Assembly: GCA_016699995.1 (NCBI GenBank) | Contig: CP064996.1 | Location: 626,963-690,962 of the forward strand | DNA: 64,000 nt | Direction: 5' to 3' | Source: a bacterium | Lineage (GTDB): Bacteria > Patescibacteriota > Doudnabacteria > UBA920 | Shown: positions 1-64,000 of the stretch, one piece after another | Position numbering within the stretch: position 1 is the stretch's first letter | Layout: every line of letters begins with the position of its first letter | Position numbers and translations under genes: made by a program | The notes under the pieces: generated by a model | Seen by the model: only the letters and a program-made list of their open reading frames with translations | Told to the model about the DNA's origin: nothing | Database searches by the model: none

Positions 1-272
1 AGCTCTCGCAAATTTTCTACACCACCAGATTCTTCAAAATCAAACTCTAAAATTTCGGCGCGCGTTTGTGACGACGAATTGAATTCCGAGATCTTTTTGG
101 CGAACTCTACAGCCAAAGACTCCTTGCCTACGCCACGAGGACCCAGGAATAAAAAAGCGTGCGGAATGCTATCAAAGTTTGCCGCATTAACAAAATTATC
201 TAGCAAATGCTTAGCTCCTTTTTGACCAGGGGTTTGCCAGCTGCTTTTGTTATGTTTTTTATCGGTTTTCAC
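1..272 (-). CDS. holB: DNA polymerase III delta-prime-like AAA+ protein, N-terminal part (gene continues beyond window start)
   Basis: Minus-strand translation ...KHLLDNFVNAANFDSIPHAFLFLGPRGVGKESLAVEFAKKI has the HAFLF-GP-G-GK P-loop typical of HolB/delta-prime. Only GTG/TTG starts are available, with a TATAAT 6 nt upstream. Absent from the ORF track because it is truncated. Confidence 0.5.
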   Translation of the reverse strand, partial: MKTDKKHNKSSWQTPGQKGAKHLLDNFVNAANFDSIPHAFLFLGPRGVGKESLAVEFAKKISEFNSSSQTRAEILEFDFEESGGVENLRE

Positions 273-330
273 CTATTTATTATAACACAAAACGTGCCCT
301 AAAACTGAGCTCTTATATGCAAGACTCAGG

Positions 331-885
331 CTAGTTTTGGACCTTAATGGTTCCCTTAGCGGAAGGGTTTATATGGTCATGAAAGCCCCAGGTTCCAACC
401 TTAGCAAATTTGAATTCATATTTACCACCGGCATTGATGCCAGTATCAGCATCGAACTCAGGATATATAGTATGATTCGGATGGTCATCAGAAGCTGGGC
501 GGAACTTGCCATCGCTGTCATTCTTAAAGATCACAATATCCCCTTTTTTGACGGTCAAAGATGCGGGACTAAAACTAGTGCCGTTGTAAATAATTTCATA
601 AACCATTACGTCCGGAGACTGAATATCGTCTTCACCGGTTGGGGTACTGGAACTATTGCTAGTATTAAAGTTAGAGGGCTTGGTAGTTGATGTTGTAGGA
701 TTATCAGTTGGAGAAACTTCACTTTTGGTTATCGTATCCGTGTCTACTGTGGCTTGTGTAGTCGCAGTCGAAGCTGCTTCTTTGTTAGACTGCTCTGCAG
801 TATTATCCACGGGATTAAAGATCAAATAACCAGCAAAGGCTGCCAATATCGCAACCCCGACGATAACGAGTCCCTTATTTTTCAT
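331..885 (-). CDS. membrane-anchored cupredoxin-like domain protein
   Basis: N-terminal TM helix (LVIVGVAILAAFAGYLIF), Thr/Ser-rich linker, then a C-terminal beta-rich domain with His-rich motifs (DDHPNH, WGFHDH) like cupredoxin/EfeO-type copper-binding folds. Confidence 0.55.
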   Translation of the reverse strand: MKNKGLVIVGVAILAAFAGYLIFNPVDNTAEQSNKEAASTATTQATVDTDTITKSEVSPTDNPTTSTTKPSNFNTSNSSSTPTGEDDIQSPDVMVYEIIYNGTSFSPASLTVKKGDIVIFKNDSDGKFRPASDDHPNHTIYPEFDADTGINAGGKYEFKFAKVGTWGFHDHINPSAKGTIKVQN

Positions 886-928
886 ACTATTTATTAGTTA
901 ATTATGGTACTTTAATTATAACATCGCC

Positions 929-2038
929 ATGAACACCAAAAAGTTACAACCGAAAAAGGGCTCTAGTGGTAGCCATACGCTGAATAGAAACTACGACATC
1001 ATTTGTGTTGTCGGCCCGACTGCTTCCGGAAAAAGTGAATTAGCTGTGAGGCTGGCAAAACAATACGACGGCGAAATAATCTCCGCCGATAGCCGCCAGA
1101 TTTACCACGGCATGGACATTGGCTCCGGCAAAGTGGAAGGCAAGTGGGTAAGTAAAGCTAGATACATTGAGAGGAAAGCAGTCGGGAAAAATCTGAAACC
1201 AATAACGGGCGAACAAAGAGAAACTAAAAACAAAGACGATAAAATTTTTGTTTATAAAAATATTCCGCATTACTTGATCGACGAATCTTCCCCATCCGCG
1301 CAATATTCGGCGGCTAAGTTCCAGCGCCGCGCCCGCGCCGCAATTAACGACATAATCAAACGCGGCAAATTGCCCATTGTCTGCGGTGGTACGGGGCATT
1401 GGGTCGAAGCAGCTATTTTCGATACGGATTTTCCCAAGGCCAAACCCGATAAAGCAATCCGAGCGATGCTCAGCCAAATGGCGAAAGAAGAAATGCACGC
1501 CATACTACAAAAAATCGACCACAGGCGCGCGGCGGAGATTGATAAAAATAATCCACATCGCTTGATGCGGGCTTTAGAGATTGTGCTTACTACCGGAAAA
1601 CCAGTTCCTGTTCTAACAAAAAGATCCTATTATAAGAATTTACGTGTATTATGGGTTGGCCTAAATCCAGGCAGCGAGGTGCTAGAAAAAAATATAGCAA
1701 AACGCCTAAAGGCACGGTTGAAAATTGGAATGCTCAAGGAAGTGGCGAATTTACACAAGGCCGTGCCAAAAGAAAAAGACGCACCATCCAATCATACTTT
1801 CAAAAAAAACTCAAAAGGCTTAAGCTGGAAAAAACTCGAGAGCTTTGGGTTGGAATACAAATACTGCGCCCTTTACCTGCAAGACAGAATATCTTTGGAA
1901 GATATGCAAAATAGTATTATTGTCGGCAGCCGGCAATATGCCAAACGACAAATAACTTGGTGGAAGCGCAACCCGGATATTCTCTGGGCTGCTTCGGAAG
2001 CCAAGGCTTTGGCTCTTGCAAAAAAACTCCTTTCCTGA
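929..2038 (+). CDS. miaA: tRNA dimethylallyltransferase (isopentenyltransferase) with an internal ~45 aa insertion
   Basis: IICVVGPTASGKSELAVRLAK P-loop followed by EIISADSRQIYHGMDIGSGK, the MiaA signature. C-terminal helical region. Confidence 0.85.
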   Translation: MNTKKLQPKKGSSGSHTLNRNYDIICVVGPTASGKSELAVRLAKQYDGEIISADSRQIYHGMDIGSGKVEGKWVSKARYIERKAVGKNLKPITGEQRETKNKDDKIFVYKNIPHYLIDESSPSAQYSAAKFQRRARAAINDIIKRGKLPIVCGGTGHWVEAAIFDTDFPKAKPDKAIRAMLSQMAKEEMHAILQKIDHRRAAEIDKNNPHRLMRALEIVLTTGKPVPVLTKRSYYKNLRVLWVGLNPGSEVLEKNIAKRLKARLKIGMLKEVANLHKAVPKEKDAPSNHTFKKNSKGLSWKKLESFGLEYKYCALYLQDRISLEDMQNSIIVGSRQYAKRQITWWKRNPDILWAASEAKALALAKKLLS

Positions 2039-2099
2039 TATCATATTTTTTCGTTGCGCATTTATGCCCAGCGGAAATACAAGTTTAAGGAGAACCCTA

Positions 2100-2515
2100 T
2101 GACCGCAGCAGCTGCACAAAAGGAATTATTAACCAAGCTTGATTCAAGAATTTTGCTTCTAGGAAGCCAGAAAGGCGGCCTTCAAGTAATTGAAATGTCC
2201 GAGGATTCGGGCATGGTCTTTCTCGATCCTTTAGAATTTGATGGCGAAATATGCATCGATCAAGGCGACGGCATAGTTTGTCATTATTCTCTGAAGGTTT
2301 TTGCTGCCCCAAGCAGTATCGCAGACAAGTCTAAAGTAAGTCTCGAAAACCTGCTGCTCTTCCCCCATGCTCTTTATTCCAGTTTGAAACTCTCTATTCG
2401 GGAAGAGATTGGGGCTAGGCTAGAAAGTCTTGAGTATAGCGAATTAGCAGATTACTTCGAAGTAGAAAGTATGGGTATCACCTATACGGTGCAATTCGGT
2501 GCCCTGCAGATCTAA
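2100..2515 (+). CDS. hypothetical protein
   Basis: ORF 2054-2515. An AAGGAG RBS 7 nt upstream of the ATG at 2100 favours that internal start. No recognisable motif. Confidence 0.45.
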
Positions 2516-2556
2516 AAGATAAAGCGACAATACCGTCGCTTTTTTATTTTGATCAA

Positions 2557-3438
2557 CTACCCTTGCATGCGTGCCAGCAGCAACACACCTCCAATGGCCA
2601 TAGCCACACCCAAATATTGATGCTGCCTCAATTTCTCCTTATTAATTAGCACGCCTAACAGGACGGCCAAGATAATATAGCTCTCACTAATAGTAATCGC
2701 GACAGAAATTGGAATATAAACAACCGCAAAAGCAAATGCGATCCAGGCCATGTTATCAAACGTAACCTCCGCTAAAACAGTGAGGGGATATTTCTTGATA
2801 TGCCCCACCATCAAACCGAAGCGGTTGGTAAAAATATAATAAATCACACATGGAATTAAAATTATTAAGCTCGTTGCCCATATAGTCATCAAGGGGCTAG
2901 TCTCCTGACTAGCAAAACCGACTGTAAAATTACCCAGTGCCATAGCTATGGATCCGAAAAACGCTAACCATACCCCCCGTTCGAACTTTTTAATATGGCC
3001 ATGCCAAAGATTCCTTAGTACATGCCTTCCTTCGGTCACTGTTAAAAAAATACCTATGAACACCAACGCGATTATTAAATATGTAAACAGATCTAACCGT
3101 TCATGACCCAACAGAGCGGCTATGATAACCGTGAATGGCAGCTCCAAACTTGCTGTAGGTTCGACTACAGAAAGCTTACCCTTCTTTAAAGCAGTGAATA
3201 AAAAGAACGAAGCGCCAATTAAGACTACGCCGGCAGTAAGTAATATATAAACAGTGCGAGCTTCAAGCAGAGGAAGTTCGTCCCATATGAAAGGCAAAAG
3301 AACTACGGCCGCCACAACATCGATAAAGAACATAGCATCGACAATGCCGGTTTTGCGCGAGGTTCTCTGTATAAAAAAATCACCTAAGCCCCAGCTAACA
3401 AGCGCTACTAAAGCAAAGATGATTCCTAAATATTCCAT
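2557..3438 (-). CDS. EamA/DMT-superfamily transporter (10 TM)
   Basis: 293 aa polytopic membrane protein. N-terminal SWGLGDFFIQR motif and duplicated 5-TM halves typical of EamA family. Confidence 0.7.
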   Translation of the reverse strand: MEYLGIIFALVALVSWGLGDFFIQRTSRKTGIVDAMFFIDVVAAVVLLPFIWDELPLLEARTVYILLTAGVVLIGASFFLFTALKKGKLSVVEPTASLELPFTVIIAALLGHERLDLFTYLIIALVFIGIFLTVTEGRHVLRNLWHGHIKKFERGVWLAFFGSIAMALGNFTVGFASQETSPLMTIWATSLIILIPCVIYYIFTNRFGLMVGHIKKYPLTVLAEVTFDNMAWIAFAFAVVYIPISVAITISESYIILAVLLGVLINKEKLRQHQYLGVAMAIGGVLLLARMQG

Positions 3439-3520
3439 AAATAATTTTGATGTTGATGTTTATAAAAGCTTAAAAAGATTCAACTAACCATACTATTTTA
3501 AAAACCAGTTTCTGAAAAAC

Positions 3521-5074
3521 TTAACTTAATTTCTTCCTAAGCAATTCATTCACCACCTGTGGGTTGGCTTTGCCCTGAGTTTCCTTCATAACCTGACCGA
3601 CCAAAAATCCGAACGATTTTTGCTCGCCAGCTTTAAAATCGGCAACGGCTTTTTCGTTCGCAGCTATAACATTGTCGATAGCAGCTTCGATGGCGCCTTC
3701 GTCGCTTACTTGAACCAGGCCCAGCTCTTCTACTATATGATCCGGCTCGCCGCCCTTTTCGAACATAACCTTAAAGACTTGTTTAGCTGCGCTGCCGCTA
3801 ATTTTACCGTTATCAATGAGCTTTACCAGTTCGGCCATGTTCTCGGCGGAAACCTTAGAATCCATTGGGTTCATATTATTGCTGTTTAACAAAGCAGAAA
3901 ACTCCTGCAGGCACCAATTAGCCGCTCCTTTAACCAGCTTGGCTCGCAATTCTTGATGAGGAATTTCTTTCATGCCGCTGTGCACGCTATCATCTGCAAC
4001 CATCCAGGCGTCGATTTCGCTAACCACGTTCTCAAAATATTCATTAAGTTCTTTCCAAGACAGCAGGTCTTCGATGGCATCATTGGCCAAACTAAACTCC
4101 TGAGCAAAACGCACGCGCTTAGCCGATGGCAATTCCGGAAGATTATTTCGCAGGTCATCTACGAATTCTTTTGTAAAATGCATTGGCGCTAGATCCGGCT
4201 CTGGGAAATAGCGATAGTCATTCGCCTCCTCTTTGCTGCGTTGTTCAACGGTTTCATTTTTCTTTTCATTCCAGCCCATTGTTACCTGCTTTGGCATTTC
4301 GCCAGCTTCCAGTATTTCGATATGGCGGGGTATTTCGTAGTTAATCGCTGCTTCGGCAAATCTAAAGCTGTTGATATTTTTCACTTCAACTTTATACTTG
4401 GGCAAAGTTTCTTCGCCCGGCTTGCGAACAGAAATATTCGGCTCGCAGCGCATAGTTCCCTTTTCCATATCTGCAGCACCAGCGCCAACATAGCGAACAA
4501 TTCTCTGCAACTCCTGTAAAAAAATGCGGGCCTCTTCGGCAGTCTCTACATCTGGTTCGGTTACGATTTCTAATAACGGACAACCAGCACGATTAAGATC
4601 CACCAAGGAATACGGCAAGCCTTCTGGATGGGTGTTTTTACCGGCGTCTTCTTCCAAATGAGCGCGGGTGATGCGAATGCGCTTCGTGTATGCCTCTGGA
4701 TTACCGCCCCACTGGGCTCGACTTGAATCCGCCGGCACACTGATTTCCACCCAGCCATTTTTGGCAATCGGTTCATCGTACTGGGAAATTTGATAACCCT
4801 TTGGAAGATCCGGATAAAAATAATGCTTGCGGTCGAACTTGGAGAATTCTGGAATTTCACAATTCAAAGCCAAGCCTACCATAACACCCAGACGCACTGC
4901 TTCTTTGTTTAATACCGGTAAAGTTCCTGGCTCAGCAGTAACAACTTCGTCTATATTAGTATTTGGCTGTTTCTCATCAGGATTATTCGGTGCGCTCGAA
5001 AACATCTTGCTTTTAGTAGCAAGCTGGACGTGGATCTCTAATCCAATGACTGGTTTATAACCTTTTAGTTCCAT
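3521..5074 (-). CDS. gatB: Asp/Glu-tRNA(Asn/Gln) amidotransferase subunit B
   Basis: N-terminal KPVIGLEIHVQL and C-terminal GatB/YqeY helical domain. Full length 517 aa. Confidence 0.9.
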   Translation of the reverse strand: MELKGYKPVIGLEIHVQLATKSKMFSSAPNNPDEKQPNTNIDEVVTAEPGTLPVLNKEAVRLGVMVGLALNCEIPEFSKFDRKHYFYPDLPKGYQISQYDEPIAKNGWVEISVPADSSRAQWGGNPEAYTKRIRITRAHLEEDAGKNTHPEGLPYSLVDLNRAGCPLLEIVTEPDVETAEEARIFLQELQRIVRYVGAGAADMEKGTMRCEPNISVRKPGEETLPKYKVEVKNINSFRFAEAAINYEIPRHIEILEAGEMPKQVTMGWNEKKNETVEQRSKEEANDYRYFPEPDLAPMHFTKEFVDDLRNNLPELPSAKRVRFAQEFSLANDAIEDLLSWKELNEYFENVVSEIDAWMVADDSVHSGMKEIPHQELRAKLVKGAANWCLQEFSALLNSNNMNPMDSKVSAENMAELVKLIDNGKISGSAAKQVFKVMFEKGGEPDHIVEELGLVQVSDEGAIEAAIDNVIAANEKAVADFKAGEQKSFGFLVGQVMKETQGKANPQVVNELLRKKLS

Positions 5075-5077
5075 AAG

Positions 5078-5500
5078 TTACTTTTGATGAATCAATTTTT
5101 TTATCAATTCGTACGCAAACCTTTTACCTCGATGTTTTTCTCCCCAATAATTCTGCTGAGTATTAATACTCTTTTCCAAATCAAGAAGTGATTTAATCTC
5201 TTCTTCGGTCTCTGCGTGCTTGTCTGTTCTTAGAAAATCAATCGCTGCTCTATGTTTATCTATAACTGGGGCGAAATCAACCTCGAGCCAATCAAGCAAG
5301 GTATTTTTTTCTTCATCAGTTAATTCAACTTTTGCATCTTGAGAGGTTAATGCCCTGAACATATCTGGATACTTATCCTTAATAGCAAGACTTACGCCTG
5401 TCTCAAATACGTCCATATTCTTGAGCATTGTGCCAATATCAGCATTTTGCTTTAACTCAAATTCTGCATTAAGCTGATTGTAATCAATTTCTCTGTGCAT
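5078..5500 (-). CDS. hypothetical protein inserted between gatA and gatB
   Basis: 140 aa acidic protein. 3 nt gaps to gatA upstream and gatB downstream, so it sits inside the operon. No known motif. Confidence 0.55.
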   Translation of the reverse strand: MHREIDYNQLNAEFELKQNADIGTMLKNMDVFETGVSLAIKDKYPDMFRALTSQDAKVELTDEEKNTLLDWLEVDFAPVIDKHRAAIDFLRTDKHAETEEEIKSLLDLEKSINTQQNYWGEKHRGKRFAYELIKKLIHQK

Positions 5501-5503
5501 ATT

Positions 5504-6994
5504 TTAAATTGCTTTCTTAGTGTGCCAATCGGTTGCATCCTGATAGGCAGCTCCGACGTTAAAGACTTTTTGCTCGCCCCATTGCGGGCCGATAATTTGC
5601 AATCCCACCGGCATCTCTTTTTCTCCCCCATCGCTCGGCTTTGCAAAACCGCAGGGAACAGATAGCCCAGGAGTCCCTGCTAAAGAACCAGGGATATTCA
5701 ACTGATCGGCAATATAACCAAACAAGGGGTCGTTAGCTGCTTTGCCTAAAGGCAACGCTACATTCGGAGAACTCGGCGCTACTAACACATCTACCTGCTT
5801 AAATATTTCCTCGAACTCTCTGAGAATCAATCGGCGCACGCGCTGAGCTTTTTTGTAATAAGCATCGTAATAACCAGCAGATAACACATAGGTGCCGATC
5901 ATAATTCGGCGCTTGGCTTCGTCGCCAAAGCCTTCGGCACGGCTCTTCATATACACGTCCAATAAACTGCCTTCTTCTGATGTTGAATGGCCGTAACGGA
6001 TGCCATCATAACGCGCTAAATTAGATGATACTTCACTGGGACAAACAATAGCATAAACCAAAGAACCATATTTCGTGTTCGGCAAGCTCACATCGACAAT
6101 TTCTGCGCCCAATCCGCGCAGAACCTCGATCGCCTCCATCACTCTAGAACGCACATCTTCTTGCATACCCTCTATAAAGTACTCTTTAGGGACGCCAATT
6201 TTCATGCCTTTAATATCGGCATTGAGAAGCTTCGAGTATTCTGGAACTTCCATAGGTCCTGTTGTAGAATCTTTTTCGTCCTGTCCGCTAATAACTTCGG
6301 CAATCATCGCCAAATCGCGTACGCTCTGTGCCATCGCACCCATACTGTCTAATGAACTTGCCATCGCTGCTACCCCATAACGAGACACGCGTCCGTAAGT
6401 CGGCTTCCATCCGCTCACGCCAGTTAAAGATGCTGGTTGGCGAATGCTGCCACCGGTTTCTGTTGCCAAGGCCCAAGGAGCGAGCCCTCCCGCAACTGCA
6501 GCAGCGCTACCGCTGCTAGAGCCGCCTGGCATGCGAGTGGTATCCCAGGGATTGCGAGTCGCTCCGTAGTAAGAAGTTTCACCGCTAGAGCCGTGCGCAA
6601 ACTGATCCATATTGGCTTTGCCGATCATCACAGCTTTCTGTTCTTTCAATTTAGCAATTACAGTGGAGTCATAAGGAGGAATATAGTTATCCAAAATTTT
6701 CGATGCAGCCGTGGTGCGAATGCCTTTGGTTAAAAACAAATCTTTTGCCGCAAACGGAATGCCGCACAAAGGAGGGTTGCCGCCTTCTGCAGCAATATAT
6801 TCATCGGCCTCTTGCGCCTGACGCAAAGCATCTTCTTCGTCTACGGTAATGAACGCATTCAATTTATCCTGATCGCCGACCGGAGACAATTCTTTAATGC
6901 GTGCCAAAAAATATTTCGTCAGTTCCACCGACGAAATCTCTTTGCTATCTAATTTTTGACGCAGCTCATGCAGCTGCAGCTTTTCCCATTCCAT
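5504..6994 (-). CDS. gatA: Glu-tRNA(Gln) amidotransferase subunit A (amidase signature family)
   Basis: Amidase signature GGSSGGSAAAVA. Conserved Ser-cisSer-Lys region. 496 aa. Confidence 0.9.
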   Translation of the reverse strand: MEWEKLQLHELRQKLDSKEISSVELTKYFLARIKELSPVGDQDKLNAFITVDEEDALRQAQEADEYIAAEGGNPPLCGIPFAAKDLFLTKGIRTTAASKILDNYIPPYDSTVIAKLKEQKAVMIGKANMDQFAHGSSGETSYYGATRNPWDTTRMPGGSSSGSAAAVAGGLAPWALATETGGSIRQPASLTGVSGWKPTYGRVSRYGVAAMASSLDSMGAMAQSVRDLAMIAEVISGQDEKDSTTGPMEVPEYSKLLNADIKGMKIGVPKEYFIEGMQEDVRSRVMEAIEVLRGLGAEIVDVSLPNTKYGSLVYAIVCPSEVSSNLARYDGIRYGHSTSEEGSLLDVYMKSRAEGFGDEAKRRIMIGTYVLSAGYYDAYYKKAQRVRRLILREFEEIFKQVDVLVAPSSPNVALPLGKAANDPLFGYIADQLNIPGSLAGTPGLSVPCGFAKPSDGGEKEMPVGLQIIGPQWGEQKVFNVGAAYQDATDWHTKKAI

Positions 6995-7275
6995 TACAAA
7001 ATTGATTTCACTTTATAGTATCTATCTTTGCTCTGTGGAGCGTTTTTTGTTATATCGTCTTGGTATTCGATCATAACGGCTTTATCTGGGCGCACAACAT
7101 TTTCCAAACCAGTTACCGAAGAGACGATTTCCAGCCCTTCTGTATCGACATCTTTAAGCTCGTCTACATAATCCAAAACAGAAGACAGGTCGGTTTGGAA
7201 TTTTTCCACTTCCCCGTCTCGCAGCTCTATACGCGCTAATTGGGCGATTTTTTTGACTTCATCTGTACTTAACAT
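6994..7275 (-). CDS. gatC: Glu-tRNA(Gln) amidotransferase subunit C
   Basis: 93 aa. MLSTDEVKKIAQLARIEL...DVDTEGLE typical GatC. Start overlaps the gatA region, giving the gatCAB order. Confidence 0.85.
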   Translation of the reverse strand: MLSTDEVKKIAQLARIELRDGEVEKFQTDLSSVLDYVDELKDVDTEGLEIVSSVTGLENVVRPDKAVMIEYQDDITKNAPQSKDRYYKVKSIL

Positions 7276-7391
7276 AGCTTAATTATAATGAAATTATTCG
7301 AAAAAGAAAATACTGTATAGAGTGGTTCTAAGTATGGATTTAACCGCGAAAAATTGCTATACTTAGCCCAATCATTAATCTCTATGTATAT

Positions 7392-7940
7392 ATGTGGATT
7401 TTCTTAGGAATTATTGCGATTGCAGTAATCGCTATAATCTTTGTTTACAACTCGCTTATTCGCTCCCGCAATCGCGTGGACGAAGCATGGGCAGATATCG
7501 AAGTTCAGCTTAAGCGCCGCTATGACCTGATCCCTAACCTAGTAAATACCGTTAAAGGTTTTGCTGCGCAGGAATCCGGCGTGCTAGAACGCGTCACCGA
7601 AGCCCGCACCCGCGCGATGGGCGCGCACAACCCGGCCGAACAGGCTCAGGACGAAAACATGCTGTCCTCTACTTTAAAAAGCTTGTTTGCTGTTGCAGAA
7701 AACTATCCTGACCTAAAGAGTAACCAAAATTTTGCTCAATTACAGGCAGACCTTACTGACACAGAAAATAAGATTCAGGCCGCTCGCCGATTTTATAACG
7801 GTAACGTCCGCGACTTTAACACCAAGATCGAAGTCTTTCCTACTAACTTGTTTGCTTCCATGCTTGGCTTTACCAAGCGGGCGTTCTTCGACATCGACGA
7901 CAACGGCCCAGAAAGCCAGAATGTTGAAGTTAAGTTTTAA
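7392..7940 (+). CDS. lemA: LemA family membrane protein
   Basis: N-terminal TM then NSLIRSRNRVDEAWADIEVQLKRRYDLIPNLV, the LemA signature. Classically paired with the downstream HtpX-like protease. Confidence 0.85.
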   Translation: MWIFLGIIAIAVIAIIFVYNSLIRSRNRVDEAWADIEVQLKRRYDLIPNLVNTVKGFAAQESGVLERVTEARTRAMGAHNPAEQAQDENMLSSTLKSLFAVAENYPDLKSNQNFAQLQADLTDTENKIQAARRFYNGNVRDFNTKIEVFPTNLFASMLGFTKRAFFDIDDNGPESQNVEVKF

Positions 7941-7976
7941 ACTTCAATTTTCAAGTAATTAAGGATCAAAAGTCGC

Positions 7977-8876
7977 GTGCTCACTTACACAGAAATTGGT
8001 AAAAATAAGACCTACTCAGTTTTGCTGGTATTTATATTCCTAATCGTCATCATCGGGTTAGGCTGGTTTGCGTCGCAAATGTACAACAACCCGGCCATCC
8101 TAATCGGCGCTGTGATCTTTAGCTCGGTCTCTGCTTTGATTTCTTATTACTACTCAGACAAAATCACTTTAGCTATTTCTGGAGCTCAGCAAATTGATTT
8201 AAAAACCCAGCCGCAGCTCTACCAGCTGGTAGAAAATCTAACCATCACTGCCGGCCTGCCAATGCCGCGCGTGTATATCATAGAAGACACGGCATTAAAC
8301 GCTTTTGCTACCGGACGCAATCCCACCAATGCTGTCATCTGTGTTACGACCGGATTATTGCAGCGACTAGACAAGACCGAACTGGAAGGCGTACTAGCCC
8401 ACGAACTCTCCCACATTGGCAACTACGACATCCGTTTTATGACCTTAGTGGTGGTGTTGGTCGGCGTAATCACATTACTCGCCGACTGGATGCTGCGCCT
8501 TTCCTTATTCGGTGCAGGTGATGACGATAATAACAATAAAAACCCGATCTTCATGCTCATCGGAATCGTCTTAGTGATTGTCTCTCCTATCATCGCTATG
8601 CTTATCCAGCTCGCTGTCTCTCGCAAAAGAGAATTTTTAGCCGACGCATCGGGTGCACTACTTACTCGCTACCCAGAAGGGCTCGCATCCGCGTTAGAAA
8701 AAATCGCCGGCGATAAAGAACCGTTAGAAGCTGCTAATAAAGCTACTGCTCATCTATATATATCAAACCCGCTTAAGGAACACGAAGGCGATTCGCAGAG
8801 CTGGTTCGCTTCCTTATTCAACACTCATCCGCCAATCGAAGAGCGCATCAAGCGTTTGCGCGGGATGGGCAAATAA
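7977..8876 (+). CDS. htpX: M48-family zinc metalloprotease HtpX-like
   Basis: HELSHIGNYD (HExxH) zinc motif and four TM segments. 299 aa. Confidence 0.85.
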   Translation: MLTYTEIGKNKTYSVLLVFIFLIVIIGLGWFASQMYNNPAILIGAVIFSSVSALISYYYSDKITLAISGAQQIDLKTQPQLYQLVENLTITAGLPMPRVYIIEDTALNAFATGRNPTNAVICVTTGLLQRLDKTELEGVLAHELSHIGNYDIRFMTLVVVLVGVITLLADWMLRLSLFGAGDDDNNNKNPIFMLIGIVLVIVSPIIAMLIQLAVSRKREFLADASGALLTRYPEGLASALEKIAGDKEPLEAANKATAHLYISNPLKEHEGDSQSWFASLFNTHPPIEERIKRLRGMGK

Positions 8877-8886
8877 TTTTACAATT

Positions 8887-9156
8887 ATGGGCGAAATGAA
8901 CAACAACCCCGACATCATCCGTTCGCTACTGAACGCAGATGAAGATATGTATCCTAAATTTACCGAAGCCCAAAAGCTCCAGGAATTGGAATATATAAAA
9001 TCGCATATTAGCCACTTGAAAGAAAAGACACTCGACGCCTTAACCGATCCTCAGAGAACCTCCGAAGCGCAAAGATATTTCGATCAAACCGAATTCTGGT
9101 CCTACAAGTTGGATGAATTTTATAAAAGGTATCCGGATTTACAACATTCCACATAA
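8887..9156 (+). CDS. hypothetical small protein
   Basis: 89 aa ORF immediately after htpX. No motif. Confidence 0.4.
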   Translation: MGEMNNNPDIIRSLLNADEDMYPKFTEAQKLQELEYIKSHISHLKEKTLDALTDPQRTSEAQRYFDQTEFWSYKLDEFYKRYPDLQHST

Positions 9157-9288
9157 CCTCACCACAGCAGCACAGACCCCTCGAATATGAGCTTATTCAT
9201 CAAGCCAGATTTGTCGTTACTTAAAATTCCAACACGCAGGTCTTTTATCTTTTAAAAAATTTTCCATTATCAGAAACCAAATCTCAAC

Positions 9289-9318
9289 TTGACAAATTAC
9301 TAACTTTTCTGTATAATG
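9289..9318 (+). promoter_or_regulatory. sigma70-like promoter (TTGACA-N18-TATAAT)
   Basis: TTGACA at 9289-9294 and TATAAT at 9313-9318, about 48 nt upstream of the GGAGGA RBS of the 9366 ORF. Confidence 0.55.
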
Positions 9319-9365
9319 CCTGAAGTTAGTATTTATTGAGTTATTGAGGAAATTTAGGAGGAAAT

Positions 9366-9845
9366 ATGCCAAAACTAAGTCCGCGCCAACTAACCGATAT
9401 TGAGTTTTGCGAGCCCGATCTGATCTTTAGGTTCCAGCCGAGAACGTCTCTGGCTCAAGTAATTTTCGATCAGAGAATGAAAGAGCATATCCATGACTCA
9501 GGTTTTAGAAGTCACTACGAAGAAAGTTACCTTAACGACGATGGAAGAAACTCCATAATCCCAGGCAGAGCGATCTGGCCCTGGCCAACACCCAAGGATA
9601 TGGAGTTTGATGATTTCTTCACCGAAGAAGATTATCAAAGCGCATTTCCTATGAGTTCGGTTCGACCACAGCGCACACAACCCGCTCTCGACTTAACTGT
9701 ATTAGCCGACGAGGCCGAACGATCTACTGAAAATTTCTTCGAACATGAATTCGAAGAACAGCGACAAGCTCGGTTGCTTGAAGAGTTCGAGATCGGCGAT
9801 CGGGCCGAAGCCTACGGAGAACGTCTCCGCAACTACGGAATCTGA
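9366..9845 (+). CDS. hypothetical acidic protein
   Basis: 159 aa. Strong RBS AGGAGGAAATATG. Followed by a rho-independent terminator. Confidence 0.6.
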   Translation: MPKLSPRQLTDIEFCEPDLIFRFQPRTSLAQVIFDQRMKEHIHDSGFRSHYEESYLNDDGRNSIIPGRAIWPWPTPKDMEFDDFFTEEDYQSAFPMSSVRPQRTQPALDLTVLADEAERSTENFFEHEFEEQRQARLLEEFEIGDRAEAYGERLRNYGI

Positions 9846-9865
9846 ACGCCTCCGGTGAAAACGAA

Positions 9866-9896
9866 CCGCGACACAAATTAGTGTCGCGGGTTTTTT
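9866..9896. terminator. bidirectional rho-independent terminator
   Basis: Hairpin CCGCGACAC-aaattag-TGTCGCGG followed by TTTTTT. Lies between the convergent 9366 ORF and recX. Confidence 0.7.
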
Positions 9897-10386
9897 ATTT
9901 AATTAGCTTAGTCGCTATGTCCATCCCAAATCCTCTACTCATCAATTTGCGCATCCATTTCTGCTTGTCCTCATAATCAAGCTTAGCCAGCAGAGTAAAA
10001 TCCTTAAAATCCCTCTGCAAATATCTTTTGGCAATTTCTAATTCATCCTTTACAGACACCAGCTCTTCTAATTTCTCTTCAATTAATTCCTTCGGCAACT
10101 TTTTTTCGTAAAGCTTTTTCTTCATCATAAACCTACCCCAAGTTTTATAATTTTTCATGCTATTAATAAAAACCTCAGCGTAGTTTTCGTCATTTAAATA
10201 TTTATCCTCAAGCAGTGTCTGAATTGCGCGGTTGATAACTTTTGTATCATAACCGCGCTTGCTCATTTTTTCTTGCACTTCGCCGACTGTGCGCATGCTC
10301 AAATTGAGCAAGAATAAGGCATATTGGTAGGCATGATCGTAGTCGGACGGGTCTTTTAATGGCCGAGCTTTTTTAAACATTGTCAT
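9895..10386 (-). CDS. recX: RecX-family regulatory protein
   Basis: 163 aa helical repeat protein with YALFLLNLSMRTVGEVQEKMSKRGYD...INRAIQTLLEDKYLND, a RecX-like three-repeat architecture. Confidence 0.7.
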   Translation of the reverse strand: MTMFKKARPLKDPSDYDHAYQYALFLLNLSMRTVGEVQEKMSKRGYDTKVINRAIQTLLEDKYLNDENYAEVFINSMKNYKTWGRFMMKKKLYEKKLPKELIEEKLEELVSVKDELEIAKRYLQRDFKDFTLLAKLDYEDKQKWMRKLMSRGFGMDIATKLIK

Positions 10387-10455
10387 ATGATTTAACCGGG
10401 TTTTTCCGTGTTACAATTTAGGTAGATATAGCGTTATTATAGTAGCAGACAGTTC

Positions 10456-10484
10456 TTGACATAGCGACATAAACACGATATAAC
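10456..10484 (+). promoter_or_regulatory. sigma70-like promoter TTGACA-N17-TATAAC upstream of clpC
   Basis: TTGACA at 10456-10461, a 17 nt spacer, then TATAAC at 10479-10484, about 80 nt upstream of the clpC start. Confidence 0.5.
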
Positions 10485-10563
10485 TTAATTAGCAGTCTAA
10501 GAGCGAGAGTGATAACAACACTTTTTCTCGACCGCCAACTAGGGCGGAGGCGCTACTATATAT

Positions 10564-13116
10564 ATGAATAATTTTGCTTTTATTTTAGAAAGGCTTTCCA
10601 GCCGTGCCAAAAATGCGCTTATTGCAGCGCAGATGGTATCCGAAGAACTCCACCACGATCACATCGGGACGGAGCATTTATTGTTTGGGGTGGTTGCAGA
10701 AAAGTCCAGCTTTGCCGGGGAGATCTTAACCAAAGCCAAACTTACGCCAGATCTAATCAAATCAGAACTAGAACTTGTTAACCAAAATAACCAAATCACG
10801 GTTTGGAAACCGGTTCTTTCTGCGAATTTAAAAACCGCGATCGAAAAATCGGCTATCATCGCCAGCCAATACGGTTACCAATTTATCGGCACCGAACATT
10901 TCTTGTACGGACTCATTACCACAGAGCACAACCGAGCGCGGGTGATTTTATCTAAGCTTGGAGTTGACATTGGCGAACTTGACCACAACCTAATTACAGT
11001 TTTCGAAAATATTTCTAAATTCCCAGAGATGCCAAATGATGGCATGCCGGGCGGTGCGCAAAACCCAGACGGTCATATGCATCAGTCCCCTGTCGGACCA
11101 GATCCGAAGCGCGGCAACATGCTGGAATATTTTACGACCGACTTAACCAAGAAAGCCGCACAAGGAAATATTGATCCGGTTATTGGACGCAAAAAGGAAA
11201 TTGAACGCTTGGTGAGCATTCTTGGCCGACGTACTAAAAACAACCCGGTCCTCATCGGTGAAGCCGGCGTCGGTAAAACTGCTATTGTTGAGGGTTTGGC
11301 TTTAGCTATCGCCAACCGCGAAGTGCCAGATACTTTATTAGATAAAAAAATCATGGCGTTAGACTTAGCGCTGATTGTTGCCGGTTCGATGTTCCGCGGC
11401 GAATTCGAAAACCGCTTAAAGCAGATTATTGATGAAGTTAAAGCTAATCCAAACGTAATTCTATTTATAGACGAACTCCACACCCTGTCTGGCGCCGGAG
11501 CAACCACCGGCAGTTTAGATGCAGCTAACATCTTTAAGCCGGCCTTGGCACGCGGGGAGCTTCGCACCATTGGTGCGACTACTTTAGCCGAATACAAAAA
11601 GCACATCGAACATGACGCCGCCTTAGAGCGCCGCTTCCAGCCAATCTTGGTCGAAGAACCAAGCAAGGAAGAGGCTTTGGCTATTCTTAAAGGAATCCGC
11701 CCAAATTACGAAAAACACCATAACGTTCATATTACCGACGAAGCGCTGCAAGCAGCCGTAGACTTGTCCGACCGCTACATTCAGGATCATTTCCTGCCAG
11801 ACAAAGCTGTGGACCTAGTAGACGAAACTGCCGCGTTTTTGCGCAGCATTCACAGTAATTCAAAATTGGCCAAAACTAAGCGCAAAGTAGAAACCGAATT
11901 AGAGCAATTAGAAGAAGAGAAAACTAAAGCAGTGCTCTCACAAGACTTTACCACTGCCCTGCACCTGCGCGCACAGGAAGAGCGCCTGTTAGCTCAGAAA
12001 AAGGAACTGGAAACATTGAGCAAGGAAGACACAGGTCCGGTCTATTCCATCTCGGCTGAAGACATTGCCCACACAGTTTCTTTGATGACTAAAATCCCCT
12101 TAAAGAAGCTGGCCCAAAACGAAATCGGCAAGCTTACTAATTTAGAAAAGACTTTAAAGGCCCGTATTGTCGGCCAAGACGAAGCACTCGTCGAAATCGC
12201 CAAGACTATCCGCCGCTCCCGTGCCGGCTTAAACGACCCTAAACGCCCAATTGGCTCTTTCATGTTCCTCGGTCCGACCGGCGTGGGCAAAACCGAAACA
12301 GCCAAGATGATAGCGCAGGAAGTTTTCGAAGATGCCGATGCTCTCATCCGCGTAGATATGTCTGAATTTATGGAACGCCACAACGTTGCGCGCTTAATCG
12401 GCGCTCCGGCCGGCTATGTAGGATACGAAGAAGGCGGCCGCTTAACCGAGGCTGTTCGCCGAAAACCCTATGCAGTAATCTTGTTCGACGAAATCGAAAA
12501 AGCCCATCCCGAAGTGTTCAACGTTTTGCTTCAGATCTTAGAAGACGGCCAGCTAACTGACGCGCAAGGCAAGCGTGTCAACTTCGCCAATACGGTCATC
12601 ATTATGACTTCCAACTTGGGCATGCAGGAACTTAATACCGCCAGCGTCAAGATCGGCTTCGCAGACCGCGACGAACAGGTCACAGAAAAAGCCAAAATGG
12701 AAAAGGAATACGATCGCATCAAGGAAGGCTTGCTCGAAAAGCTTAGGAGAGACCTGCGTCCGGAATTCCTAAACCGCATCGACAAAGTGATTATCTTCCA
12801 CCCTCTCGGTATGGCTGACCTCAAACGCATTACCCAGCTACAGATTAGCGACCTTCAGAAGCGCCTAGATATTCAAAAGATAAGCTTAAAAACAACTCCA
12901 GCTCTGATAAAGTTCATCTCCGAAAAAAGCTTCGATCCGCTCCAAGGGGCACGCTATATTCGAAAAAATGTTCAGGATTTAATTAGCGACCCGCTGGCTG
13001 AACAGATCATTCAGCAAAACCTCAAAGAAGGCGCAACGATTACAGTTGGCGTAGACGGCGAAAAAGTTTCGTTTAAAACCGAAAAAAGCAAACGCGCCGC
13101 TGCTGTACCAGCGTAA
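10564..13116 (+). CDS. clpC: Clp/Hsp100 AAA+ chaperone ClpC/ClpB-type (two AAA modules, Clp_N repeats)
   Basis: Two N-terminal Clp_N repeats (HIGTEHLLFGVV; IGTEHFLYGLI). Walker A GEAGVGKTAIVEGLA and second GPTGVGKTETAK. Short middle coiled coil. 850 aa. Confidence 0.9.
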   Translation: MNNFAFILERLSSRAKNALIAAQMVSEELHHDHIGTEHLLFGVVAEKSSFAGEILTKAKLTPDLIKSELELVNQNNQITVWKPVLSANLKTAIEKSAIIASQYGYQFIGTEHFLYGLITTEHNRARVILSKLGVDIGELDHNLITVFENISKFPEMPNDGMPGGAQNPDGHMHQSPVGPDPKRGNMLEYFTTDLTKKAAQGNIDPVIGRKKEIERLVSILGRRTKNNPVLIGEAGVGKTAIVEGLALAIANREVPDTLLDKKIMALDLALIVAGSMFRGEFENRLKQIIDEVKANPNVILFIDELHTLSGAGATTGSLDAANIFKPALARGELRTIGATTLAEYKKHIEHDAALERRFQPILVEEPSKEEALAILKGIRPNYEKHHNVHITDEALQAAVDLSDRYIQDHFLPDKAVDLVDETAAFLRSIHSNSKLAKTKRKVETELEQLEEEKTKAVLSQDFTTALHLRAQEERLLAQKKELETLSKEDTGPVYSISAEDIAHTVSLMTKIPLKKLAQNEIGKLTNLEKTLKARIVGQDEALVEIAKTIRRSRAGLNDPKRPIGSFMFLGPTGVGKTETAKMIAQEVFEDADALIRVDMSEFMERHNVARLIGAPAGYVGYEEGGRLTEAVRRKPYAVILFDEIEKAHPEVFNVLLQILEDGQLTDAQGKRVNFANTVIIMTSNLGMQELNTASVKIGFADRDEQVTEKAKMEKEYDRIKEGLLEKLRRDLRPEFLNRIDKVIIFHPLGMADLKRITQLQISDLQKRLDIQKISLKTTPALIKFISEKSFDPLQGARYIRKNVQDLISDPLAEQIIQQNLKEGATITVGVDGEKVSFKTEKSKRAAAVPA

Positions 13117-13126
13117 CCTAATAATA

Positions 13127-13151
13127 AAACCCCTCACTTAGAGGGGTTTTT
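13127..13151. terminator. bidirectional rho-independent terminator
   Basis: AAAACCCCTC-actta-GAGGGGTTTTT between convergent clpC and the VOC gene. Confidence 0.7.
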
Positions 13152-13505
13152 ACATGCCTGCTGGTCGAAAAGAAGGTTATTAATAATGACGGTATTACCG
13201 TCTGGATCCACTATGTGCAATCCTCGTTTTTCGAAATCTGAGACCTGTGCACTTTGGGTAAACGAACCTAAGATGAGCCTTTTGATGACCATGCCTAGCT
13301 CCTTTGTGCCAAATTCAAACCTATATCTGCTCTGGTACTGTTCGGATGGGTAGAATTCGATGAGAACATTGTTCATCTTGCAGGAAAAGTGCTGCGGACC
13401 ATCGCCATGCTTTTCTTCTATTAAATCCAAGCCAATCGCCTTGTAAAAATCTCGCATGCGGCTTAGCTGTCTTGTATAAACAACCATGCTTAACAATCTT
13501 GCCAT
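13134..13505 (-). CDS. VOC/glyoxalase-bleomycin resistance family protein
   Basis: The ORF runs to 13526, but a GAAGGAGGGG RBS precedes the second ATG (MARLLSMVVYT...). Small beta-alpha-beta VOC-like fold, about 123 aa. Confidence 0.65.
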   Translation of the reverse strand: MARLLSMVVYTRQLSRMRDFYKAIGLDLIEEKHGDGPQHFSCKMNNVLIEFYPSEQYQSRYRFEFGTKELGMVIKRLILGSFTQSAQVSDFEKRGLHIVDPDGNTVIINNLLFDQQACKNPSK

Positions 13506-13580
13506 ATCCCCTCCTTCGTTTTCCACTTATCTTATCATAGCTTGAATGAATCTTGAACCCAAGCATGCGATGATGAGTAT

Positions 13581-14267
13581 ATGCCCAACTTTTATCCATC
13601 GCTATTGGACATTGCCTTCCCTAAACAGTGTCTCAACTGCCAAACCTGGGGAAAGTACATCTGCAGACTCTGCAGGCAAGGTTTAACATTGATCCAACAA
13701 CAACGTTGCATAGTGTGCCAACAGCCGAGCCAAATGGGATACACTCATGCAGATTGCAAAACAGATCATACCCCCGACAGGTTGATTAGTATTTTTAAAT
13801 ATCAGGACAAGCTGGTTAGCAAGATGCTGAACACCGGGAAAATCGGTTTAATCTCCGACCTGTTTTTCGAGCTGGCATCAATAGGATTCGAAAAAGTTGA
13901 TGTTAGATATCAAAGTTTAGATAAATTCGTACTTTGCCCCATCCCGTTGACCCGGTTTAAAAAACGGTTTCGCGGCTTTAACCAAAGTTATATCATTGCA
14001 CAAATCTTTAGCTGGCGCTTTAACTTGGCTATTGACCCTGTTCTGATCAAATCAAAATCCACCAGACAGCAAAAACAACTCAACCGCCAGCAGCGCCAGG
14101 AAAATTTAACAGAAAGTTTTTCCATCAGCGACCCAAGTTATCTGCCGCGCCAAGTTCTACTAATAGATGATATTACCACGACAGGTTCAACTTTTATCGA
14201 AGCCGCTCGGGAATTAAAGGCAAATGGCGTAAAAACAGTCTGGTGCTTAGCTCTGGCCCAAGATTAA
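13581..14267 (+). CDS. comFC: ComF-family protein (double zinc-ribbon + phosphoribosyltransferase domain)
   Basis: N-terminal CLNCQ...CRLC...CIVCQ zinc ribbons. C-terminal PRTase motif VLLIDDITTTGSTF. Confidence 0.8.
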   Translation: MPNFYPSLLDIAFPKQCLNCQTWGKYICRLCRQGLTLIQQQRCIVCQQPSQMGYTHADCKTDHTPDRLISIFKYQDKLVSKMLNTGKIGLISDLFFELASIGFEKVDVRYQSLDKFVLCPIPLTRFKKRFRGFNQSYIIAQIFSWRFNLAIDPVLIKSKSTRQQKQLNRQQRQENLTESFSISDPSYLPRQVLLIDDITTTGSTFIEAARELKANGVKTVWCLALAQD

Positions 14268-14320
14268 CCAAGACCACATTGACCAACGCTGTATTTTTAG
14301 ATAAGATAGTAAGGATTTAT

Positions 14321-14414
<94 letters not shown>

Positions 14415-14418
14415 GAAA

Positions 14419-14446
14419 ACAATCACAGCAATGTGATTGTTTTTTG
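14419..14446 (+). terminator. rho-independent terminator after tRNA-Ser
   Basis: ACAATCACA-gcaa-TGTGATTGT followed by TTTTTT. Confidence 0.6.
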
Positions 14447-14450
14447 TTAA

Positions 14451-14482
14451 ATAAAAAACACGGAAATATTCCGTGTTATTTG
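14451..14482. terminator. hairpin terminator (serves minus-strand 14476 gene)
   Basis: AACACGGAA-ata-TTCCGTGTT flanked by A/T runs on both strands. Confidence 0.5.
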
Positions 14483-14793
14483 TCTTCAAAGCGATAGTAC
14501 ATTACTGCACGCCGCGGGATCCTGCGGATAATATGACGCGTTTTACCCGGCGCTATCTTTTCTACTTTGCCTCGATCTTCCGCCGTGATATTACAGATGG
14601 TAACAAACATCACCTCTTTCATCTTGTTGGTTACTGAAAATTTAGTTGAATAATTTGCTGCGCGTCCCAAGTTCACGTTGAGTTTGTTGGAAATAGACGC
14701 ACCTGTAGCGTGGGCCAAATCGAAGGTAATCGCGTCCCACTTAAACCCATCTTCTAAATCGTAGCCTTGCCCAAACCCTGCTGGAAAACCCAT
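14476..14793 (-). CDS. hypothetical protein (105 aa), divergent from the Ubl operon
   Basis: GGAGGA RBS 7 nt upstream. No recognisable domain. Confidence 0.6.
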   Translation of the reverse strand: MGFPAGFGQGYDLEDGFKWDAITFDLAHATGASISNKLNVNLGRAANYSTKFSVTNKMKEVMFVTICNITAEDRGKVEKIAPGKTRHIIRRIPRRAVMYYRFEDK

Positions 14794-14845
14794 AATCTTT
14801 CCTCCTGAAAAATCAATTACTAACTAAAGAGTTTACCGCTCTTTA

Positions 14846-14876
14846 ATGGTATCGTCAAGAATGGTATCGTCAAGCC
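14846..14876. repeat. perfect tandem direct repeat AATGGTATCGTCAAG x2 in divergent intergenic region
   Basis: 14846-14860 and 14861-14875 are identical 15-mers, located between the 14476(-) gene and the E2-like gene. Candidate operator. Confidence 0.6.
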
Positions 14877-14964
14877 GGGTGATTGTTTTTGTTGACCAAA
14901 TTATATTTTTATGATTCAATCAAAGGTCAGCATACGCTGAAAAACATCTTCAACAGGAGGAAGT

Positions 14965-16641
14965 ATGGATCTTAACGTTGTAATGACTTCGGCAAGAATA
15001 CCAGCCGTAGTGAGCCAAGCTACTGAAGAAGTAGCCAAAAGGGTTCTATCGAGAGCTATGAAAGCTTCTAATGTTCATACGGTAAATATCATAGACCGGG
15101 ATACACAGCCACTTAAGCCACGCTATCCCGATGGCGGCTTCAACATTTTTCTAGACAGTTACATACTGACGCCTTACTCAATGTCCGGCAAAGTATTGGC
15201 CCCGGATCAGATCTGGAAAACCACCTCCAATATGTATGACAATCATCTCATGTACACCCCTTCGGGTGAAGGCATGCTGATAATTGATTCTACCAGCGAC
15301 ACGGTCGTAGCTGAGTATACGGACTACAACCTATATATCTTACTTGATCCGTATGCCCTATGCTGCATTGCAAACAGAGGATGGTTGTATATCTTTGAGC
15401 AAATTCTCAAGGAAACTCTGCTATATCTTCCAGCCGGACCTCCGCAAATTTGCGAGATCTACGATGGCCGGTTCAGGATCCCTAAGATTGCCGACATTAA
15501 GGATATGGTCGGCGACCTCAGATACCTACGCGATCAGTTAGCCAAACATGTAGGAACAGGGACAGAATTGTACGATCAACTGGCAAAAATTTCCGATACG
15601 GACCCAAGCGAACGGGTACTAAAACAGCTCGCCAGGATCCCGGAAATTAAAACCATGTCCATAAAAAAGCAAAGCATTACAATCGTCACCTATACCATGT
15701 ACGCTGAAGATCGTAGCCGGCATAAAATTCATGAACTTGGCCCTTTCCGGATAACTTTGAACTTCGGCGAAAATGCCAGTGCGGAATTCAGAAATCAAGG
15801 GCACAGATATGGCGGTTACGGACACCCTCACGTTGATAGGGACCGGGAAGGATACTGGTGCATGGGAGAAGGCTCAGCTATCCTTGACTTGCTAAAAACC
15901 TTTGAGTTCGAAGCAGCTATCTTGTTTGCCATCAAGGCAATTGAGTCAGTCAATCCTCGTCCTGACTATCTTAGCATCTTAAGACAGTTTCCCATTGTGG
16001 AAGAAAGGTTAAAATACCCCAAAGCAGAAGCAGAGTTGGACGAACACTCAAAAGAATCCTTTCTAAAAATGTACAGCGACGATAATGACGGCATTCACAA
16101 GCGGATTCTAGGTAAAATTCGTAATTTCCAAAACTCCGCGAAAGGTGCTCAAAGTGAATTATTTCTAAGCGTATTCGGTTCCACTCTCATAAAAGAGCTT
16201 GCCGACCCGAATGGTGCCAGGAACTTAACCGAGAAGCTACAAAGCCAGATTAAGGAGCTTAAAGACTTCCCATGGGTAGATAGAGTCACTATTCGAGACG
16301 ATCTTGTTGGCGTTCGAACTGTCTCGATGGTCATTACAGATACAGACACCCAGGAAAAATTCAGAGTCGGACCATTTGGTATTGCTTATAATTTCTCTGA
16401 TGGCACAGTGAAGGTGCAAAGCGAACGACCGTTCATGGTCAACGGGCAAATCTACCAGGCTCCCCAGATCCCCAATGAAGATGGCGACCTGATACTCAGC
16501 CAGCTCACGATGACTCTCCCAGAACTGATGGGAGAGCTAGAAGTAGCAACCTGTACAGAGCTGTTTGTAAATTACATCGCCACTTTCTCTAGCGTAACCC
16601 TCGGAGTCAAACCCCCGGAAACGCTAAGAGTGATTAAATAG
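14965..16641 (+). CDS. large multi-domain protein with central E2/UBC-like domain (HPH...C active-site loop)
   Basis: RBS AGGAGGAAGTATG. Residues about 240-330: beta-meander (SITIVTYTMY, HKIHELGPFRITLNF), then GHPHVDRDREGYWCMGEGSAILDLL, then helix ending ...AIKAIESVNP. This matches the UBC HPN-x(n)-G-x-I-C-L...PNP topology. The flanking N-terminal (~230 aa) and C-terminal (~220 aa) regions are unassigned. Confidence 0.6.
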   Translation: MDLNVVMTSARIPAVVSQATEEVAKRVLSRAMKASNVHTVNIIDRDTQPLKPRYPDGGFNIFLDSYILTPYSMSGKVLAPDQIWKTTSNMYDNHLMYTPSGEGMLIIDSTSDTVVAEYTDYNLYILLDPYALCCIANRGWLYIFEQILKETLLYLPAGPPQICEIYDGRFRIPKIADIKDMVGDLRYLRDQLAKHVGTGTELYDQLAKISDTDPSERVLKQLARIPEIKTMSIKKQSITIVTYTMYAEDRSRHKIHELGPFRITLNFGENASAEFRNQGHRYGGYGHPHVDRDREGYWCMGEGSAILDLLKTFEFEAAILFAIKAIESVNPRPDYLSILRQFPIVEERLKYPKAEAELDEHSKESFLKMYSDDNDGIHKRILGKIRNFQNSAKGAQSELFLSVFGSTLIKELADPNGARNLTEKLQSQIKELKDFPWVDRVTIRDDLVGVRTVSMVITDTDTQEKFRVGPFGIAYNFSDGTVKVQSERPFMVNGQIYQAPQIPNEDGDLILSQLTMTLPELMGELEVATCTELFVNYIATFSSVTLGVKPPETLRVIK

Positions 16642-16646
16642 AACAA

Positions 16647-16670
16647 CCCCTGTTATTTACAGGGGTTTTT
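16647..16670 (+). terminator. intra-operon rho-independent terminator/attenuator
   Basis: CCCCTG-ttattta-CAGGGG plus TTTTT directly after the E2-like stop. Followed by TTGACA(16673)-N17-TACTAT. Confidence 0.6.
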
Positions 16671-16672
16671 AC

Positions 16673-16701
16673 TTGACAAAAGGCTTCTCCCCCGCTACTA
16701 T
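16673..16701 (+). promoter_or_regulatory. sigma70-like promoter for JAB-E1-Ubl genes
   Basis: TTGACA at 16673-16678, a 17 nt spacer, then TACTAT at 16696-16701. RBS AAGGAGGA at 16713-16720. Confidence 0.45.
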
Positions 16702-16727
16702 AAACAGCTATAAAGGAGGACATATGC

Positions 16728-17759
16728 ATGGGCAAAAAGAATAAGCCAGACAAGAAATCGGAAGATGGTCCTGAGATGGAAACTGCTAATAATGAATCGG
16801 CAAATAAAGCCAAAAACGCAGCCGAGGCGGAGCAAGCAGAGGAAGCGGTAAGCGAAGCTGTCGATGATGGGGAGGTTCTGGAATTACCGGAAGCACCACA
16901 AGCGGAAACCAAAACTGCAGGCCAGCAAAACGAAGAAACAATAATCGAAGTTCTGGAAGCCGAAGTTGTTGTGGAGACCAAGCCTGAACAAGCAGAACCA
17001 GATGAAGAGGAAGAGGAAGGAAAAGAGGAACCTCCTCAATATACCTATCACTGGGATCTTGCCAGGCGACCGGCTCAAGATTTTAAAAAACCTCGTTACT
17101 TTGCAACCAGCGCCGAATTGCTCAGAGTTCCTGCAACGATTCCCGTTATCCACGTCAGCTTATTCGCAGCTATGAAGATGTATCTCATGCTCAGTTATAT
17201 CGAGCAAGAGATTGGCTGGCTGGGAACGGCATACAGGCACAACGAGAAAGATTTTCGAATCGCCGATGTATTTATCTTTCATCAAGATATCAGTGCAGGG
17301 CACTCGGAGCTGTCAAAAACCAGCATGGCTGACTTCATCTGTGAAATGATGGGCACACCAGATGGTGAAGAGATCTTCAATAACACCAAATTTTGGGGAC
17401 ACTCTCATGGCTCCGGCGGCACATTCCCCTCCGGCCAAGACGACACGCAGGCTGAGTCCTTCGCTCAGGGCGGAGAAGATTTCTTTATTCGAGGAATTTT
17501 CAATCGACAAGGGGATATGAACTTCAGCGTCTACGACTGGGAAAAAGGGATAGCCTTTCACAGGATACCTTGGCTCATTCAAGCTGCGCCTGCGGATATG
17601 CCGGCTGATACCTATGACCGACTGAAAGAGTTTATTCTGCAGGAGATGAAAACCAAAGTCGTCCATCGCCGAAAGGTATACAAACACAAGCGCGGACGAA
17701 TATCTAAACGCGGTAAATCATGGATAGAACGGACGTTCGACACATGGCTTGGAGGATAA
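16728..17759 (+). CDS. JAB/MPN (JAMM) metalloprotease with acidic low-complexity N-terminal region
   Basis: Complete JAMM motif: E (IEQEIGW) ... HSHGSGGTFPSGQDD, which is HxH-x7-S-xx-D. The N-terminal ~100 aa is E/A/K-rich. Confidence 0.8.
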   Translation: MGKKNKPDKKSEDGPEMETANNESANKAKNAAEAEQAEEAVSEAVDDGEVLELPEAPQAETKTAGQQNEETIIEVLEAEVVVETKPEQAEPDEEEEEGKEEPPQYTYHWDLARRPAQDFKKPRYFATSAELLRVPATIPVIHVSLFAAMKMYLMLSYIEQEIGWLGTAYRHNEKDFRIADVFIFHQDISAGHSELSKTSMADFICEMMGTPDGEEIFNNTKFWGHSHGSGGTFPSGQDDTQAESFAQGGEDFFIRGIFNRQGDMNFSVYDWEKGIAFHRIPWLIQAAPADMPADTYDRLKEFILQEMKTKVVHRRKVYKHKRGRISKRGKSWIERTFDTWLGG

Positions 17760-17762
17760 AGG

Positions 17763-18461
17763 ATGCTGGATACAATAAGGCACATTGATGTTTTTTCTGC
17801 GGCTCAGTTTGGAGACCTTCGCGTTGACATTATCGGCGCTGGCGCTACCGGCTCCCGGATAGCGTTAGAGCTGGCAAAGCTAGGCCTCTCGAACATTCAC
17901 GTTTGGGATTTTGACAAAATCGAATCCCATAATGTCCCCAACCAAGTCTACGGCAACAATCATATTGGCGAAGTCAAGGTGGAGGCATTAAAGAGGATCA
18001 TCGAAGAGCAAACGGGCACCGTCATCACTTGCCACGAGGCAAGAGTCGACGGCACTCAGGAACTTGGAGATGTGGTATACTTGCTAACTGACACTATGGC
18101 CTCCAGGCAGGAAATCTGGAAGAATGGTCTGAGGTACAAGCCTCGGACTAAACTGATGATAGAAACTCGCATGGGTGCCAATAGCGGTCGAGTCTACTGT
18201 GTTAACCCTTCTTCTCCCAAGGACGTGAAGGGATGGGAAGCAACTTTATATTCTGATGATGTGGCAGTAGTTTCTGCCTGCGGAACTAGCATAACAGTTG
18301 GAGCAACCGCAGCTATGGTTACGGGCTATGCCGTTTGGCAGCTGATCCGTTGGCACAAAGCAGAAACAAGTTTAAAGGAAAACAAGGAACCTGATGACCG
18401 ACCCGAGAATGAATTAATTTTTTCGGTTCAGCCAGCAATGGTTAATACGTCTGACTTTTAG
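17763..18461 (+). CDS. E1-like ubiquitin-activating enzyme (ThiF/MoeB family, minimal)
   Basis: Rossmann IIGAGATGSRIALELAKLG. ThiF motif WDFDKIESHNVPNQ (D-x-D-x-hE-xSNLNRQ). Candidate catalytic Cys in SACGTSITVGATAAM. RBS GGAGGATAAAGGATG. Confidence 0.8.
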   Translation: MLDTIRHIDVFSAAQFGDLRVDIIGAGATGSRIALELAKLGLSNIHVWDFDKIESHNVPNQVYGNNHIGEVKVEALKRIIEEQTGTVITCHEARVDGTQELGDVVYLLTDTMASRQEIWKNGLRYKPRTKLMIETRMGANSGRVYCVNPSSPKDVKGWEATLYSDDVAVVSACGTSITVGATAAMVTGYAVWQLIRWHKAETSLKENKEPDDRPENELIFSVQPAMVNTSDF

Positions 18462-18471
18462 GAGGAAAGAA

Positions 18472-18738
18472 ATGATCGAAGAAAATGACAATGCTAATGG
18501 TCTCACTAAAACAATTACCGTCAAAATGGGATCCTACCCGGGGGGCAAGGTTAAACCCTACACCTTTCCCGAGGGCACCGATTATGGCGAAGCACTTCGT
18601 CAGGCCAACTTGACGCGAGGCAATAACGTTGAGGCTCTCGATATTCGAGTTAACGGCCAGAAGATCAGCAGCCCCGATGCTCTGATCGAAGAAGGAGATC
18701 AAATTCTCGTCTTCGAGAACATCCGAGGCAATAATTAA
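18472..18738 (+). CDS. ubiquitin-like beta-grasp protein (ThiS/MoaD-like), C-terminus ...ENIRGNN
   Basis: 88 aa. RBS AGGAGGAAAGAAATG. KTITVKMG...VNGQKISSPDALIEEGDQILVFENIRG resembles ThiS/MoaD/Ubl sequences ending at a Gly. Two residues (NN) follow the Gly. Confidence 0.55.
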   Translation: MIEENDNANGLTKTITVKMGSYPGGKVKPYTFPEGTDYGEALRQANLTRGNNVEALDIRVNGQKISSPDALIEEGDQILVFENIRGNN

Positions 18739-18765
18739 ATTCAAACGCTCGAAAGAGCACTTACA

Positions 18766-18794
18766 CAAAGCACGGTTTACTGTGCTTTTTTTAT
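18766..18794 (+). terminator. rho-independent terminator of Ubl operon
   Basis: AAAGCACGG-ttta-CTGTGCTTT followed by TTTTTTATTT. Confidence 0.7.
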
Positions 18795-18914
18795 TTGCAG
18801 GTCTTGGAGGCTGGTTATGCTAAAATATAGCTATTAGCTTGCTACATTCAAACAAAATCCGCATAATACTAATCTTCTTCGGACCTGTAACAAAGCCCCT
18901 CTTAGCTCGTCTAT

Positions 18915-19469
18915 ATGAATGAACATACAAACATAAATCCTAATATTATAGTGCTCGCAAAGTCCGGAGCCCAAGAGGCTCTGGCCGATATCTACGAAGC
19001 GTATTACATGCGGGTCTACCGATTTGTGTTCTACCGGGTCAGTCATAAAGAGACGGCCGAAGATATCACGGAAGATGTGTTCATTAAGGCATTTGCGAGC
19101 CTCAAAAACCTTGAAAAAGTAGAAGCTTTCGAAGGATGGCTATTCCAGATTGCCCGCAACATGGTCATCGACTATTACCGAAAAAAGAAGCAGCTCGTTC
19201 CCCTGGACAGTATAGAAAACACCCTAGAATACGATACTAATATAGTTGAGATCATAAACCTACAGATTGAGCAGTCGATACTCATCAAACTGCTAAAAGA
19301 GCTAAACGACGAACAACAATCGGTAATTAAGATGAAGTACTTTGACGAACTCGACAACTCCACCATCGCTACCGTCCTTAATAAAACAGAAGGCGCAATC
19401 CGAGTAATCCAACATCGCGCCATTGCGAAACTTAAAGACATCTTTGACGACACCATCTCCAAACAATAA
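18915..19469 (+). CDS. ECF-type RNA polymerase sigma factor (sigma-70 regions 2 and 4)
   Basis: Region 2 YRFVFYRV...DITEDVFIKAF. Region 4 HTH NSTIATVLNKTEGAIRVIQHRAIAKLK. Confidence 0.85.
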   Translation: MNEHTNINPNIIVLAKSGAQEALADIYEAYYMRVYRFVFYRVSHKETAEDITEDVFIKAFASLKNLEKVEAFEGWLFQIARNMVIDYYRKKKQLVPLDSIENTLEYDTNIVEIINLQIEQSILIKLLKELNDEQQSVIKMKYFDELDNSTIATVLNKTEGAIRVIQHRAIAKLKDIFDDTISKQ

Positions 19470-20629
19470 TGAAGGTAATTAAATACAATTCAGGAAATTC
19501 AGATTCTCTCTCTAATGAGAATGATTTTGATTTCGTCCAGGAATTTACCCAGGAAGAAATGAAGATCGTCGAAATGCTTTCATCTATTCCTAAGTCTAAA
19601 GTCCCAACCCCGACCAAGCAATATCGTTTCGCCCAGCAAAAGCCAAGTCTGGCAAATTCCCTGCTCCAATTCCTGTCCGGCAACAAGCTTGTTACTTTTA
19701 CGGCAGTGTTTGCGTTAATGTTAGTGGGAGCTTATACTGTTGTCCAAAGCGCCGAAGACAGCTTGCCGGGGCAGCGCCTATATTCCATTAAGCGCGCCGG
19801 CGAAGAAGCCCGCATCAATCTGACCTTTAATAAAGAAAAAGCTGCCAATCTTCACTTAGCCTTAGCAGAAAAGCGACTAGAAGAAACCAAGCGGGTCATC
19901 GAGTCCAATGACCCCAAACTGGAAGCTGCCGCTATCACCGCCCTTACCAATCAAACAGAAAAGACATTCGAAGCAGTGTCCCAAATGGCTACAGCTAAGG
20001 CTGTCTCAGAAAACGATACTACTCTCCTAAGCAACCTCGTAGCAATTAATAAGCAGCAAAAGACAGTCTTGGAATCTGCGGGGAAAACCGAGCAAAGCAA
20101 AGAAACTGCAGCAGTAGCGTTATCTGCTACCAAACAGGCCAACAAGGCCATTGCTATGATGATTGCCACTGTGAATGAGCAGATCCTACTGGACTTGCCA
20201 AACAAAATCTCCATAACCGGAGATGTAACCAGCTATGCAAAAAATAAGTTGGTTATAGAGAAAAATTCCTTCATCATCAATGATGCCACTATCTTACTGG
20301 ATGAATCCGGAGATATCGTAGAAAAATATGATAAACTGGAAGGAAAAATTACAGTGATTGGCACTAAAGACAACAATACTCTAATCGCCAAGAAGATTAT
20401 CATTATCGATGGCCTAGCTTCCCTAACCCCAAGCCAGCCTCAAGTTAAGGGTACAGCTACAGTTACACCGAAGCCCGAGACAAAAGCCGCTACTCAGCCA
20501 ACTACTACTCCGACTCCGAAACCAGAAACAAAGCCAGAGCAAGAACCAAGCACCACAGAACCTCAGAAGCCTGCTCAAGCTCAAGCTGGATTCATCTTAG
20601 AGCCAAGCGACAGCCAGTACGCGCCATAA
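19469..20629 (+). CDS. membrane-anchored anti-sigma-like protein (DUF5667-like ectodomain, Pro/Thr-rich tail)
   Basis: Start overlaps the sigma stop (ATGA). Cytoplasmic N-terminus, single TM (LVTFTAVFALMLVGAYTVV). Ectodomain LYSIKRAGEEARINLTF... helical repeats. C-terminal PKPETK repeats. Confidence 0.5.
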   Translation: MKVIKYNSGNSDSLSNENDFDFVQEFTQEEMKIVEMLSSIPKSKVPTPTKQYRFAQQKPSLANSLLQFLSGNKLVTFTAVFALMLVGAYTVVQSAEDSLPGQRLYSIKRAGEEARINLTFNKEKAANLHLALAEKRLEETKRVIESNDPKLEAAAITALTNQTEKTFEAVSQMATAKAVSENDTTLLSNLVAINKQQKTVLESAGKTEQSKETAAVALSATKQANKAIAMMIATVNEQILLDLPNKISITGDVTSYAKNKLVIEKNSFIINDATILLDESGDIVEKYDKLEGKITVIGTKDNNTLIAKKIIIIDGLASLTPSQPQVKGTATVTPKPETKAATQPTTTPTPKPETKPEQEPSTTEPQKPAQAQAGFILEPSDSQYAP

Positions 20630-20726
20630 ATTTTCGATTTATCCTTTCTGGATCGCTGCCCATGAAACTCACGGGCAGAAATCCCGAAGCGATAGTACCT
20701 GACGATACACAAACCATCAAAAAAAC

Positions 20727-20756
20727 GAGCCTATTCTAGAGTCTGGCTCGTTTTTG
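20727..20756 (+). terminator. rho-independent terminator
   Basis: CGAGCC-tattctagagtc-TGGCTCG followed by TTTTT. Confidence 0.6.
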
Positions 20757-20771
20757 ATTTAGCTGGATTAT

Positions 20772-20780
20772 TGGTATAAT
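20772..20780 (+). promoter_or_regulatory. extended -10 element TGgTATAAT upstream of tRNA-Ser(TGA)
   Basis: TGGTATAAT at 20772-20780, 35 nt upstream of the mature tRNA 5' end. Confidence 0.4.
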
Positions 20781-20815
20781 AAACTGGTACGGAGAATACC
20801 AAAATCGAGATATAC

Positions 20816-20903
20816 GGAGAGGTCGCATAGTGGTTTAGTGCAACGGTCTTGAAAACCGTCAGGTCTCAAAGCCTCGAGGGTTCGAATCCCTCCCTCTCCG
20901 CCA
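20816..20903 (+). tRNA. tRNA-Ser (anticodon TGA), type II
   Basis: Acceptor GGAGAGG/CCTCTCC-G-CCA. Anticodon stem ACGGT/ACCGT with loop CTTGAAA. Long variable arm. T-arm GAGGG-TTCGAAT-CCCTC. The 5' 18 nt and 3' 28 nt are identical to tRNA-Ser(GCT) at 14321. Confidence 0.9.
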
Positions 20904-20931
20904 GGGATTTTTACACACTTACAAAAATAAA

Positions 20932-21408
20932 ATGCCCCCAAAACAACCCTTAAACGTTTTTGAATGGGATGCGCCGGAATTTAGGCACTACCCTAAGAAT
21001 CCTGCTTGGTACATTACCTTGCTCATTCTTGTAGCTTTGCTCATCACCTATGAGATTATTGCCAATGACTATTTTGGCGCAATAAGCTTAGCGGTTGTTG
21101 CTGGGTTTGTAATTTTCTTTGGACGCCAAATCCCTAAACAGATACCTATTCGAATCAGCGACCAAGGAATTCATATCAACAATGACCTTATTCCGTACCA
21201 GCGCATCAAGCACTTCTGGGTCGTAGATGACGCGGCGCACAAAACTTTGAATATAGAAACTACCGCTTACTTAAACCATCAACTGACAATCGAACTGGAA
21301 GATATGGATTCCGATGAAGTGCGCGAATTTTTAGCTGATGTACTGCCGGAACACGAAGAACCTCAACCCACCACAATGCAGAAAATCTCCCACCGCATTA
21401 AATTTTAA
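20932..21408 (+). CDS. hypothetical 2-TM membrane protein
   Basis: 158 aa with two hydrophobic helices (YITLLILVALLITYEII; ISLAVVAGFVIFFG). Confidence 0.5.
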   Translation: MPPKQPLNVFEWDAPEFRHYPKNPAWYITLLILVALLITYEIIANDYFGAISLAVVAGFVIFFGRQIPKQIPIRISDQGIHINNDLIPYQRIKHFWVVDDAAHKTLNIETTAYLNHQLTIELEDMDSDEVREFLADVLPEHEEPQPTTMQKISHRIKF

Positions 21409-21431
21409 ACTACAGCCACAGCTTACAGGCT

Positions 21432-23504
21432 ATGTTTACACTCAATACTAAAATCGAACGACTGCCTGGCATCGGACCAAGCTTAAAAAAGACCCTTAAC
21501 CGCTTGGGGCTTTTTTATATCGAAGATCTATTTTTCCACCTCCCTTTCCGTTATATCGACTTCTCTAAAAAGATCCCTATCGGCAAAGCCGAGCAAGGAC
21601 AGATGGTAACACTGGAAGGACAGATCCGTAACATTCAGGCGCGTCGCTCATTCCGCAGCCGCCTACAGTTTACAGAGGCGATTTTAGAAGACAGTACCGG
21701 AGACATCCACCTGATGTGGTTTAATCAGCCGTACTTAGCCAAACAATTTGCAGAAGGCGACCAGATCATAGTAGCTGGAAAGGTGGAATGGTATAACCGG
21801 AATCAATTAACCAACCCGTACTGGGAGAAGATCTCAAACACTGACAATGAAGCTCATGGAAAAATTTTGCCTATCTATCATTTGACCAAGGGAATTACAA
21901 ACCTTAGATTAGCTAAACTTATTAAAATTAGCTGGGATAACACAAAAAAGGAATTTACAGAGCTCTTAAGCGTACCTCTACTGAACAGGTTCGAACTGTC
22001 GTCGCTAAGCGAATCGGTTCAAAATCTCCACTACCCTACCGACCAAAACCAAATCAATGCCGGCCGTTTTAGAATAGCAGTTGACGACTGCTTGCCACAG
22101 CAAGTTGCATCTACCATTAAGCAGCGTGCCCTTAAAGGAACCAGAGCGCCCAAACTGAGCAATGACGTGGAAGCTATAAAAAACGCTGTCAGTAAGTTGC
22201 CATTCGAACTCACCGATAGCCAAAAACGTGCCACTTGGGACATTCTGCAAGATATGTCCAAAGGGTCGCCTATGAACCGATTATTGGAGGGAGACGTAGG
22301 CAGCGGTAAAACAGTAGTGGCCTGGCTGGCTAGTTACATGGCCGCTTTGGACGATTACCAGACTATTATCCTGGCTCCAACAGAGATACTAGCTAGTCAG
22401 CATTTTGATACTTTTATCAATCTAGCGGGTCCGATGAGCAGCCAAATTGGATTGCTCACGAGAAACTTTTGCAAAATCAACTCTGAAGACGTTCCTAGGG
22501 ATGAAATGTTAAAAAGACTTGCCACCAATGAATTAAAAATAGTGATCGGCACACATGCGCTGTTATCAGAGCATATTGATGTAGGAAAACTTGGGTTGAT
22601 CGTAATAGACGAGCAGCATCGTTTTGGCGTTGCCCAAAGAGCTTTTTTGCAAAAGACTCATGGCAACAAATCTGGCGACAACGAAGAAATCCCGCACCTA
22701 TTAAGCATGTCTGCAACACCAATTCCTCGCACGCTGGCACTTTCGCTTTTTGGAAATTTAGATATCTCGCAGCTAAATCAAATGCCAAAAAATCGCCAAA
22801 AAATTACCACCCAGCTATTTTCCGAAAGCAACCGCGCGGTGGCTTATGCTAAAATCCGCAAAGAAATAGAAAGCGGCCGACAAGCATTCATCATTACTCC
22901 CAAGGTAGAAGAATCGGACACGAAAACTAAGTCCGTAAAAGCCGAGTTCGAACGCTTAACAAAGCTTTTTCCAGAATACAAGCTAGGTCTGGTATACGGC
23001 GCTTTAAATGGAGAAGAAAAAGATAAAGTCATGAATAGTTTTGCCAATAAGGAAATCAACATACTGGTAGCCACTACCGTCATCGAGATTGGCATCGATA
23101 TGCCAAATGCAACGGTTATGCTAATTGAGGGTGCAGAAAATTTTGGTTTAGCCCAATTGCATCAGCTTCGCGGACGGGTTGGGCGCGGTAGTCACCCAAG
23201 CTACTGTTATCTCTTTACCACTACAGAGGAACACATGGAAACCAAACGGTTGAAGATATTTGAACAGATCTCGGATGGCTTTGCATTGGCTGAATACGAC
23301 CTAAAAGAAAGAGGGTTCGGGGACTTATTCGGACAGCAACAGTCCGGCTTCAATTTCCGCTTTCCCGAATTTGTAACCATAGCTGCCCTGCAGAAGGCAC
23401 ATGAAATAGCCACAGAGCTACTGGATTCTGATCCAACCCTCGCTGACTATCCTAAACTAAAAGAGTTATCTTCCCCTTATTTGCAAACAATTCATACAGA
23501 ATAA
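21432..23504 (+). CDS. recG: ATP-dependent DNA helicase RecG
   Basis: N-terminal wedge/OB domain. Helicase motifs GDVGSGKT, DEQHRFGV, SATPIPRT, QLHQLRGRVGRG. 690 aa. Confidence 0.9.
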   Translation: MFTLNTKIERLPGIGPSLKKTLNRLGLFYIEDLFFHLPFRYIDFSKKIPIGKAEQGQMVTLEGQIRNIQARRSFRSRLQFTEAILEDSTGDIHLMWFNQPYLAKQFAEGDQIIVAGKVEWYNRNQLTNPYWEKISNTDNEAHGKILPIYHLTKGITNLRLAKLIKISWDNTKKEFTELLSVPLLNRFELSSLSESVQNLHYPTDQNQINAGRFRIAVDDCLPQQVASTIKQRALKGTRAPKLSNDVEAIKNAVSKLPFELTDSQKRATWDILQDMSKGSPMNRLLEGDVGSGKTVVAWLASYMAALDDYQTIILAPTEILASQHFDTFINLAGPMSSQIGLLTRNFCKINSEDVPRDEMLKRLATNELKIVIGTHALLSEHIDVGKLGLIVIDEQHRFGVAQRAFLQKTHGNKSGDNEEIPHLLSMSATPIPRTLALSLFGNLDISQLNQMPKNRQKITTQLFSESNRAVAYAKIRKEIESGRQAFIITPKVEESDTKTKSVKAEFERLTKLFPEYKLGLVYGALNGEEKDKVMNSFANKEINILVATTVIEIGIDMPNATVMLIEGAENFGLAQLHQLRGRVGRGSHPSYCYLFTTTEEHMETKRLKIFEQISDGFALAEYDLKERGFGDLFGQQQSGFNFRFPEFVTIAALQKAHEIATELLDSDPTLADYPKLKELSSPYLQTIHTE

Positions 23505-23592
23505 TTCTGTTGACAGCTCCTGACAGTTTTGGTATAAATATCAGGTGCACCCCCTTGAGCTTGCACAATTTTAGTTAGATAGGAGAGGAAAT

Positions 23593-23832
23593 ATGAAAGG
23601 AAAGAACGGGAACGGAAAACGTAACGGCGCGGCAGAGAGAAAACAATGTTCGGGATGCTTCATACTGATGGCAGAACAGGAAACCGGCATGCAAAAAAAA
23701 TACGGCAAGTATTTCCACGCAGGACCAGTATGTATCAAAAAGTACGACCAGTATGAACAGAATCGAAAGGACAAAGAAGCCTCTCGACCGACCGCAGTGA
23801 ATGCTGCACAACCCCTTGCCTCACCCGCCTAA
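23593..23832 (+). CDS. small basic Cys-containing hypothetical protein
   Basis: 79 aa. RBS AGGAGAGGAAATATG. Cys at CSGC...C. Followed by a terminator at 23848-23878. Confidence 0.4.
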   Translation: MKGKNGNGKRNGAAERKQCSGCFILMAEQETGMQKKYGKYFHAGPVCIKKYDQYEQNRKDKEASRPTAVNAAQPLASPA

Positions 23833-23847
23833 CCCGTTTAAGAACAA

Positions 23848-23878
23848 AGAGCGACCCCCTTGTCGCTCTTTTTATTTC
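23848..23878. terminator. bidirectional rho-independent terminator
   Basis: AGAGCGAC-cccctt-GTCGCTCT plus TTTTATTT, between the small ORF and convergent radA. Confidence 0.65.
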
Positions 23879-23895
23879 GCTTGTGCCATATTAGA

Positions 23896-25194
23896 CTATT
23901 TTAAATTTTTTATAGACTTTAGGCTCTTACTATGGACAACATCGCCGAAGCCCAATTTCTTAGCTTCCTTCTGTCTCTTATCGACTTGCGATACTGTACG
24001 GACTTCTCCCAATAGGCCAATTTCCCCGAAAGCGGTAGTTTCTTTACTCCAAGCTTTGCCATTATACGAGGAAAGGATAGCCATCACCACCGGCAAATCT
24101 GCGGCTCGCTCTGTGACTTTGAAACCGCCAGCCACATTCACATAAACATCCTGATTGCTTAAGTTTATACCCAAGGTTTTTTGCATTATCGCTATCAACA
24201 GCTGCAAGCGATTTACATCGAATCCAGATGCCACCCTGCGGGGATAGCTGGCGTTGGAAGTGTTAGTTAAAGCTTGAATTTCTACCAATAAAACTTTATT
24301 GCCCTCCAGCAAGGTCGCAACGCAACTGCCAGCCAACGCCTGTCCCTTGTGCTCCAAGAACATTGCTGCCGGATTATCCACTTCTACCAAACCGACGTCG
24401 CGCATCTCGAACACACCGACTTCGCCAATGCTACCAAAACGATTCTTGCTACTGCGCAAAATTCTTAAATTACCTAAGCGCTCTCCCTCTAAATACAAAA
24501 CGCAGTCGACCATATGCTCGATTGTCTTAGGGCCGGCCAAAATCCCTTCTTTGGTAACGTGGCCAATAAGAATAATGGTGACCTGCTCAGCCTTAGCTAA
24601 ACGAATTAAAGAGTTGGTAACGTATGAAAGCTGAGCCACGCCACCTGTGACGCCGCCAGCACTGTCGCTATACATCGTCTGTACGGAATCGATAACCACA
24701 ACTTCGGGCTTTGCGGATTGGATAGCTGCAATACTTGATTCTAAATTAGTCTCGGCCAGCACCATTACATCTTGCTTTAGGCCCAAGCGATTATTGCGCA
24801 TTGCAATCTGTTGGCTCGATTCTTCTCCAGAAACATATAACGCTGTGTGTCCACTGCCGGTTAACAGGTTAGCCAGCTGGAGCGCCAATGTAGATTTTCC
24901 TATTCCTGGGTCGCCGCCTAGCAATATCACCGAACCTGTAACGAGGCCGCCGCCTAAAACTACATCTAATTCGTCTATTCCAGTTGAAATGCGAAGAACT
25001 TTACTCTGCTTTACTTCCGATAATAAAATCGGCTTAATTACAGTCGCGGAGCCACTAGCAAAAGCTGTCTTTTTTGAGGACTGAACCATCTGCTCGGTAA
25101 AGGTATTCCATTGGTCGCAAGATGGGCATTTTCCTTGCCAGCGAGGACTGTTATAGCCGCAATTTTCGCATATAAACACTGTTTTTGTTGCCAT
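23896..25194 (-). CDS. radA: DNA repair protein RadA/Sms
   Basis: N-terminal C4 zinc ribbon CENCGY...CPSC. RecA-like Walker A GGDPGIGKST. C-terminal Lon-protease-like domain. The likely start is the MATKT Met; the ORF track's start is 13 codons upstream. Confidence 0.9.
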   Translation of the reverse strand: MATKTVFICENCGYNSPRWQGKCPSCDQWNTFTEQMVQSSKKTAFASGSATVIKPILLSEVKQSKVLRISTGIDELDVVLGGGLVTGSVILLGGDPGIGKSTLALQLANLLTGSGHTALYVSGEESSQQIAMRNNRLGLKQDVMVLAETNLESSIAAIQSAKPEVVVIDSVQTMYSDSAGGVTGGVAQLSYVTNSLIRLAKAEQVTIILIGHVTKEGILAGPKTIEHMVDCVLYLEGERLGNLRILRSSKNRFGSIGEVGVFEMRDVGLVEVDNPAAMFLEHKGQALAGSCVATLLEGNKVLLVEIQALTNTSNASYPRRVASGFDVNRLQLLIAIMQKTLGINLSNQDVYVNVAGGFKVTERAADLPVVMAILSSYNGKAWSKETTAFGEIGLLGEVRTVSQVDKRQKEAKKLGFGDVVHSKSLKSIKNLK

Positions 25195-25365
25195 ATATAA
25201 ATTATACCGCAAAGCCCATAAAGGCTCTATCAATATTGCATAGAGTTTAAATTAGTAAATATACAAACAAAAAGTACTACTTTCTCACTAGTCCTCGGCC
25301 CCCCAGTAATCTCAGGTAAGGCCTGCGGAATCGTTCGAAAGCAGCACTTTTTGTTTTCTTAAAAA

Positions 25366-26499
25366 CTATCTCAAAAATAAGTAATACAGAGAGCCGTCTT
25401 GGTTATTGCGGAAGAACAATACATTGCCGTCAAAACTCAGGAACGGATCCTGCACATCTACGTTCGTTCCGGGAGCAAATTCGGTGCGGCTGCCAGACAT
25501 GTCGATCTTGTAAACCGTATCAGTGGTGATACCCTGATTAGCAGTGCCCGCTGTCGGTACACCAACAACAATTGCCGTGCTGTCTTTGGTCCACACAGCT
25601 TTGGTAGCAGAAGTCGTCACGCCCAAGCTACGGCTTTCGTTAGTGATAACGTCGAAGTAGTAAAGTTCGTAAGTAGAAGAAGAGGAGTTATACCTAGTGA
25701 ACAAAAACTTCTTGCTATCTGGCGACCAGACTACTTCCCGGTTATAACCATCGCGAATTAGAGACTTAAAAGTTTTACCGTCTGGAGTGACAGTGGTAAT
25801 GCCGTTACGGCTCATGTCCGAAGTTTGAGTCCTGTAAAAAGCAATGTGTTGACCATCCGGGGAAACACTGATGACATTGTCCGGTTCGTACAAGTCTGTG
25901 AGCAGCTGATAATTCTTTGTATCGGGATCGGAAACATTTAAAGTTGCTTTGCCGTCATTGCCAACCCATACAAAATAAATCCTGTCGCCATTAGTGTTCC
26001 AGTCTAAGCTGCGAACTTGCAGAGGCAAATCTATATAATTACCGCCATCTGGGCTATAGTAGCTCCACTTTCTGCTGGTGCCGCTTCCAGATTCTGCAAT
26101 ATAACTATTACCGACATTGGGCCACAGAATCTTGGCAATGTCGCCTTTCGCTGGAACGCTAATTTCTGTCTTATCGCTGAGCAATACAGAAGCAGTATCG
26201 ATATTCATGCTGGTGCGGAATAATTGCCCTTGTCGATTAAAATAAGCAATGCCATCGCCCTGGAAAAATAAAGCTGGACCGATTACGGATTCGTCAGTTA
26301 ATTTGGTGGCCTGCTTGTTTGTTGGCGTTTCCTCTATGGGATCTTCCTCAATTTCTGTCGGCTCCTCGACTATAACCGGAGTTTCCTCTACAACTTGTTC
26401 AGGTTCTTCTTTAGATGAACGCTGCCAAATGATAAAGCCCAGTGTTCCGACTATGAGGATAAATATCGCGCCTAAAATGGCAATTGCTCTTTTATTCAC
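25366..26499 (-). CDS. membrane-anchored TolB-like/PD40 beta-propeller protein
   Basis: N-terminal TM, acidic linker, then repeated PD40-type blades (YYSPDGGNYI, SVSPDGQHIAFY, VVWSPDSKKFLFT). Confidence 0.65.
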   Translation of the reverse strand: MNKRAIAILGAIFILIVGTLGFIIWQRSSKEEPEQVVEETPVIVEEPTEIEEDPIEETPTNKQATKLTDESVIGPALFFQGDGIAYFNRQGQLFRTSMNIDTASVLLSDKTEISVPAKGDIAKILWPNVGNSYIAESGSGTSRKWSYYSPDGGNYIDLPLQVRSLDWNTNGDRIYFVWVGNDGKATLNVSDPDTKNYQLLTDLYEPDNVISVSPDGQHIAFYRTQTSDMSRNGITTVTPDGKTFKSLIRDGYNREVVWSPDSKKFLFTRYNSSSSTYELYYFDVITNESRSLGVTTSATKAVWTKDSTAIVVGVPTAGTANQGITTDTVYKIDMSGSRTEFAPGTNVDVQDPFLSFDGNVLFFRNNQDGSLYYLFLR

Positions 26500-26611
26500 A
26501 GTGTTTTTGTTTAATTTTGTTTCAATTTGTTAGGTTTTTTACACCTATTTAGTTGTTCACTTTTGTTCATTATATCATAATATTTGCAAAAGAACAAACC
26601 AGAGAACACCC

Positions 26612-28561
26612 CTATTGAGTTAATCCAGTGCTGGGAATTGCGCTGCCCACATTCTTGCAAGCCTCGACAAAACTGCTACCCAAAGTATCACCACGAAACC
26701 AATCCACTGCCCACGTGATGGGACCACCAGCAATTGTGGCAATCCAGCCGCTGCCGTCTGCACCGCTTGCATGACAGGCGGCCACAAATAGCACAAAAGC
26801 TAGCACAAAAATCATCAGTACAATTACAACGATAATAATGTTAACAGTATGAACCAACCAGCGCTGCCACCAAACTAATTTCACTCTTAAAATGAAGGCC
26901 ACCAAGACGATTATTTCCATTAGGATAAAAGTAAGGCCGAAAGTTGGAACCAGTCCATCGAGGCAGGCCATATAGGCCTTATCCAGAATAGCGGCCAGAC
27001 CAGCCTTGGCCGCCTGCTTAGCAGCTCCTTTTTTATCTCCGCTCAGAGCTTTGCTTGCGATATCCTGTATCTCCTTTGGGTCTATTCCACCCTTAGCTCC
27101 TTTTGCTCCGCCCATCTTACCGCCCGCGCCTGCACCCATCTTACCGCCTGCACCTGCGCCAGCTCCCGCGCCGCCTGCCTTTGCGCCCATACCACCTGCG
27201 ACTCCGCCCATCTTACCGCCCGCGCCTGCACCTGCGCCAGCTCCCGCGCCGCCTCCAGGCGCACCTATGCCACCTTTAGGCATAGAATTACCCCTAGCTC
27301 CGCCCAACTGAGACATCTTAGAATTCATTGCATCCGGCCCCCCTGCCCCACCATAACCTTTCAGTTTTTTAGGATCCTTGCCTAACTTTTCGAAGGCTTT
27401 GCTCTTTTGAGCAGGATCTTTTAATTGATCGGGGTTATCATTTTTCTGAGCGGCGGAGCGCTCGTCCTGCTTTTGCTCCTTTTGCGGGTCTTTGGATTCA
27501 TTATCCTTCTGATCTTTTCGTTCATCATCTTGTCGGTCATCTTTCTTATTGTCTTGCTGCTGGTCTTGAGGTTCTGTATCTACTTCGGCATCATCAGCAG
27601 AATCTTCCTCACTTTGATCTTCTTCATCATCCACATCCTCCGACCCTGCAACAGTCTCCGCAGACTGCTCATTAAGCAGCGCTTGCTGCTGACGGCGCAG
27701 ATCTTCTTCGTACTTCTCATTTGCTTTGCGGCTCTCTGACTTAGCTTGAGTTTCATTTTCCTGGATCATCTGTTCCATCGTTTCATCGTCCACGTCTAAA
27801 ATCGGCTCCTGCTCCATGCGCTGCCGCTCTCTTTCTATTACATCGTCCGGCAAATACATTTCTGGCTTATCTTTACTAGCCTTAAACTGAGCCGGCGATT
27901 TTTGAATACCACCTTGTGGCGGCCAGTACTCTCCGCCTATTTTTTTATTCAGCTGTGCTTCGTCCCATGCCTCTTCTGCCAACTTTTTATGAATATCCTG
28001 ACCCTTGTGATGCAAACTGCCATCTTTGTTGTATACATCCTGCGCACTGTAACCAAAACTTTCGTGGAACCCGCCAGAAGTAGCCATGCCCTCATAATTT
28101 TGCATACCGCTCGGCAAATGAGCCACTGTGAGCTGCACTCTTCCACCTGCGCCTTTCTTTAAAGAATACTCAGCTGCTATTTGGTGCATTAGCTTCCCGA
28201 CGCCCTTATACTCATCGCCATAAGACTTCATTGACTCTACGTACACCTTAGGTTTATATTTTCCAGACGGATCCGAACCATAAGTGAGGCGCTCGTGATT
28301 TTGGTGGAATTTGCCAGTTGTTTGTAAATCCTGAAGCTCAGTCTGACTATAATATTTTAAGAGCTCTTTTCCCACCATTCGGTCTTTGGGATCAAAAACA
28401 CCAACCTCTAACATGTCCCCATACTTACCAGCTCTAACGGTTACGGGAACTTTGCGGTTGGTGCCTTTTTCTATGACAAAACCCTGACCCACTTTAGGGC
28501 CAAAGGAATGAGACTCTGTTAATGAATCCACTTTAGCTCGGTCTTTTGCATCCGACGCCAT
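26612..28561 (-). CDS. modular T4SS-associated protein: N-terminal globular domain, acidic linker, Gly/Ala-rich repeats, C-terminal 3-TM anchor
   Basis: 649 aa. Residues 1-230 are globular with unknown fold. 280-400 are D/E/Q/K-rich. 410-480 carry (GAGAGAGAGGKMGG)n repeats. The C-terminal hydrophobic helices are TFGLTFILMEIIVLVAFIL, NIIIVVIVLMIFVLAFVLFVAA. Confidence 0.65.
   Translation of the reverse strand: MASDAKDRAKVDSLTESHSFGPKVGQGFVIEKGTNRKVPVTVRAGKYGDMLEVGVFDPKDRMVGKELLKYYSQTELQDLQTTGKFHQNHERLTYGSDPSGKYKPKVYVESMKSYGDEYKGVGKLMHQIAAEYSLKKGAGGRVQLTVAHLPSGMQNYEGMATSGGFHESFGYSAQDVYNKDGSLHHKGQDIHKKLAEEAWDEAQLNKKIGGEYWPPQGGIQKSPAQFKASKDKPEMYLPDDVIERERQRMEQEPILDVDDETMEQMIQENETQAKSESRKANEKYEEDLRRQQQALLNEQSAETVAGSEDVDDEEDQSEEDSADDAEVDTEPQDQQQDNKKDDRQDDERKDQKDNESKDPQKEQKQDERSAAQKNDNPDQLKDPAQKSKAFEKLGKDPKKLKGYGGAGGPDAMNSKMSQLGGARGNSMPKGGIGAPGGGAGAGAGAGAGGKMGGVAGGMGAKAGGAGAGAGAGGKMGAGAGGKMGGAKGAKGGIDPKEIQDIASKALSGDKKGAAKQAAKAGLAAILDKAYMACLDGLVPTFGLTFILMEIIVLVAFILRVKLVWWQRWLVHTVNIIIVVIVLMIFVLAFVLFVAACHASGADGSGWIATIAGGPITWAVDWFRGDTLGSSFVEACKNVGSAIPSTGLTQ
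27100..27290. repeat. imperfect tandem DNA repeats (~96 bp unit) encoding Gly/Ala-rich repeats
   Basis: CCATCTTACCGCCCGCGCCTGCACC recurs at about 27112 and 27208. Encodes the GAGAGAGAGGKMGG units on the minus strand. Confidence 0.6.
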
Positions 28562-28565
28562 AGGA

Positions 28566-30407
28566 TTACCTCAAATCTTCTTTGCTTTGCTCTATCTCTA
28601 ACAGCTGCTTCGGATCGGTGGTGATAATCTGGTCTTCGACATAAGAAGCATAAACCTTGATGGCTGCATGCTTAAGACCGGCGAAGAAAATACCCTCGCC
28701 CACATCGCTTTCCAGTAATAAATACTTCTCACCCTCCGTGAGGAAAAATGTTTCAGTGACAATATCGATAGCAGCAGGACTTTGCTTAAGCAGCAACTGA
28801 ATAGATGAGTTCGTAACAATCGGCTTGCCGTAAGTACTGGCCATGAAATCGGCTACATCCTGAGTAATGGTGGTGAGTCCTAGATAATACTTACGGGCTC
28901 GCTTGGCAATACCGAATACGAACCGAGCGGAGTCTTCGTGCTGCATCAAGATCCAGGCTTCGTCCAACACCAAAATACGTTTCTTTAATTCGCTTCGCAC
29001 CACATTCCAAATGTGGCCAAGAATTATATACATAGCAATCGGGCGCAACTGCTCTTCTAGATCGCGGATAGAAAACACCAGCAGCTGATTCTGCAGCACT
29101 ACATTGGTTTGGTTATTTAATAATCCGGCAAAAGTACCTTCGGTGAACTTGCCCAAGCGAAGCGCCAAGCTTTCGCCGCCAACCATGCCTCCCAAAATTT
29201 CTATCAAATCGCTCATGACCGGCATTTCGGCGGTAGCGAAATCAGAATTCTCGGTAATATCTTTTTTAGCATAAGTCTGCCAAATCGCCTTATCCATAAT
29301 GGCTTCTTCGGTCGGATCCAGCTTGCCCAACACCAAGCCCATTAAGCCGATGAGGCTGATAACCGCGCTACGTAAAATATCTGCCTTGTCCTCGTCTTGC
29401 AAACCGATCGGCAAGTCAAATGGATTAATACGAAAATCGGAGTTAAGAGAAATGTTTAAGAAGGTTCCGCCTACAGCTTCGGCTAAATGCTGATACTCAT
29501 TTTCGGGATCGATAACAATAACTTCGATGCCGATCATCAGCGAACGCAAAATTTCTAATTTTACGGAATAAGACTTGCCAGCACCAGACTTAGCGAACAC
29601 AACGGAATTAGCATTTTCCATTGCAAAGCGGTCGAATAAAACCAAACTATTATTGTGGCGGTTAATTCCGTACAGAATACCGTCGTTGCCGGTAAGATCC
29701 GAAGATACAAACGGAAAAGTGCTAGAGAGCGGGCTGGTATTAAGGTTGCTGGTTACATCTAGATCATCCAAGCACAATGGCAAAGTAGAATTATACCCCG
29801 CCTCTACCGCGAGCATGGCGCGTTTGGTCACTACTAATTTCGCACCCAAAGCGCTTTCTAAAACCTTAGAATTCTTGTCTAGCTCTTCGAGTGAGTCGGA
29901 GTACAAAGTAAAGTAAAGGGCAAAGCGGAAGAAGTGTTCTACTCCCTGCTGCAGCTGATCGCGAAGCTCTTCTACGTCGTGGTAAGCGGTCTCCAGCAAT
30001 GGGTTGCGGGCCAAGCCTTTTTCCTGTTCGATCGTAATCTGGGAGCCGATTTCACCCACTTTGCTACGCAGTTTTTTAAGTACCATGCCGGAATCGATCG
30101 GGTAAATGAACATGGATACATCTAGAGCGCTCTCGGAGTTGATAATAAAAGATAGCCAGTTAGAAGACAAGAATCGCGGATATGCCAAAACGAAAAAGCT
30201 GCGCCCAAACTTGCCGTTAAGTTCGAACCAAGAGTTGGTAAACTTTAAGCTGCTGGGAGCTAGTAAATCTTTTAGGGTAGTGACGCCTTCCCGATACTCT
30301 TTCTCTACTTCGGCCAGTTTGCCCTCGGCCGAAATCTTACCTTTAAGGTGTTCGAGCTCTTCCTTCTTCTTTTCTAATTCGGTTTTGTTAAATGAAAATA
30401 AGCTCAT
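28566..30407 (-). CDS. virB4: VirB4/TraC/CagE-family conjugative ATPase, C-terminal ATPase portion
   Basis: Walker A FAKSGAGKS, Walker B ILVLDEAW. Gram-positive/CPR type. The start codon overlaps the upstream ORF's stop (TAATG). Confidence 0.85.
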   Translation of the reverse strand: MSLFSFNKTELEKKKEELEHLKGKISAEGKLAEVEKEYREGVTTLKDLLAPSSLKFTNSWFELNGKFGRSFFVLAYPRFLSSNWLSFIINSESALDVSMFIYPIDSGMVLKKLRSKVGEIGSQITIEQEKGLARNPLLETAYHDVEELRDQLQQGVEHFFRFALYFTLYSDSLEELDKNSKVLESALGAKLVVTKRAMLAVEAGYNSTLPLCLDDLDVTSNLNTSPLSSTFPFVSSDLTGNDGILYGINRHNNSLVLFDRFAMENANSVVFAKSGAGKSYSVKLEILRSLMIGIEVIVIDPENEYQHLAEAVGGTFLNISLNSDFRINPFDLPIGLQDEDKADILRSAVISLIGLMGLVLGKLDPTEEAIMDKAIWQTYAKKDITENSDFATAEMPVMSDLIEILGGMVGGESLALRLGKFTEGTFAGLLNNQTNVVLQNQLLVFSIRDLEEQLRPIAMYIILGHIWNVVRSELKKRILVLDEAWILMQHEDSARFVFGIAKRARKYYLGLTTITQDVADFMASTYGKPIVTNSSIQLLLKQSPAAIDIVTETFFLTEGEKYLLLESDVGEGIFFAGLKHAAIKVYASYVEDQIITTDPKQLLEIEQSKEDLR

Positions 30408-31093
30408 TATTTTTGAATGTTTTTAATATCGGCTTTGCCTAATTGACTGGCATCGATGCTCGGACCGGACGCAAAGTTATAAGAGTTGTACACCAGCTCT
30501 ATGAGCTGGTCGGTGGTGAGCTTTACCACGCGCAGCCCGCTGCTACCTAAAGCCGCCGCGACAGTATTGGTGCGTTCATCCAACTGTTTTTTGTAAGTCT
30601 TTAAGTTAGATTCCCTGTCCGTAATCGCTTTAGTTTTTCCTGTGCCGAAAATCTTGCTAAAAATGCTGATGTTAGTCGGATTAATGCTCGTATCGTAAGG
30701 CACGATGACGTAAAAGTTCTTGCTCATGACGTTGGCTGTTTCTACCAAGCGGTCGATAAACTCTATATATTCCTGAGTCTGCATGCGCAGCAACTCGTTG
30801 TTTTGCTTTTCCATCATCACGCGCAGCTTTTCTGTATATTCCGCGATATCCATTTTGCGGGATTGGATCAAAATCTGAACATGAAATTCTAAAGAGTTTA
30901 AAAATCTTTGATAGCTATAAATAAGCGCGTTCTGCTCTTCTTCACTTTTTAAATCGAAGTTGGTGCTAGACACCGCCAATACAGTACGCAATGTGCCGTT
31001 ATCCATCACGATTAAATCGTCACGGATTTCTGCGAGACGTAAAAATTGCTGTGTCGGATTGCCTATTTGTTGTTTTTGTTTGTTTAACGCCAT
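30407..31093 (-). CDS. VirB4 N-terminal domain-like protein (split VirB4, translationally coupled)
   Basis: 228 aa with LIVMDNGTLRTVLAVSSTNFDLKSEEEQNALIYSYQRFLNSLEFHVQILIQS pattern like the VirB4/CagE N-terminal domain. 228 + 613 aa is roughly full VirB4 length. Confidence 0.5.
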   Translation of the reverse strand: MALNKQKQQIGNPTQQFLRLAEIRDDLIVMDNGTLRTVLAVSSTNFDLKSEEEQNALIYSYQRFLNSLEFHVQILIQSRKMDIAEYTEKLRVMMEKQNNELLRMQTQEYIEFIDRLVETANVMSKNFYVIVPYDTSINPTNISIFSKIFGTGKTKAITDRESNLKTYKKQLDERTNTVAAALGSSGLRVVKLTTDQLIELVYNSYNFASGPSIDASQLGKADIKNIQK

Positions 31094-31551
31094 TATTTAG
31101 CCTGATTTTGTTTGTTTTGATTGATTCTTTCGATCAGTTTGGTTTCTTCGCTCTGCTCCTTATTAAGCAAATAGTTGAGCTCCTTAATCTTTAGAGCAGT
31201 TTCCTTTAGGTCCTTTGGAGCGACTTTTTCTTCTGTTGGGATCGGCAGTGTCTGTTCGGCTTCTTCGTGGCCTGTCTTGTGGTAAACATACTGCTTGGGC
31301 CCGAACAAGAATTTAATAAAATTACCGAAGCTAGCATAAAGCGGCCGGCCGTTTAATTTGCCAAAAGTTAACGCCAGAGCTGGAACGCCAGATCCGAGAC
31401 CCGCTACCACAGTAGCTGGAACATTTTTTGTGATAGTGAAGATAACAAAGGTGAATACGCCTGCGCCAAAAATGATCGCAAACTGCTTAAAAGTTAAGCC
31501 TGCGATAATCTTATCTTCTACATCGGTAAATTGTGGGACTGGGAATTGCAT
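31093..31551 (-). CDS. VirB3/PrgI/TcpE-like small membrane protein of Gram-positive-type T4SS
   Basis: 152 aa. N-terminal FTDVEDKIIAGLTFKQFAIIFGAG motif and 2 TM, as in PrgI/TcpE proteins found just upstream of VirB4. Stop overlaps the next start. Confidence 0.5.
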   Translation of the reverse strand: MQFPVPQFTDVEDKIIAGLTFKQFAIIFGAGVFTFVIFTITKNVPATVVAGLGSGVPALALTFGKLNGRPLYASFGNFIKFLFGPKQYVYHKTGHEEAEQTLPIPTEEKVAPKDLKETALKIKELNYLLNKEQSEETKLIERINQNKQNQAK

Positions 31552-31565
31552 GTTAATTATATCAC

Positions 31566-32609
31566 TTATACACGGTTGACCTTAAGCGAAAGCAGAATGT
31601 CGCTAACGAATTCAAATTCCTCTTGAGATAAAGCCAAATTTTGGGTACGACCAGAGAGCATGCTCTTACCGTAATTCAAATAGTCCTTATATAGAGGGCT
31701 GTTTTCGAAACTGGTGAGGACTTGGAAGTATCCCTGTGTGGAAGCAAGATTTGTAATGGCTTCATGAAAGGTTTTACGATTCTGAACATGCAAAACCGAG
31801 CTGGTTATAGCGGCGACGTCCTCTGGAGACTTTAATTCTATATTCTGCGTAGGAGTATAGTTGTAAGCAGCCTGGCTTACAGGTTGAGCTTGGGGAATTG
31901 GCTTTGGCTCTACAGGAGGCATAGGAACAGACTCTTTCGCAGGTGCGGGTCTTTGGGGCACAGAAGCAGGCTGAGGCCTTGGAGGAGGAGCTGTCTGCAC
32001 TGGCCGCGGCGCTGGCCGAGGCGCTAATTGTTGAGATGATGAGGCAGGCGAATATTGTGCGGGATTCGGTTCGGCTTGCACTTGATCCGGCCTCATTATC
32101 AAATGAGGGCGAGGATTAATTGGCGGCATAGCGGCGGTAGAACTCGGCCTTGGAGTCTGCGGCATCGATTGTGGCTGTTCCGAAATCGGGGTAGGTCTAG
32201 AAGCACCTGGCTTAGGAACATTGACTTTGCTCGGTAAATTGCTTATATGAGACAGGGAGGACGCATTGATATGAGGCAACGGCTTAGAAGGTTTTGGTAC
32301 AGGCTGAGGCGCAGGTTGTTGTCGTGCCGGTTGCGGTCTTGGAGGAGGAGCTGTCTGCACCGGTTGCGGCGCGGGAACAGGCTGTGGTCGCGGTGCCGGC
32401 CGTTGAAATACTGGAGCAGGCTGAGGTACAGGATTTGGAGCAGGCTTCGGTTCTGGCTTTGGTCCCATTAGAATTTCTTCCAATTCGGCTACCTGCTTAT
32501 CATTCATAAGCTCTATTAGCGCCATCCACTCTGTTTTTTCCTGGTCGGTTAAAACATTGGAGGTGCGTACCAGGTTATGTATTTGTTTTAATTTTTGATC
32601 GCTAAGCAT
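31566..32609 (-). CDS. proline-rich protein with internal duplicated PRPQP repeats
   Basis: 347 aa. N-terminal helical segment, then about 200 aa P/Q/A-rich with the duplicated block RPAPRP(Q/V)...QTAPPPRPQPA. Conserved C-terminal ~90 aa. Confidence 0.6.
   Translation of the reverse strand: MLSDQKLKQIHNLVRTSNVLTDQEKTEWMALIELMNDKQVAELEEILMGPKPEPKPAPNPVPQPAPVFQRPAPRPQPVPAPQPVQTAPPPRPQPARQQPAPQPVPKPSKPLPHINASSLSHISNLPSKVNVPKPGASRPTPISEQPQSMPQTPRPSSTAAMPPINPRPHLIMRPDQVQAEPNPAQYSPASSSQQLAPRPAPRPVQTAPPPRPQPASVPQRPAPAKESVPMPPVEPKPIPQAQPVSQAAYNYTPTQNIELKSPEDVAAITSSVLHVQNRKTFHEAITNLASTQGYFQVLTSFENSPLYKDYLNYGKSMLSGRTQNLALSQEEFEFVSDILLSLKVNRV
31976..32363. repeat. direct DNA repeat (~28 bp core GG(C/T)CTTGGAGGAGGAGCTGTCTGCAC) 360 bp apart
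   Basis: 31976-32003 and 32336-32363 are near-identical. They underlie the protein-level duplication in the Pro-rich ORF. Confidence 0.6.
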
Positions 32610-33571
32610 ATATTTATGAATTTTTCTTTTTGCGCTTTTTTTAAGTCGTCCAATTTAACCTGAATTTTGAGAAGCTCAACCTGGCGATGCTGGCGGGCCT
32701 TAGCTTCTGCATCAATATCTATATTTGTGGGGGTGTCGTAAACCAAACCTTTTTTATCCTGGCCGCCGAGCTTAAGCTTATCTTTGGTTCCAATTTTATA
32801 CAAAGGCGGTGCGTCGGGCTGAGAAGGAATAATTGGTACAGGTTTTCGTTTTTGTATAGGCTGTGGCTTAGGAACAACCGGCGGCTCTACTACTGGAATA
32901 ATTGTTTGCTGAGCAGCGTACTGTTCGGCACCTTCCGCCAAGGCATTATCCATTTCTTCTAAGTAAGCTTCGAATTCTGCCATTTCATCTTCAGGAATCT
33001 CTTCCGGTAACTCTTCCCAAAACTTCGCATACTGAGCCATGCGGTCATAGATTCGGAAAATATTCTTTAGAATTTCGCGTCGGGCGATAGTAAGTGTTTG
33101 AGGGTTTGGAGAACGGTTTATATAGCGAATCTCTTCTAACACATCGTGACGAATAGTGACGGCATCCGCTAAATCCTTAATCCAGTTGGAAATGGTGGGC
33201 GGTACATTTTTCTCCTTCACTACTATTGGCTTATCCCCCAGCAACTCCTGATGCTGTTCAATAATGCTCTTTAATCCTGTTATAAGCTCTACCTGATCTG
33301 GAACAGAATCGATTAGCTCTATATAATCGGATAATTTTTCTTCCAGGTTAAAATCCGGGATCTCGTAGGCAGTTAAAATGGATTCTTTAACCAAATTCAT
33401 TAGTCTCTGCGGGCTTAAACTGCTCATGGTTAAATAGCTCAGCTTGAGATAAGCTTTTTTATCCAGCCTCATCTCATTATCCCGATTTGAGGCAATCAAA
33501 AGCTCGCGGGCAAGAATATTGTCCTGGTATTGGATTGCATAATCGATTTTTGATTGCAGAGCAGTGTTCAT
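32588..33571 (-). CDS. hypothetical T4SS-cluster protein
   Basis: 327 aa, helical and acidic, with a Pro-rich segment (PVVPKPQPIQKRKPVPIIPSQPDAPP). No motif. Confidence 0.55.
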   Translation of the reverse strand: MNTALQSKIDYAIQYQDNILARELLIASNRDNEMRLDKKAYLKLSYLTMSSLSPQRLMNLVKESILTAYEIPDFNLEEKLSDYIELIDSVPDQVELITGLKSIIEQHQELLGDKPIVVKEKNVPPTISNWIKDLADAVTIRHDVLEEIRYINRSPNPQTLTIARREILKNIFRIYDRMAQYAKFWEELPEEIPEDEMAEFEAYLEEMDNALAEGAEQYAAQQTIIPVVEPPVVPKPQPIQKRKPVPIIPSQPDAPPLYKIGTKDKLKLGGQDKKGLVYDTPTNIDIDAEAKARQHRQVELLKIQVKLDDLKKAQKEKFINICLAIKN

Positions 33572-33583
33572 TTCAATTTATTT

Positions 33584-36500
33584 TTATACTAAGTCGGGAG
33601 GATTAAAATCCGGCGGTAAAGGGTTTGCGCCAGTAGTTGTATTGTTCGTTCCGGGGTTTGTTGTCCGACCACCTGTGCCGGTTCCACCACCAGGAGGTGT
33701 GCCAGGATTAGCCGGTGGCACATACGGTCTAGCCATCGTCGGACCGCCTCCTGCTATAGGCCCGCCTCCGCCTCCCGGTGCGCCAGGAGCGCCAGGGGCT
33801 CCGGGAGTTCCAGCTGGGCCAGCTGGGCCTGCTGGGCCAGCTCCGCCCGCTGGACCTGTTCCACCCCTGCCTCCACGTCCACCGGTTCCGCCAGTCGCAC
33901 CAGCTGCACCCGTGGCGCCTGTTGCGCCAGGGGCTCCAGCAGCGCCGCGTGGACCTGCTACAAATTTCCTGCCTGCGACATCCTCTAATGCGGCTCTAAT
34001 CTCCTTGCCCATATTTTTGCCCATTGCCTTAAAATCATCCTCAGTGATCACATCCAAAATCTGACCAGCTCTCTCCTTAGACATATCGCGTTTTACCTGT
34101 TTGGCCTTCTCTGTAGTATTCAATGCAGACAACCATTTAACCAACCCTGGGGTGGCTTCTTCTCTATTAGTTGTAGGATTGAAATGCTTAATATCGCCTT
34201 CTTTAACATCTTTGATTCCCAGCTTTGCAAACCGTTTTTCTACGTCCACCATTTGCGCCTGGTAAGACTTGATGATGCCGCCGCCACTAGGCATGTTCTT
34301 TACGGCATATCCCAAAGGAATAGCGCCGTTTTTAGCTGCGGTATTGGAAATCTCTCTAAATACGTTGGTCTGGTTGCGTTCGGAAGTCTTAAACTTATCT
34401 TTCACCATTTTCTCCAAGCCGACAATATTGTACTGGTAGGGATCCCCATTATCATCCTTCATGTTCTTCATAAGCTTGTCGGCCATTCCTGTTTCGGCAA
34501 TCTGCTTAACATATGCTCGCGCTTGTACAAAATTATTCTTCTTTAAAGCATCTAAGAAACCGGCTTCCAGCTGATCATAATCTAAATCCAAATCGGCAAT
34601 TTCCTTCTTTTGCTTCATAACCTCCATAGCTTCTTCCTTCTCCAAAGCCTTAGAATATGGGCGCTGGTATTTTTCTGCTTCTGTATTTAGTCGGGTAACT
34701 TCTTTTAGCAAAGCCTCCTTTACGCCATCGTTCATAGGGCCGTTGTAGCCCAGCTCTCGGCGCTTCGCTTGATCATTATCAATTACAGAAGTAGCATCGG
34801 CAATTTTCCTCTGCAGTTCATCCGTTATTTTTGTGGTGTCCACTACTGGTTCGATAGGATCACCTGGTGCCATTAATCCCTGCTGAACAAGCCCGCCTGG
34901 ATCGGTGACTATGCCGGTAGCCGGGTCTACGACTTCCGGATGATCAACCTTCATGTCCAAATTAACCTGCAAGTCTGCCAGGCTCACTTCGGTCGCTCCG
35001 GTAGCAACTGCATTGTTTACTGCATCTTCCAGAACATCGCGGCGAGCCTTAACTTGAGCTTCCTGATACTTAAGATCGCGGTTGCCAGGATCCTTCAAAA
35101 CAGCCTGTTCTGCCTTTTCGGAATCTTCATTCAATTTCGCAAGCTCGTCCTGAGCCTGAGCCAAAGTCAAACGGCCGGCTGATAGATCATTATATTTCTG
35201 CTGATCAGCGTCACGCTGGTCTGCTACGCCCCTAATTTCATCGTCATTCTTGATTTCCGTAGCAATGCGCTGATTGCGTTTTGCTTCTTCGAGCATAGGC
35301 GCACCAGGATCTTTTCCGCGCAGCTTGCGCCATGCCCACTGGGCACCCATGATTTTGTTTTCACCAAACGGCTGCAAGAAATTACTAACTTTCTTAAAGT
35401 CATCTGCAAACCGGCCGTTCATCTGTTCCTTTGGAATGTCGAAGTAACCTTTCTTAGCCGCCTTTAAGAACTCTTTCGGCCTTGCTACTGCGCGAATGGC
35501 TTTTTGCAAGCCAGGCTTCTTGTCTATGCCAAACAGCTTAGAGTTAGCCAAACTGTCTGCGCCGGTATCCTTAGCCCATTTGCCGCCCCAAACGGCTGCT
35601 TTGCCGGCGCCGCCGGCCACGGCCAATGGAGCGGTTTTGGTAACGAAGTCAAAGCCCTTCTTGGCAAACTTAACAATCTGCTGGGCCCCAACCGTACCGC
35701 TGCTTTGGGCAAACTTCATACCAAGGAACAGGAAAAACAGCACGACGAAATGCGAAATAACTGTAATTACATACTCAGCCAGCTCTCCGGAAATCCCTCC
35801 TAGCAAGAAGGTGCGATCGCGTCCCGCTACCACTGTATCGCCATTCTTGGAAGCAAAAGTTGTAGCCATTAGAGCGGCAATATTTAGGAAGAATGCCAAT
35901 ATGGGAACCGTAAAGGCATGCTTGATAAACATATCCCACCATTGATCCCAGTACTTTTTTGTATCCGGTAAAATTCTGGCAACGTAGGCTATTGGCGACA
36001 CCATATACAAAATCCACAGCACAACCAGCCTGATGATAATGAAGGCGATCAGTGCGACGAAGGCAAAAAATGCAGCTATTGCCAACACAAGTAGTATAAT
36101 AGGCTTGGTAAGATCACTAGCACTGGCATCAACCGAGAAGTTGCTGCTATCCGTAACTCCTGCACCGCTGCTTTGACCCCTAAAAAACTTGATAGGATCA
36201 ACCATCAATTTTTGACCGAGCGCTTCTATGACCTTGCTTTCTGCTGGCAGGAACTGAGCCTGCACAGTGTCGGCGATACCAACTACTCCTTGCGCAATGA
36301 CCAAGCTAAAATTGACCAGCAATGCCATCAGCACGAGCCACAAAATAAAGCCCCGGGTTTTGCCAGAATCATCGACTTGAAACAGAACACGCAGACCCAT
36401 CCATAACAACGCGACTATGAACCCGATGTTTGCTAGGTTGCGCATAATGACCCAGCCCGGGTAAATGAAGTTTACGAACTCATCTTTATGAGCGTAAATA

Positions 36501-38188
36501 TTTAGCAATGCGTTCAAGACCGGCACAAGAATGAACGCGAAGATCCAATAAATTACACCAGTAATTAACAGAACAATGTAAGAAATGACCCTGCGGATAA
36601 AGTTGAATAGATCGCTTCCGTTAGATTTTTCAGGATCTTCGTTGGAACTGGTGGTTTGGGTCACTGTGTCCGCAAAGCCAAATTTTGCATAATTGTCATC
36701 ATCGCATTTTGCTTTTTCTTCGTCAGTAGTTTTTTCCGCCTTACAAGCAGCCTTAATATCGTCTATTTTTTCGTAAACTTCTACAGTAAATTTTTCTAAT
36801 CCACCAGATCCAGCAATTAAAATAACACCATTGCTAACCAACAAGTTAAAAATCGAGATAGGGATACTGCCCTTTGTGCCGCCTATGGCAGGCAAAGCAA
36901 CGAATTCCGCAGAGCCATAAGGCTTACCAGCCTCGGGGGTTTTTGTTGTATCTACCTTGCTTAGCCATGCCTTAGATTTCAATAACGGGCTGTAATCGTA
37001 CCCTCCCGTCGGAGGGATGTACTCCGCCTGAGAAGGATCCCCCAAATCACCAGTGCTGTGCTTTGAGCTAAAAATTAATCCACTACAATCAGTACCAGTA
37101 AAAGTCGGTAGACAAGCGATCTTGCTCTTCCCCTTAACAGACGAAGCATACCCAAAATATATAACACTGCCGATGTACTTAGGAGTAAAATCTACCCCCG
37201 TCCAGCTATCGTCTTTTTGAGGCAGGGTAAAATACTGGAGTTTACCTAGCGGAGTACCACCCCATTCCACATGGACTTTATCCAGACCGCCAGTACCGGC
37301 AAATCTCATATCCCCGTCTGTTTTTAGAACGCGATATTTTTTTCTTAGGCCATACCCGTCTTTATTGGCCTTTATGGCAATAGATATCTTTTGATAATCA
37401 ACAGTTTGGGTATTATCGGTGTCACCATCCCCGCTGCCTTCCACATTTGGCAAGTCTCGAGCTGGGGGGCTATTATCCGTTTTATCCTTATTATGCTGAA
37501 TAGTCTGATTTGCCAACCAAGTTCCGGACCTGTTTGAACCGCCATACATATAAGCGTACAAGTAATATTCAGACCGGTACGACCCGCGTATGCTTCTAAC
37601 GCTCTGTTCCAATTTTTCGACAGTAACACCATTCTTGCGGCAATGAAACCCGTACGAATTATTCGCTTCGTCATAATACATCTTGGCCGTACAGAACAGT
37701 TCGTAATTTGTAGGGCGAACTGTGGGTATATAAGAAGTCAAACCTAACGCTGCAACATACGCATAAACCTCAAAAGTATAACTATTTTCCTTATTTTGCT
37801 CCTTACATTTATCTGCCAATTCCTTAGTAATCGGAACCTTCATATAAATATCGAATGGTTCCTTAGTACCTACAGTGTCTTTGCTCAGCAACATCTGGTA
37901 GCCGCTGCTGATGACGCCTGCTGTGTCAAAAATACGGCCAATAGAAACATTGGTACAGTCTACTGCCGCTTGAGCTTCCGGTATAGATGTTAGTGATTCA
38001 AAAACAGCTCTACCGTCTGAATTAGGTGAAATAAGACTGAGAAAAGGCAAAAACAAAGAAGCGATCAGAATCCCCAGGACAGTTTTCTGGAAGATTCCAA
38101 TGCCTCTTTTACTATTCCTGCTGCCGGCTTTATTCCGCAGTTTTTGAGTCAAAAATTGAATGAATTTTGGTATTGATTTCTGTATCAC
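33584..38188 (-). CDS. giant VirB6/TrbL-like polytopic membrane protein with large ectodomain and collagen-like Gly-X-Y C-terminal tail
   Basis: 1534 aa. N-terminal signal/TM. A ~520 aa extracellular region. A ~300 aa block of at least 6 TM helices (VirB6-like: LLITGVIYWIFAFILVPVL..., LVLMALLVNFSLVIAQGVVG...). A long coiled-coil cytoplasmic region. The C-terminal ~110 aa are GPRGAAGAPGATGATGAAGATGGTGGRGG...GTPGAPGAPGAPGGGG. Confidence 0.7.
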   Translation of the reverse strand: MIQKSIPKFIQFLTQKLRNKAGSRNSKRGIGIFQKTVLGILIASLFLPFLSLISPNSDGRAVFESLTSIPEAQAAVDCTNVSIGRIFDTAGVISSGYQMLLSKDTVGTKEPFDIYMKVPITKELADKCKEQNKENSYTFEVYAYVAALGLTSYIPTVRPTNYELFCTAKMYYDEANNSYGFHCRKNGVTVEKLEQSVRSIRGSYRSEYYLYAYMYGGSNRSGTWLANQTIQHNKDKTDNSPPARDLPNVEGSGDGDTDNTQTVDYQKISIAIKANKDGYGLRKKYRVLKTDGDMRFAGTGGLDKVHVEWGGTPLGKLQYFTLPQKDDSWTGVDFTPKYIGSVIYFGYASSVKGKSKIACLPTFTGTDCSGLIFSSKHSTGDLGDPSQAEYIPPTGGYDYSPLLKSKAWLSKVDTTKTPEAGKPYGSAEFVALPAIGGTKGSIPISIFNLLVSNGVILIAGSGGLEKFTVEVYEKIDDIKAACKAEKTTDEEKAKCDDDNYAKFGFADTVTQTTSSNEDPEKSNGSDLFNFIRRVISYIVLLITGVIYWIFAFILVPVLNALLNIYAHKDEFVNFIYPGWVIMRNLANIGFIVALLWMGLRVLFQVDDSGKTRGFILWLVLMALLVNFSLVIAQGVVGIADTVQAQFLPAESKVIEALGQKLMVDPIKFFRGQSSGAGVTDSSNFSVDASASDLTKPIILLVLAIAAFFAFVALIAFIIIRLVVLWILYMVSPIAYVARILPDTKKYWDQWWDMFIKHAFTVPILAFFLNIAALMATTFASKNGDTVVAGRDRTFLLGGISGELAEYVITVISHFVVLFFLFLGMKFAQSSGTVGAQQIVKFAKKGFDFVTKTAPLAVAGGAGKAAVWGGKWAKDTGADSLANSKLFGIDKKPGLQKAIRAVARPKEFLKAAKKGYFDIPKEQMNGRFADDFKKVSNFLQPFGENKIMGAQWAWRKLRGKDPGAPMLEEAKRNQRIATEIKNDDEIRGVADQRDADQQKYNDLSAGRLTLAQAQDELAKLNEDSEKAEQAVLKDPGNRDLKYQEAQVKARRDVLEDAVNNAVATGATEVSLADLQVNLDMKVDHPEVVDPATGIVTDPGGLVQQGLMAPGDPIEPVVDTTKITDELQRKIADATSVIDNDQAKRRELGYNGPMNDGVKEALLKEVTRLNTEAEKYQRPYSKALEKEEAMEVMKQKKEIADLDLDYDQLEAGFLDALKKNNFVQARAYVKQIAETGMADKLMKNMKDDNGDPYQYNIVGLEKMVKDKFKTSERNQTNVFREISNTAAKNGAIPLGYAVKNMPSGGGIIKSYQAQMVDVEKRFAKLGIKDVKEGDIKHFNPTTNREEATPGLVKWLSALNTTEKAKQVKRDMSKERAGQILDVITEDDFKAMGKNMGKEIRAALEDVAGRKFVAGPRGAAGAPGATGATGAAGATGGTGGRGGRGGTGPAGGAGPAGPAGPAGTPGAPGAPGAPGGGGGPIAGGGPTMARPYVPPANPGTPPGGGTGTGGRTTNPGTNNTTTGANPLPPDFNPPDLV

Positions 38189-38304
38189 AAGGGCTAAAAT
38201 AACCTCTTAAACTTAAAATAATTATACCACAGATAACCCTAAAAACCCAAGAAATTTTTCGCACCAAAAAACCACCCTTCCTGGGTGGTTTTTAATTATG
38301 ACTT

Positions 38305-39951
38305 TTATGGCATTTCGCCGCGGGGAGCGAAGTTAGAACGTCTCGGGGAGAACTCAGAAGTTTGCACCCCCTGGACGTTGCCGCCGCCAGAACCCCCGGA
38401 GCTTGGTGTGCCCGGCGGAACGATAGGAGGAGTAAATCCTGGTACGCCGCCCTGAGGCAACTGGGAAACCAAATCCCCGATCGTCCCATTAAGCGCTGTC
38501 ATGCCGGCTTCCTTAAAGATTTTACCGCTGCTCTTACCGCCAGTGATTAAGTTGGTAAGGAAGTTGCTGGCCACATCAGACAAGAAGCTCGCGTAGAATG
38601 GCAAGTTGTCGCTCTTCAGCTGAGAGCCCTGATCCAAATGCTGCTTAACAAAATTAGTTAGCTGATCGCTTACAAAAGTTGCAGGAGAGTCTATTACCGG
38701 ACAAATGTCTGAAACAGGATCAGGGTCTTCTGCAGGCAACTGTTTAAGCTTGGCGTCGAGTTCGTTAAACTTAGCTTTCGCTTTGTCCAATTCTGCCTGA
38801 GTTGTTTTCTTGGCGGCCAATGCCTGCTCCAATTTAACTACTATATCTGCCGCAGCCACTACTTCTGCAGATAACTTTTCCCACTTTTGATCGATAGAAG
38901 CCTGGCGGCCCACTAAATCTTTACAATCACGCGGCGGAGCAAAGCCATTGCTCTGCTGAACTTCCTTAGTGGCAGTTTCCATACCAGCAGCTTTTACCTT
39001 TTGAGCATTATCTTGGCTGACTTGAAGCTGAAAAGCCGGGCTGGCATTTTCGGCTCCATATGCCGCCAAGCAACGCAGAGAGTTTGCATCGTTAACATTA
39101 AGTTGCGGAGTGCTGCCGCACATCGCTCCCAGATAGTCTTGGGCTTTGGTTGTAGCAAATGCCTGGGCTACCTTAGCCTTGTTAGGCAATTTTTCACTCT
39201 GAATTAGAGAGCGAAGCATCATCTGGGTACGGGCGTCGCCCTTATAATTCTCGTTAATATACTTCATCGAGTAAATTTGCACTCCCACAGCATCGGCATA
39301 AGCCAAGTAATCATCAATCTTATACTTCTGAACCATGCCGTTAACCAGCTTTGTGGTTAAGTTTTTGTTGAGGTTGAGCACCAGCTTAACCATGAAGGCT
39401 TTAAGCACGTCTTTAATGCTAGCGCTTTGGCGAGCCTTTAGATCTTCGATTACCACGCGCAATGCCTCACTGGTCTTGCTAAATTTATCCTGCTCTCTTT
39501 GCAATTCCTGGCCCATAGTCACGGTTACTGTGGGAGCAGCCCGCAAAGCGGTTACATAAATATCAATACATTCCTTGGCTGCGGTGGCCTTAACTATTTT
39601 CGCAGTCAATTGAGTAGACTCACCGATGCCTCCACCGATTACGCTCAGAAAGGAGCTGGAAGCAACATCTGTAAAGCTTTCTACTGCATCGGAGTTATCT
39701 GCAGCTGCGATGACGGTCGTACAAGTGGAGCTCAATGTTCCACGGATGGAATTAATCGCGGCCGAAGCATTGCCTGGCAAGCCAATTAAATTATTTGTCG
39801 TGATCACTCCTGTCGTCAAAGGAGACAACGGCAATTCCGAAGTAGGAACAGCCAGCTGCGCCTGAGCCTGCGCGCTAAACGAAAAAATCGCTCCGCCTAG
39901 GGAAGCTAGTGTGATGCTAAAGATTAAAAAAGAAATTAGGGCGCGCTTCAT
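38305..39951 (-). CDS. secreted T4SS-cluster protein (signal peptide)
   Basis: 548 aa. N-terminal signal peptide (LIFSITLASLGGAIFSFSAQAQA). Helical and coiled-coil rich. C-terminal Gly/Pro-rich tail. Confidence 0.65.
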   Translation of the reverse strand: MKRALISFLIFSITLASLGGAIFSFSAQAQAQLAVPTSELPLSPLTTGVITTNNLIGLPGNASAAINSIRGTLSSTCTTVIAAADNSDAVESFTDVASSSFLSVIGGGIGESTQLTAKIVKATAAKECIDIYVTALRAAPTVTVTMGQELQREQDKFSKTSEALRVVIEDLKARQSASIKDVLKAFMVKLVLNLNKNLTTKLVNGMVQKYKIDDYLAYADAVGVQIYSMKYINENYKGDARTQMMLRSLIQSEKLPNKAKVAQAFATTKAQDYLGAMCGSTPQLNVNDANSLRCLAAYGAENASPAFQLQVSQDNAQKVKAAGMETATKEVQQSNGFAPPRDCKDLVGRQASIDQKWEKLSAEVVAAADIVVKLEQALAAKKTTQAELDKAKAKFNELDAKLKQLPAEDPDPVSDICPVIDSPATFVSDQLTNFVKQHLDQGSQLKSDNLPFYASFLSDVASNFLTNLITGGKSSGKIFKEAGMTALNGTIGDLVSQLPQGGVPGFTPPIVPPGTPSSGGSGGGNVQGVQTSEFSPRRSNFAPRGEMP

Positions 39952-40691
39952 TAGAATTTAATTTTGTGTTTATTTTCAATCTGAGTTCTCAAAGACGCCA
40001 GGCGGTCGGTTAGGCTGAACATGGCGCTGCTGTACTGAGCAATGTTTTCATCGCCTGTCATGAAAGCCAAACCGAGCTTGCCGATTGTTTGATAATACAA
40101 GGTATTGTATCGGTGATAATCTACCAATTCGGTAGGAACAGGAATGCCGTTTAACGATTCGATGATGCCCTTCACCTGGTCCTGAGTTTTTTGTAAAAGA
40201 TTTTTATCGGAGCTGTTTAAATTTGCAAATAGTTCTGGGGTATTGTAGTAACTTTCGATCTGCAGCATTTTGTTTGCGTAAGCTTCTACTGTCTGTTGGT
40301 TTGTCGGAATCATCTCTTTGATCGGAATCAAACTCAACTGCTCATTGCTGTACAATTGTTCGACGCTTGGAATTTCATCCAAGCCGATTGCTTCTCCTAA
40401 TACTTGTCCATTAGCCTGGCCGCGGTCCAATAGTGCAAATTGGTTTTCCAAATGATTGATGTACTCTTCTGTTTCTGCATCCAATCCATTTAATGCGTAG
40501 ACTTCGCTGCGAACGTCTTCGTACGTCAGCATAGGTTCTTGAGTCTCCTCTGCCTGAGTAAACACTGCCGATAATTTTATATCCATTCTAGGAACAATTA
40601 AAACAGCAAAAACTAAAACCGCCGCGCCTAGCAAGTAAGCGTGGTTGCGAGTGAAGCCTAAGCTTTCTAAATTTGTGTTTTTGTTTTGCAT
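39951..40691 (-). CDS. membrane-anchored hypothetical protein
   Basis: 246 aa. Single N-terminal TM (AYLLGAAVLVFAVLIV). Stop overlaps the downstream start. Confidence 0.6.
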   Translation of the reverse strand: MQNKNTNLESLGFTRNHAYLLGAAVLVFAVLIVPRMDIKLSAVFTQAEETQEPMLTYEDVRSEVYALNGLDAETEEYINHLENQFALLDRGQANGQVLGEAIGLDEIPSVEQLYSNEQLSLIPIKEMIPTNQQTVEAYANKMLQIESYYNTPELFANLNSSDKNLLQKTQDQVKGIIESLNGIPVPTELVDYHRYNTLYYQTIGKLGLAFMTGDENIAQYSSAMFSLTDRLASLRTQIENKHKIKF

Positions 40692-40731
40692 TCTTGTTTC
40701 TGTAAATTGAGTTGGTAATAACGACTACGCG

Positions 40732-41097
40732 CTACGCAGATGTTCCTACCTGCGCGATTGGATAAATTAAATACGGAACCGCACACGGTACCGGGGCAGG
40801 CAGATACGTACCGAGTATAAATGTTCCCGGCTTTACCAAATTATAAAATGGGTACAACTGCGAACCATGAGCCATCGTTAAAGCTATCGGAGCACCATTA
40901 AATGAAGCGACAATCGTATGGGCAACTGGGCATAGCGGAGTCGGCGGAACAAATGCTGCTACCACTCCTCCTACCGGAATACCGGAAGGAAGTATAGCCG
41001 CTTGGGTGCTTGGTACTTGTCCAGGCAAAACAAAAAAAATCCCAGTTAATAAAAGAACGGATAATATTTTCTCAATAAATTCGTGTTGCATATTCAA
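40732..41097 (-). CDS. small secreted hydrophobic protein (possible pilin-like subunit)
   Basis: 121 aa. Signal-anchor (ILSVLLLTGIFFVLPG) then Pro/Gly/Ala-rich mature region. First gene of the minus-strand T4SS-like block. Confidence 0.45.
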   Translation of the reverse strand: MNMQHEFIEKILSVLLLTGIFFVLPGQVPSTQAAILPSGIPVGGVVAAFVPPTPLCPVAHTIVASFNGAPIALTMAHGSQLYPFYNLVKPGTFILGTYLPAPVPCAVPYLIYPIAQVGTSA

Positions 41098-41184
41098 TTT
41101 TATTTTTATTTTTGTTTCGTTTGAGCATTTTGCCGTGGCAAAACTTTCAATCTATAATATTATTATAGCAGAAATTAACAAATT

Positions 41185-41742
41185 TTGCAAGTGACGAAAT
41201 CAAAAAATATTTTTATTCTCTTGACACTCTCTTCCCTGCTTTTAAGCGCCGGTTGCATACGGCAAAACCCCCAAAATTCTACCCCGCAATTGAGAGAAAA
41301 AAATGATTACAATTCTGAAAATTTAACTGCAGAATCAAGCGAGTACGAAAAAGAAATGGACAAACTTTACAGCACACCTGTTCAAATTGGAAACAATAAA
41401 CTACTTGTGCAAATCGCCGACACAGACAGTTTAAGGCAAAAAGGATTGTCTGGAACGAAACGGCTTACACACAACCAAGGCATGCTGTTTGATTTTACAA
41501 ACACAGCAAACCGACGTCCAAGTTTTTGGATGAAGGATATGAATTTCTCTATCGACATTATTTGGATAAAGGATAATAAAATAATCGGGATAGAAAAATC
41601 TGTACCGGCACCAGAAATCAACACTCCGGACTACGAACTAAAGACCTACTCCCCTCCCGGCAGCATCACTCATGTTCTAGAAGTAAATGCGGGATGGAGC
41701 GATCAAAATGGAATTAGTGTCGGCGACAAAATAGAATTGTAG
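41185..41742 (+). CDS. DUF192 (COG1430) family lipoprotein
   Basis: Lipobox LLLSAGC. Core GLSGTKRL...GMLFDF...FWMKDMNFSIDIIWI...ITHVLEVNAGW typical of DUF192. Confidence 0.7.
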   Translation: MQVTKSKNIFILLTLSSLLLSAGCIRQNPQNSTPQLREKNDYNSENLTAESSEYEKEMDKLYSTPVQIGNNKLLVQIADTDSLRQKGLSGTKRLTHNQGMLFDFTNTANRRPSFWMKDMNFSIDIIWIKDNKIIGIEKSVPAPEINTPDYELKTYSPPGSITHVLEVNAGWSDQNGISVGDKIEL

Positions 41743-41837
41743 CGCGTTCAGCTCGTAAAACCTTTGAGCTTTAAAAAAACTCCTCGCATGGCGGGGAGCT
41801 TTTAAATTATGCAATAAAATTTTAAGTTGAGCAGATC

Positions 41838-42716
41838 TCAAATTTGTTCGGAAAGTTTGATCCACTGTTCGATGCTCAATTGCTGCGGCCGGAGTTTTGG
41901 ATCCAAATTTACTTTCTTTAAAACTGCTGCCACTTGTTCTTTACCCAGACCCAGATTGGAAACTAAAGTATTATGAATTTGTTTCCGCTTCCCTGTAAAG
42001 CAAGCGCGCAGAAGTTTAAACAGTTTTTGCTCGTCTGCAACATCATACTTTGGCTGCTCATGCAGCTTGATGGTTATAACGGCACTATCAACTTTTGGAG
42101 CCGGGTAAAATTTTTCCGCGCGCACGATCTCTGCTAGTTCAGCTGTTGCATAGAGTTGGACAGAGATAGCCAGCAAGTTAAGATTGCCTTCTTTAGCAGT
42201 AATGTTCTGGGCGACTTCTTTTTGCATCAACAGAGTCATGCTGACCGGCTTGCGCTGCTGCTTTAAGAAATACTGTACTATCTTTCCGGTCACATAGTAT
42301 GGAATATTAGCGACGACTTTATAAGAACTCTGCTTGCCAACCCCAGCCTGCGCCAAAGCTTCGTCTATATTCTCCTCAAGCACGTCGCCCAAGACATAAC
42401 TAAAATTTTTATTCTTATTGCGAAGCGAGTTTAGCACGTTGACGAACTGCGGATCCTTTTCTATGGCTAACACTTGGCCGGCGCGGTCGATAAGAAATTT
42501 GGTAAGGTTGCCAATGCCGGGTCCGACTTCTACGATCACATCAGCATTGCTTACATCTGCGCTATCCAGCATATCCTGCAAAACGATTTCATCCATCAAA
42601 AAATGCTGCCCGTAAGTTTTGTTAGGGCTAAGTCCATAATCCATTAGTAATTGCTTGAGTGTTTCTGGTGTCATATATTTATTCATCGAAGGGCTCGTAA
42701 GAATAATCATCTTCAT
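41838..42716 (-). CDS. rsmA: 16S rRNA (adenine1518/1519-N6)-dimethyltransferase RsmA/KsgA
   Basis: GQHFLMDE...IVEVGPGIGNLT SAM-binding motifs. 292 aa. Confidence 0.85.
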   Translation of the reverse strand: MKMIILTSPSMNKYMTPETLKQLLMDYGLSPNKTYGQHFLMDEIVLQDMLDSADVSNADVIVEVGPGIGNLTKFLIDRAGQVLAIEKDPQFVNVLNSLRNKNKNFSYVLGDVLEENIDEALAQAGVGKQSSYKVVANIPYYVTGKIVQYFLKQQRKPVSMTLLMQKEVAQNITAKEGNLNLLAISVQLYATAELAEIVRAEKFYPAPKVDSAVITIKLHEQPKYDVADEQKLFKLLRACFTGKRKQIHNTLVSNLGLGKEQVAAVLKKVNLDPKLRPQQLSIEQWIKLSEQI

Positions 42717-44856
42717 CGCCGTTTAAAGCAGCAAGATTGCCTTTGGCTTTGATAACGTTCTGAGGCAGGGCCCGTAAAATACGGGACGGCGAATTATTCT
42801 GAAAACTGCCGTACATCTGCCTGCTTTGAGCATACACTAAAAACAGTCGCTTGCGGGCGCGCGTCAGACCCACGTAGGCCAAGCGTATTTCTTCGGCTAA
42901 TTCGGACGGGTCCAGCAGGCTGTTGGAATGAGGCAGCACCCCTTCCTCCAAACCCACAAAAAAGACCGTGTCAAATTCCAGCCCTTTGGCGGCGTGCAGG
43001 GTCATTAATGTCACCAGATTTCTGGTATCGCTGGTTTTGTCCAAATCTGTAATTAACGCGACTTCCTCCAAGAATTCCTGCAAGCCTTCCTGCCATGGCA
43101 GATGATCAAACTTGGAAGTTACGTTGAACAATTCCTTGATATTCTCTATGCGGGTCTCGCCCTGATCGGTCCCGTCTCTATAATAATCCTCTATCCCGGT
43201 TAGTTTAACCACTACTTTTAACAACTCGCTTAGCGTGGTCTCCACTGGCACGATCTGCGCCTTATGCAGCACTCCGTAGAAAGTTTGAAGGCTCTCGCGC
43301 TGGCGCTGCGGCAGATTTATACCAAGCATCCGTGTCATGGCTTCGTTAATTGTAGTTACCCCTGTCTGGGTTAAGACGAACTCGCGAATCGCGTCCATAG
43401 CCTTGTCGCCAATGCCGCGAGGGGGCAAGTTAACTACGCGGCGCAAAGAAGTGAATTCAAAAGGGTTTACCAGCAGCCGCAAATAAGCCAGGACATCTTT
43501 GATTTCTTTACGTTCGTAGTATTTAACGCCACCCACTATTTGATAGGGAATCCCAGCCTCAATAAAGACTTCTTCTATTTCACGAGACTGGGCGTGCGTT
43601 CGGTACAGCACGGCAATCTCGTCTAAGCCATCGTGCTCCTTTGACAGCTGCGGCACGAGGCCAAAACCGCGGCTACTATTTCCAAACCCGCCGGTCTTAT
43701 AATTCTGTCTTTGCTTAGCTAAAAATTTATCCAAGATTGAATAGGTTTGTGTTATCGGTTCGTCGGCGTACCCTGCTTCTGGCTCCTCTTCATATTCCAG
43801 CTCGCCTCCCCCCGATTCGGCCTCATCGGCCCTGCTAGCTAGTTTAACAATATTCTTTGCCACATAAATTGCCTCTGCCCGACCGTCAAAAACCTCCTCG
43901 ATGATTACTTTGTCTCCTTCATCATTGTCGGTCCATAAAGTTTTCGGCTTTTGCTCGGAATTTAGTTCTATAACTTTTTGTGCTGCTGCCAGAATATTTT
44001 TAGTGGAGCGGTAATTCTGTTCCAGCTTAATCACCTGCGCTGCAGGGAAATCTTTTTCAAAGTTTAAGATATTAGCAATGTTGCTGCCGCGGAAACCATA
44101 AATGCTTTGAGCATCGTCTCCTACCACAAACAGATTCCCTTTGTTGGCTAGCAAGTGCAAAAACATGTATTGAGCCTGGTTAGTATCCTGATATTCGTCC
44201 ACTAAAACATATGGCCAGAGAGTTTGAAACTTGCGCAAAATTTCTGGGAAAGTCTCGAATAAAATAATCGGCAGCATTAGCAGGTCGTCAAAATCCACAG
44301 AATTTTGCTTGTATAAAAAGTCCTGATAGCGAGCGTAGACCTGTGACACAAGTTCGTGCATATGGCCTTCCAGGCCCACTGCCATATTGGCTGGAGTTTG
44401 CAAAAGGTTCTTGGCTCCAGAAATGTACGCCCTAAATAAAGTCGGAGCATACTGTTTCGGGATATTTAGATCCTTTAAGATGTCTTTGATGATTTTTACT
44501 TGATCATCACCATCCAGAATCGCAAAGCCAGAATTATATCCCAGCTTGGCAATATACTTGCGCAAAATTCGTACACCGATGGAATGAAATGTCCCAATTG
44601 CCGGCTGCGAAGTAAGTTTTGCGCTCGACTCCTTGAGCAAAACATTGACCCGGCTCTGCATCTCCTTAGCAGCTTTGTTAGTAAAAGTCACAGCTAAGAT
44701 CTGGTCTGGCTTAAAAAGGTCCTGTTCTATAATGTAAGCGATACGGTAAGTGAGGACCCTGGTTTTGCCGCTGCCGGCACCTGCCAAAACCAAAACCGGC
44801 CCAAGGGGGGCGGTCACGGCGGCTAGCTGTTTGTCGTTTAATATAGAAAGATTCAT
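42679..44856 (-). CDS. pcrA: UvrD/PcrA-family ATP-dependent DNA helicase
   Basis: LNDKQLAAV...VLAGAGSGKTRVLTYRIAYII and helicase motifs through VGLTRARKRL. 725 aa. Confidence 0.9.
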   Translation of the reverse strand: MNLSILNDKQLAAVTAPLGPVLVLAGAGSGKTRVLTYRIAYIIEQDLFKPDQILAVTFTNKAAKEMQSRVNVLLKESSAKLTSQPAIGTFHSIGVRILRKYIAKLGYNSGFAILDGDDQVKIIKDILKDLNIPKQYAPTLFRAYISGAKNLLQTPANMAVGLEGHMHELVSQVYARYQDFLYKQNSVDFDDLLMLPIILFETFPEILRKFQTLWPYVLVDEYQDTNQAQYMFLHLLANKGNLFVVGDDAQSIYGFRGSNIANILNFEKDFPAAQVIKLEQNYRSTKNILAAAQKVIELNSEQKPKTLWTDNDEGDKVIIEEVFDGRAEAIYVAKNIVKLASRADEAESGGGELEYEEEPEAGYADEPITQTYSILDKFLAKQRQNYKTGGFGNSSRGFGLVPQLSKEHDGLDEIAVLYRTHAQSREIEEVFIEAGIPYQIVGGVKYYERKEIKDVLAYLRLLVNPFEFTSLRRVVNLPPRGIGDKAMDAIREFVLTQTGVTTINEAMTRMLGINLPQRQRESLQTFYGVLHKAQIVPVETTLSELLKVVVKLTGIEDYYRDGTDQGETRIENIKELFNVTSKFDHLPWQEGLQEFLEEVALITDLDKTSDTRNLVTLMTLHAAKGLEFDTVFFVGLEEGVLPHSNSLLDPSELAEEIRLAYVGLTRARKRLFLVYAQSRQMYGSFQNNSPSRILRALPQNVIKAKGNLAALNGDEDDYSYEPFDE

Positions 44857-45359
44857 GCGCCTAAAAATTATACCATTTTTAGGTTGAACTTATGTCCACC
44901 TAAATTTGACCTGCCTTAAGCCAAATTCCCTCATATTTATGCGCTAATTGTATAAAAAAGAGCTTAAGTTCGGGGTAAATTCTGAGTAATCCCCAGGCTT
45001 GCTTGAAATACCGATATGACCCTGTTAAACTTGGATAGTAATTGCTCAACTTGTTAAGTTTTGTTAGCAATTTTTGCTTTAAATAAGCCAATTTAGACTA
45101 AAAATTATTCATATATTTCGGTGGCACCGGGGGTGATAATGTCCGTTATGGAAGGAATCAGTGCTGATCGAAAATATGTATTGTTAGGCAAGCTATACCC
45201 GCTTCACATTTAACTCAATATATCCTGAAACAAGTTAAGAGATACTGGCTCATTGGTCAGTATGTCTTTAACAAGATCTGGCACTCACTCAAAGCCCAGT
45301 ACCCTCGTTTATCCAAGCTATACACTAATCACTTCCCTTCTGTTCAAATCGGACAAAAG

Positions 45360-46451
45360 ATGAACGGATGGGATTATTCCATCAACTTCTCCAGTGAAAT
45401 TCTAGTCGGAGCAGTTGTTTTTGTTGTAGCGATTATCAACCTAATCGTCTTCAATCCATTACAGTCTGAATATGATCACAATGACAACAGCTTATTAGCT
45501 CAGTTATTGCGCTACCATCCAAACCTCAACGAACAATTAGCCGACAAGCAAAATACTATCAGCACTAAAGTAGCCAGTGAAGGCGTATTCTCCCAAGCTA
45601 GCGCCAGCAACAACAGCCTGTTAGGTACGACCGAAGGCGCAGAAATTTTGGCCGAAGAATTTCAAATTGAAGATAGCGGCATTACCAAGCCAAACCCGGA
45701 CAGTATTAAAAGCTTAGCAGCGCGCCAGGTCCAAATTTATAAAACCAAGCCTTTTGATACAGTTTACACCGTTGCTGCTCAATTCGGCCTAACGCCTAAG
45801 ACTATCCGCGAAACCAACAGCTTGCCTAGCAATGCTTTGCTGGCCGATTGGGACTTAATCATCCCTCCTGTAGACGGTGTTGTGATTCAAGTTACCAACC
45901 CAAATCTTACCCTATCTGACGCAGCCCACTACTATTCTGCCGATATTAAGCAGATCGTTGCGCGAAACGGCTTGGAAGACGATGAAGACATGGTGGAACT
46001 AGGCGGCTATTTGGTTATCCCTGGCGGCAGCCTGCCAAAGCCAAAGGTAGCTACTCCGGCTCCGTCTACTACTAATAACAAAAAGTTTACCCCTTCTGTA
46101 CCTCGCTCTGTAACTATAAAAGGTAATCACCGCTTTGCACCAGGATACTGCACAGACTACGTAGCCCGCAATGTGGCCGGCATTACCTGGGGCGGCAACG
46201 CCAACCAATGGATCACCAACGCTAAGGCTCAAGGCGTTAAGGTTGACCGCAATCCGGTAGCAGGCGCAGTACTGGTTACCAGCGAAAACCGACGCTATGG
46301 CCACGTAGCCAAAATTGATAGCGTAAGCGGCGACAAGGTTACCATCTCTGAGTGGAACTATGCCGGCTTGTACAAAAAGACTGTTCGCACTTTGGACATT
46401 AGTGACCCGATCATCAAAGGCGTCATCCATCCAAATCAGAAGTCTAATTAA
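45360..46451 (+). CDS. membrane-anchored peptidoglycan hydrolase: LysM-like repeats + C-terminal CHAP domain
   Basis: N-terminal TM. Two LysM-like modules (YKTKPFDTVYTVAAQFGLTPKTIRETNSL; SDAAHYYSADIKQIVARNGL). CHAP domain with Cys (GYCTDYVARN) and His (YGHVAKIDSV). Confidence 0.75.
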   Translation: MNGWDYSINFSSEILVGAVVFVVAIINLIVFNPLQSEYDHNDNSLLAQLLRYHPNLNEQLADKQNTISTKVASEGVFSQASASNNSLLGTTEGAEILAEEFQIEDSGITKPNPDSIKSLAARQVQIYKTKPFDTVYTVAAQFGLTPKTIRETNSLPSNALLADWDLIIPPVDGVVIQVTNPNLTLSDAAHYYSADIKQIVARNGLEDDEDMVELGGYLVIPGGSLPKPKVATPAPSTTNNKKFTPSVPRSVTIKGNHRFAPGYCTDYVARNVAGITWGGNANQWITNAKAQGVKVDRNPVAGAVLVTSENRRYGHVAKIDSVSGDKVTISEWNYAGLYKKTVRTLDISDPIIKGVIHPNQKSN

Positions 46452-46464
46452 AAGATAAATACTA

Positions 46465-46490
46465 AAACCGCCCTGCTGGGCGGTTTTTTA
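46465..46490. terminator. bidirectional rho-independent terminator
   Basis: AAACCGCCC-tgct-GGGCGGTTT plus TTTTAA between convergent genes. Confidence 0.7.
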
Positions 46491-46522
46491 ATTGCAAAAT
46501 ATTATCATTTACCGAATAATAT

Positions 46523-47254
46523 TTATTTACTGAATGACGGAGGCGGCTCGGTTCGGGAGTTTCGCACCGGAGCTTTATTCTGAAGCAAGATATCGGGATC
46601 GGCCACATAGATGATGCCGATAAAGAATCCCGCAATAAATAATACAATAACAGCAGTAAGCCAGATATTAGCCCGGGCTTTGGCCACCATGGCAAATTTC
46701 GATCCCATTTCACTGCGCACAAAATTTAATTCTCGGTCCACTGCACGGGGCGAAGCATTCTTACGGAGAGTATCGTAGTAGCCCTTATCATGCTTTGGAG
46801 TCGGCGGTGCCAGCAAACGGACCAGGTCGCTGCGCGACACTATGCCAAGCAGCTTATTAGCATGATCTACCACAGGAATAGGACTCTGATTATAATTTAC
46901 AAAAATTTCGGCAAGCTCATCAACCTCAATTTCGGGATGAAGAAAATAGGTATTTCTGCTCATTACATCCTGAGCGCTGATTTTGGTAAGCTGCTGCGCT
47001 GCGTAAGGCAATTCTTTGGCCTGCCCGCTTAAGAACTTGGTATCCTGCAAAACCCTCATGAATCCCGGCAGGTAAAACTTAGAATCACTGGAAAATAATT
47101 CTTTCTCTGTGATCATGCCTAGCACTGTCCCCTGCTCATTAACCACCGGAACGCCATGAAAACCATGACTATGCATTAACTCAGCAACTTCACTGAGCGG
47201 CATAGCAGGAGGGATCGTCATTACTGACTTAGTCATTAAATCACTGACTAACAT
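46523..47254 (-). CDS. CBS-pair domain protein with C-terminal TM anchor
   Basis: Two CBS motifs (LMTKSVMTIPP...GFHGVPVV; VMSRNTYFLHP...IPVVD) and a C-terminal TM IWLTAVIVLFIAGFFIGIIYV. Paralog of 49848-50558. Confidence 0.7.
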   Translation of the reverse strand: MLVSDLMTKSVMTIPPAMPLSEVAELMHSHGFHGVPVVNEQGTVLGMITEKELFSSDSKFYLPGFMRVLQDTKFLSGQAKELPYAAQQLTKISAQDVMSRNTYFLHPEIEVDELAEIFVNYNQSPIPVVDHANKLLGIVSRSDLVRLLAPPTPKHDKGYYDTLRKNASPRAVDRELNFVRSEMGSKFAMVAKARANIWLTAVIVLFIAGFFIGIIYVADPDILLQNKAPVRNSRTEPPPSFSK

Positions 47255-47272
47255 ATGATTTAAATTATTATG

Positions 47273-49090
47273 TTATTTTTTAACGCGGCCGTTACTGGAT
47301 CCACCCGGAAGATTGCTGGTTCCAAGATCGCCCAGCTGGAGACTCTGGCCTTCGCCAGTAAAGTCGTCAGTTGCAGAAAAAGTAATATTTTTAAACAATG
47401 TAATCGCTTGTCCTGCCTGAGAGCTGGACGGAGTTGTCTTTACTGTAAACTCTAGCTTCCGCTGAGGCCTTCCATCGCCGCTATGAGCCAACAATTGGCC
47501 GACATTCCAGGTAAGCTTGCCTGTGGTGGCATCATATTTGACCAAATTCTTTTCTGACTGAGTAATTGAGCTTGTATCCAAAGACACGCCCACTTGAACT
47601 GATCCGGTTAACACCCCATCTCGGAAATCATTGGAACTATTATCAAGGAACAGAGAAACTTTAAAGCTGCTTTCTTTGCCCACAGTCGGCGGCAAGCTGC
47701 CGCCGGCATGATCTACGCTTCCAGTAAGCTTGGCCGGACTAGAGATTTTTATGCTCAAATCTGTCCCAGGAATAAAGGTGCTGTTCTGATTAGATTTTAT
47801 CCGCGGCTTAATTACTACTGTTAAGCTCTCATCGCCAGAATCCGTGGCAGGATCTTTAATCTTAAAACTAAATTTAACTGTACCCGAATCATTAGGATTA
47901 AGGCTCGACAAAGCTGAAAGAGAAGAGCCGTTCCAGGTTACTGTCTGGTCTTGAACATACCCGGATTCGGTTTTGATGCTGCCTGGCGCAATAGCATCCG
48001 ATTCTATCTGCGCTACCACCTGCGCTCCCGTATTCACAACTTGGGTATTGTTTTGGAATCTAACCTCTACGCTCACCGTATCGCCCGGGTCAACAATGCC
48101 GCCCGCTGCCGTGCTGCCTGTGGTTCTGGCTTCTACCGAGAGAGGCTTAGTTGCTATAGAAGTCGCAAAGCTGGTGCTGGCCTGAGTGAAGTAATTGCTA
48201 TTATCATCCAGTACCAATAGTTCGGCGCGAAAATCGAACGATTGTCCAGACCTAGCGGTTTTAAACGAACCCTGAAAACTAATCTTTCCATTACCATTCG
48301 CCTTGAGCGTGCCAAGATTCCAAATATTATTGCTCAAGGAAGGTTCGGGACTGGCCGATCCGTAAGTGAATCCATTCGGGTATGTGATTTGGATGCGGGC
48401 ATTGTCTATATCTTTGCTCGAACTATTGCGGTAGAACAAATCATACTTTACAACTTCGCTATTATTAGTTTCCTCAGGGCCCGACAAATCCAAAACCACA
48501 TCCGCAGCCACCAATTTGGTAGTATGAGATGCCTCTAAAGTAAATGGTGAATTAAAATTATCAAAGCGGTAACGTAAACGCGCCACCAGCTTCTTTTCAT
48601 CGTTCACATTTCCTTGCGCAGTGGTCTTAATTATCAACGCTGCATTTTGGCCAGTACCTAAATCCGGCACGGCAAAACTGGATCCGGAAAGATTCTCTGC
48701 CTTAGGGGTACTTGTGCTATAAGTAACTCCTTCGTCATACACCAGCTCGAGATTCATATCCACCAGCTTTGAAGGATCCTGATTCAAAATTTTTACTTTA
48801 TAAATGAGTTCGCCGCCGGCTTGGGTTGTCTCTGGCGCGTCAATGGTCATCTCTACTTTAGCTTTTTGAGTGCGCTCTTCCTGTCTGGGCCAAAATGCGA
48901 ACGCAGCCAAAGCCCCGATAATAAGTACGCCAACAATAATAGCAGCTACATACCATTTGTTGGCTGCTAAAAAGGCTCTAAAACGAGAAAAGCCGCTCTC
49001 ACCCACAGGCGGAGTCGGTTCGGGCGGAGTCAGATCGAATTGATTAGGACTATCCGGACCTTTTACTTGTTGAGGAGTGAAGTCTTCCAT
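47273..49090 (-). CDS. single-pass membrane protein with large beta-rich extracellular repeat region
   Basis: 605 aa. Pro-rich cytoplasmic N-terminus, TM (YVAAIIVGVLIIGALAAFAFW), then a Ser/Thr/Asn-rich beta-sandwich-like ectodomain (DUF11/CARDB-like by composition only). Confidence 0.55.
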   Translation of the reverse strand: MEDFTPQQVKGPDSPNQFDLTPPEPTPPVGESGFSRFRAFLAANKWYVAAIIVGVLIIGALAAFAFWPRQEERTQKAKVEMTIDAPETTQAGGELIYKVKILNQDPSKLVDMNLELVYDEGVTYSTSTPKAENLSGSSFAVPDLGTGQNAALIIKTTAQGNVNDEKKLVARLRYRFDNFNSPFTLEASHTTKLVAADVVLDLSGPEETNNSEVVKYDLFYRNSSSKDIDNARIQITYPNGFTYGSASPEPSLSNNIWNLGTLKANGNGKISFQGSFKTARSGQSFDFRAELLVLDDNSNYFTQASTSFATSIATKPLSVEARTTGSTAAGGIVDPGDTVSVEVRFQNNTQVVNTGAQVVAQIESDAIAPGSIKTESGYVQDQTVTWNGSSLSALSSLNPNDSGTVKFSFKIKDPATDSGDESLTVVIKPRIKSNQNSTFIPGTDLSIKISSPAKLTGSVDHAGGSLPPTVGKESSFKVSLFLDNSSNDFRDGVLTGSVQVGVSLDTSSITQSEKNLVKYDATTGKLTWNVGQLLAHSGDGRPQRKLEFTVKTTPSSSQAGQAITLFKNITFSATDDFTGEGQSLQLGDLGTSNLPGGSSNGRVKK

Positions 49091-49098
49091 TTACTTAA

Positions 49099-49845
49099 TT
49101 ATATCACGAGAAAATAGCTAGGGGCCCGTAATTCGCGCTCAAGCTGAAAACTGGCAAATTTTGTAAGCAGCATCAACAGTTCTTTAACATCTGATTCTCT
49201 TGCATCTAGCACATCGGCAGCCCCCCTATTTTCATGTATTACAGATTCTGGACTAAGCAAATCCTTCAACATGTTATAAGCTGAACGAGAAATGCTTTGC
49301 CCTGCGCCGGACGAGTAGTCCAAGCTAAAGCTGCCATCACTATAACTAAAATATATCTGCTTAAAATCCGGGACAGGGCGTTGCTCCAAAAGCCTAGGAG
49401 CAAACCCAAGAGCGATCAAACTGTGCAGGTAAAATTCCGACACAACCTGCGGGCTTTGTTGAGGATGATCGTTGAGCTGCCGAAGACTATGGTTATAGAT
49501 CCTATATAAATCAGAGTTAGGCTGGCCATCTGCCAACGAACGCAGAACAAGCTCCTGCATGGCCAAAACAGCATGCATAGCCAGCGAGCTTTGCATGACC
49601 TCTGCATATTTTTCAATTAATACTACGTTGATGACTTTAGCCAAGCCGCCGTTGCCAGCCAATGTAATTTTAACCAGGTTATAAGGCTGCAGGTTGCCGC
49701 TCAGCTTGCTGGTCATTTTTTTGGCCGATTTTACCATAGCCCTCACCTTGCCTTCGTCCTCTGTTAAAAAAGTGAGGAGCAAATCTGCCTCACTTAGGTC
49801 CTGGCTCTTGATTATGAATCCGCTAAGGACTCTTTCGGTGGACAT
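49099..49845 (-). CDS. recO: DNA repair protein RecO-like
   Basis: 248 aa. N-terminal OB-fold pattern (LSGFIIKSQDLSEADLLLTFLTEDEGKVRAMVKSAKK) and a helical C-terminus. Short for RecO, but the pattern and the recG/recX/radA content support the call. Confidence 0.6.
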   Translation of the reverse strand: MSTERVLSGFIIKSQDLSEADLLLTFLTEDEGKVRAMVKSAKKMTSKLSGNLQPYNLVKITLAGNGGLAKVINVVLIEKYAEVMQSSLAMHAVLAMQELVLRSLADGQPNSDLYRIYNHSLRQLNDHPQQSPQVVSEFYLHSLIALGFAPRLLEQRPVPDFKQIYFSYSDGSFSLDYSSGAGQSISRSAYNMLKDLLSPESVIHENRGAADVLDARESDVKELLMLLTKFASFQLERELRAPSYFLVI

Positions 49846-49847
49846 AG

Positions 49848-50558
49848 TTACCTTCTCTGATTAGCTGGTGCATAATTTGGACCGCTGTTGTTCTTAAAAA
49901 TATTAGGATCGGCTACGTAAATAATTCCAACAATAAAACCGGTGATAAACAACACCACCGCAGCTGTAACCCAAATATTGGCACGCGCCTTGGCCACATA
50001 AGCAAAAGTCGAGGTAAATTCGCTGTGAGCAAAGTTAACTTCGGAATCGATCATGCGCAACTTGGGCGGCTGTTCCTTATTCGGTATATAAGAGCTTTGC
50101 AACATGGTTGGAGAAAAAAATTTAATCAGGTCGCTGCGGGAAATAACTCCTAATAATTTATTAGTACTGTCTGTAACAGGAACCGGATTAACGCGCTGTT
50201 CGGCAAACATGTGGGATACTTCTTCGATTGTGCTGTCCGGACGGGCATAAGGGATGTTTTGGTTCATAATCTCCTTGGCTTTGGCATTCACAATCTGATC
50301 CACCACATGAGGAAGGTTTTTGCCGCCACCCTGAACATACTCCATATTAGAAAGCATATGGATGTAAGTGGGCAAATACAGATGGGAGTCGGCGGTGATG
50401 AAATCACGTTCAGAAATAGTTCCTAAAACCCTGCCTTCTTCGTTCACAACCGGCACGCCTGTAAAGTGGTGGGAGTGCAAAATCTCTGCTACTTCGCTTA
50501 CTAAGGTCTCTGGACCGACGGTGATGACTTTTGAGGTCATTAAATCTTTGGCTAACAT
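49848..50558 (-). CDS. CBS-pair domain protein with C-terminal TM anchor (paralog)
   Basis: Same architecture as 46523-47254. C-termini are nearly identical (FAYVAKARANIWVTAAVVLFITGFIVGIIYVADP vs FAMVAKARANIWLTAVIVLFIAGFFIGIIYVADP). Confidence 0.7.
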   Translation of the reverse strand: MLAKDLMTSKVITVGPETLVSEVAEILHSHHFTGVPVVNEEGRVLGTISERDFITADSHLYLPTYIHMLSNMEYVQGGGKNLPHVVDQIVNAKAKEIMNQNIPYARPDSTIEEVSHMFAEQRVNPVPVTDSTNKLLGVISRSDLIKFFSPTMLQSSYIPNKEQPPKLRMIDSEVNFAHSEFTSTFAYVAKARANIWVTAAVVLFITGFIVGIIYVADPNIFKNNSGPNYAPANQRR

Positions 50559-50631
50559 AGTTTTATTATATCAGAAAAGCCACCGAAAACGGTGGCTTTA
50601 AAGGATTTTTTATGAATTTATCGGGGAGTAA

Positions 50632-50935
<304 letters not shown>

Positions 50936-50981
50936 GGTTAAAAAGGGACTGTTCATTTTTATTAATTATACTAATAATAAA

Positions 50982-51239
50982 TTATTTGCCGCAGAGCCAA
51001 AGGCAAGGCTGGCTGTCTGCGGAGGCAGAGGTGGCGGTAGGACGCTTATCGGTGTCTATTAGGAAATTTTGAATAATCTCCTTTGCCTCAGCTTCACTCT
51101 TAGCCTGAGCAATGGCATTAGAAAAAGCAGCCATTTTTTTGTCTAATTGACGCTCCAGATAAGTAGTCCAACCCAGCAAAATGGCACTGGTGACTAAAAC
51201 CATAACTAAGGCATATTTTAAACCTTGTACTGCGTTCAT
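50982..51239 (-). CDS. small hypothetical membrane protein (3' end may be corrupted by adjacent artefact)
   Basis: 85 aa with one TM (LKYALVMVLVTSAILLGW). Stop lies 47 nt from the G/C block. Confidence 0.35.
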   Translation of the reverse strand: MNAVQGLKYALVMVLVTSAILLGWTTYLERQLDKKMAAFSNAIAQAKSEAEAKEIIQNFLIDTDKRPTATSASADSQPCLWLCGK

Positions 51240-51254
51240 GAGATGATTAGATAA

Positions 51255-51416
51255 TTATTCAGAAACCTTAACTGTTGCATTCACCGTGGCTACGTCACTA
51301 AACAAAGGATGCTTTGCTTGGGTATCGTATAGGCCTATCAAAAGCCCTCCTGCTATCAATCCCGCTACAAAAGCAAATATCGTTTGTCTATAAATAAAAG
51401 ATACTGGTTGATTCAT
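51255..51416 (-). CDS. possible small TM protein (53 aa)
   Basis: Own translation: MNQPVSFIYRQTIFAFVAGLIAGGLLIGLYDTQAKHPLFSDVATVNATVKVSE. Below the ORF-track cutoff. One hydrophobic helix. Confidence 0.25.
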   Translation of the reverse strand: MNQPVSFIYRQTIFAFVAGLIAGGLLIGLYDTQAKHPLFSDVATVNATVKVSE

Positions 51417-51498
51417 TATAAATGTTTAATCAGCTGTATCTTAATTATAACCTGTTTTTGCTGCCGATTTAGTAACTTTTCATCTGGAATGTGGATAA

Positions 51499-52860
51499 CT
51501 AAACTCCCACTAGACCAAGCCAGATTCCGACGCCGTTTACGCTGGTCTGGACTTCATAGTCAACTTCCACTTCGAGGCTGGTTTTAACCTGGTTGATAAA
51601 GGTCTTTTTGCGGTCCACAATGATGGTCAATACGTTGGCCAAATTTTCATCGGCGGTTGTGTAATACAAATCAACTAGCTGCCCCACCTGAAAACCGCTT
51701 TTCTTGCGCAAATCCTGAATGGCACGCTCTAATTCTCGCGCTAAGCCTTCATTCTTTAATTCCGGCGTAATTTCCAAGTTCAAACCAACGCTCAATTTTC
51801 CTTCAGATTTAACTGCCCAGTTGCTGCGCTCAACAACTTCGGCGCTGGTGACCTTTTTTACATTCAGCTCCTCCGCCAAAATAGCTTCGAGGGACGAGTC
51901 CAAAGCCTGACCTTCTTCGCCAAAACTATACTGCAATTCTCCCAGTGGTTGACGGACCTTTAGATTCTGCTCCTTGCGCAAGGACAAGCCGAGCTCAACC
52001 AGGCTGCGCATCGCTTCCATTTCTTCCAGAACGCTCTCCCTGTAATCGCGCACCTCGCTCCACTTGGCCAAGTGCACAGATTTTTCTCCTGTTAGATCCC
52101 TATAAATTTGTTCGGAAATGTACGGCATGATCGGGGCAAGCATTTTAGAGATTTCCACTAGAGTAAAGCCAAGCACAGACAAAGCTGCCTTGGAGTCTTC
52201 ATTACCGGCCTTCATGCGATCGCGGCTGCGTCGAACGAACCAAGTAGAAAGCTCTGTTACCAAGTCGCTCAAAGCGCGCCCCGTCTTGGTAGTGTTATAG
52301 CGGTCCATTTGTTCGGTAACTTCTTTGTGCGCGGCGGCCAACTTAGTGAGCATCCACACATCCATGCTGTGAGTTACATTTGGAATTTCTGTACTGACTT
52401 TGTCCTGGCTGTACATGCGGAAAAATTTAAAGGTATTCCACAAAATTAAACTCAGCTTGCGGTTTACTTCCGAAACCCCCGTCTCGGAGAAGCTTAAATC
52501 CTCTCCGGCAACCACCGGGCTGTTAACTAGATAGAACCGAATCGGATCCATGCCATAGCGTTCAATCAGTTCGTACGGATCCGGGAAGTTGTTCTTGGAT
52601 TTGCTCATCTTGCTACCGTCTTCAGCCAGAATCGTACCGGTAGTTACCACATTCTTAAATGGAGCTTTATCGAACAATATCGTACTCATCACATGCATCA
52701 CATAAAACCACGCGCGCGTCTGAGGAATGTATTCTGCCACAAAGTCAGCCGGCATGCGCTGTTCAAACAATGCCTGGTTCTCGAAGGGAGCGTGAAGCTC
52801 CGCAAAGGGCATGCTGGCAGATTCCACCCAGCAATCCACCACTTCCGGAATGCGTGTCAT
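51499..52860 (-). CDS. ileS: isoleucyl-tRNA synthetase, C-terminal fragment (KMSKS + anticodon-binding); frameshifted relative to N-terminal fragment
   Basis: RIPEVVDCWVESASMPF (like E-x-DV-DvWFdSG) and KMSKSKNN. The frame opens only after a TGA at about 52905. Confidence 0.75.
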   Translation of the reverse strand: MTRIPEVVDCWVESASMPFAELHAPFENQALFEQRMPADFVAEYIPQTRAWFYVMHVMSTILFDKAPFKNVVTTGTILAEDGSKMSKSKNNFPDPYELIERYGMDPIRFYLVNSPVVAGEDLSFSETGVSEVNRKLSLILWNTFKFFRMYSQDKVSTEIPNVTHSMDVWMLTKLAAAHKEVTEQMDRYNTTKTGRALSDLVTELSTWFVRRSRDRMKAGNEDSKAALSVLGFTLVEISKMLAPIMPYISEQIYRDLTGEKSVHLAKWSEVRDYRESVLEEMEAMRSLVELGLSLRKEQNLKVRQPLGELQYSFGEEGQALDSSLEAILAEELNVKKVTSAEVVERSNWAVKSEGKLSVGLNLEITPELKNEGLARELERAIQDLRKKSGFQVGQLVDLYYTTADENLANVLTIIVDRKKTFINQVKTSLEVEVDYEVQTSVNGVGIWLGLVGV

Positions 52861-54499
52861 TGTCGCTGCGCCCCACAGGGCTAGGTGCCGCTGATTCGCA
52901 CTTAGCGCACTTCAGCTTTACTTTATCGATATAGGGCTTATGCAGATCCAAAGCATTCAAATCATTCGGGTCATAATTTGGATAAACTTCATCGAAGTTA
53001 ACTGACCGCTCCTGCAATTCGGCGATTGAGCCAACACAAACTACGTTATCGCAGCTTTCTGAATCGCATTTCCAAAACGGCAGCGCGGTAGCCCAATAGC
53101 GATTGCGCGAAATATTCCAGTCCGGCGCATTGGTAATGCCTTGGGCAAAGCGGCCTTCTTTTAAGTGCTCCGGATACCAGCTCACATTCTGGTTCAGCTC
53201 AAGCAAGCGCGGCTTCACCTTCTGGATATTAATGAACCATGCAGACAATGCGGAATAATACAAAGGAGTGCCGCATCTCCAGCAGTGCGGATAGCTGTGG
53301 GTAAAGTTGAGCAGTTTGTAAACCAAGCCTTTTTCGCCAAGCTCTGCCAGTACAATCTTATCTGCATCTTTAAAGAATTTGCCCTGCAAAGACATTGGGG
53401 CAGTGTCTAAAAATTCACCCTTATTGTCGAGCATTTGCTGGCGGGGCAAGTTGCGGTTCTTGGCAGCTACGTAATCTACTTCTCCGTACATCGCTGCATT
53501 ATGAACGATGCCCGTACCGTCTTCTACGGTCACATAGTCTTCAATGTAAATCTTCCAGGCGGTGTTGTCCGGATTCTGAATGACGTTGGCGTACAACGGT
53601 TCATAAGACAACCCTTCCAGCGAACGGCTGGACACTTCCATCTTTACTTCGTACTCGCCTTCTAAAATTTCCAAACGGTCTTTAGCTAAAATGTAATTTT
53701 GGTTGTTTTGTTCTACCACTACGTAAGTTATGTCGGGACCGATATTCAGCGCCGTGTTGCCGGGCAATGTCCAAGGAGTTGTCGTCCAAGCCAAAGCGAA
53801 AGTATTGTCGTTGGTTAAGAAGTCGACGATGCGCTGGCCGGGGGTCAGTTTGAACTTAACAAACACTGATGTTTCGGTAACATCCTGGTAGCTGTTATCC
53901 ATCGCAACTTCAAAGTTAGACAGCGGGGTTTCGCAGCGGCTGCAGTACAAAAGCACTTTATTGTCTTCGTAGATCAAGCCTTTATCCCAGGTTTGTTTAA
54001 GAGCCCACCACACGCTTTCCATAAAAGTGGTGTCCATGGTCTTATAGGAATTTTCAAAATCCACCCAGCGCGCCATGCGCTCTACCATCTGGCCCCAGTC
54101 GGCAACGTAAGTGAGTACGTTTTCGCGGCAGGCGGCATTAAACTTATCTACGCCGATTTCTTCGATCTGCTTTTTGCCGGAAATCTGCAGCTTTTTCTCA
54201 ACGATATTTTCGATCGGCAAACCATGGCAATCCCAACCCCACACGCGACGCACATATTTGCCTTTCATAGTTTGGTAGCGTCCGAACACATCTTTTACCG
54301 TGGAGCCCAAAATGTGGCCATAGTGAGGTTGGCCAGTTGCAAATGGCGGACCATCATAAAAAATAAACGGTTCACCGTCTTTAGTCTGTTCTAGCGACTG
54401 CTCGAACATGCTTTGCTCTTTCCAGTATTTTAAAACTTCCAGCTCCTGCTGGTTAAAATCCAAAGCGGTTCCTTTATGTTGTTCTGTATTTTCGTTCAT
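52763..54499 (-). CDS. ileS: isoleucyl-tRNA synthetase, N-terminal fragment (HIGH catalytic + CP1 editing); eukaryote-like type 2 signature
   Basis: FYDGPPFATGQPHYGHILGSTVKD (HIGH) and WGWDCHGLPIE. Ends ...KLKCAKCES, then out-of-frame residues. Overlaps the C-terminal fragment by 98 nt in another frame. Confidence 0.75.
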   Translation of the reverse strand: MNENTEQHKGTALDFNQQELEVLKYWKEQSMFEQSLEQTKDGEPFIFYDGPPFATGQPHYGHILGSTVKDVFGRYQTMKGKYVRRVWGWDCHGLPIENIVEKKLQISGKKQIEEIGVDKFNAACRENVLTYVADWGQMVERMARWVDFENSYKTMDTTFMESVWWALKQTWDKGLIYEDNKVLLYCSRCETPLSNFEVAMDNSYQDVTETSVFVKFKLTPGQRIVDFLTNDNTFALAWTTTPWTLPGNTALNIGPDITYVVVEQNNQNYILAKDRLEILEGEYEVKMEVSSRSLEGLSYEPLYANVIQNPDNTAWKIYIEDYVTVEDGTGIVHNAAMYGEVDYVAAKNRNLPRQQMLDNKGEFLDTAPMSLQGKFFKDADKIVLAELGEKGLVYKLLNFTHSYPHCWRCGTPLYYSALSAWFINIQKVKPRLLELNQNVSWYPEHLKEGRFAQGITNAPDWNISRNRYWATALPFWKCDSESCDNVVCVGSIAELQERSVNFDEVYPNYDPNDLNALDLHKPYIDKVKLKCAKCESAAPSPVGRSDNDTHSGSGGLLGGICQHALCGASRSLREPGIV

Positions 54500-54504
54500 A
54501 ATTT

Positions 54505-55860
54505 TTACATTTGTTCCGGCGCCTGAATACCAAGCAAGCCTAGTCCGTTTTTTAATACTTGAGCGGTTGCCATTATTAAGTGCAGTCTGAAGCTCTGAAT
54601 ATTCTTATCTTCTTCCTTCAAGATTGGAGAAGCTTCATAAAAGGTATTGAAGTCTTGAGAGAGCTCGAAGAGATAGTTGCACAATAAGTTAGGAGTATAA
54701 TTTTGCGCTGTCATTTCGACTACTTCTGGGAACTGATTAAGTTTGCGCAAAACCGCAGAATCTTCTACAGATATATTTTTAATTTCAAACTCCTGGGAAT
54801 CTCTAATGCCTGCTTTGCGCAAAATCCCATTAATGCGCGCATGGGTGTATTGCAAATAAGGTCCAGTATTGCCTTCAAAACTGAGGGCTTTATCCCAAGT
54901 GAATACGATATCGCTCTTATAATTATGGGAAAGATCAAAATACTTTATTGCCCCTTGCATAACTACCTTGGCTGCAGATGCCTTATCTTCCAGTCCTGGA
55001 TTCTTCTCTTCGATAATTGCCAAGGCTTGCTCCTGAGCTTTTTGAATAAGTTCGTTAGCGCCGATGATGGTTCCCTTGCGGGTACTCATCGCGCCTTCCG
55101 GCAAGCTGAGGAAACCGTAGGCAATATGAATAGCTTCGCTCGGGCTTTCTATAACCCCCAATAGTTCGAGGATTTTAAAAGTCTGGTTGAGCGTATGGCT
55201 CTGGCGGTTATCAACTACGTAAATTTGCTTCTCAAAGCCTTGCTGCTTTCTATATATATAAGTAGCCAAATCGCGCAGCAAATAAGTAGTGCCGCTGTCC
55301 GATTTTACGAGCACAGCCACACCCAATTTATGATCCTCTAAATCGACAATCTGAGCGCCTTGGGATTCTTGCAATAACCCTGCGGTCTTTAAGCGGTCTA
55401 AGACATCCTGCATTTTGTCGGCAAAAAAGCTCTCCGGCCAGTCATTGTCGCTTTTACGCACGCCCAGGTCATCATAAATAATGCTGTATTCTTGCCAACT
55501 CCAGTCGCGGAATTGCTGCCAGATCTTTTTAACCTCTTCATCACCCTGCTCTAACTTTACAAACTCCTGCTTGCCTTCTTCGCGCAATTCCGGATTAGCT
55601 TCAATTTCGGAATTAATTTTTACGTATAGTTTATTAAGTTCGGTAATCGGGTCTTTTTCAATTACAGACAGGTCTCCCCACTTCTTGTAAGCTAGAAGCA
55701 ACAAACCGAATTGAGTCCCCCAATCACCTAAGTGCGTATCGGATTCCACGTTAAAGCCGGTAAACTTTAGAAGCTTAAACAGCGAGTCGCCGATAATCGC
55801 CGTTCGCAAATGTCCTAAGTGAAGAGGCTTAGCCATATTCGGCTGAAAATATTCCACCAA
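54505..55860 (-). CDS. argS: arginyl-tRNA synthetase, catalytic + anticodon-binding portion (frame continues upstream to ~56016 without ATG)
   Basis: PNMAKPLHLGHLRTAIIGDSL (HIGH) and GDWGTQFG. The ORF-track start is a TTG. The same frame upstream encodes FSKIENAGGFINFTLSEEYL, which is the ArgRS N-domain/catalytic junction. Confidence 0.75.
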   Translation of the reverse strand: MVEYFQPNMAKPLHLGHLRTAIIGDSLFKLLKFTGFNVESDTHLGDWGTQFGLLLLAYKKWGDLSVIEKDPITELNKLYVKINSEIEANPELREEGKQEFVKLEQGDEEVKKIWQQFRDWSWQEYSIIYDDLGVRKSDNDWPESFFADKMQDVLDRLKTAGLLQESQGAQIVDLEDHKLGVAVLVKSDSGTTYLLRDLATYIYRKQQGFEKQIYVVDNRQSHTLNQTFKILELLGVIESPSEAIHIAYGFLSLPEGAMSTRKGTIIGANELIQKAQEQALAIIEEKNPGLEDKASAAKVVMQGAIKYFDLSHNYKSDIVFTWDKALSFEGNTGPYLQYTHARINGILRKAGIRDSQEFEIKNISVEDSAVLRKLNQFPEVVEMTAQNYTPNLLCNYLFELSQDFNTFYEASPILKEEDKNIQSFRLHLIMATAQVLKNGLGLLGIQAPEQM

Positions 55861-55982
55861 AACCTTTTGGTTGGCGCCAATTTCCGATTTTCCAAAATCA
55901 TCTTTGGTTTGCAGAATGGTTTTTAAGTTTGCAGTTAAGTATTCTTCGCTGAGAGTGAAGTTTATAAATCCCCCAGCATTCT

Positions 55983-56240
55983 CTATCTTAGAAAAGTCTG
56001 TGCGCGGTCCAGGTCTTTAGCCTTGGCTGCGATCGCGGCTGCAAATTCAGCCGGGTTCGACGCAGGGGCGACATTAAATTTCTTATACAGCACCATAGCC
56101 GCGTTGGTAGCGTAGTCTCCAAAGCCGGCTTTTGGAGTAGAGACATCAAATAATGTAGAGGAACCCAAAACCTCCCCAGATTCCTGAGGGCTAATTTGCT
56201 GAATTGCTTCGGAAATCAATTGGGAAATATACGCTTTCAT
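55983..56240 (-). CDS. argS: arginyl-tRNA synthetase N-terminal (Arg_tRNA_synt_N) domain fragment, separated from body by a frameshift
   Basis: KAGFGDYATNAAMVLYKKFNVAPASNPAEFAAAIAAKAK matches the ArgRS N-terminal additional domain. Terminates ...DRAQTFLR* where the +1 frame continues into the catalytic ORF. Confidence 0.7.
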   Translation of the reverse strand: MKAYISQLISEAIQQISPQESGEVLGSSTLFDVSTPKAGFGDYATNAAMVLYKKFNVAPASNPAEFAAAIAAKAKDLDRAQTFLR

Positions 56241-56331
56241 AGGGTTTATTATACTGGATATAGCCGCTTTTTTAAAGCGAAATTTTAACTGATTCCTCTG
56301 TATTTTTCGGTTTTCTTGCTAAAATTAAGCT

Positions 56332-56769
56332 ATGAAATCCTTAGCAGTCAACAAACGGGCTCGTTTCGACTACGACATCAAAGACACCTTTGATGCCGGT
56401 TTAGTATTGGAAGGACGAGAAGTTAAGTCTGCTAAAACAGGCAATGTTTCTCTTACGGGCAGCTATTTAAAAGTTAATGCCAAAGGAGCTACTTTAGTCG
56501 GCGCTCATATCGGTGCTTATAAATACGCACCTGTAGAAGACTATGACCCCACGCAAGAGCGCCAAGTATTACTGAACAAAAAAGAACTCAACCAGTTACT
56601 TGGAAAAGATAAAGGCAGTATTATTGTTCCTTTAGAAATTTATATCGGACCACGCAATTTAATTAAACTCAAAATCGGCGTTGGGTTTGGACGCAAGAAA
56701 CAAGATAAAAGAGAATATATTAAAACTCGTGATGCTAAGCGCGAAGCCAACAGCAACACTGATCGTTAG
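56332..56769 (+). CDS. smpB: SsrA-binding protein SmpB
   Basis: NKRARFDYDIKDTFDAGLVLEGREVKS...LLNKKELNQL. 145 aa with a basic C-terminal tail. Confidence 0.9.
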   Translation: MKSLAVNKRARFDYDIKDTFDAGLVLEGREVKSAKTGNVSLTGSYLKVNAKGATLVGAHIGAYKYAPVEDYDPTQERQVLLNKKELNQLLGKDKGSIIVPLEIYIGPRNLIKLKIGVGFGRKKQDKREYIKTRDAKREANSNTDR

Positions 56770-56860
56770 CTTAAAATATTAAAAACAGCTCAGGAAACTC
56801 CGCTTTGGTCTTTTAAAAAATTTTAACAGGATTTGAACCATCCTGTTTTATAATGAAAAT

Positions 56861-57430
56861 ATGAAACTCAAGTTCAATCGAGACATTATTTATATAACCA
56901 TTATCGTAGCGTTAGTGGCGGGGCTGGCTCAGCTCTATTTTTCCTTAAACTTCCAGCCGGCGTGGGAAGATCATAGAGCCCGAGAAGTTAAGGTTTACTA
57001 CAGCAAAGAAGTTGCCGCTAATGAACTTCTCATCGACCAAATCCTGAACGCCAAAAAGTACGTACACTTCAGCATCTACACATTTACCATGCCCGACATC
57101 AAAGACGCTCTCATCGCCGCAAAGTACCGGGGCCTGGAAGTGAAAGGAATTATCGACAAGGAACAGACTGATAAAATCGATGCGCAGAAAGCCATCGTCA
57201 AAGAGCTGCGGGCTGCAGGAATTCCTATTGGTTTTCAGGATCACAGCGCAATCATGCACTTGAAAGTTCTAGTAACAGACCAGTCGTATGTTTCTGGTTC
57301 ATATAACTGGACAGCCAGTGCGACGGACAAGAACGACGAAGTTATAGAAGTGAGCCGCGACCCAGAGCTGCGCATCCAATACCAAAAATTGTTAAATAAA
57401 ATGTTTGCGCTTTATCCCCCGCAGCTGTAA
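56861..57430 (+). CDS. membrane-anchored phospholipase D/Nuc-family (HKD) domain protein
   Basis: N-terminal TM. Single HKD motif HLKVLVTDQSYVSGSYNWT (H-x-K-x4-D-x6-GS-x-N), as in Nuc-type endonucleases. Confidence 0.7.
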   Translation: MKLKFNRDIIYITIIVALVAGLAQLYFSLNFQPAWEDHRAREVKVYYSKEVAANELLIDQILNAKKYVHFSIYTFTMPDIKDALIAAKYRGLEVKGIIDKEQTDKIDAQKAIVKELRAAGIPIGFQDHSAIMHLKVLVTDQSYVSGSYNWTASATDKNDEVIEVSRDPELRIQYQKLLNKMFALYPPQL

Positions 57431-57478
57431 CGCTTAGTATACGCAATCCGTTATACTAAATGTGATATAATTTTTTAT

Positions 57479-57748
57479 ATGGAATCTTTAACTCTCACCG
57501 ACTTATTCTTCTGGTTAACGGGCCTGGCAGTAATATTAATTACTGCTTTGTTAACTGTGGCGCTGGTATACTTGATCTCTTTCCTGCGCACTATTAGGCT
57601 AGTTGCCAGACAAGCACAGCGTGCTACTCAGCTTGTCTCCGAGGACTTAGTCGAGCTGAAAAAAAATATCAAAGACCAAGGTTTTAGCATAAAGTCATTA
57701 ATTAAATTTCTGTTTGGTTTAAAGACCAAGCAAAATAAAAGGAAGTAA
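57479..57748 (+). CDS. small membrane protein
   Basis: 89 aa. One TM (FFWLTGLAVILITALLTVALVYLISF) and a charged C-terminus. Confidence 0.45.
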   Translation: MESLTLTDLFFWLTGLAVILITALLTVALVYLISFLRTIRLVARQAQRATQLVSEDLVELKKNIKDQGFSIKSLIKFLFGLKTKQNKRK

Positions 57749-57750
57749 TT

Positions 57751-58188
57751 ATGAAAAAGTCACAAAAGAAGGCAGTCGCTGTCGGGGCAGGTTTAGCCGC
57801 TGTGGCCGCAGCAGCCGCAGGGGTATATTTTTTAACCGGTAAGAATGCTAAGAACCGCAAAAAGCTAGCGAAGTGGGCCGGCGATATGCAAAATGATGTA
57901 GTTCGCGAGCTCAACAAAGCGGGCAAACATACCAAGGCTAGCTACCACAAAGTAGTTGATACGGTTGCTAAGAATTACAAAGGCATCAAAAATGTAAGCA
58001 CTGCCGAACTGGCAGAAGCAGCAGCAGAATTAAAAGGCCATTGGGAATCCATTAGCAAGGAAGTTGGTAATGCGGCTAAAGTAGTAAAAAAAGCCCTCCC
58101 AGCCAAGAAAGCAGTCAAGGCCGTAAAGGCAACAGTCAAAAAAGCAGCCAAAAAGGCTACAAAAAAGACCACTAAAAAAGCCAAATAA
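57751..58188 (+). CDS. Lys/Ala-rich small protein (YtxH-like/histone-H1-like tail)
   Basis: RBS AAAGGAAGTAATTATG. N-terminal hydrophobic segment. C-terminal KKA repeats. Terminator follows. Confidence 0.5.
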   Translation: MKKSQKKAVAVGAGLAAVAAAAAGVYFLTGKNAKNRKKLAKWAGDMQNDVVRELNKAGKHTKASYHKVVDTVAKNYKGIKNVSTAELAEAAAELKGHWESISKEVGNAAKVVKKALPAKKAVKAVKATVKKAAKKATKKTTKKAK

Positions 58189-58216
58189 CAGCTTAAAACC
58201 TCACCAAACCCCGCCT

Positions 58217-58240
58217 AAGCGGGGTTTTTGAATTTCTTGA
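58217..58240 (+). terminator. rho-independent terminator
   Basis: AAACCCCGC-ctaa-GCGGGGTTT plus TTG. Confidence 0.65.
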
Positions 58241-58300
58241 CCATAACTGATATATTTGGTATAGTAATCAGATTCAACACCAAGGAGGACATGCAATGTC

Positions 58301-59563
58301 ATGAAAAAAGAAGTCAATATAATTGACGCTGCCATCATAGATATTGCCTGCAAAAATCCCGACATATCGGAAATCGATGGAGTCAGATTCTGGAATATTC
58401 CTGAACCTGAACAATTGATACTCGAGCAATTGGGAAATAGCAGCGATATCCAGCAAATCCGAGAACGGATAAAGAAGCTTAAGACAGGGAGGTTGATCCT
58501 GACAAAATCAACTGGCAACGGAAAAAAGTATAAGCGGTTAAGCATAAACGAACAGTTCTTTGTTCGTATTAACGGCTATGCTCCGGCAGTCCAGGCGAGC
58601 AAACCTGAAGTAAAGGTGGACTCGCCGTCAGAACTCCCGGCATCGGTTCCAACCGTTCCCGTACAGCCATCGGTCCTTGTTCCCCGTCCTAACATTCGAG
58701 GTAAGAGCAAACTTATCTACGTGGCCGTAGATTTTGAGAATATCCTCTACTCCGAACGTCAGTACGAGACAAGGGTTTCTTTTTACCGCCTTAAAGAATA
58801 CATTCGAACTTTCGGAGCCATTCGGCAAGCGCAGATCTTTTTTCCGCTCCACTATTTGGACCGCAACAAAAGCCGCGAGGTTACATACCTCACAAGCACG
58901 CGCGGCGGCGGTTGGCAAGTAGTTATCTGCGGACAGTCCACTAAAGACAAGGATCAGGTCGATTTCCATATCGCCCAAAGCGTTAGGGATCAATGTTACC
59001 ATGACCCGGATCTGGACATCTGGATAATTTCCCAAGATTCGGACTTCGTGTCTTTGGTGGAACAGTCTAAAGATCGCGGCTTGAATAATATCAAGCTTTT
59101 GGATCCATTCACTATTCCGTTCTTGCTCGGGGGAGAACCGCGGGGCACCTCCCAAAAAATGAGCCGCGCTTTTTCTATGGTCAGCAACGAGATTGACCGT
59201 ATTGGAGAAATCCCCCATGACAACGAAAGTGCCGCAGCAAAACTCATCCGCTACTCGGCAGGGTTCGTACTGCTCAACTCTAACTCCGACAACTATCCTC
59301 ATTTGGATTCTTTGTACAACGACCTTAAATTGTTCTTAGAGAAGAATTGTCCGGGCGAATTCAACTCCGACCCAGGCATCTATAAGACGATAATAAAGGT
59401 GTTTAAGGACAAGGGTATAGTTGCCCGAGTTGGCAAGGCAGATGATGGCAAAATCATTGTTAACCCGAGCCATCCTCAACTTACCAAGCTGGCACCGCCT
59501 CATTTTGTCGGCGCACTGTCAGCGATAAGCGGCAACGGCCACCACGAAGTTGCCGTGGCATAA
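58301..59563 (+). CDS. NYN (PIN-like nuclease) domain protein with N-terminal and C-terminal extensions
   Basis: The central region LIYVAVDFENILYS...WQVVICGQSTKDKDQVDFHIAQSV...DIWIISQDSDFVSLVE matches the NYN/LabA-like acidic-residue pattern (D...N...D...SxDxDF). Confidence 0.55.
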   Translation: MKKEVNIIDAAIIDIACKNPDISEIDGVRFWNIPEPEQLILEQLGNSSDIQQIRERIKKLKTGRLILTKSTGNGKKYKRLSINEQFFVRINGYAPAVQASKPEVKVDSPSELPASVPTVPVQPSVLVPRPNIRGKSKLIYVAVDFENILYSERQYETRVSFYRLKEYIRTFGAIRQAQIFFPLHYLDRNKSREVTYLTSTRGGGWQVVICGQSTKDKDQVDFHIAQSVRDQCYHDPDLDIWIISQDSDFVSLVEQSKDRGLNNIKLLDPFTIPFLLGGEPRGTSQKMSRAFSMVSNEIDRIGEIPHDNESAAAKLIRYSAGFVLLNSNSDNYPHLDSLYNDLKLFLEKNCPGEFNSDPGIYKTIIKVFKDKGIVARVGKADDGKIIVNPSHPQLTKLAPPHFVGALSAISGNGHHEVAVA

Positions 59564-59570
59564 AGATTTA

Positions 59571-59598
59571 AACCTCAGTTTTCACTGAGGTTTTTTTA
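59571..59598. terminator. bidirectional rho-independent terminator
   Basis: AACCTCAGT-tttca-CTGAGGTTT plus TTTTTAA. Confidence 0.65.
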
Positions 59599-60309
59599 AT
59601 CTTCCGGGTACATTATGTCTACGAACTCAGCTGCTTTCGCATGGTAATTATGGTACAACCGCATATTCTCCGAATGCTTTAACCCGTTAAGCATCATGCC
59701 TATTCGTTCGTTTTGCATATACTTATCTTCTGTCGGAAACTCTTTATAAAACTGTTTGATATGTTCGATAGTAATCCGTTCTTTCAGCTGTTGCGGCATT
59801 AGCAATCGGCCAGTGGTCATATACCCAAGGATCTGAAAGAGCATTTCGTCCTGATGAACTGTGTGCCACACCTGCTCGACCGAAGTGCGGTCGGCGTTAT
59901 AATCCGGCAGAATACTTAACTGAGCATCGGGGTTTAAAGATTTAAAAACATTATAAAGCTTGCCGCCAATTTCTATTTGCTTAACTACCTCGGCGTTAAC
60001 GCGCGCATTCATATTGGCTGCGTGGCGAGTTTCATTGTAATCCTTTAAAATGCTTTCTGCTTGGTCCAAAGAATCTGCAAAGTCTAGGCGCTGCAACGTC
60101 CAAGGTAGTAAATCTTTCTCATTCTCCTGCCGCTCCGTTTGCTGTTCGGCCCTAACAGCTCCCTTCTGGGAGTAAGGAATTACAGTTTTACCCTCGCTGC
60201 TTCTAAAGACCGGTTCGGGCATTTGAAAACCGCTATCCTTCTTTAAAAATTCATTTTGATCGGGATGAGATCCGCCTTCGCTTAACATAATTACAATATT
60301 TAATTGCAT
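59596..60309 (-). CDS. hypothetical protein
   Basis: 237 aa. No motif recognised. Confidence 0.5.
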   Translation of the reverse strand: MQLNIVIMLSEGGSHPDQNEFLKKDSGFQMPEPVFRSSEGKTVIPYSQKGAVRAEQQTERQENEKDLLPWTLQRLDFADSLDQAESILKDYNETRHAANMNARVNAEVVKQIEIGGKLYNVFKSLNPDAQLSILPDYNADRTSVEQVWHTVHQDEMLFQILGYMTTGRLLMPQQLKERITIEHIKQFYKEFPTEDKYMQNERIGMMLNGLKHSENMRLYHNYHAKAAEFVDIMYPED

Positions 60310-60360
60310 TTTAAGAATACCATAATTGCTCGGGCAAATAAAAAAGACTCGAGTGAGTCT

Positions 60361-60642
60361 TTAGTTATTTTTGGCGGGAATAAAATCCGCGGAATCAAAG
60401 CGGCCGTTGATAATACGGCCATCTAGAGCTCTCTCGACTACGTATTGGCCATGCGCATCTTTAATAAAGATGCGAGGCGAATGAGGGGTGCACGGATGGG
60501 CCGGCTTGATTTGATCGACAAAGAATTGCTGTTCCTCCATAAAAGGAGGGTATTCCCTGCTGCGAGATTCTCTCGGACGCAAGATTACAGGATCACCAAT
60601 GGAAAGGTGAGATGTCCCAAGTTCAACTTCCAGTTTCTGCAT
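60361..60642 (-). CDS. hypothetical protein
   Basis: 93 aa. No motif recognised. Confidence 0.4.
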   Translation of the reverse strand: MQKLEVELGTSHLSIGDPVILRPRESRSREYPPFMEEQQFFVDQIKPAHPCTPHSPRIFIKDAHGQYVVERALDGRIINGRFDSADFIPAKNN

Positions 60643-60690
60643 GACTAACCTCCTAGGGTGTTTTTCCTATTATATAGCAATGTTTTGATC

Positions 60691-60719
60691 TTGACAAATC
60701 GGCTATTTTACCGTAAAAT
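60691..60719 (+). promoter_or_regulatory. sigma70-like promoter TTGACA-N17-TAAAAT driving tmRNA
   Basis: TTGACA at 60691-60696, a 17 nt spacer, then TAAAAT at 60714-60719, 9 nt upstream of the tmRNA 5' GGGG. Confidence 0.6.
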
Positions 60720-60728
60720 ACTGTGGCT

Positions 60729-61116
60729 GGGGATGCCGGATTTCGACAGGACTTCGACATCGCTCTATATGCAAGACGAGCCAGCTTGCAAGCTCGTAAA
60801 TCTTACAAGCAACCATAAGTGTAAACTCATGGAACAAGGTCGTTACCGCATTTAAAAATGCGCAACTTGCACCTGCGTTCGCTTAACATTTAGGCAAACG
60901 CCTGGTCCTCTGCCCCGCTCTGGGCAGAGATCCGCCAGATTATTTTGAGCTATAGTGTTGTTGTCCGATATATGCAATAACACCGAAATTTTATATATCG
61001 ACCATTAGCTTAGTTGTTCGTTGTAAGGCTAGTGGTAACTTAAACGAACTAATCTTGTGAACAATGGAACGGTGAAAAAGACTTGGACGCGGGTTTAACT
61101 CCCGCCATCTCCACCA
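60729..61116 (+). ncRNA. ssrA: transfer-messenger RNA (tmRNA, ssrA)
   Basis: 5' GGGGATGCCGGATTTCGACAGG (E. coli has GGGGCUGAUUCUGGAUUCGACGGG). 3' GGACGCGGGTTTAACTCCCGCCATCTCCACCA (E. coli has GGACGCGGGUUCAACUCCCGCCAGCUCCACCA). Acceptor stem has the G3:U wobble. smpB lies 4 kb upstream. Candidate tag ORF GCA TTT AAA AAT GCG CAA CTT GCA CCT GCG TTC GCT TAA (AFKNAQLAPAFA*) at 60848-60896. Confidence 0.85.
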
Positions 61117-61240
61117 ACCTAAAAACCCTCTTGTTGATGAGGTGTTTTTTGTTTATATTTGACACGATGTCAATAAACGATATATTATCAGGCATAAGCT
61201 CCGGCTTAGTTTTTAGATACTACAAATCTTAGGAGTGAGT

Positions 61241-61687
61241 ATGAAACAACTTAATTTACAAGGGCCTATCTTTTTAGTTAGGCACGCCGCTTACGCTAAC
61301 GGCCCCAATCCGGGCTTATCGGAGTGTGGCAAAGAACAGTCTTTAAGGCTTGCTAAAAAGATAAAGAGGAGTATTAACGAAGCGGGTTGCGAGATCACGA
61401 TCTGGTCCTCCTCCGCAAACCGCGCAGTAGAAACAGCCCAGATTATCAGGCAGGAAATGCAACTTGCCGAAATGATCGTGGAAGAAAAATTGTGGAGCGA
61501 TAATTCTCACCGTGAGGATTTCGAATGGCTTAAGCAAAAACTTGAAGGCCACAAAGGCGGTGTTTTGATTATCGTGTCCCATTTTGAATACGTCAGGCTA
61601 TTTCCCGCTGAGATCGGCTTCAAATGTAATAGTGCTGGCTATGCCGAGGGAGTTAAAATCGAAAATGGCAATTGCGTTGATTTCTAG
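61241..61687 (+). CDS. histidine phosphatase superfamily (PGAM/SixA-like) protein
   Basis: RHG-type motif IFLVRHAAYA. Downstream catalytic His in IIVSHFEY. RBS AGGAG 5 nt upstream of the ATG at 61241; the ORF track's GTG at 61235 is less likely. Confidence 0.7.
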   Translation: MKQLNLQGPIFLVRHAAYANGPNPGLSECGKEQSLRLAKKIKRSINEAGCEITIWSSSANRAVETAQIIRQEMQLAEMIVEEKLWSDNSHREDFEWLKQKLEGHKGGVLIIVSHFEYVRLFPAEIGFKCNSAGYAEGVKIENGNCVDF

Positions 61688-61711
61688 AATATCAAGTACA
61701 GTATTTAGACA

Positions 61712-61742
61712 ATCCCCAGAGACCACATCAGGGGATTTTTTA
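61712..61742 (+). terminator. rho-independent terminator
   Basis: ATCCCC-agagaccacatca-GGGGAT plus TTTTTTATT. Confidence 0.6.
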
Positions 61743-61849
61743 TTCCCCAAATTTATCATCCCATACATCTACATGATCTCTTCATACGGGTGTTTAAGGT
61801 TTTTTGAGATGGTGTCCGCCAGTAAACTAGCCACCAGCTAAACGCTGGT

Positions 61850-62420
61850 GGCTTTTATCTTTGCCTGCCGTAGCAGGCATCTAACACTTAGAAGAGCTTT
61901 GGCAGTTCTATCTGATGATGTTCTTGGTTCTGAACATAACGCTTAACTATTGCTTCATCAATGCCTACAGTGGATACAAAGTAGCCTCTGGCCCAAAGAG
62001 CTCCTTTAGGAAACCGCTTAGTCTTCTTCTTGAGCCAGGCACTTGATTTAGACTTAAGAACTGCCAAAGCATAGGCAACAGAATACTTGGGTGGTATTCC
62101 AATGTAGAGATGAATATGATCATCGCCAATGTGCCAAGCAGACATTTCCCAGCTTTTCCACTTGCAGATGGCCAGAAATATTCTTTTGAGTTCAGCTTTG
62201 GTATACTTGTCTTGCAATGCCTTGTTTCGATACCTTGGAGTCCAAACCACATGGTAGAAACAACGGTAAGTGCTATGTTCAAGTTGGTACAATCTTCGAC
62301 TTGAAACCATTTTTAAAATCACCTCCTTTCTTGCTTGAGGTGATTTTATTGTAGCGTGCTTTTGCCGAGAGCTACGCTTTCAAACGCACACCCCAGCTAA
62401 AGCTGGGGGTTTAGATGGGT
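61850..62420 (-). mobile_element. IS200/IS605-family insertion sequence (tnpA only), boundaries approximate
   Basis: Y1 HUH transposase ORF flanked by subterminal palindromes: TGCCTGC-cgtag-CAGGCA (61862-61880), AAAATCACCTC...GAGGTGATTTT (62315-62348) and ACCCCAGCT-aa-AGCTGGGGT (62389-62410). Confidence 0.6.
61888..62310 (-). CDS. tnpA: IS200/IS605 family transposase TnpA (HUH Y1)
   Basis: HUH motif DHIHLYIGIPP and catalytic Tyr region LWARGYFVSTVG. N-terminus YRCFYHVVWTPRYR. ATG at 62310 with an AGGAGG upstream is preferred over the GTG at 62322. Confidence 0.85.
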   Translation of the reverse strand: MVSSRRLYQLEHSTYRCFYHVVWTPRYRNKALQDKYTKAELKRIFLAICKWKSWEMSAWHIGDDHIHLYIGIPPKYSVAYALAVLKSKSSAWLKKKTKRFPKGALWARGYFVSTVGIDEAIVKRYVQNQEHHQIELPKLF

Positions 62421-62431
62421 AAAGAAAAACA

Positions 62432-62455
62432 CCCTTGCGGGTGTTTTAATATTGT
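62432..62455 (-). terminator. rho-independent terminator of the 62468 gene
   Basis: Minus-strand ACACCCGCAAGGGTGT plus TTTTC. Confidence 0.55.
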
Positions 62456-62467
62456 ATAAATTAGGGA

Positions 62468-64000
62468 CTAGAAATTTAATACTCCTGCCAATCTTTCTGC
62501 TAGAACTTGGATCTGGGAATATGCTTTGTCGAAGGTATTGGCTAGGACTGCATGAGCTGGATTGTACCCCCAAGAGGTTAGAATCTGCATAGAAGGAATA
62601 CCAACTAATGCTCCGACAGAGATAATCTGCAAGGTGCCAGAATTGTTGATCAAAGTACCGGCAAGATGTGCTTGTTCTGAAGTGGAGAGGTTTGGGGCAG
62701 TTTCCATAAAAGAAACATCTCCATAAATAGCATTTCCAAACGAGAAGCCCAAAGCTTTAAATACAGCGCTAGAAGTAAATCCAGCCTTCTTGCCACCCGT
62801 AATAAGGTAACAGGTACCTTTGTCCGAACCTCTGTCCGAGCAAGCAATCGATCCGTCCCGAACGGGGATAAAGCTACCAATTTCTAAAGCTAAATCGGCG
62901 TTATTAGCTGGAACGACATTCGTCCATGTATTAAACCCATAAGATAAATAAGCTCCGGCAGAAGTATACGGCCTGCGCTTGCCATCGCGTGTGAGCGTGT
63001 AAATCGTTCCGTCTGAAGTAATGATGTTAGTCCCAAGCGCATGAGGCTGTTCGACGGGTGCAGGATGACTGCCGTCTCCTGTCCAATTTCCACTCGCTGC
63101 CGCGGCCACCTCACCAAACAAGCCAAAAACTGAAAATGAATCGGTTTCGCACGTCACGGTATTGGCATTTGTATCTACCGTGCAAGGAGCCAACGATGTC
63201 CATACCCCGCCACTGTAATGCCAGATTTCCAAAGAAGACTCATCAATACCATTTAGGTCATCTTCATCGTAGGTAACAGTAATTTCGATAGGCTCGTCAA
63301 AGCCGGGGGCAACTCCAGTGTTAACATCGTAAATATTCTTTAGATCGAACACCAAGTTGCTTGCGGTCTTACCTGTTGGAATTCCTGTGCCATTAAGACC
63401 GTCTGCTGGATCAATTAATTTAATTTGGTAGAACAGGTTATCTGCCGTTGCTCCTGCAGGAATATTCAACAGAATAGTGTTTCCGCCATTTGTTAACTGA
63501 GCAGTACCTCCTGTAGATGCATCTATGGCAGTGGTTTCATCTGCTAGGATTTCGGCCGAACCAACACAACCATCTGTTGTAAATGTTGCGTTAGGGCTGG
63601 TAGTCGAAACAGATGAAGAATCTACAGAGACCACACTATAATGGTACGTGGTACATGCTATTAATGACGAAATAGTTTTTGAATGAGACAACACTCTGGG
63701 AGAAGTGTCGGTAACAGGAGCAGTAACAGTATGGGTTGAGGTTAATCCGTAAGTCATTCCTGTAGAAGCCAGTTTGTTAGTAGTCCAGGTAATTACTGCG
63801 CTTGTTGTAGATGGCGTTGCAACGACCGAACTAATAATTGGCCCTGTTGTATCAATAACCAAGGCTTTATTAGCAGCCAGATTAGTGGCTGGAGTAAAGT
63901 TCACCATTGGGTTTCCGTCCAGATCCGCGATGGTGCCAGAAATTGACCTAACTGTTAAATCCGAACTTAAATCACCGGCTTGCACAGTGTAATCACAAGT
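62468..64000 (-). CDS. large Thr/Ser-rich surface protein, C-terminal part (5' end beyond window)
   Basis: Frame stays open to the window edge; the apparent start is only a GTG. Fibronectin-III/Ig-like repeat composition (TTGPIISSVVATPSTTSAVITWTT...). Confidence 0.55.
   Translation of the reverse strand, partial: TCDYTVQAGDLSSDLTVRSISGTIADLDGNPMVNFTPATNLAANKALVIDTTGPIISSVVATPSTTSAVITWTTNKLASTGMTYGLTSTHTVTAPVTDTSPRVLSHSKTISSLIACTTYHYSVVSVDSSSVSTTSPNATFTTDGCVGSAEILADETTAIDASTGGTAQLTNGGNTILLNIPAGATADNLFYQIKLIDPADGLNGTGIPTGKTASNLVFDLKNIYDVNTGVAPGFDEPIEITVTYDEDDLNGIDESSLEIWHYSGGVWTSLAPCTVDTNANTVTCETDSFSVFGLFGEVAAAASGNWTGDGSHPAPVEQPHALGTNIITSDGTIYTLTRDGKRRPYTSAGAYLSYGFNTWTNVVPANNADLALEIGSFIPVRDGSIACSDRGSDKGTCYLITGGKKAGFTSSAVFKALGFSFGNAIYGDVSFMETAPNLSTSEQAHLAGTLINNSGTLQIISVGALVGIPSMQILTSWGYNPAHAVLANTFDKAYSQIQVLAERLAGVLNF

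Follow-up and report, generated by a model that had tools for sequence, protein, structure and literature searches.

Four consecutive open reading frames on the plus strand, at positions 14965-18738 of the window (the whole stretch of 64,000 nucleotides that was analysed), encode a tag, an activating enzyme, a carrier enzyme and a trimming protease, and we consider it probable (roughly 0.7) that the operon forms a self-contained cassette for ubiquitin-like protein conjugation, one that lacks an E3. What the analysis shows directly are the folds, the motifs and the genomic linkage of the genes. The cassette is a bacterial ubiquitination-like system of a large family which, as such, is modelled in none of four libraries (Pfam, NCBIfam, PADLOC and PHROGs) and for which no paper was found; none of the curated models in these libraries was matched above its cut-off by the E2-like protein, the JAB peptidase or the tag.

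Organization of the operon

Gene 1 (14965-16641) encodes the E2-like carrier protein of 558 aa, gene 2 (16728-17759) a JAB/JAMM metallopeptidase of 343 aa, gene 3 (17763-18461) a minimal ThiF-type E1 of 232 aa and gene 4 (18472-18738) a beta-grasp ubiquitin-like tag of 88 aa, all on the plus strand. The coordinates and lengths given by the first-pass annotation were reproduced, its assignment of the four parts (E2-like, JAB/JAMM, ThiF-type E1 and beta-grasp Ubl) holds, and the motifs which it had quoted (HPHVDRDREGYWC, HSHGSGGTFPSGQD, GAGATG and DFDKIESHNVPNQ) are present on translation. The strong ribosome-binding sites were also found as described, AGGAGG or GGAGG being located 6-8 nt 5′ of all four start codons, and the shared terminator that had been placed at 18766 corresponds to an intrinsic-terminator-like hairpin with a T-run at 18767-18788 (plus strand), detected by pattern scan at the end of the operon. 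The same kind of scan gave two features which were new relative to that annotation, a hairpin immediately 3′ of the gene 1 stop codon (16645-16667) and, after it, a promoter-like site between genes 1 and 2 (16673-16701). Together they may uncouple the expression of genes 2-4 from that of gene 1.

Carrier protein

The product of gene 1 is composed of an N-domain, a coiled coil, an active UBC-like domain, a long helix and a Cys-less UBC-like domain. The AF2 model of the full-length protein has a pLDDT of 91.6 and a pTM of 0.80; Foldseek with this model returned no significant match, and the sequence matched nothing in Pfam, PADLOC, NCBIfam or PHROGs. The central domain (aa 212-348; 15598-16008, plus strand) is confidently modelled (pLDDT 93.6) as a UBC/E2 fold, i.e. 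an N-terminal helix, an antiparallel beta-meander, an active-site loop and C-terminal helices. It contains HPHVDRDREGYWC at 15823-15861 (plus strand, verified by translation), in which HPH (aa 287-289) is followed by Cys299 (codon 15859-15861). The sequence match of gene 1 to E2 enzymes is weak by itself (E about 0.08). In the profile alignment to UbcH7 the HPH stands opposite HPN, with Asn replaced by His, and Cys299 stands opposite Cys86, which agrees with the earlier proposal that the Cys of YWCMGE occupies the E2 catalytic position. The Cys299 position is invariant among close relatives, and the (A/H/G)PH...C.G motif, with its Cys in a UBC-like domain, is found in 79 of the 80 loci described below. 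An HPN-type motif followed by a Cys is thus recognised as in an E2, and Cys299 is the predicted catalytic residue.

The second UBC-like domain (aa 425-545; 16237-16599, plus strand) has no cysteine and carries QAPQI where the active domain has GHPHV, as in a UEV. The two halves of gene 1 match each other by BLASTP (E=1e-5), and hhalign of the two UBC-like domains gives a probability of 99.6% with E=3.9e-24 over 130 columns; judging from these alignments, the C-terminal domain is a Cys-less paralogue of the active one, like a UEV. In Melainabacteria the Cys-less domain is encoded as a separate gene of about 285 aa. The N-terminal domain (aa 1-165; 14965-15459, plus strand) is family-specific, without similarity to the UBC-like domain, PDB sequences or Pfam, and distant relatives have from 1 to 5 copies of it arranged in tandem (repeats at profile positions 40-160); we infer that it is a target- or partner-recognition module. 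Of the two domains flanking the E2 core that had been annotated as having no known function, the C-terminal one of about 220 aa is this Cys-less UBC-like domain.

Peptidase, activating enzyme and tag

About 105 aa at the N-terminus of the gene 2 product form an extension of acidic, low-complexity sequence. The zinc site of the protein is invariant and consists of Glu161 (17208-17210) and H225-S-H227-x7-S235-x2-D238 (17400-17441), the latter segment being HSHGSGGTFPSGQD, verified by translation; HxHx7Sx2D is intact in all 57 of 57 tabulated homologues. The Pfam model Prok-JAB gives 16.6 bits, under its cut-off of 25, five of seven relatives match weakly, and the best PDB matches are Rpn11 and BRCC36 at about E=0.24. 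Gene 2 is therefore predicted as a JAMM/MPN+ metallopeptidase on the basis of the motif, the curated threshold not being reached.

Gene 3 is a single adenylation domain of 232 aa, without a separate Cys domain and without CxxC zinc motifs. It matches Pfam ThiF (PF00899) with E=9e-19 and 67.9 bits, the cut-off being 28.1, and GAGATG (17835-17852) and DFDKIESHNVPNQ were verified by translation. The profile search against PDB gave ThiF (3.6e-9, over the full length), MccB (3.6e-8) and PaaA (1.5e-7), and the closest PDB sequences are ThiF, MccB, PaaA, UBA3, MoeB and UBA5 (the last at E about 8e-5); BubCD and Cap2 are distant matches at E about 1e-4 (BubCD E=3.4e-4). Ten residues, G25, G27, D49, D51, N60, Q61, K72, D110, R115 and C173, are invariant in 80/80 proteins, so that none of the residues that bind nucleotide or Mg varies, and the GxGxxG, Mg-binding Asp and Arg/Lys finger residues expected of a ThiF-type fold are recognisable in the sequence. 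Cys173 (18279-18281) lies opposite ThiF Cys184 in the profile alignment. Among curated libraries only generic ThiF/E1 models were matched, with PADLOC reaching only the E1 half of Cap2-type E1-E2 models. The NCBIfam equivalogs for ThiF, MoeB and MoeZ stayed far under their cut-offs (e.g. 63 vs 159, 33 vs 266), and those for 6A-MBL/PRTRC were not reached either (NF058523, 44.9 vs 320; TIGR03736, 30 vs 144.75).

The profile of gene 4 matches SAMP2 (6.9e-5; 5lda, a SAMP2 chain), MoaD (4e-4) and ThiS (9e-3), and Pfam ThiS is matched by 16/29 members of the tag family, so that the protein is predicted to be a beta-grasp tag related to ThiS/MoaD/SAMP2. It ends in ...I-R-G-N-N (18724-18735). Nearly all tags end in Gly-Asn with 0-4 further residues instead of Gly-Gly, with GA, GQ, SN, AN and GG as rare variants; for this reason the activation chemistry may differ, and Gly and Asn are both candidates for the reactive C-terminal residue. 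Some loci have exact head-to-tail poly-tags and also tag fusions, which makes a processing peptidase necessary.

JAMM-assisted sulfur-carrier systems exist, and these genes could in principle form a sulfur-carrier or cofactor pathway in place of protein tagging, in which a ThiS/MoaD-like carrier and a ThiF/MoeB-like enzyme work with a JAMM protein as in CysO-Mec+ or QbsCDE. The tag is nearest to SAMP2, MoaD and ThiS and the E1 is nearest to ThiF, but we regard such a pathway as hardly credible here. The equivalog scores speak against the ThiF/MoeB biosynthetic alternative named in the first-pass annotation, and no rhodanese, cysteine synthase, thiamine or molybdopterin genes (thi, moa or cys) were present in any locus examined; moreover, the genes are always linked to one for a UBC-like protein that has a conserved predicted catalytic Cys, there are poly-tags, and the tags end in Gly-Asn instead of Gly-Gly.

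Distribution of the cassette and its possible role

The E2-like carrier family has 1391 distant representatives. The E2-like, JAB and E1 genes are found together in 80 fetched loci of Patescibacteria, Melainabacteria and IMG/VR viral contigs; 67 of these loci also have a detectable tag, and at least three gene orders and unrelated flanks occur among them. The co-occurrence of the four families across independent loci is more than chance. The cassette is not specific to Patescibacteria, the setting given earlier, as it is also common in Melainabacteria and viral contigs. The whole cassette was found on about 30 IMG/VR contigs, several of them with adjoining SSB, DnaB helicase and primase genes. 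Identity across phyla is 55-70% for the E1 and 20-34% for the E2-like protein.

A part in phage-host or mobile-element conflict is the role that we favour most, at a little under even odds, because the E2-like protein evolves fast against a conserved E1, the cassette moves as a unit across contexts and it is carried on viral contigs. The copy number of the E2-like N-domain, varying from 1 to 5 while the E1 is conserved, argues in the same direction, and Bil is a precedent for an E2 which chooses its target without an E3 (PMC11601596). Against this role, the neighbours in the window and in other Patescibacteria loci are housekeeping genes and not defence genes, and the only PADLOC match is that of the E1. 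The earlier suggestion of an acquired island flanked by tRNA genes found no support, the flanking repeats being two different tRNA-Ser genes, the base composition unremarkable and the neighbours of housekeeping type.

In 18 Melainabacteria/Obscuribacterales loci the E1 is followed, at a distance of 30-200 bp, by a ClpC/ClpB-like gene (750-890 aa), an arrangement which suggests proteolysis and not conflict. The tag would then serve host proteostasis as a degradation or unfolding signal, and a ClpC-type AAA+ unfoldase (with ClpP) would receive the conjugates, in a bacterial analogue of the ubiquitin-proteasome or Pup-Mpa systems. The N-domain of this Clp-like protein is divergent (25% identical to the N-domain of the window ClpC, with no match to the Pfam models Clp_N and UVR), in the window a ClpC gene lies on the same strand 1.8 kb upstream of the cassette, in locus L001 the cassette is directly preceded by a different AAA ATPase, and the housekeeping surroundings of the Patescibacteria cassettes would also fit. 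We nevertheless hold this role to be unlikely, since the 18 loci may represent one ancestral arrangement within one order, no Clp-like gene lies in the fetched flanks of the second Melainabacteria cassette type, of the viral loci or of the other chromosomal loci outside Melainabacteria, and three genes and a tRNA separate the window ClpC from the cassette, so that their proximity could be chance.

How the cassette may work

For the conjugation cassette we infer a thioester relay, roles for the two accessory domains and the nature of the targets as follows. The JAB peptidase would mature the tag by trimming the residues after the conserved Gly(-Asn); in relatives it would cut the poly-tags and tag fusions, and it is probably responsible for deconjugation as well. 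The minimal E1, which is likely to be a homodimer as in ThiF, MoeB or UBA5, would adenylate the C-terminus of the tag with ATP and may carry the tag on Cys173, from where it would be handed on to Cys299 in the UBC-like domain of gene 1. Gene 1 would then put the tag on target lysines, its variable N-domain possibly selecting the target and its Cys-less UBC copy possibly positioning a tag or an acceptor, as Mms2 does for Ubc13.

Relation to known systems

The gene content, Ubl, E2, JAB peptidase and E1 as four genes with no E3, is that of Type I/II Bil (BilABCD; Iyer-Burroughs-Aravind class 6d) (PMC1779556, PMC11601596). As in Bil, a short tail follows the putatively reactive Gly of the Ubl; in BilA it is a one-residue cap removed by the JAB peptidase, BilC cutting Gly97/Ala98 (PMC10557695), and the cassette, like Bil, probably works through Cys thioesters. 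On these grounds a place among the characterised antiphage families, in Bil (class 6d) or Bub (class 6e), could be considered, as the first-pass annotation implied, but such membership is very unlikely. In Bil the E1 is built as IAD-AAD-CYS (PMC11601596), whereas the cassette E1 is one 232-aa domain with its Cys within the adenylation fold. The class 6d/Bil E2s have no HPN histidine (PMC1779556), whereas the cassette family retains (H/A)PH; the E2-like domain of gene 1 keeps HPH and is part of a 558-aa protein which also contains the additional N-domain and the second, Cys-less UBC-like domain. The tag is ThiS/SAMP2-like with a Gly-Asn end, and PADLOC sequence models gave no match for the E2-like protein, JAB or Ubl. 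Bub (class 6e/DUF6527) uses Ser/Tyr oxyesters and a DUF6527 serine protease together with Ubl-E2 or JAB-E1 fusions, but here a DUF6527 protease is lacking, the genes that recur are just the four separate ones, and E1 and E2 each have a conserved Cys as the putative catalytic residue; BubCD and Cap2 remain distant matches of the E1. Type II CBASS Cap2/Cap3 is different again, Cap2 being an E1-E2 fusion which conjugates a cGAS-like enzyme with no Ubl, an arrangement not present here. We assign the cassette to none of Bil, Bub and CBASS.

MccB of microcin C7 is a ThiF-like enzyme which activates a C-terminal asparagine (PMC12250964), and among PDB sequences only ThiF matches the cassette E1 better. 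The MccB substrate MccA, however, is a heptapeptide and not a beta-grasp protein, no E2, JAB or thioester is involved, and the N-terminal peptide-clamp domain of MccB is missing from the cassette E1.

A minimal adenylation-domain E1 without a separate Cys domain is shared with UBA5-UFC1-UFM1, and so is a tag made as a precursor and trimmed by a dedicated protease, although in the UFM1 system the protease is a cysteine protease and an E3 takes part. The archaeal SAMP/UbaA/JAMM1 system has a SAMP2-like tag and a JAMM peptidase partner in common with the cassette but works without an E2, and for both UBA5 and SAMP the sequence similarity is at superfamily level only. In comparison with the E2-UEV pair Ubc13-Mms2, the two UBC-like domains of the cassette belong to a single chain, or in Melainabacteria to the products of neighbouring genes, and are each other's closest relatives, with chain-building as a putative function.

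Organization of the cassette

The cassette is real and its parts were correctly recognised by the first-pass annotation; the assignment of its genes to an E2-like protein, a JAB/JAMM peptidase, a ThiF-type E1 and a ubiquitin-like tag (Ubl) is borne out by motifs, profile matches and a fold model. We consider, with a probability of roughly 0.7, that it is a conjugation cascade without an E3. The four plus-strand ORFs lie exactly where they had been placed, namely gene 1 (E2-like carrier protein, 14965-16641, 558 aa), gene 2 (JAB, 16728-17759, 343 aa), gene 3 (E1, 17763-18461, 232 aa) and gene 4 (tag, 18472-18738, 88 aa), and the motifs HPHVDRDREGYWC, HSHGSGGTFPSGQD and GAGATG quoted for them were all recovered on translating the respective segments. 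The claimed ribosome-binding sites were found as AGGAGG or GGAGG 6-8 nt 5′ of each start codon, and the shared terminator as a hairpin with a T-run at 18767-18788 which closes the block. Two signals had been overlooked, a hairpin with a 9-bp stem directly 3′ of the gene 1 stop (16645-16667) and, following it in the gap before gene 2, a sigma-70-like promoter match (TTGACA-17-TACTAT, 16673-16701); thus the expression level of gene 1 may differ from that of genes 2-4. Two perfect direct copies of a 15-nt sequence (AATGGTATCGTCAAG) also stand in tandem at 14845-14874, some 90 nt before gene 1; they overlap minus-strand promoter-like matches and may serve as an operator or a divergent promoter.

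The E2-like carrier protein

A word-indexed homology search with gene 1 gave only three relatives (29-34% identity), each in the same four-gene order with differing flanks, and the same four proteins were returned when it was repeated with a 73-sequence alignment. The exhaustive profile search gave a family of 1391 representatives at E<=1e-3, counted at 50% clustering. The shared core of this family consists of one to five tandem N-domains, a coiled coil and a domain bearing the motif N-L-T-R...(A/H)-P-H-(V/I)...G-x-x-C-(L/M)-G-N...E-S-V-N.

The full-length AlphaFold2 model of gene 1, built from the 73-sequence alignment, had a pLDDT of 91.6 and a pTM of 0.80, and the searches done with this whole model were uninformative. 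The domain at aa 212-348 was excised (pLDDT 93.6), and in its sequence profile UbcH7 accounted for 9 of the 10 PDB matches at E about 0.08. In the profile alignment G-H-P-H-V falls on Y-H-P-N-I of UbcH7 and the family Cys on its catalytic Cys86, so the Cys of YWCMGE, for which an E2 catalytic position had been suggested, does align to that position. This Cys is invariant among the close relatives and lies within a UBC-like domain in 79 of 80 loci.

Gene 1 had also been described as having two flanking domains of unknown function, and this holds for the N-domain, which showed no relation to the UBC-like domain, PDB sequences or Pfam. It does not hold for the C-terminal domain, which is paralogous to the active one (BLASTP E=1e-5; hhalign 99.6%, E=3.9e-24) without any Cys and with QAPQ replacing HPH, and is therefore UEV-like. 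In Melainabacteria the Cys-less UBC-like domain is a separate gene of about 285 aa adjoining the larger E2-like gene.

The peptidase and the activating enzyme

The JAMM signature of the JAB protein (Glu, then HxHx7Sx2D) is invariant, with HxHx7Sx2D intact in all 57 homologues tabulated; the best PDB matches, Rpn11 and BRCC36, are weak. A Gly-Gly at the JAB C-terminus was at first seen in 5-6 of 7 sequences and proved not to be conserved across the 57 homologues. The window protein has a highly acidic, low-complexity N-terminal extension of about 105 aa (16728-17042) which is absent from its relatives. Other JAB proteins are extended at the C-terminus, with PDZ domains in one fetched locus (L006) and total lengths of 325-706 aa in Melainabacteria.

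The E1 profile matched ThiF best in the PDB (full length, 3.6e-9), followed by MccB, PaaA, UBA3, MoeB, TcdA, Uba1, UBA5, Cap2 and BubCD. Its nucleotide- and Mg-binding residues and Cys173, which stands opposite Cys184 of ThiF in the alignment, are invariant in 80/80 cassette-linked E1s. It lacks both CxxC zinc motifs and a separate Cys domain, and so belongs with the minimal E1s of the ThiF/MoeB/UBA5 type.

The tag and its C-terminus

The tag profile matched SAMP2 (6.9e-5), a Pyrococcus SAMP2-like protein, MoaD (4e-4) and ThiS (9e-3), and the Pfam ThiS model was matched by 16 of 29 family members. Sulfur-carrier chemistry, the reading that goes with ThiF, MoaD and ThiS among the matches, is very improbable for this cassette, of which the E2-like protein is also a member.

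Nearly all tags end in x-G-N plus 0-4 more residues (R-G-N-N in the window), the rare variants being GA, GQ, SN, AN and GG, and the majority of the genes stop immediately after Gly-Asn. Exact head-to-tail poly-tags, with junctions of the form ...K-G-N|Q/V-I-S-V..., were found in eight fetched loci (three units each in L057 and L075; also L063, L069, L006, L033, L037 and L040), and in some Saccharibacteria the tag is fused to a longer C-terminal protein (L039 5746-6360, L045 5675-6649, L047 6124-6936). Such poly-tags and fusions require a processing peptidase, which is why JAB is always present. In the three fusions, which measure 204-324 aa, the GN-ended tag is N-terminal; behind it come another beta-grasp-like domain, which lacks GN, and a helical tail rich in Ala and Glu.

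We think it probable that JAB would cut after the tag Gly and that the Asn would be a cap. There is a direct precedent in BilC, which cleaves BilA one residue short of its end, between Gly97 and Ala98 (PMC10557695). In the SAMP2 and MoaD profile alignments the Gly of the family is matched to the penultimate Gly, which puts the Asn at the position of the usual reactive Gly. This position, together with the near-invariance of the Asn and the stop right after it in most genes, counts for another reading, on balance doubtful, in which the Asn would be the mature reactive residue and the tag would be activated and conjugated through it and not through Gly. MccB is a ThiF-like enzyme able to adenylate a C-terminal Asn (PMC12250964), and on the reactive-Asn reading the minimal ThiF/MccB-like E1 might adenylate the Asn, possibly with the succinimide chemistry known from the synthesis of microcin C7. 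The near-invariant Gly-Asn end thus raises a directly testable chemical question, for which the Asn cap is our preferred answer.

Proposed mechanism

In the proposed cascade the tag would be matured by JAB, adenylated by the E1 and carried on Cys299 of the UBC-like domain, from where it would be transferred to targets which the variable N-domain may select, with help from the Cys-less UBC copy.

Distribution of the cassette

The locus scans were done with the E1 alignment as query; the gene 1 alignment is divergent and without a conserved stretch. The chromosomal scan, which covered one genome per species, gave 50 loci in all. Their sources are Saccharibacteria, Paceibacterota, Parcubacteria, Kerfeld-, Falkow- and Peribacteria, a large number of Melainabacteria/Obscuribacterales, often with two per genome, and single bins of Thermoanaerobaculia, Flavobacteriaceae, Gammaproteobacteria, Bdellovibrionota and Planktothrix. 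When six-frame ORFs were scanned with HMMs, the four families were found together wherever the flank suffices, in the three orders E2L-JAB-E1-Ubl, Ubl-E2L-E2L-JAB-E1 and Ubl-JAB-E1-E2L-E2L (E2L being the E2-like protein). Chromosomal and viral loci taken together, the total was 80 loci with E2-like, JAB and E1 genes, 67 of them also with a detectable tag. The E1 keeps 55-70% identity across phyla and the E2-like proteins 20-34%, with a variable number of N-domains. Several Melainabacteria genomes hold two cassettes differing in gene order.

The IMG/VR scan gave 66 loci, about 30 of which, on contigs of 25-208 kb, have the cassette complete. On four viral contigs of 36-53 kb the cassette adjoins SSB and DnaB helicase genes, and a primase gene also follows in the only locus for which the ORF at that place was scanned. 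A role in phage or mobile-element conflict, in either direction, is put forward tentatively, at somewhat less than even odds.

Between the E1 and SSB genes of the 36-53 kb contigs there is a conserved 282-369-aa protein (L074 5023-5871, L076 3851-4699, L083 6659-7768) with PHROG matches to families of unknown function; this protein may be an additional component, or else a target. The 188-kb viral contig IMGVR_UViG_3300014204_000114 carries two complete cassettes (L067 and L069) about 7 kb apart. Cultured phages (Flavobacterium FpV4-like; Xanthomonas/Erwinia jumbo) were considered as carriers and rejected, having only a distant 'ThiF'/E1 of 30-33% identity; as its neighbours were not recognised as E2-like, JAB or Ubl, these loci may be a different system.

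Neighbouring genes

Just one further gene recurs beside the four, that of a ClpC/ClpB-like ATPase with a divergent N-domain, immediately 3′ of the E1 in 18 Melainabacteria loci (at about 5700-8500 within the fetched loci L013-L038). So close an association with a Clp unfoldase makes the idea of a bacterial tag-and-unfold pathway accessible to testing. In the window a bona fide ClpC with Clp_N, UVR and AAA_2 domains (10564-13116) lies 1.8 kb upstream of the cassette, with a minus-strand gene, comF, tRNA-Ser and a further minus-strand ORF in between. We regard Clp-linked proteolysis or regulation as an improbable role of the cassette, less likely than the conflict role. The minus-strand ORF between tRNA-Ser and the cassette (105 aa, 14476-14793) has a strong AGGAGG site and no Pfam match, and is not conserved beside the cassettes of other loci.

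The other window neighbours are housekeeping genes (ECF sigma factor, DUF5667 protein, tRNA-Ser, RecG). The suggestion of an acquired, tRNA-flanked island has to be withdrawn: the flanking repeats of 30-50 nt are parts common to two tRNA-Ser isoacceptor genes, there is no integrase, GC is ordinary and base composition is flat.

Of the loci most closely related to the window cassette, 5 have next to the cassette a gene for an NAD_binding_8-like protein of about 510 aa, and 4 have one for a DUF6008 membrane protein; L002, L003 and L010 have both and the window has neither. These cassette-adjacent genes are located at L002 5535-7818 and L003 4863-7132, and in L008, L010, L011 and L012. The window also contains a 1534-aa minus-strand ORF (33584-38188) and a tmRNA gene (60729-61116, ARAGORN) with the tag peptide VNSWNKVVTAFKNAQLAPAFA.

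Comparison with known systems

Gene 3 is the sole gene with a curated match above cut-off (ThiF, PF00899, E=9e-19); gene 2 gave a sub-threshold Prok-JAB match, and genes 1 and 4 gave nothing above the curated cut-offs of Pfam, PADLOC, NCBIfam and PHROGs. In the defence-database check no PADLOC model was matched by genes 1 or 4, the 'E1-E2' (Cap2-type) models were matched through the E1 half only, and the NCBIfam ThiF, MoeB, 6A-MBL and PRTRC models all scored far under their cut-offs. Because the family has no curated model, the cassette is at present annotated as 'hypothetical protein' and 'ThiF' and has been overlooked by comparative and defence-system surveys. Within an incomplete coverage of the literature, no paper was found describing the cassette or connecting ubiquitin-like systems with CPR, Patescibacteria or Melainabacteria.

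The Bil/Bub membership that had been proposed was not upheld, as the cassette falls outside Bil and Bub and also outside CBASS, 6A-MBL and PRTRC (PMC11601596). Bil is class 6d of Iyer et al. 2006 (PMC1779556). The cassette would work in a manner like that of Bil. It is a further large family of bacterial ubiquitination-like systems, unusual in bringing together the smallest E1 type, a fused E2-UEV pair and polyubiquitin-style genes. It is also the first we could find with its centre in Patescibacteria and Melainabacteria, and phage-like contigs share it. Type II CBASS, Bil and Bub were only recently shown to be real conjugation pathways, and each of them has brought new chemistry and an input to ideas on the origin of eukaryotic ubiquitination.

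Follow-up and report, generated by a model that had tools for sequence, protein, structure and literature searches.

An E2-like protein with an apparent built-in pseudo-E2 module, likely the conjugating enzyme of a four-gene ubiquitin-like cassette in Doudnabacteria

In the window (the whole 64,000-nucleotide stretch of DNA analysed here), a gene for a 558-residue protein is followed by genes for a JAB peptidase, an E1 and a ubiquitin-like protein (Ubl), which raises the question of whether this protein provides the E2 function of the set, and of what the long regions on either side of its candidate active site contribute. The open reading frame is real (it starts with ATG and has an AGGAGG site upstream), and NCBI lists the identical product as hypothetical protein IPM19_03445, on a 943-kb MAG contig. 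An earlier E2-like call had been made from an HPH...C motif alone. The protein has no model match in Pfam, NCBIfam, PHROG or PADLOC; no Pfam family was found at E ≤ 0.1 for the protein itself or at E ≤ 0.01 for ten relatives, and the curated E2 models (UQ_con, Prok-E2_A to E) did not match it. We nevertheless consider it likely that the 558-residue protein serves a self-contained ubiquitin-like cassette of four genes as its E2-like conjugating enzyme; no thioester or conjugate has been observed. The features of the gene are as follows.

14965..16641, + strand: gene for the three-part E2-like protein of 558 residues (open reading frame list and translation)
15070..15444, + strand: N-terminal family-specific domain, residues ~36-160 (variable copy number in relatives)
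15490..16002, + strand: helical hairpin and UBC/E2-fold catalytic module, residues 176-346
15823..15831, + strand: H287-P288-H289, matching the HPN motif of E2 enzymes (conservation and alignment to the UBE2L3 HPN)
15859..15861, + strand: Cys299, candidate thioester-forming cysteine (conservation and alignment to UBE2L3 Cys86)
16027..16599, + strand: predicted second helical hairpin and UBC-like module without the cysteine, residues 355-545 (pseudo-E2, UEV-like; hhalign)

Residues 176-346 form a UBC/E2-fold module, for which thioester formation is inferred. A fold search with a confident model of the domain returned the UBC-type α/β fold (an antiparallel sheet followed by helices). While a single-sequence search of the PDB sequences with the 558-residue protein gave only noise, all 19 matches of the family profile to PDB sequences were E2 enzymes (19/19), with the family cysteine placed on the catalytic cysteine at marginal E-values of 0.1-1.6. 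Alignment to UBE2L3 by hhalign (90.2% probability, E 1.5e-6) lines H287-P288-H289 up with HPN and Cys299 with the cysteine that follows it, and both this alignment and the PDB profile pair Cys299 with the catalytic Cys86 of UBE2L3. The E2-like identity of the module is accepted because of the fold search, the PDB profile, the UBE2L3 alignment and the linkage to JAB, E1 and Ubl genes described below. Together these bear out the earlier note in placing an E2-like domain inside the protein; the outcome that would have refuted it, namely assignment of the whole protein to an unrelated enzyme family with the HPH...C similarity at noise level, was looked for and did not arise.

The candidate active site is strongly conserved. 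In the three closest homologues YGHPHVDR...WC (H287, P288, H289 and C299) is invariant, and of the 22 closest family representatives nearly all retain the motif; one has HPN and one HSH. Across the family alignment the proline and second histidine of the motif are at least 90% conserved, as is the position of Cys299, and the cysteine is retained in every E2a-type domain among the loci examined for it. The family consensus, (A/H)PH(V/I)xxxGxxCLGN, has the cysteine ten residues on from the start of the motif, the spacing also found in HPNIxxxGxIC; in the 558-residue protein itself the spacing from H287 to Cys299 is 12 residues. The motif reads H-P-H in the subfamily of the window and A-P-H in most relatives, so that a strict His-Pro-Asn criterion is not met. 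The histidine in place of asparagine at the third motif position, the marginal PDB E-values and the absence of a curated HMM match speak against the E2 reading.

The C-terminal region, previously described as lacking any recognisable motif, instead repeats the central module in degenerate form. hhalign relates the two at 100% and E 2.6e-44 when all sequences are used, and at 99.1% and E 6.5e-19 when only the 22 closest relatives are used. In the C-terminal module the counterpart of the active site is APQIPNEDGDLILSQL, without the cysteine and histidine, and the cysteine column holds P, G or F in relatives; the cysteine is lost in this second copy only and not in the central module. As a duplicate of the E2-like module that lacks the cysteine, residues 355-545 are classed as UEV-like, an assignment that rests on sequence comparison.

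The N-terminal domain shows no relationship to the central or the C-terminal module (hhalign ~1%), has no relative among PDB sequences and could be modelled only with low confidence. A likeness to WD40 proteins was rejected, the matches among PDB sequences lying at E ≥ 1 and thus at noise level. Relatives carry between 0 and 5 copies of the domain, most often one or two, and no part of the protein evolves faster (26-36% identity). The cysteine pair in ALCCIANRGW (residues 133-134), singled out earlier as a feature of this region, is conserved in no homologue. Both flanks had been proposed as target-recognition or effector modules; for the C-terminal ~200 residues this idea gives way to the E2-like duplicate, and for the N-terminal domain, the sole remaining candidate for target recognition, a role in selecting the target is plausible, as an inference only.

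The three partner genes follow on the same strand.

16728..17759, + strand: JAMM/JAB metallopeptidase, 343 residues, with a ~120-residue acidic low-complexity N-terminus (JAMM motif, weak Pfam match)
17763..18461, + strand: single-domain ThiF-type E1, 232 residues (Pfam ThiF, E 9e-19)
18472..18738, + strand: Ubl, 88 residues, a ThiS/MoaD/SAMP-type beta-grasp protein ending in IRG-NN (profile against PDB sequences)

The JAB assignment is made because the JAMM motif (HSHx7SxxD at residues 225-238, with Glu161 in EIGWLG) is invariant in seven orthologues and Pfam gives a weak Prok-JAB match (E 0.007). The profile of this protein matched an Rpn11-like protein only marginally (E 0.56), and no significant PDB relative was found by sequence. 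Cys173 of the E1, in SACG, is invariant in the E1 alignment (51-69% identity), and the nearest solved relatives (Uba1, MccB, ThiF and MoeB) are reached at only ~1e-8. The Ubl profile matched SAMP2 (3.7e-5) and PF1061 (4.8e-5) in the PDB sequences, followed by MoaD, ThiS and TtuB, with the C-terminal glycine in register; in 7/7 aligned cellular orthologues the C-terminus is (R/Q)GN plus zero or one residue.

The same four genes recur across a large family. A word-indexed homologue search reached at least 3 relatives from the single protein and at least 16 proteins from an alignment (the query and those 3 included), and the whole family, of at least 1391 cluster representatives, became visible only by exhaustive HMM search. 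Its carriers are Saccharibacteria, other candidate-phyla bacteria, Melainabacteria and some phages. Relatives occur in cultured Xanthomonas, Erwinia and Flavobacterium phages, among them Xanthomonas jumbo phages and Flavobacterium phage FpV4 (gp50-gp53), and on IMG/VR contigs with DnaB, FolD, HNH endonucleases and a helicase as neighbours, for which a phage origin remains ambiguous. The four-gene set is present at 3/3 close homologue loci and 3/3 distant loci, and JAB, E1 and Ubl genes lie alongside the E2-like gene in nearly all of 49 genome-assembly loci, which were retrieved with the E1 alone as anchor. Homologues adjoining E1 and JAB genes, which the earlier note had suggested seeking, thus exist, and the linkage to JAB, E1 and Ubl holds in distant relatives. 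The cassette runs E2-like, JAB, E1, Ubl in the window and Ubl-E2-JAB-E1 in Melainabacteria, where the second E2-like module is a separate gene, often with the cysteine. A second paralogous E2-like module is found in two of three architectures. Identity to the window proteins is 29-36% for the E2-like protein and 53-69% for the E1; within the E2-like protein it is 43-49% in the central module and 26-36% in the flanks.

Between the E2-like gene and the remaining three lie two putative transcription signals, and a further one closes the cassette.

16645..16672, + strand: intrinsic-terminator-like hairpin with T-run, 3' of the E2-like gene (scan and fold)
16673..16701, + strand: sigma-70-type promoter-like site, TTGACA-N17-TACTAT (top match, 10 of 12)
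18767..18796, + strand: terminator-like hairpin with T-run at the end of the JAB-E1-Ubl unit (scan; 9-bp stem then TTTTATTTGC)

A hairpin followed by TTGACA-N17-TACTAT had been noted earlier at this place, and both are indeed present: the hairpin (16645-16667) has a 9-bp stem with 5 G-C pairs followed by TTTTTA. Taken alone the two elements in the window are weak evidence, because the scan yielded no more promoter-like sites than chance predicts (14 against 14 expected) and the hairpin has a fold z-score of only -2.1; the T-run, moreover, has only five T. It is these figures, together with the lack of both features at two loci of the same fused subfamily (L001 and L011) and in the other architectures, that keep alive the alternative that hairpin and promoter-like site reflect chance or an mRNA-stabilising stem and that the four genes form one operon. 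In the other architectures the E2-like gene is mostly followed by a gap of 11-31 nt or an overlapping reading frame, and a hairpin or promoter was not found in the 92-nt gap of L006. Set against this, the window site outscores every other promoter-like match in the 8.5-kb scan, and a terminator-like hairpin with a T-run stands directly 3' of the stop codon in 5/7 fused-subfamily loci (the window, L002, L003, L009 and L010), with TTGACA-N17/18-TAnnnT at the same place in 4/7 (the window, L002, L003 and L009). The hairpins and promoters share position between these loci and are unrelated in sequence. A single operon thus appears unlikely, though it keeps some standing. In the fused subfamily, terminator and promoter probably give the E2-like gene a transcription unit of its own, apart from JAB-E1-Ubl. 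The earlier suggestion of separate expression of the E2-like gene therefore gains comparative support from the recurrence of the signals and lacks transcript data.

The way in which the four proteins might act together builds on the observed gene order, folds, motifs, duplication and four-gene linkage, and every chemical step in it, like the roles given to the flanking modules, is inferred. The JAMM peptidase would trim the two C-terminal asparagines off the Ubl to expose Gly86, which the ThiF-type E1 would then adenylate, with a thioester on Cys173 probable. The Ubl would be handed to Cys299 of the E2-like module and from there to a lysine on whichever target the N-terminal domain has bound, with no E3, as proposed for Bil. 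The pseudo-E2 module may bind a Ubl or the E1 without a covalent link, in a role like that of Mms2 beside Ubc13.

The resemblance of the Ubl and E1 to sulfur-carrier proteins speaks against the E2 reading and opens a different route, in which the Ubl, once trimmed by the JAMM peptidase and adenylated, is converted to a thiocarboxylate and the 558-residue protein serves as scaffold or sulfur acceptor, with Cys299 used for a persulfide or acyl-disulfide. JAMM peptidases remove C-terminal extensions in such settings (as Mec+ does with CysO and QbsD with QbsE), the Ubl profile is best on SAMP2, MoaD, ThiS and TtuB, and the E1 is minimal, at 232 residues, and ThiF/MoeB-like. However, no sulfur-acceptor gene occurs in any inspected cassette, and neither rhodanese, cysteine desulfurase, ThiG, MoaE nor CysM was seen in or next to the cassettes inspected, among neighbours with Pfam annotation. 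The Ubl ends in a single glycine after arginine rather than the Gly-Gly usual for sulfur carriers, and its ever-present partner has an E2 fold with PH...Cys in register with E2 active sites, which makes a sulfur-carrier pathway improbable. There is equally little room for a non-catalytic RWD/UEV-like adaptor, with both UBC-like modules merely binding Ubl or targets, the E1 conjugating alone and the conserved cysteine structural: the lack of a UQ_con or Prok-E2 HMM match and a Ubl resembling SAMP2, whose pathway (archaeal SAMPylation) is not known to need an E2, would suit it, but the cysteine and preceding PH are at least 90% conserved and aligned exactly with the E2 HPN...Cys, exactly these residues are lost by the duplicated module that was free to decay, and the profiles retrieve catalytic E2s and not RWD proteins.

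What an E2-like cassette would do in this bacterium is not established. The window gives no sign of a defence island, because the neighbours are housekeeping genes (HtpX, RecX, ClpC, ComF, a sigma factor, RecG and RadA) and the GC content is flat; on the same grounds a defence island or recent transfer was rejected, and PADLOC recognised nothing beyond a generic E1 similarity. No CapH/CapP or WYL regulator was seen beside the cassette, a further difference from Bil. We lean towards a role in phage-host conflict over a housekeeping one because the family is scattered patchily across taxa, its E2-like protein evolves fast and it has relatives in phages. A search of full-text literature did not link the family, Patescibacteria or Melainabacteria to any Ubl system; subscription journals were mostly uncovered, and thus we cannot rule out an earlier description.

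That CBASS Cap2/Cap3, Bil and Bub conjugate proteins is a recent finding, and the eukaryotic machinery is discussed as a descendant of such pathways. With canonical E2 and UEV proteins (UBE2L3, Ubc13, Mms2) the 558-residue protein shares the UBC fold and a proline-containing tripeptide with a cysteine ~10-12 residues later, and the pairing of an active module with a paralogous module lacking the cysteine recalls Ubc13-Mms2. It differs in having no UQ_con match, an (A/H)-P-H motif, a long helical hairpin before each module, active and dead modules on one chain with an extra N-terminal domain, and a cassette Ubl that is ThiS/SAMP-like and not ubiquitin-like. BilABCD, an antiphage system (type I/II Bil; operon types 6d and CEHH/6C), likewise combines Ubl, E2, JAB and E1 without an E3, and its gene order matches that of the Melainabacteria variant, while that of the window differs. 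In the Bil Ubl a conserved glycine is followed by extra residues that are presumably removed by the JAB protein (10.1101/2023.09.26.559546), an arrangement also seen in the cassette Ubl. In contrast, the cassette E1 is a single 232-residue ThiF domain and not IAD-AAD-CYS as in Bil; the family profile reaches only 0.2% against E. aridi BilB by hhalign, and BilB is absent from the PDB profile matches. BilA resembles eukaryotic Ubls (10.1101/2023.09.26.559546), whereas the cassette Ubl is ThiS/MoaD/SAMP-like, and a second E2-like module or gene is present. Bub, encoded by 6E/DUF6527 operons, forms Ser/Tyr oxyesters without catalytic cysteines and uses the DUF6527 protease BubE (10.1101/2024.11.21.623953); in the cassette both candidate cysteines are conserved, and the four proteins gave no Pfam match to DUF6527 or to any other protease family besides the weak Prok-JAB one. 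Unlike type II CBASS Cap2/Cap3, the cassette keeps its E1 and E2-like genes separate, with no E1-E2 fusion and no effector, no CD-NTase lies among its annotated neighbours, and it has a separate Ubl where in CBASS the CD-NTase itself is conjugated. SAMP/UbaA/HvJAMM, TtuB/TtuC, CysO/Mec+ and QbsE/QbsD share the ThiS/MoaD-type Ubl, minimal ThiF-type E1 and JAMM protein but have no E2, whereas an E2-fold protein with a conserved cysteine is always present here and no sulfur-transfer enzymes are linked to the cassette.

The cassette is probably a bacterial ubiquitination-like variant distinct from Bil, Bub and CBASS. A bolder reading, which we put forward tentatively as falling somewhat short of even chances, is an undescribed prokaryotic ubiquitination-like lineage that uses an E2-UEV pair or an E2-to-E2 relay, selects targets through a variable N-terminal array and needs no E3; part of that reading is an active site nearer to eukaryotic E2s than is the Bil E2 tested, the Bub and CBASS E2s being uncompared by sequence. 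If true, it would widen the design space of bacterial ubiquitination-like systems by a family of at least 1391 representatives, unannotated in four curated libraries, and would be the first predicted protein-tagging system for candidate-phyla bacteria. The compact four-gene cassette is directly testable in E. coli, and experiments would find a tractable starting point in the relatives from cultured Xanthomonas, Erwinia and Flavobacterium phages. The family joins an active site of canonical appearance, PH...Cys, and a predicted built-in pseudo-E2 to a minimal E1 and a SAMP-like Ubl.

We conclude that residues 176-346 of the 558-aa E2-like protein are an E2-type module whose candidate active site is Cys299; individual scores are modest, and the assignment rests on fold, motif register and gene context all pointing the same way. 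The full-length protein has no match in Pfam, PADLOC, PHROGs or NCBIfam, and none among PDB sequences when used as a single query. An exhaustive HMM search gathers 1391 cluster representatives of the family at E <= 1e-3, and no Pfam domain rises above noise in any of the ten representatives scanned. Modelled with a 62-sequence alignment, residues 176-352 adopt a helical hairpin, a six-stranded sheet and three helices (pLDDT 90). All 19 matches of the domain profile to PDB sequences at E <= 10 are E2 enzymes, with the family cysteine falling on their catalytic cysteine, while hhalign pairs the module with UBE2L3 over 67 columns including HPN...Cys (90.2% probability, E 1.5e-6). The family consensus, (A/H)PH(V/I)xxxGxxCLGN, places the cysteine ten residues past the first motif position, the same spacing as in HPNIxxxGxIC of E2 enzymes; the version in the window's subfamily is GHPHVDR...WCxGEG. 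The E2-like core proposed in the earlier note is thus supported by the fold, the PDB profile, the UBE2L3 comparison and gene context.

The flanking regions differ from their first description. The C-terminal region, said to lack a recognisable motif, in fact matches the central module by hhalign (residues 355-545; 100% probability, E 2.6e-44), and does so with only 22 full-length relatives (99.1%, E 6.5e-19), a restriction that excludes alignment contamination. This C-terminal copy has APQIPNEDGDLILSQL at the position of GHPHVDRDREGYWCMGEG in the active copy, and its cysteine column in relatives holds P, G or F; the module is classed as a pseudo-E2, on the model of UEV or RWD domains. By hhalign, N-terminal residues 36-160 show no relation to either E2-like module, and they have no relative by sequence among PDB sequences. 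The N-terminal domain is poorly modelled, its copy number in relatives ranges from 0 to 5 (most often one or two), and the Cys pair flagged there is not conserved in homologues.

Downstream of the E2-like gene lie JAB, E1 and Ubl genes on the same strand. The ORF list and a hairpin and promoter scan bore out the ORF, hairpin and promoter as originally placed and described:

14965-16641, + strand: E2-like gene, 558 aa, AGGAGG ahead of the ATG
16645-16672: 9-bp G+C-rich hairpin with T-run, between the E2-like and JAB genes
16673-16701: TTGACA-N17-TACTAT promoter-like site, best match of an 8.5-kb scan
16728-17759, + strand: JAB gene, 343 aa, acidic low-complexity N-terminus, JAMM motif
17763-18461, + strand: E1 gene, 232 aa, Pfam ThiF (E 9e-19)
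18472-18738, + strand: Ubl gene, 88 aa, C-terminus IRGNN
18767-18788: terminator-like hairpin after the Ubl gene

Only 3 nt separate the JAB stop from the E1 start, and 10 nt the E1 stop from the Ubl start. The Prok-JAB match of the 343-aa protein in Pfam is weak; Glu161 within EIGWLG and HSHGSGGTFPSGQD at residues 225-238 together make up a complete JAMM motif. Its N-terminus (16728-17090), about 120 residues of acidic Glu/Ala/Pro-rich low complexity, is missing or different in orthologues, and Melainabacteria JAB proteins reach 400-700 aa with extra domains. Among solved structures, the E1 is closest only to generic relatives (Uba1, MccB, ThiF and MoeB, at about 1e-8), and SACG is invariant in the E1 alignment. 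The best Ubl profile matches are SAMP2 (3.7e-5), PF1061, MoaD, ThiS and TtuB, with the terminal Gly in register. Since the Ubl ends in (R/Q)GN plus 0-1 residue in 7/7 aligned cellular orthologues, a peptidase must expose the Gly, as has been shown for BilA and BilC (10.1101/2023.09.26.559546).

The earlier note had suggested looking for homologues next to E1 and JAB genes in other genomes, and the same cassette is present at 6/6 homologue loci, three close (29-34% identity) and three distant (about 25-30%). The E1, far better conserved than the E2-like protein (51-69% identity in the E1 alignment), was chosen as anchor for a wider scan, which returned 49 loci at one genome per species. The closest is from Candidatus Saccharibacteria (70%), from which a probable origin of the window in that group was inferred; further Patescibacteria are Paceibacterota, Parcubacteria, Doudnabacteria and Uhrbacteria, about 30 loci are Melainabacteria/Obscuribacterales, and a few bins carry other labels. 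By our own HMMs the E2-like family, JAB, E1 and Ubl co-occur in nearly all 49. The system is present twice in four Melainabacteria/Obscuribacterales genomes.

Three architectures were found:

(i) single E2: [N + E2]-JAB-E1-Ubl
(ii) fused, as in the window: [N + E2 + pseudo-E2]-JAB-E1-Ubl
(iii) Melainabacteria: Ubl-[N,N,E2a]-[E2b]-JAB-E1, or JAB-E1-E2a-E2b

In the third, E2a carries the N-terminal domains and APHV...CLGN (loci L012-L054, Melainabacteria/Obscuribacterales), and E2b is a protein of its own (about 300 aa) in which AP(R/Y/Q/N)V replaces APHV and the cysteine is mostly retained, at times S, I, F, A or H. The central-module model always outscores the C-terminal-module model on E2a, whereas on E2b the latter is equal or better in 15/26 cases; this difference suggests, without proving, that the window protein is the counterpart of a fused E2a and E2b. 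Adjacent cysteine-bearing E2a and E2b could form a relay.

Relative to the window, identity is 29-36% for the E2-like protein, 32-49% for JAB, 33-58% for Ubl and 53-69% for E1; inside the E2-like protein the values are 43-49% for the catalytic module and 26-36% for the flanks. A quickly evolving E2 with a variable N-terminal array fits direct contact with variable targets, and no conserved E3 candidate was found beside the cassette.

Within the fused subfamily (E2 and pseudo-E2 in one chain), a hairpin with T-run follows the stop codon in 5/7 loci (window, L002, L003, L009, L010) and TTGACA-N17/18-TAnnnT comes next in 4/7 (window, L002, L003, L009), the sequences of both being unrelated from locus to locus. 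On these counts, and in the absence of transcript data, separate transcription of the E2-like gene is plausible as a subfamily trait, though not a universal one: L001 and L011 have neither element, with gaps of about 22-24 nt. The remaining architectures show short gaps or overlapping ORFs after the E2-like gene, and the 92-nt gap of L006 contains neither element. In L010, about 840 nt (3387-4224) separate the E2-like stop codon from the JAB-domain ORF; this stretch may contain either a further small gene or a JAB N-terminus that has diverged. At 14845-14874, some 90 bp ahead of the E2-like start codon, there is a perfect tandem direct repeat, AATGGTATCGTCAAG x2, with a divergent 105-aa ORF without Pfam match (14476-14793, - strand) on its other side. 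The repeat occurs nowhere else in the window, where 0.09 matches would be expected by chance, and could be an operator.

The complete cassette also occurs on five IMG/VR contigs of 44-207 kb classed as viral there (L058, L059, L061, L063, L065). The neighbours in L061 and L063 (DnaB, FolD, HNH endonucleases, helicase) are compatible with phage or with a misclassified candidate-phyla genome fragment, which is not settled. Foldseek against viral models finds phage proteins with the E2-like module at probability 1.0. Related cassettes are present in cultured phages too. In Xanthomonas jumbo phage PhiXhv-12 (L075), an HPH...CLG E2-like module (IHPHMAVPSSQESHGSLCLGS) is part of an 893-aa protein whose gene immediately precedes that of an E1 relative (33% identity, annotated 'thiamine biosynthesis protein'); this E1 relative recurs in related Xanthomonas and Erwinia jumbo phages. 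Flavobacterium phage FpV4 (L074) has, in order, gp53, in which a long C-terminal region is joined to a Ubl that ends KSGG, then gp52, gp51 (JAMM motif) and gp50 (E1 relative, 30% identity).

We lean, with low confidence, towards a role for the cassette in phage-host conflict; regulation or proteostasis is not excluded. Its distribution is patchy, GC is flat across the region, and the window neighbours are housekeeping genes (HtpX, RecX, ClpC and ComF upstream; sigma factor, DUF5667, DUF5673, RecG and RadA downstream), none conserved between loci. In L001 the cassette sits between AAA+ ATPase genes (5724-7502, 15520-17464), and the window has ClpC upstream of it (10564-13116); this might point to a connection with unfolding or proteolysis, but the other loci do not share the arrangement. 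The cassette, along with the sigma-factor and DUF5667 genes, is enclosed by tRNA-Ser(GCT) (14321-14414) and tRNA-Ser(TGA) (20816-20903); neither an integrase nor a repeat pointing to an integrated element was seen. Two of the three closest loci (L002 5535-7818, L003 4863-7132) have, immediately before the cassette, a DUF6008 gene and a gene of about 510 aa with a faint NAD_binding_8 match; the window has neither. Elsewhere in the window, a tmRNA gene (60729-61116) encodes the tag peptide VNSWNKVVTAFKNAQLAPAFA.

No description of the E2-like family was found in the literature; coverage was incomplete, so earlier publication is not excluded. Among known systems, Bil has the same parts list (Ubl, E2, JAB, E1, no E3), but its E1 is IAD-AAD-CYS where that of the cassette is a single domain, BilB shows no similarity to the E2-like profile (hhalign 0.2%), and the cassette Ubl differs in being ThiS/SAMP-like. 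Sulfur-carrier systems use the same types of Ubl, E1 and JAMM protein, yet they are without an E2 and need sulfur-transfer enzymes, which the cassette lacks. Bub is ruled out (DUF6527 has no match among the cassette proteins, and conservation extends to both cysteines), as is Type II CBASS (no E1-E2 fusion, no CD-NTase). Some loci carry tandem Ubl domains in one gene, two in L038, L042, L044, L046, L052 and L053 and three in L063, resembling polyubiquitin and the multi-domain BilA and BubA.

Follow-up and report, generated by a model that had tools for sequence, protein, structure and literature searches.

A small open reading frame in a bacterium of the Patescibacteriota (GTDB lineage Doudnabacteria, UBA920; assembly GCA_016699995.1, contig CP064996.1, positions 626,963 to 690,962) predicts a ubiquitin-like protein (Ubl) that ends in Gly-Asn-Asn rather than Gly-Gly. 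An earlier note on this DNA proposed that the two asparagines are a pro-peptide removed by a JAB/JAMM protease to expose a reactive Gly, and gave a ThiS/MoaD-like sulphur carrier as the alternative. The locus thus raises the question of what kind of system the Ubl belongs to and at which residue the mature protein ends. The window analysed here is the whole stretch of 64,000 nucleotides, to which all coordinates refer.

A ubiquitin-like protein encoded in a four-gene operon

The reading frame at 18472-18738 starts with ATG and encodes 88 residues followed by TAA. Direct reading confirms the C-terminus that had been noted (LVFENIRGNN), so that the protein tail consists of I84, R85, G86, N87 and N88, with Gly86 encoded at 18727-18729 (GGC), Asn87 at 18730-18732 and Asn88 at 18733-18735. 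This is a genuine gene rather than a fortuitous reading frame; most loci that extend far enough have a small homologue within the same cassette or next to it. In the window the cassette comprises four genes, of which the Ubl gene is the last; the features, with the evidence for each, are as follows.

14965-16641, forward strand: 558-residue UBC/E2-like protein (motif in most loci, hhalign, PDB match, repeat comparison)
16728-17759, forward strand: JAB/JAMM metallopeptidase, 343 residues (weak Pfam Prok-JAB match, motif conservation, weak profile matches)
17763-18461, forward strand: E1-like adenylating enzyme, 232 residues, single ThiF/MoeB-type domain (Pfam ThiF, PDB relatives, conservation)
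18460-18465, forward strand: AGGAGG ribosome-binding site of the Ubl gene, overlapping the E1 stop codon (direct reading)
18472-18738, forward strand: Ubl gene (reading frame, AF2 model, Foldseek, family alignment)
18727-18735, forward strand: codons of Gly86-Asn87-Asn88 (family Gly-Asn motif, then the variable cap residue Asn88)
18767-18788, forward strand: intrinsic-terminator-like hairpin and T-run, closing the operon (terminator scan)

The peptidase had been described as adjacent to the Ubl. It does belong to the same operon, but the E1 gene sits between the two. The E1 gene itself is immediately upstream of the Ubl gene, a pairing kept in most related loci long enough for both.

In the AF2 model of the Ubl (pLDDT 76), about 13 disordered N-terminal residues precede a β-grasp domain (residues 14-81) of order β-β-α-β-β, with strands at 14-22, 28-33, 57-60 and 77-81 and a helix at 38-44. 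Residues 86-88 have pLDDT < 50, as for a flexible tail. Foldseek against the PDB with this model finds SUMO2/3, Mth1743, MoaD and Caldiarchaeum ubiquitin (TM 0.58-0.71, E about 1e-3). The predicted structure is thus a β-grasp closest to SUMO, MoaD and archaeal ubiquitin, and in both fold order and structural matches the model supports the earlier assignment to the Ubl fold. At the level of sequence the protein has no match in Pfam, NCBIfam, PHROGs or PADLOC, and a word-index search with the Ubl sequence alone returned only the query. Pfam ThiS (PF02597) does not match the window Ubl; it has a precomputed match on two di-Ubl homologues.

A single-domain E1 and an intact JAMM peptidase

The Pfam ThiF model covers residues 17-201 of the 232-residue E1 at 9e-19. 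The protein contains a GxGAxGS loop (residues 25-31), D49, D51, K72, D110 and R115, and the ATP-binding residues are conserved over 80 homologues. The candidate catalytic cysteine, Cys173 (codon 18279-18281), is kept in 97% of the same 80 homologues. ThiF, PaaA, MccB, MoeB and UBA5 are its sequence relatives in the PDB (E about 1e-7 to 1e-5). The match to MccB takes in only the Rossmann region, starting at about MccB residue 107; the Rossmann fold of the window E1 starts at about residue 17 with no domain before it, hence the enzyme has no RRE/peptide-clamp region as found in MccB. The best matches to named models are of ThiF/MoeB type, all far below the cut-offs. In PADLOC-DB v2.0.0 the E1 alone was matched, by Cap2-type E1-E2 models that cover just its Rossmann part (residues 13-110); the Ubl, the JAB protein and the 558-residue protein had no match there.

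The JAB peptidase has an acidic, low-complexity N-terminal extension. Its JAMM motif consists of Glu161 and H225-S-H227-x7-S235-x2-D238 (codons 17400-17441); the motif residues are invariant in the family alignment (A3) and 100% conserved in 76 homologues. The JAMM site is thus intact, and the operon of the Ubl contains both this peptidase and an E1. Profile matches to CSN5 and Rpn11 are weak, and searches of Pfam, NCBIfam, PHROGs and PADLOC gave nothing beyond one sub-threshold Pfam Prok-JAB match.

A candidate E2 in the 558-residue protein

The protein encoded by the first gene of the cassette begins with an N-terminal domain and a coiled coil; the UBC/E2-like core follows, and a long coiled coil then leads to a second repeat. 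The core contains H287-P-H289...C299 (codons 15823-15861), with HPN-type spacing to the Cys. The corresponding motif, [HA]PH[VI]xxxGx[AP]C[LMF]GN, is found in most loci that hold the gene, and its P, H, C and G are invariant in the family alignment (A7). Predicted secondary structure around the core consists of a helix, strands, a loop and helices. Compared with canonical E2s by hhalign, the core scores Prob 71.8% and P 3.5e-5 over 106 columns, against ≤ 1.3% for controls. In an hmmsearch against the PDB the top meaningful match is UBE2L3 (E 0.34), aligned through the HPN...C region. The second repeat (about residues 438-544) is homologous to the first (hhalign Prob 99.5%) and has no Cys, as in a UEV.

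Other searches gave no E2 relationship. Pfam scans of 32 excised UBC-like domains returned scattered chance matches only; the 558-residue protein has nothing in Pfam, NCBIfam, PHROGs or PADLOC; and Foldseek with the AF2 model of the whole protein, which is poor (pLDDT 64), found no significant match and no E2 in PDB and BFVD. The E2 assignment is accordingly put forward on sequence-profile evidence of moderate strength.

Distribution of the cassette and the sulphur-carrier alternative

Homologues were reached through the 558-residue neighbour and then through the E1 alignment. The cassette, whole or in part, occurs at about 140 loci from CPR bacteria, Melainabacteria and phages; it is kept, although its genes change order, in about 80 genome or viral loci and in 65 metagenome loci. 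A profile search of 1.84 billion representative proteins gave 1115 relatives of the Ubl at E ≤ 0.001, and the Ubl family comprises > 1000 clusters at 50% identity. No description of the family was found in the literature searched, and it is apparently undescribed. The presence of the family in CPR bacteria with minimal genomes, in Melainabacteria and in jumbo phages suggests that it has a part in conflicts between phage and host.

In the window the cassette has ClpC, ComF, tRNA-Ser, an ECF sigma/anti-sigma pair and RecG as neighbours. An integrated island between two tRNA-Ser genes was considered and dropped, since both tRNA genes are intact isoacceptors and the base composition is uniform.

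These data bear on the proposal that the Ubl is a ThiS/MoaD-type carrier, a small protein adenylated and thiocarboxylated by the E1 for a cofactor or thio-metabolite, with the JAB protein acting as QbsD or Mec+ do. JAB-assisted carriers of this kind exist (QbsE/QbsD, CysO/Mec+), MoaD is among the structural neighbours of the Ubl model, and the ThiF/MoeB-type matches of the E1 and the ThiS matches of the two homologues point the same way. Against it, neither the window cassette nor its immediate surroundings contain genes for ThiG, ThiH, MoaE, a rhodanese, a cysteine desulphurase or a siderophore, and no sulphur-transfer partners are among the Pfam families recorded around the cassette in three related loci. 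Most loci of sufficient length have a large UBC-like Cys protein alongside the cassette. The Ubl family lacks a GG terminus, having Gly-Asn as its motif, and it includes poly-Ubls of two to four copies as well as phage-borne members, which would make no sense for a stoichiometric carrier. A sulphur-carrier role is therefore very unlikely, because a sulphur partner is absent from the window region, a UBC-like Cys protein and a JAB peptidase are present, and poly-Ubl and phage versions exist; the alternative raised earlier is disfavoured on the same grounds. A conjugation-type Ubl system with JAB processing is, by contrast, strongly favoured.

The conserved C-terminus is Gly-Asn

Across 39 aligned Ubls (28% mean identity) Gly86 is the only invariant column and Asn87 is conserved in ≥ 90%; Gly-Asn occupies the position of Gly75-Gly76 of ubiquitin. 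Had the homologues lacked a conserved Gly, the Ubl interpretation of the earlier note would have fallen; the invariance of Gly86 leaves it standing. Among 199 unique relatives the dipeptide at the conserved end is Gly-Asn in 182, Gly-Ala in 9, Gly-Gly in 6 and Gly-Gln in 1, that is, Asn follows the Gly in about 91% and Ala or Gly in about 8%. The single Gln variant (locus L057) retains a side-chain amide.

What follows the dipeptide is variable. Eighty-four of the 199 relatives have nothing further and stop right after the Asn, Ala or Gly, 53 have one more residue, 15 have two, 11 have three and the rest have longer tails, whereas just one relative stops at the Gly itself. The first residue of the tail is diverse. 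Rare variants ending in SAG and KNG terminate at the last column of the dipeptide and hold their Gly there, not at the penultimate position. Many of the relatives are head-to-tail poly-Ubls (two to four copies) or fusions of Ubl domains; at the internal junctions of the poly-Ubls the dipeptide is GN in 151 cases, GA in 11 and GG in 7. The poly-Ubls, fusions and variable tails imply that cleavage at the C-terminal motif must happen, and to this extent the idea of a processed pro-peptide is upheld.

The nature of the residue after the dipeptide indicates where the cut falls. Pro is found at this +1 position in 0 of 356 contexts (P 3e-6), or in 0 of 139 by a conservative count (P 0.007), yet at +2 it makes up 7-10%. 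The exclusion at +1 with common occurrence at +2 points to a cut after the Asn.

Differences between GN-type and GG-type members were examined in the partner proteins. The GN-type E1 has Gly at alignment columns 142 and 174, the latter adjoining the catalytic Cys, where the GG type has Ala or Thr, and the surroundings of the JAB active site differ between the two as well. As the GG type forms a single clade, representing one evolutionary event, these differences are not independent covariation, and the test of whether the E1 changes when Asn is replaced by Gly was not counted as proof. A search of viral contigs with one GG variant gave nothing and with a GA variant led only to a GN relative.

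Which residue is the mature end

Two readings place the reactive end differently. In the first, Gly86 is reactive as in Bil, Asn87-Asn88 (in most relatives the Asn alone) is an obligatory pro-peptide, and the JAB peptidase cuts between Gly and Asn; the Asn would be kept as the preferred P1' residue of the peptidase or as a block on premature activation. The invariant Gly is what this reading predicts, and Gly is the reactive residue of every characterized Ubl known to us. The residues seen after it (N, A and G) share a small size, which a narrow S1' pocket might require, and the differences in the JAB active site between the GN and GG clades fit S1' as well as S1. Cleavage directly after a conserved Gly has been shown experimentally for the two bacterial systems concerned, BilC cutting between Gly and Ala in BilA and the Bub peptidase after Gly229 of BubAB (PMC10557695, PMC11601596), which counts against an Asn end, and E. 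aridi BilA has exactly one residue as a cap after the conserved Gly (PMC10557695). In Bil, however, whatever follows the Gly is not conserved and in most cases is missing (PMC10557695, bioRxiv 10.1101/2023.09.04.556158), whereas in the present family the protein ends at the Gly in 1 of 199. A deubiquitinase that also accepts a Lys isopeptide at P1' has no obvious need for 91% Asn, the exclusion of Pro concerns the residue after the Asn and no other, and the SAG and KNG variants keep their Gly in the last column. We consider this reading doubtful, though it is far from negligible.

In the second reading, the mature Ubl ends at Asn87. Asn87 and Asn88 are not equivalent, as only the former shows the conservation of about 91%, and the tail-less relatives end mostly at Asn and essentially never at Gly; the view of Asn-Asn as a disposable tail is not borne out. 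The conservation of Asn87, the termini at Asn and the exclusion of Pro after it together speak for the loss of just Asn88, giving an ...Arg-Gly-Asn end. The likeliest arrangement is one in which the cap consists of Asn88 and nothing else and Gly86-Asn87 closes the mature protein; we regard Asn87, rather than Gly86, as the probable mature terminus.

An Asn end is not without difficulty. To our knowledge, every characterized Ubl of an E1 pathway, whether eukaryotic, archaeal or bacterial, has a C-terminal Gly as its reactive residue. A C-terminal Asn, once activated, would be prone to form a succinimide, as in the MccB mechanism, and this would compete with thioester transfer. Nevertheless, MccB, a ThiF-like enzyme that adenylates a C-terminal Asn, provides a chemical precedent (PMC12250964).

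The precedent also gives rise to a further explanation, in which, once the E1 has adenylated the C-terminal Asn, the side-chain amide attacks the activated carbonyl and a succinimide forms at the C-terminus. This ring would then be the electrophile for ligation, or would be opened by a second NTP to yield an N-P linked nucleotidylated protein. The mechanism on a C-terminal Asn is documented for MccB (PMC12250964), the E1 has MccB and PaaA among its closest sequence relatives in the PDB, on a par with ThiF, and both the C-terminal Asn of about 91% of members and the amide of the Gln variant would suit it. The Ala or Gly found in about 8% of members could not cyclize, the E1 resembles MccB in the Rossmann region only and is devoid of the N-terminal RRE/peptide-clamp domain, and the conserved Cys of the E1 and the Cys-bearing UBC-like partner point to a thioester relay instead. 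Such a mechanism is unlikely.

A proposed pathway

With Asn87 as the mature end, the four proteins could act in the following order. The JAB peptidase would trim the single cap residue Asn88 and, in relatives, cut poly-Ubls and fusions after the Asn, the residues beyond Gly-Asn being either a variable cap or, in a polyprotein, the following unit. The E1 would adenylate the α-carboxylate of Asn87 and probably form a thioester at Cys173, from which the Ubl would be handed to Cys299 of the E2-like protein, in which the N-terminal domain and the second repeat, devoid of Cys, may serve to place the donor or the substrate. The Ubl would finally be ligated to a target, from which the JAB peptidase could release it. 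By analogy with the E1-like MccB, the chemistry of the Asn could be exploited, for example through a succinimide intermediate. That the modifier matures to a C-terminal Asn and that the family activates and ligates its Ubl through this residue, which would make it the first E1-activated modifier with a reactive end other than Gly, is a proposal that we narrowly favour. The whole chain, a four-component conjugation system including the Asn87 terminus, we judge to be evenly balanced between right and wrong.

If the Asn is reactive, attachment would occur via asparagine, which is unprecedented for ubiquitin-type modifiers as far as we know. The assumed need of E1 enzymes for a terminal Gly would have to change, and a connection would emerge between the Asn chemistry of a RiPP-type enzyme, MccB, and the Ubl branch of the E1 superfamily. 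The proposed end also offers a proteomic handle: trypsin acting on Arg85-Gly-Asn would leave a Gly-Asn remnant of +171.06 Da on targets.

Comparison with known systems

Protein conjugation by the bacterial pathways type II CBASS, Bil and Bub is a recent finding. The present cassette would be a further family, set apart by its minimal E1, a very large UBC-like protein with two repeats, frequent poly-Ubl precursors and the Gly-Asn end. Like the anti-phage Bil operon (BilA Ubl, BilB E2, BilC JAB, BilD E1), it appears to combine four functional roles, the E2 role being assigned here from the motif and hhalign. BilD is a large E1 with IAD, AAD and CYS domains, in contrast to the single adenylation domain of 232 residues; the E2-like protein here is of 535-690 residues with coiled coils and a second, inactive repeat. 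In Bil the JAB protein pre-processes the Ubl, which has short overhangs after the conserved Gly and is conjugated to target lysines (PMC10557695, bioRxiv 10.1101/2023.09.04.556158). The Bil overhang consists of 0-9 non-conserved residues and is usually absent, whereas here Asn occupies that place and the variable tail begins one position later.

Bub (type I, BubAB/BubCD/BubE, and type II) is likewise a bacterial Ubl operon with a homodimer-type E1. Its JAB protein cleaves a Ubl-containing pre-protein after the conserved Gly, and its Ubls have 1-3 β-grasp domains (PMC11601596). Bub uses oxyester intermediates with a Cys-less E1 and a Ser E2, whereas the E1 and the E2-like protein here each have a conserved Cys, and Bub encodes the DUF6527 serine protease BubE, a family with no Pfam match in our cassette. 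Type II CBASS is built on a CD-NTase substrate, a Cap2 E1-E2 fusion and the Cap3 JAB protein; the present cassette instead has a separate β-grasp Ubl and lacks the CD-NTase substrate and the E1-E2 fusion. Acceptance of a C-terminal Ala by Cap2 was looked for in one paper, which did not mention it.

The sulphur carriers (ThiS/ThiF, MoaD/MoeB, QbsE/QbsD, CysO/Mec+) share with the cassette a β-grasp protein and a minimal homodimer-type E1, and QbsD takes two residues off after the GG of QbsE. They differ from it in the sulphur-transfer and cofactor genes, the GG end, and the UBC-like protein and poly-Ubls that are found here. In the microcin C system, MccB (E1 superfamily) strictly requires a C-terminal Asn on its substrate MccA (PMC12250964). 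That substrate is a peptide of 7 residues or longer held by the RRE clamp that our E1 lacks, and MccB works without a Cys relay, E2 or JAB protein, whereas about 8% of the present family dispense with the Asn.

Eukaryotic polyubiquitin and capped precursors (UBI4, UBB, UBC, SUMO, NEDD8, UFM1 and ATG8) also have head-to-tail repeats or a short cap and need a protease before the E1. A single Gly followed by a pro-peptide of 1-2 residues is normal for UFM1 and ATG8. In all of these precursors the last conserved residue is the reactive Gly and the cap is variable, whereas in the family described here the last conserved residue is Asn.

The cassette and its neighbourhood

The ubiquitin-like protein (Ubl) is encoded by the fourth and last of four same-strand genes.

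14965-16641, + strand: 558-aa protein (exact-sequence match, NCBI locus tag IPM19_03445)
16728-17759, + strand: JAB/JAMM peptidase, 343 aa, with E161, H225-S-H227, S235 and D238 invariant
17763-18461, + strand: E1, 232 aa, single ThiF domain (Pfam, 9e-19)
6 nt 5' of the Ubl ATG, + strand: AGGAGG site overlapping the stop codon of the upstream gene
18472 to 18738, + strand: Ubl, ATG start, 88 codons and TAA, C-terminal end ...QILVFENIRGNN (exact-sequence match, NCBI locus tag IPM19_03460)
18767-18788, downstream of the Ubl gene: hairpin with a T-run

The Ubl reading frame lies on the + strand exactly where the earlier note placed it. The AF2 model (12 homologues as input; pLDDT 76) has the β-grasp order [strands 14-22 and 28-33, helix 38-44, strands 57-60 and 77-81], with residues 86-88 as a disordered tail. 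Foldseek comparison with the PDB returns SUMO2/3, Mth1743 (ThiS/MoaD-like), mycobacterial MoaD and Caldiarchaeum ubiquitin (TM 0.58-0.71). Topology and matches bear out the assignment to the Ubl type rather than to another β-grasp family.

Housekeeping genes flank the cassette (ClpC, ComF, tRNA-Ser, an ECF sigma/anti-sigma pair, a second tRNA-Ser, RecG, RadA). The intact tRNA-Ser genes (14321-14414 and 20816-20903; anticodons GCT and TGA) have identical 30-nt 3' ends, and the 6.4-kb segment between them contains the cassette and the sigma/anti-sigma pair; base composition in this segment is uniform, and nothing else found there suggests an integrated island. A perfect 15-nt tandem duplication (AATGGTATCGTCAAG x2; 14845-14874), about 90 nt 5' of the first cassette gene, might serve as an operator or have another regulatory function. 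Directly 3' of the 558-aa gene stop is a strong hairpin with a T-run (16645-16667), followed by a promoter-like site, TTGACA-17-TACTAT (10/12; 16673-16701); transcription or attenuation may be separate for the E2-like gene and for the JAB-E1-Ubl genes. Within its first 100 residues (16728-17030) the JAB is extended N-terminally by about 85 aa of acidic low-complexity sequence (EAEQAEE...EEEEEGKE), not shared by its three closest homologues. The window also holds a tmRNA gene at 60729-61116 (Rfam RF00023, 124 bits).

Distribution of the family and poly-Ubls

A word-index search with the Ubl alone finds no homologues. With the 558-aa protein it finds three, every one within the same four-gene cassette, in which the small proteins end in VRGN, VRGN and IRGN. 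The nearest cassette relatives are in MAGs of Saccharibacteria, Paceibacterota and other Patescibacteria. Searching with an E1 alignment yields 61 genome loci (CPR phyla and many Melainabacteria/Obscuribacterales) and 41 viral contigs, some of 180-217 kb; HMMs of the four proteins recognise the cassette in some 80 of them, with permuted gene order and the large protein often split into two separate genes. The remaining viral contigs (L082-L105, marine) have a distant E1 only, of a more divergent phage group (27-30% identity). The small proteins adjoining it end in NKSG, NKSGN or NKSGK, with Gly the last conserved residue, and the family HMM detects no JAB nearby.

An exhaustive profile search gives 1115 representative Ubl relatives (E <= 0.001), and the best 150 of these mostly consist of 2-4 Ubl copies head-to-tail. 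The dipeptide at internal junctions is GN in 151 cases, GA in 11 and GG in 7, and 2 to 5 variable residues separate it from the first strand of the copy that follows.

Phage triple Ubl, L065: ...TEPIKGN/QISVQVGK..., last copy ending IKGNK
Poly-Ubl P0006: ...VKGN/MPIVKVGK...VKGNR
Poly-Ubl P0109: ...KQVKGA/MKTIRVGK...KQVKGA
Poly-Ubl P0133: ...AIKGG/QHMVKV...AIKGG

In the phage and metagenome polyubiquitin-like proteins [L065, a 187-kb IMG/VR contig, at 5734-6402; P0021-P0165] the 2-4 copies are exact, the joints read ...GN/x... and a one-residue cap is often present on the last copy. In a rare variant, the four-copy metagenome representative P0113 (275 aa), Asn-Gly replaces Gly-Asn; its units all end ...LPKVGKNG and the protein stops there. 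Some Saccharibacteria have a Ubl joined via GN to a second β-grasp-like domain and a C-terminal domain.

Because poly-Ubls and fusions are joined through the C-terminal motif, the family must rely on endoproteolysis at that point. The JAB, which is always present and has 100% conserved catalytic residues, is the obvious enzyme. The poly-Ubls and phage copies also argue, with the UBC-like protein and the lack of partner genes, against the ThiS/MoaD-type sulphur carrier that the earlier note offered as an alternative, which we consider very improbable.

The C-terminal dipeptide and the cut site

In a 39-sequence alignment (28% mean identity) G86 is the sole invariant column, so the Gly that the earlier note took to be reactive is indeed conserved; N87 is conserved at >= 90%. 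Among 199 unique relatives whose last domain is complete, the end dipeptide is G-N in 182, G-A in 9, G-G in 6 and G-Q in 1; a single relative ends at Gly, possibly a truncated record. The dipeptide is followed by no residue in 84 relatives, by 1 in 53, 2 in 15, 3 in 11, 4 in 4, 5 in 4 and 6-15 in 2, and by a larger fused domain in 25. Counted from Asn, tail length falls monotonically from zero; counted from Gly, a cap is obligatory in >99% of members, with Asn always first. Conservation covers the two residues N-terminal to the proposed cut, and the one on its C-terminal side varies (K, R, S, N, A, E, L, V, Q and others). Ubl-processing proteases normally owe their specificity to the non-prime side. 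Pro is absent directly after the dipeptide in all 356 unique contexts (P 3e-6; background 3.5%) and at all 139 sites when one is taken per 50%-identity representative (P 0.007), and occupies 7-10% of second positions; its exclusion from P1' is a common peptidase restriction, ubiquitin-processing enzymes included. The Asn column aligns with the second Gly of GG-type relatives, and the rare variants ending ...SAG and ...KNG have Gly at that same final column.

Tail lengths, conservation pattern, Pro exclusion and alignment column thus point to a cut after Asn, not Gly. Asn88 is then likely a one-residue cap, and the mature Ubl would end ...Arg85-Gly86-Asn87. The proposal that the JAB trims this tail therefore stands in part: processing of the Ubl by the JAB is very likely, but the conserved unit is Gly-Asn and the last Asn alone looks like a cap.

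To our knowledge, all characterised Ubls of E1-dependent pathways react via Gly. BilC cleaves BilA at Gly97/Ala98 and BubCD cleaves after Gly229 (PMC10557695, PMC11601596). These precedents set a strong prior against an Asn87 terminus, and a Bil-like cut in which the JAB exposes Gly86 is the less likely alternative. On balance we lean towards Asn87 as the mature terminus.

GG-type loci offer a comparison. Retrieved from metagenomes, they have the same cassette, complete on longer contigs, and Ubls ending in KGG, KGGK, KGGN or KGGR. Between GN and GG types the E1 differs at profile column 142 (Gly versus Ala) and at column 174 (Gly versus Thr), which adjoins the candidate catalytic Cys173. Around the JAB zinc site the GN type has GW following the catalytic Glu (SG in the GG type), WGHSH (WWHSH in the GG type), PS preceding the catalytic Ser (WS) and Arg at column 186 (Ser). 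Pairing smaller residues in the E1 with a larger one at the end of the Ubl is as predicted if the E1 site accommodates Asn; the comparison is only suggestive because in the E1 tree the GG type forms just one clade and counts as one event. Several GG-type loci (L114, L125, L127, L128, L132, L134, L135, L139, L142) have an extra gene 5' of the E1, encoding a 115-129-aa protein that matches the Ubl profile and ends ...AKEA, ...AVRV or similar. Without the C-terminal G-x motif, this protein resembles a β-grasp partner that cannot be conjugated.

The E1 and the E2-like protein

The E1 is a minimal ThiF/MoeB-type domain in which the nucleotide loop, D49, D51, K72, D110, R115, R136 and Cys173 are conserved (80 homologues). 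Among solved structures, the closest to it in sequence are ThiF, PaaA, MccB, MoeB, UBA5, TcdA, Cap2 and BubCD (E 1e-7 to 1e-4, matches confined to the Rossmann half). In the segment HNVPNQ (aa 56-61; 17928-17945), Asn60, 97% conserved in the family, aligns with the Arg of the ThiF/MoeB NLQRQ motif, so the Arg that usually contacts ATP is apparently absent or contributed by another part of the structure. Succinimide or nucleotidylation chemistry at the C-terminal Asn, as in MccB, has a precedent in the E1 superfamily (PMC12250964), but it is made improbable here by Ala or Gly in 8% of members, by the lack of an RRE domain and by the conserved Cys relay.

The 558-aa protein has no match in any family library searched. 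Most loci holding such a gene have one protein with the motif [HA]PH[VI]xxxGx[AP]C[LMF]GN (H287-P-H289 and C299 in the window), similar to the UBC signature HPN[IV]xxxGx[IV]CL; its P, H, C and G are shared by all members of a set of 32 diverse sequences. The best meaningful match of the domain profile in the PDB is UBE2L3, with a weak E-value of 0.34, over 85 columns from helix 1 via ...GAFRIEINF... to HPNIDEKGQVCL. Alignment by hhalign with four canonical E2s gives Prob 71.8% (P 3.5e-5; 106 columns), and controls with reversed sequence or unrelated profiles give <= 1.3%. Confidence in the AF2 model is low (pLDDT 64, <50 around the motif), and a Foldseek search with it against the PDB and BFVD finds no E2. 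Taken together, the protein is probably an E2. Its C-terminal repeat is homologous to the first (Prob 99.5%) and, lacking the Cys, resembles a UEV.

Proposed relay and comparison with known systems

A ubiquitination-like relay is the best-supported reading, its catalytic steps all drawn from family knowledge and its direct support consisting of the parts list and its conservation. The JAB would trim the cap or cleave the polyprotein; the E1 would adenylate the exposed carboxylate and then probably form a thioester at Cys173; Cys299 of the UBC-like protein would next receive the Ubl and hand it to a target, with the JAB able to reverse conjugation. Features of the cassette fit phage-host conflict, as in Bil, none proving it. 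Its genomic neighbourhood differs between loci, some Melainabacteria MAGs have two copies, and in phage genomes it sits among replication genes.

Full-text literature searches found no description of a Gly-Asn-terminated Ubl family or of this cassette. A 2006 survey of prokaryotic Ub-like systems lists further operons with poly-Ubls (type 6e), in which JAB and E1 are fused, an architecture that differs from the one here. The known system closest in working is Bil, but the cassette matches no known model, its E1 architecture is different, and the tail after the Gly, non-conserved in Bil, here begins with a conserved Asn. It also departs from the defining traits of Bub (oxyester chemistry, BubE), of type II CBASS (CD-NTase, E1-E2 fusion) and of microcin C (RRE clamp). 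A reactive Asn terminus, if true, would be unprecedented among E1-activated protein modifiers.
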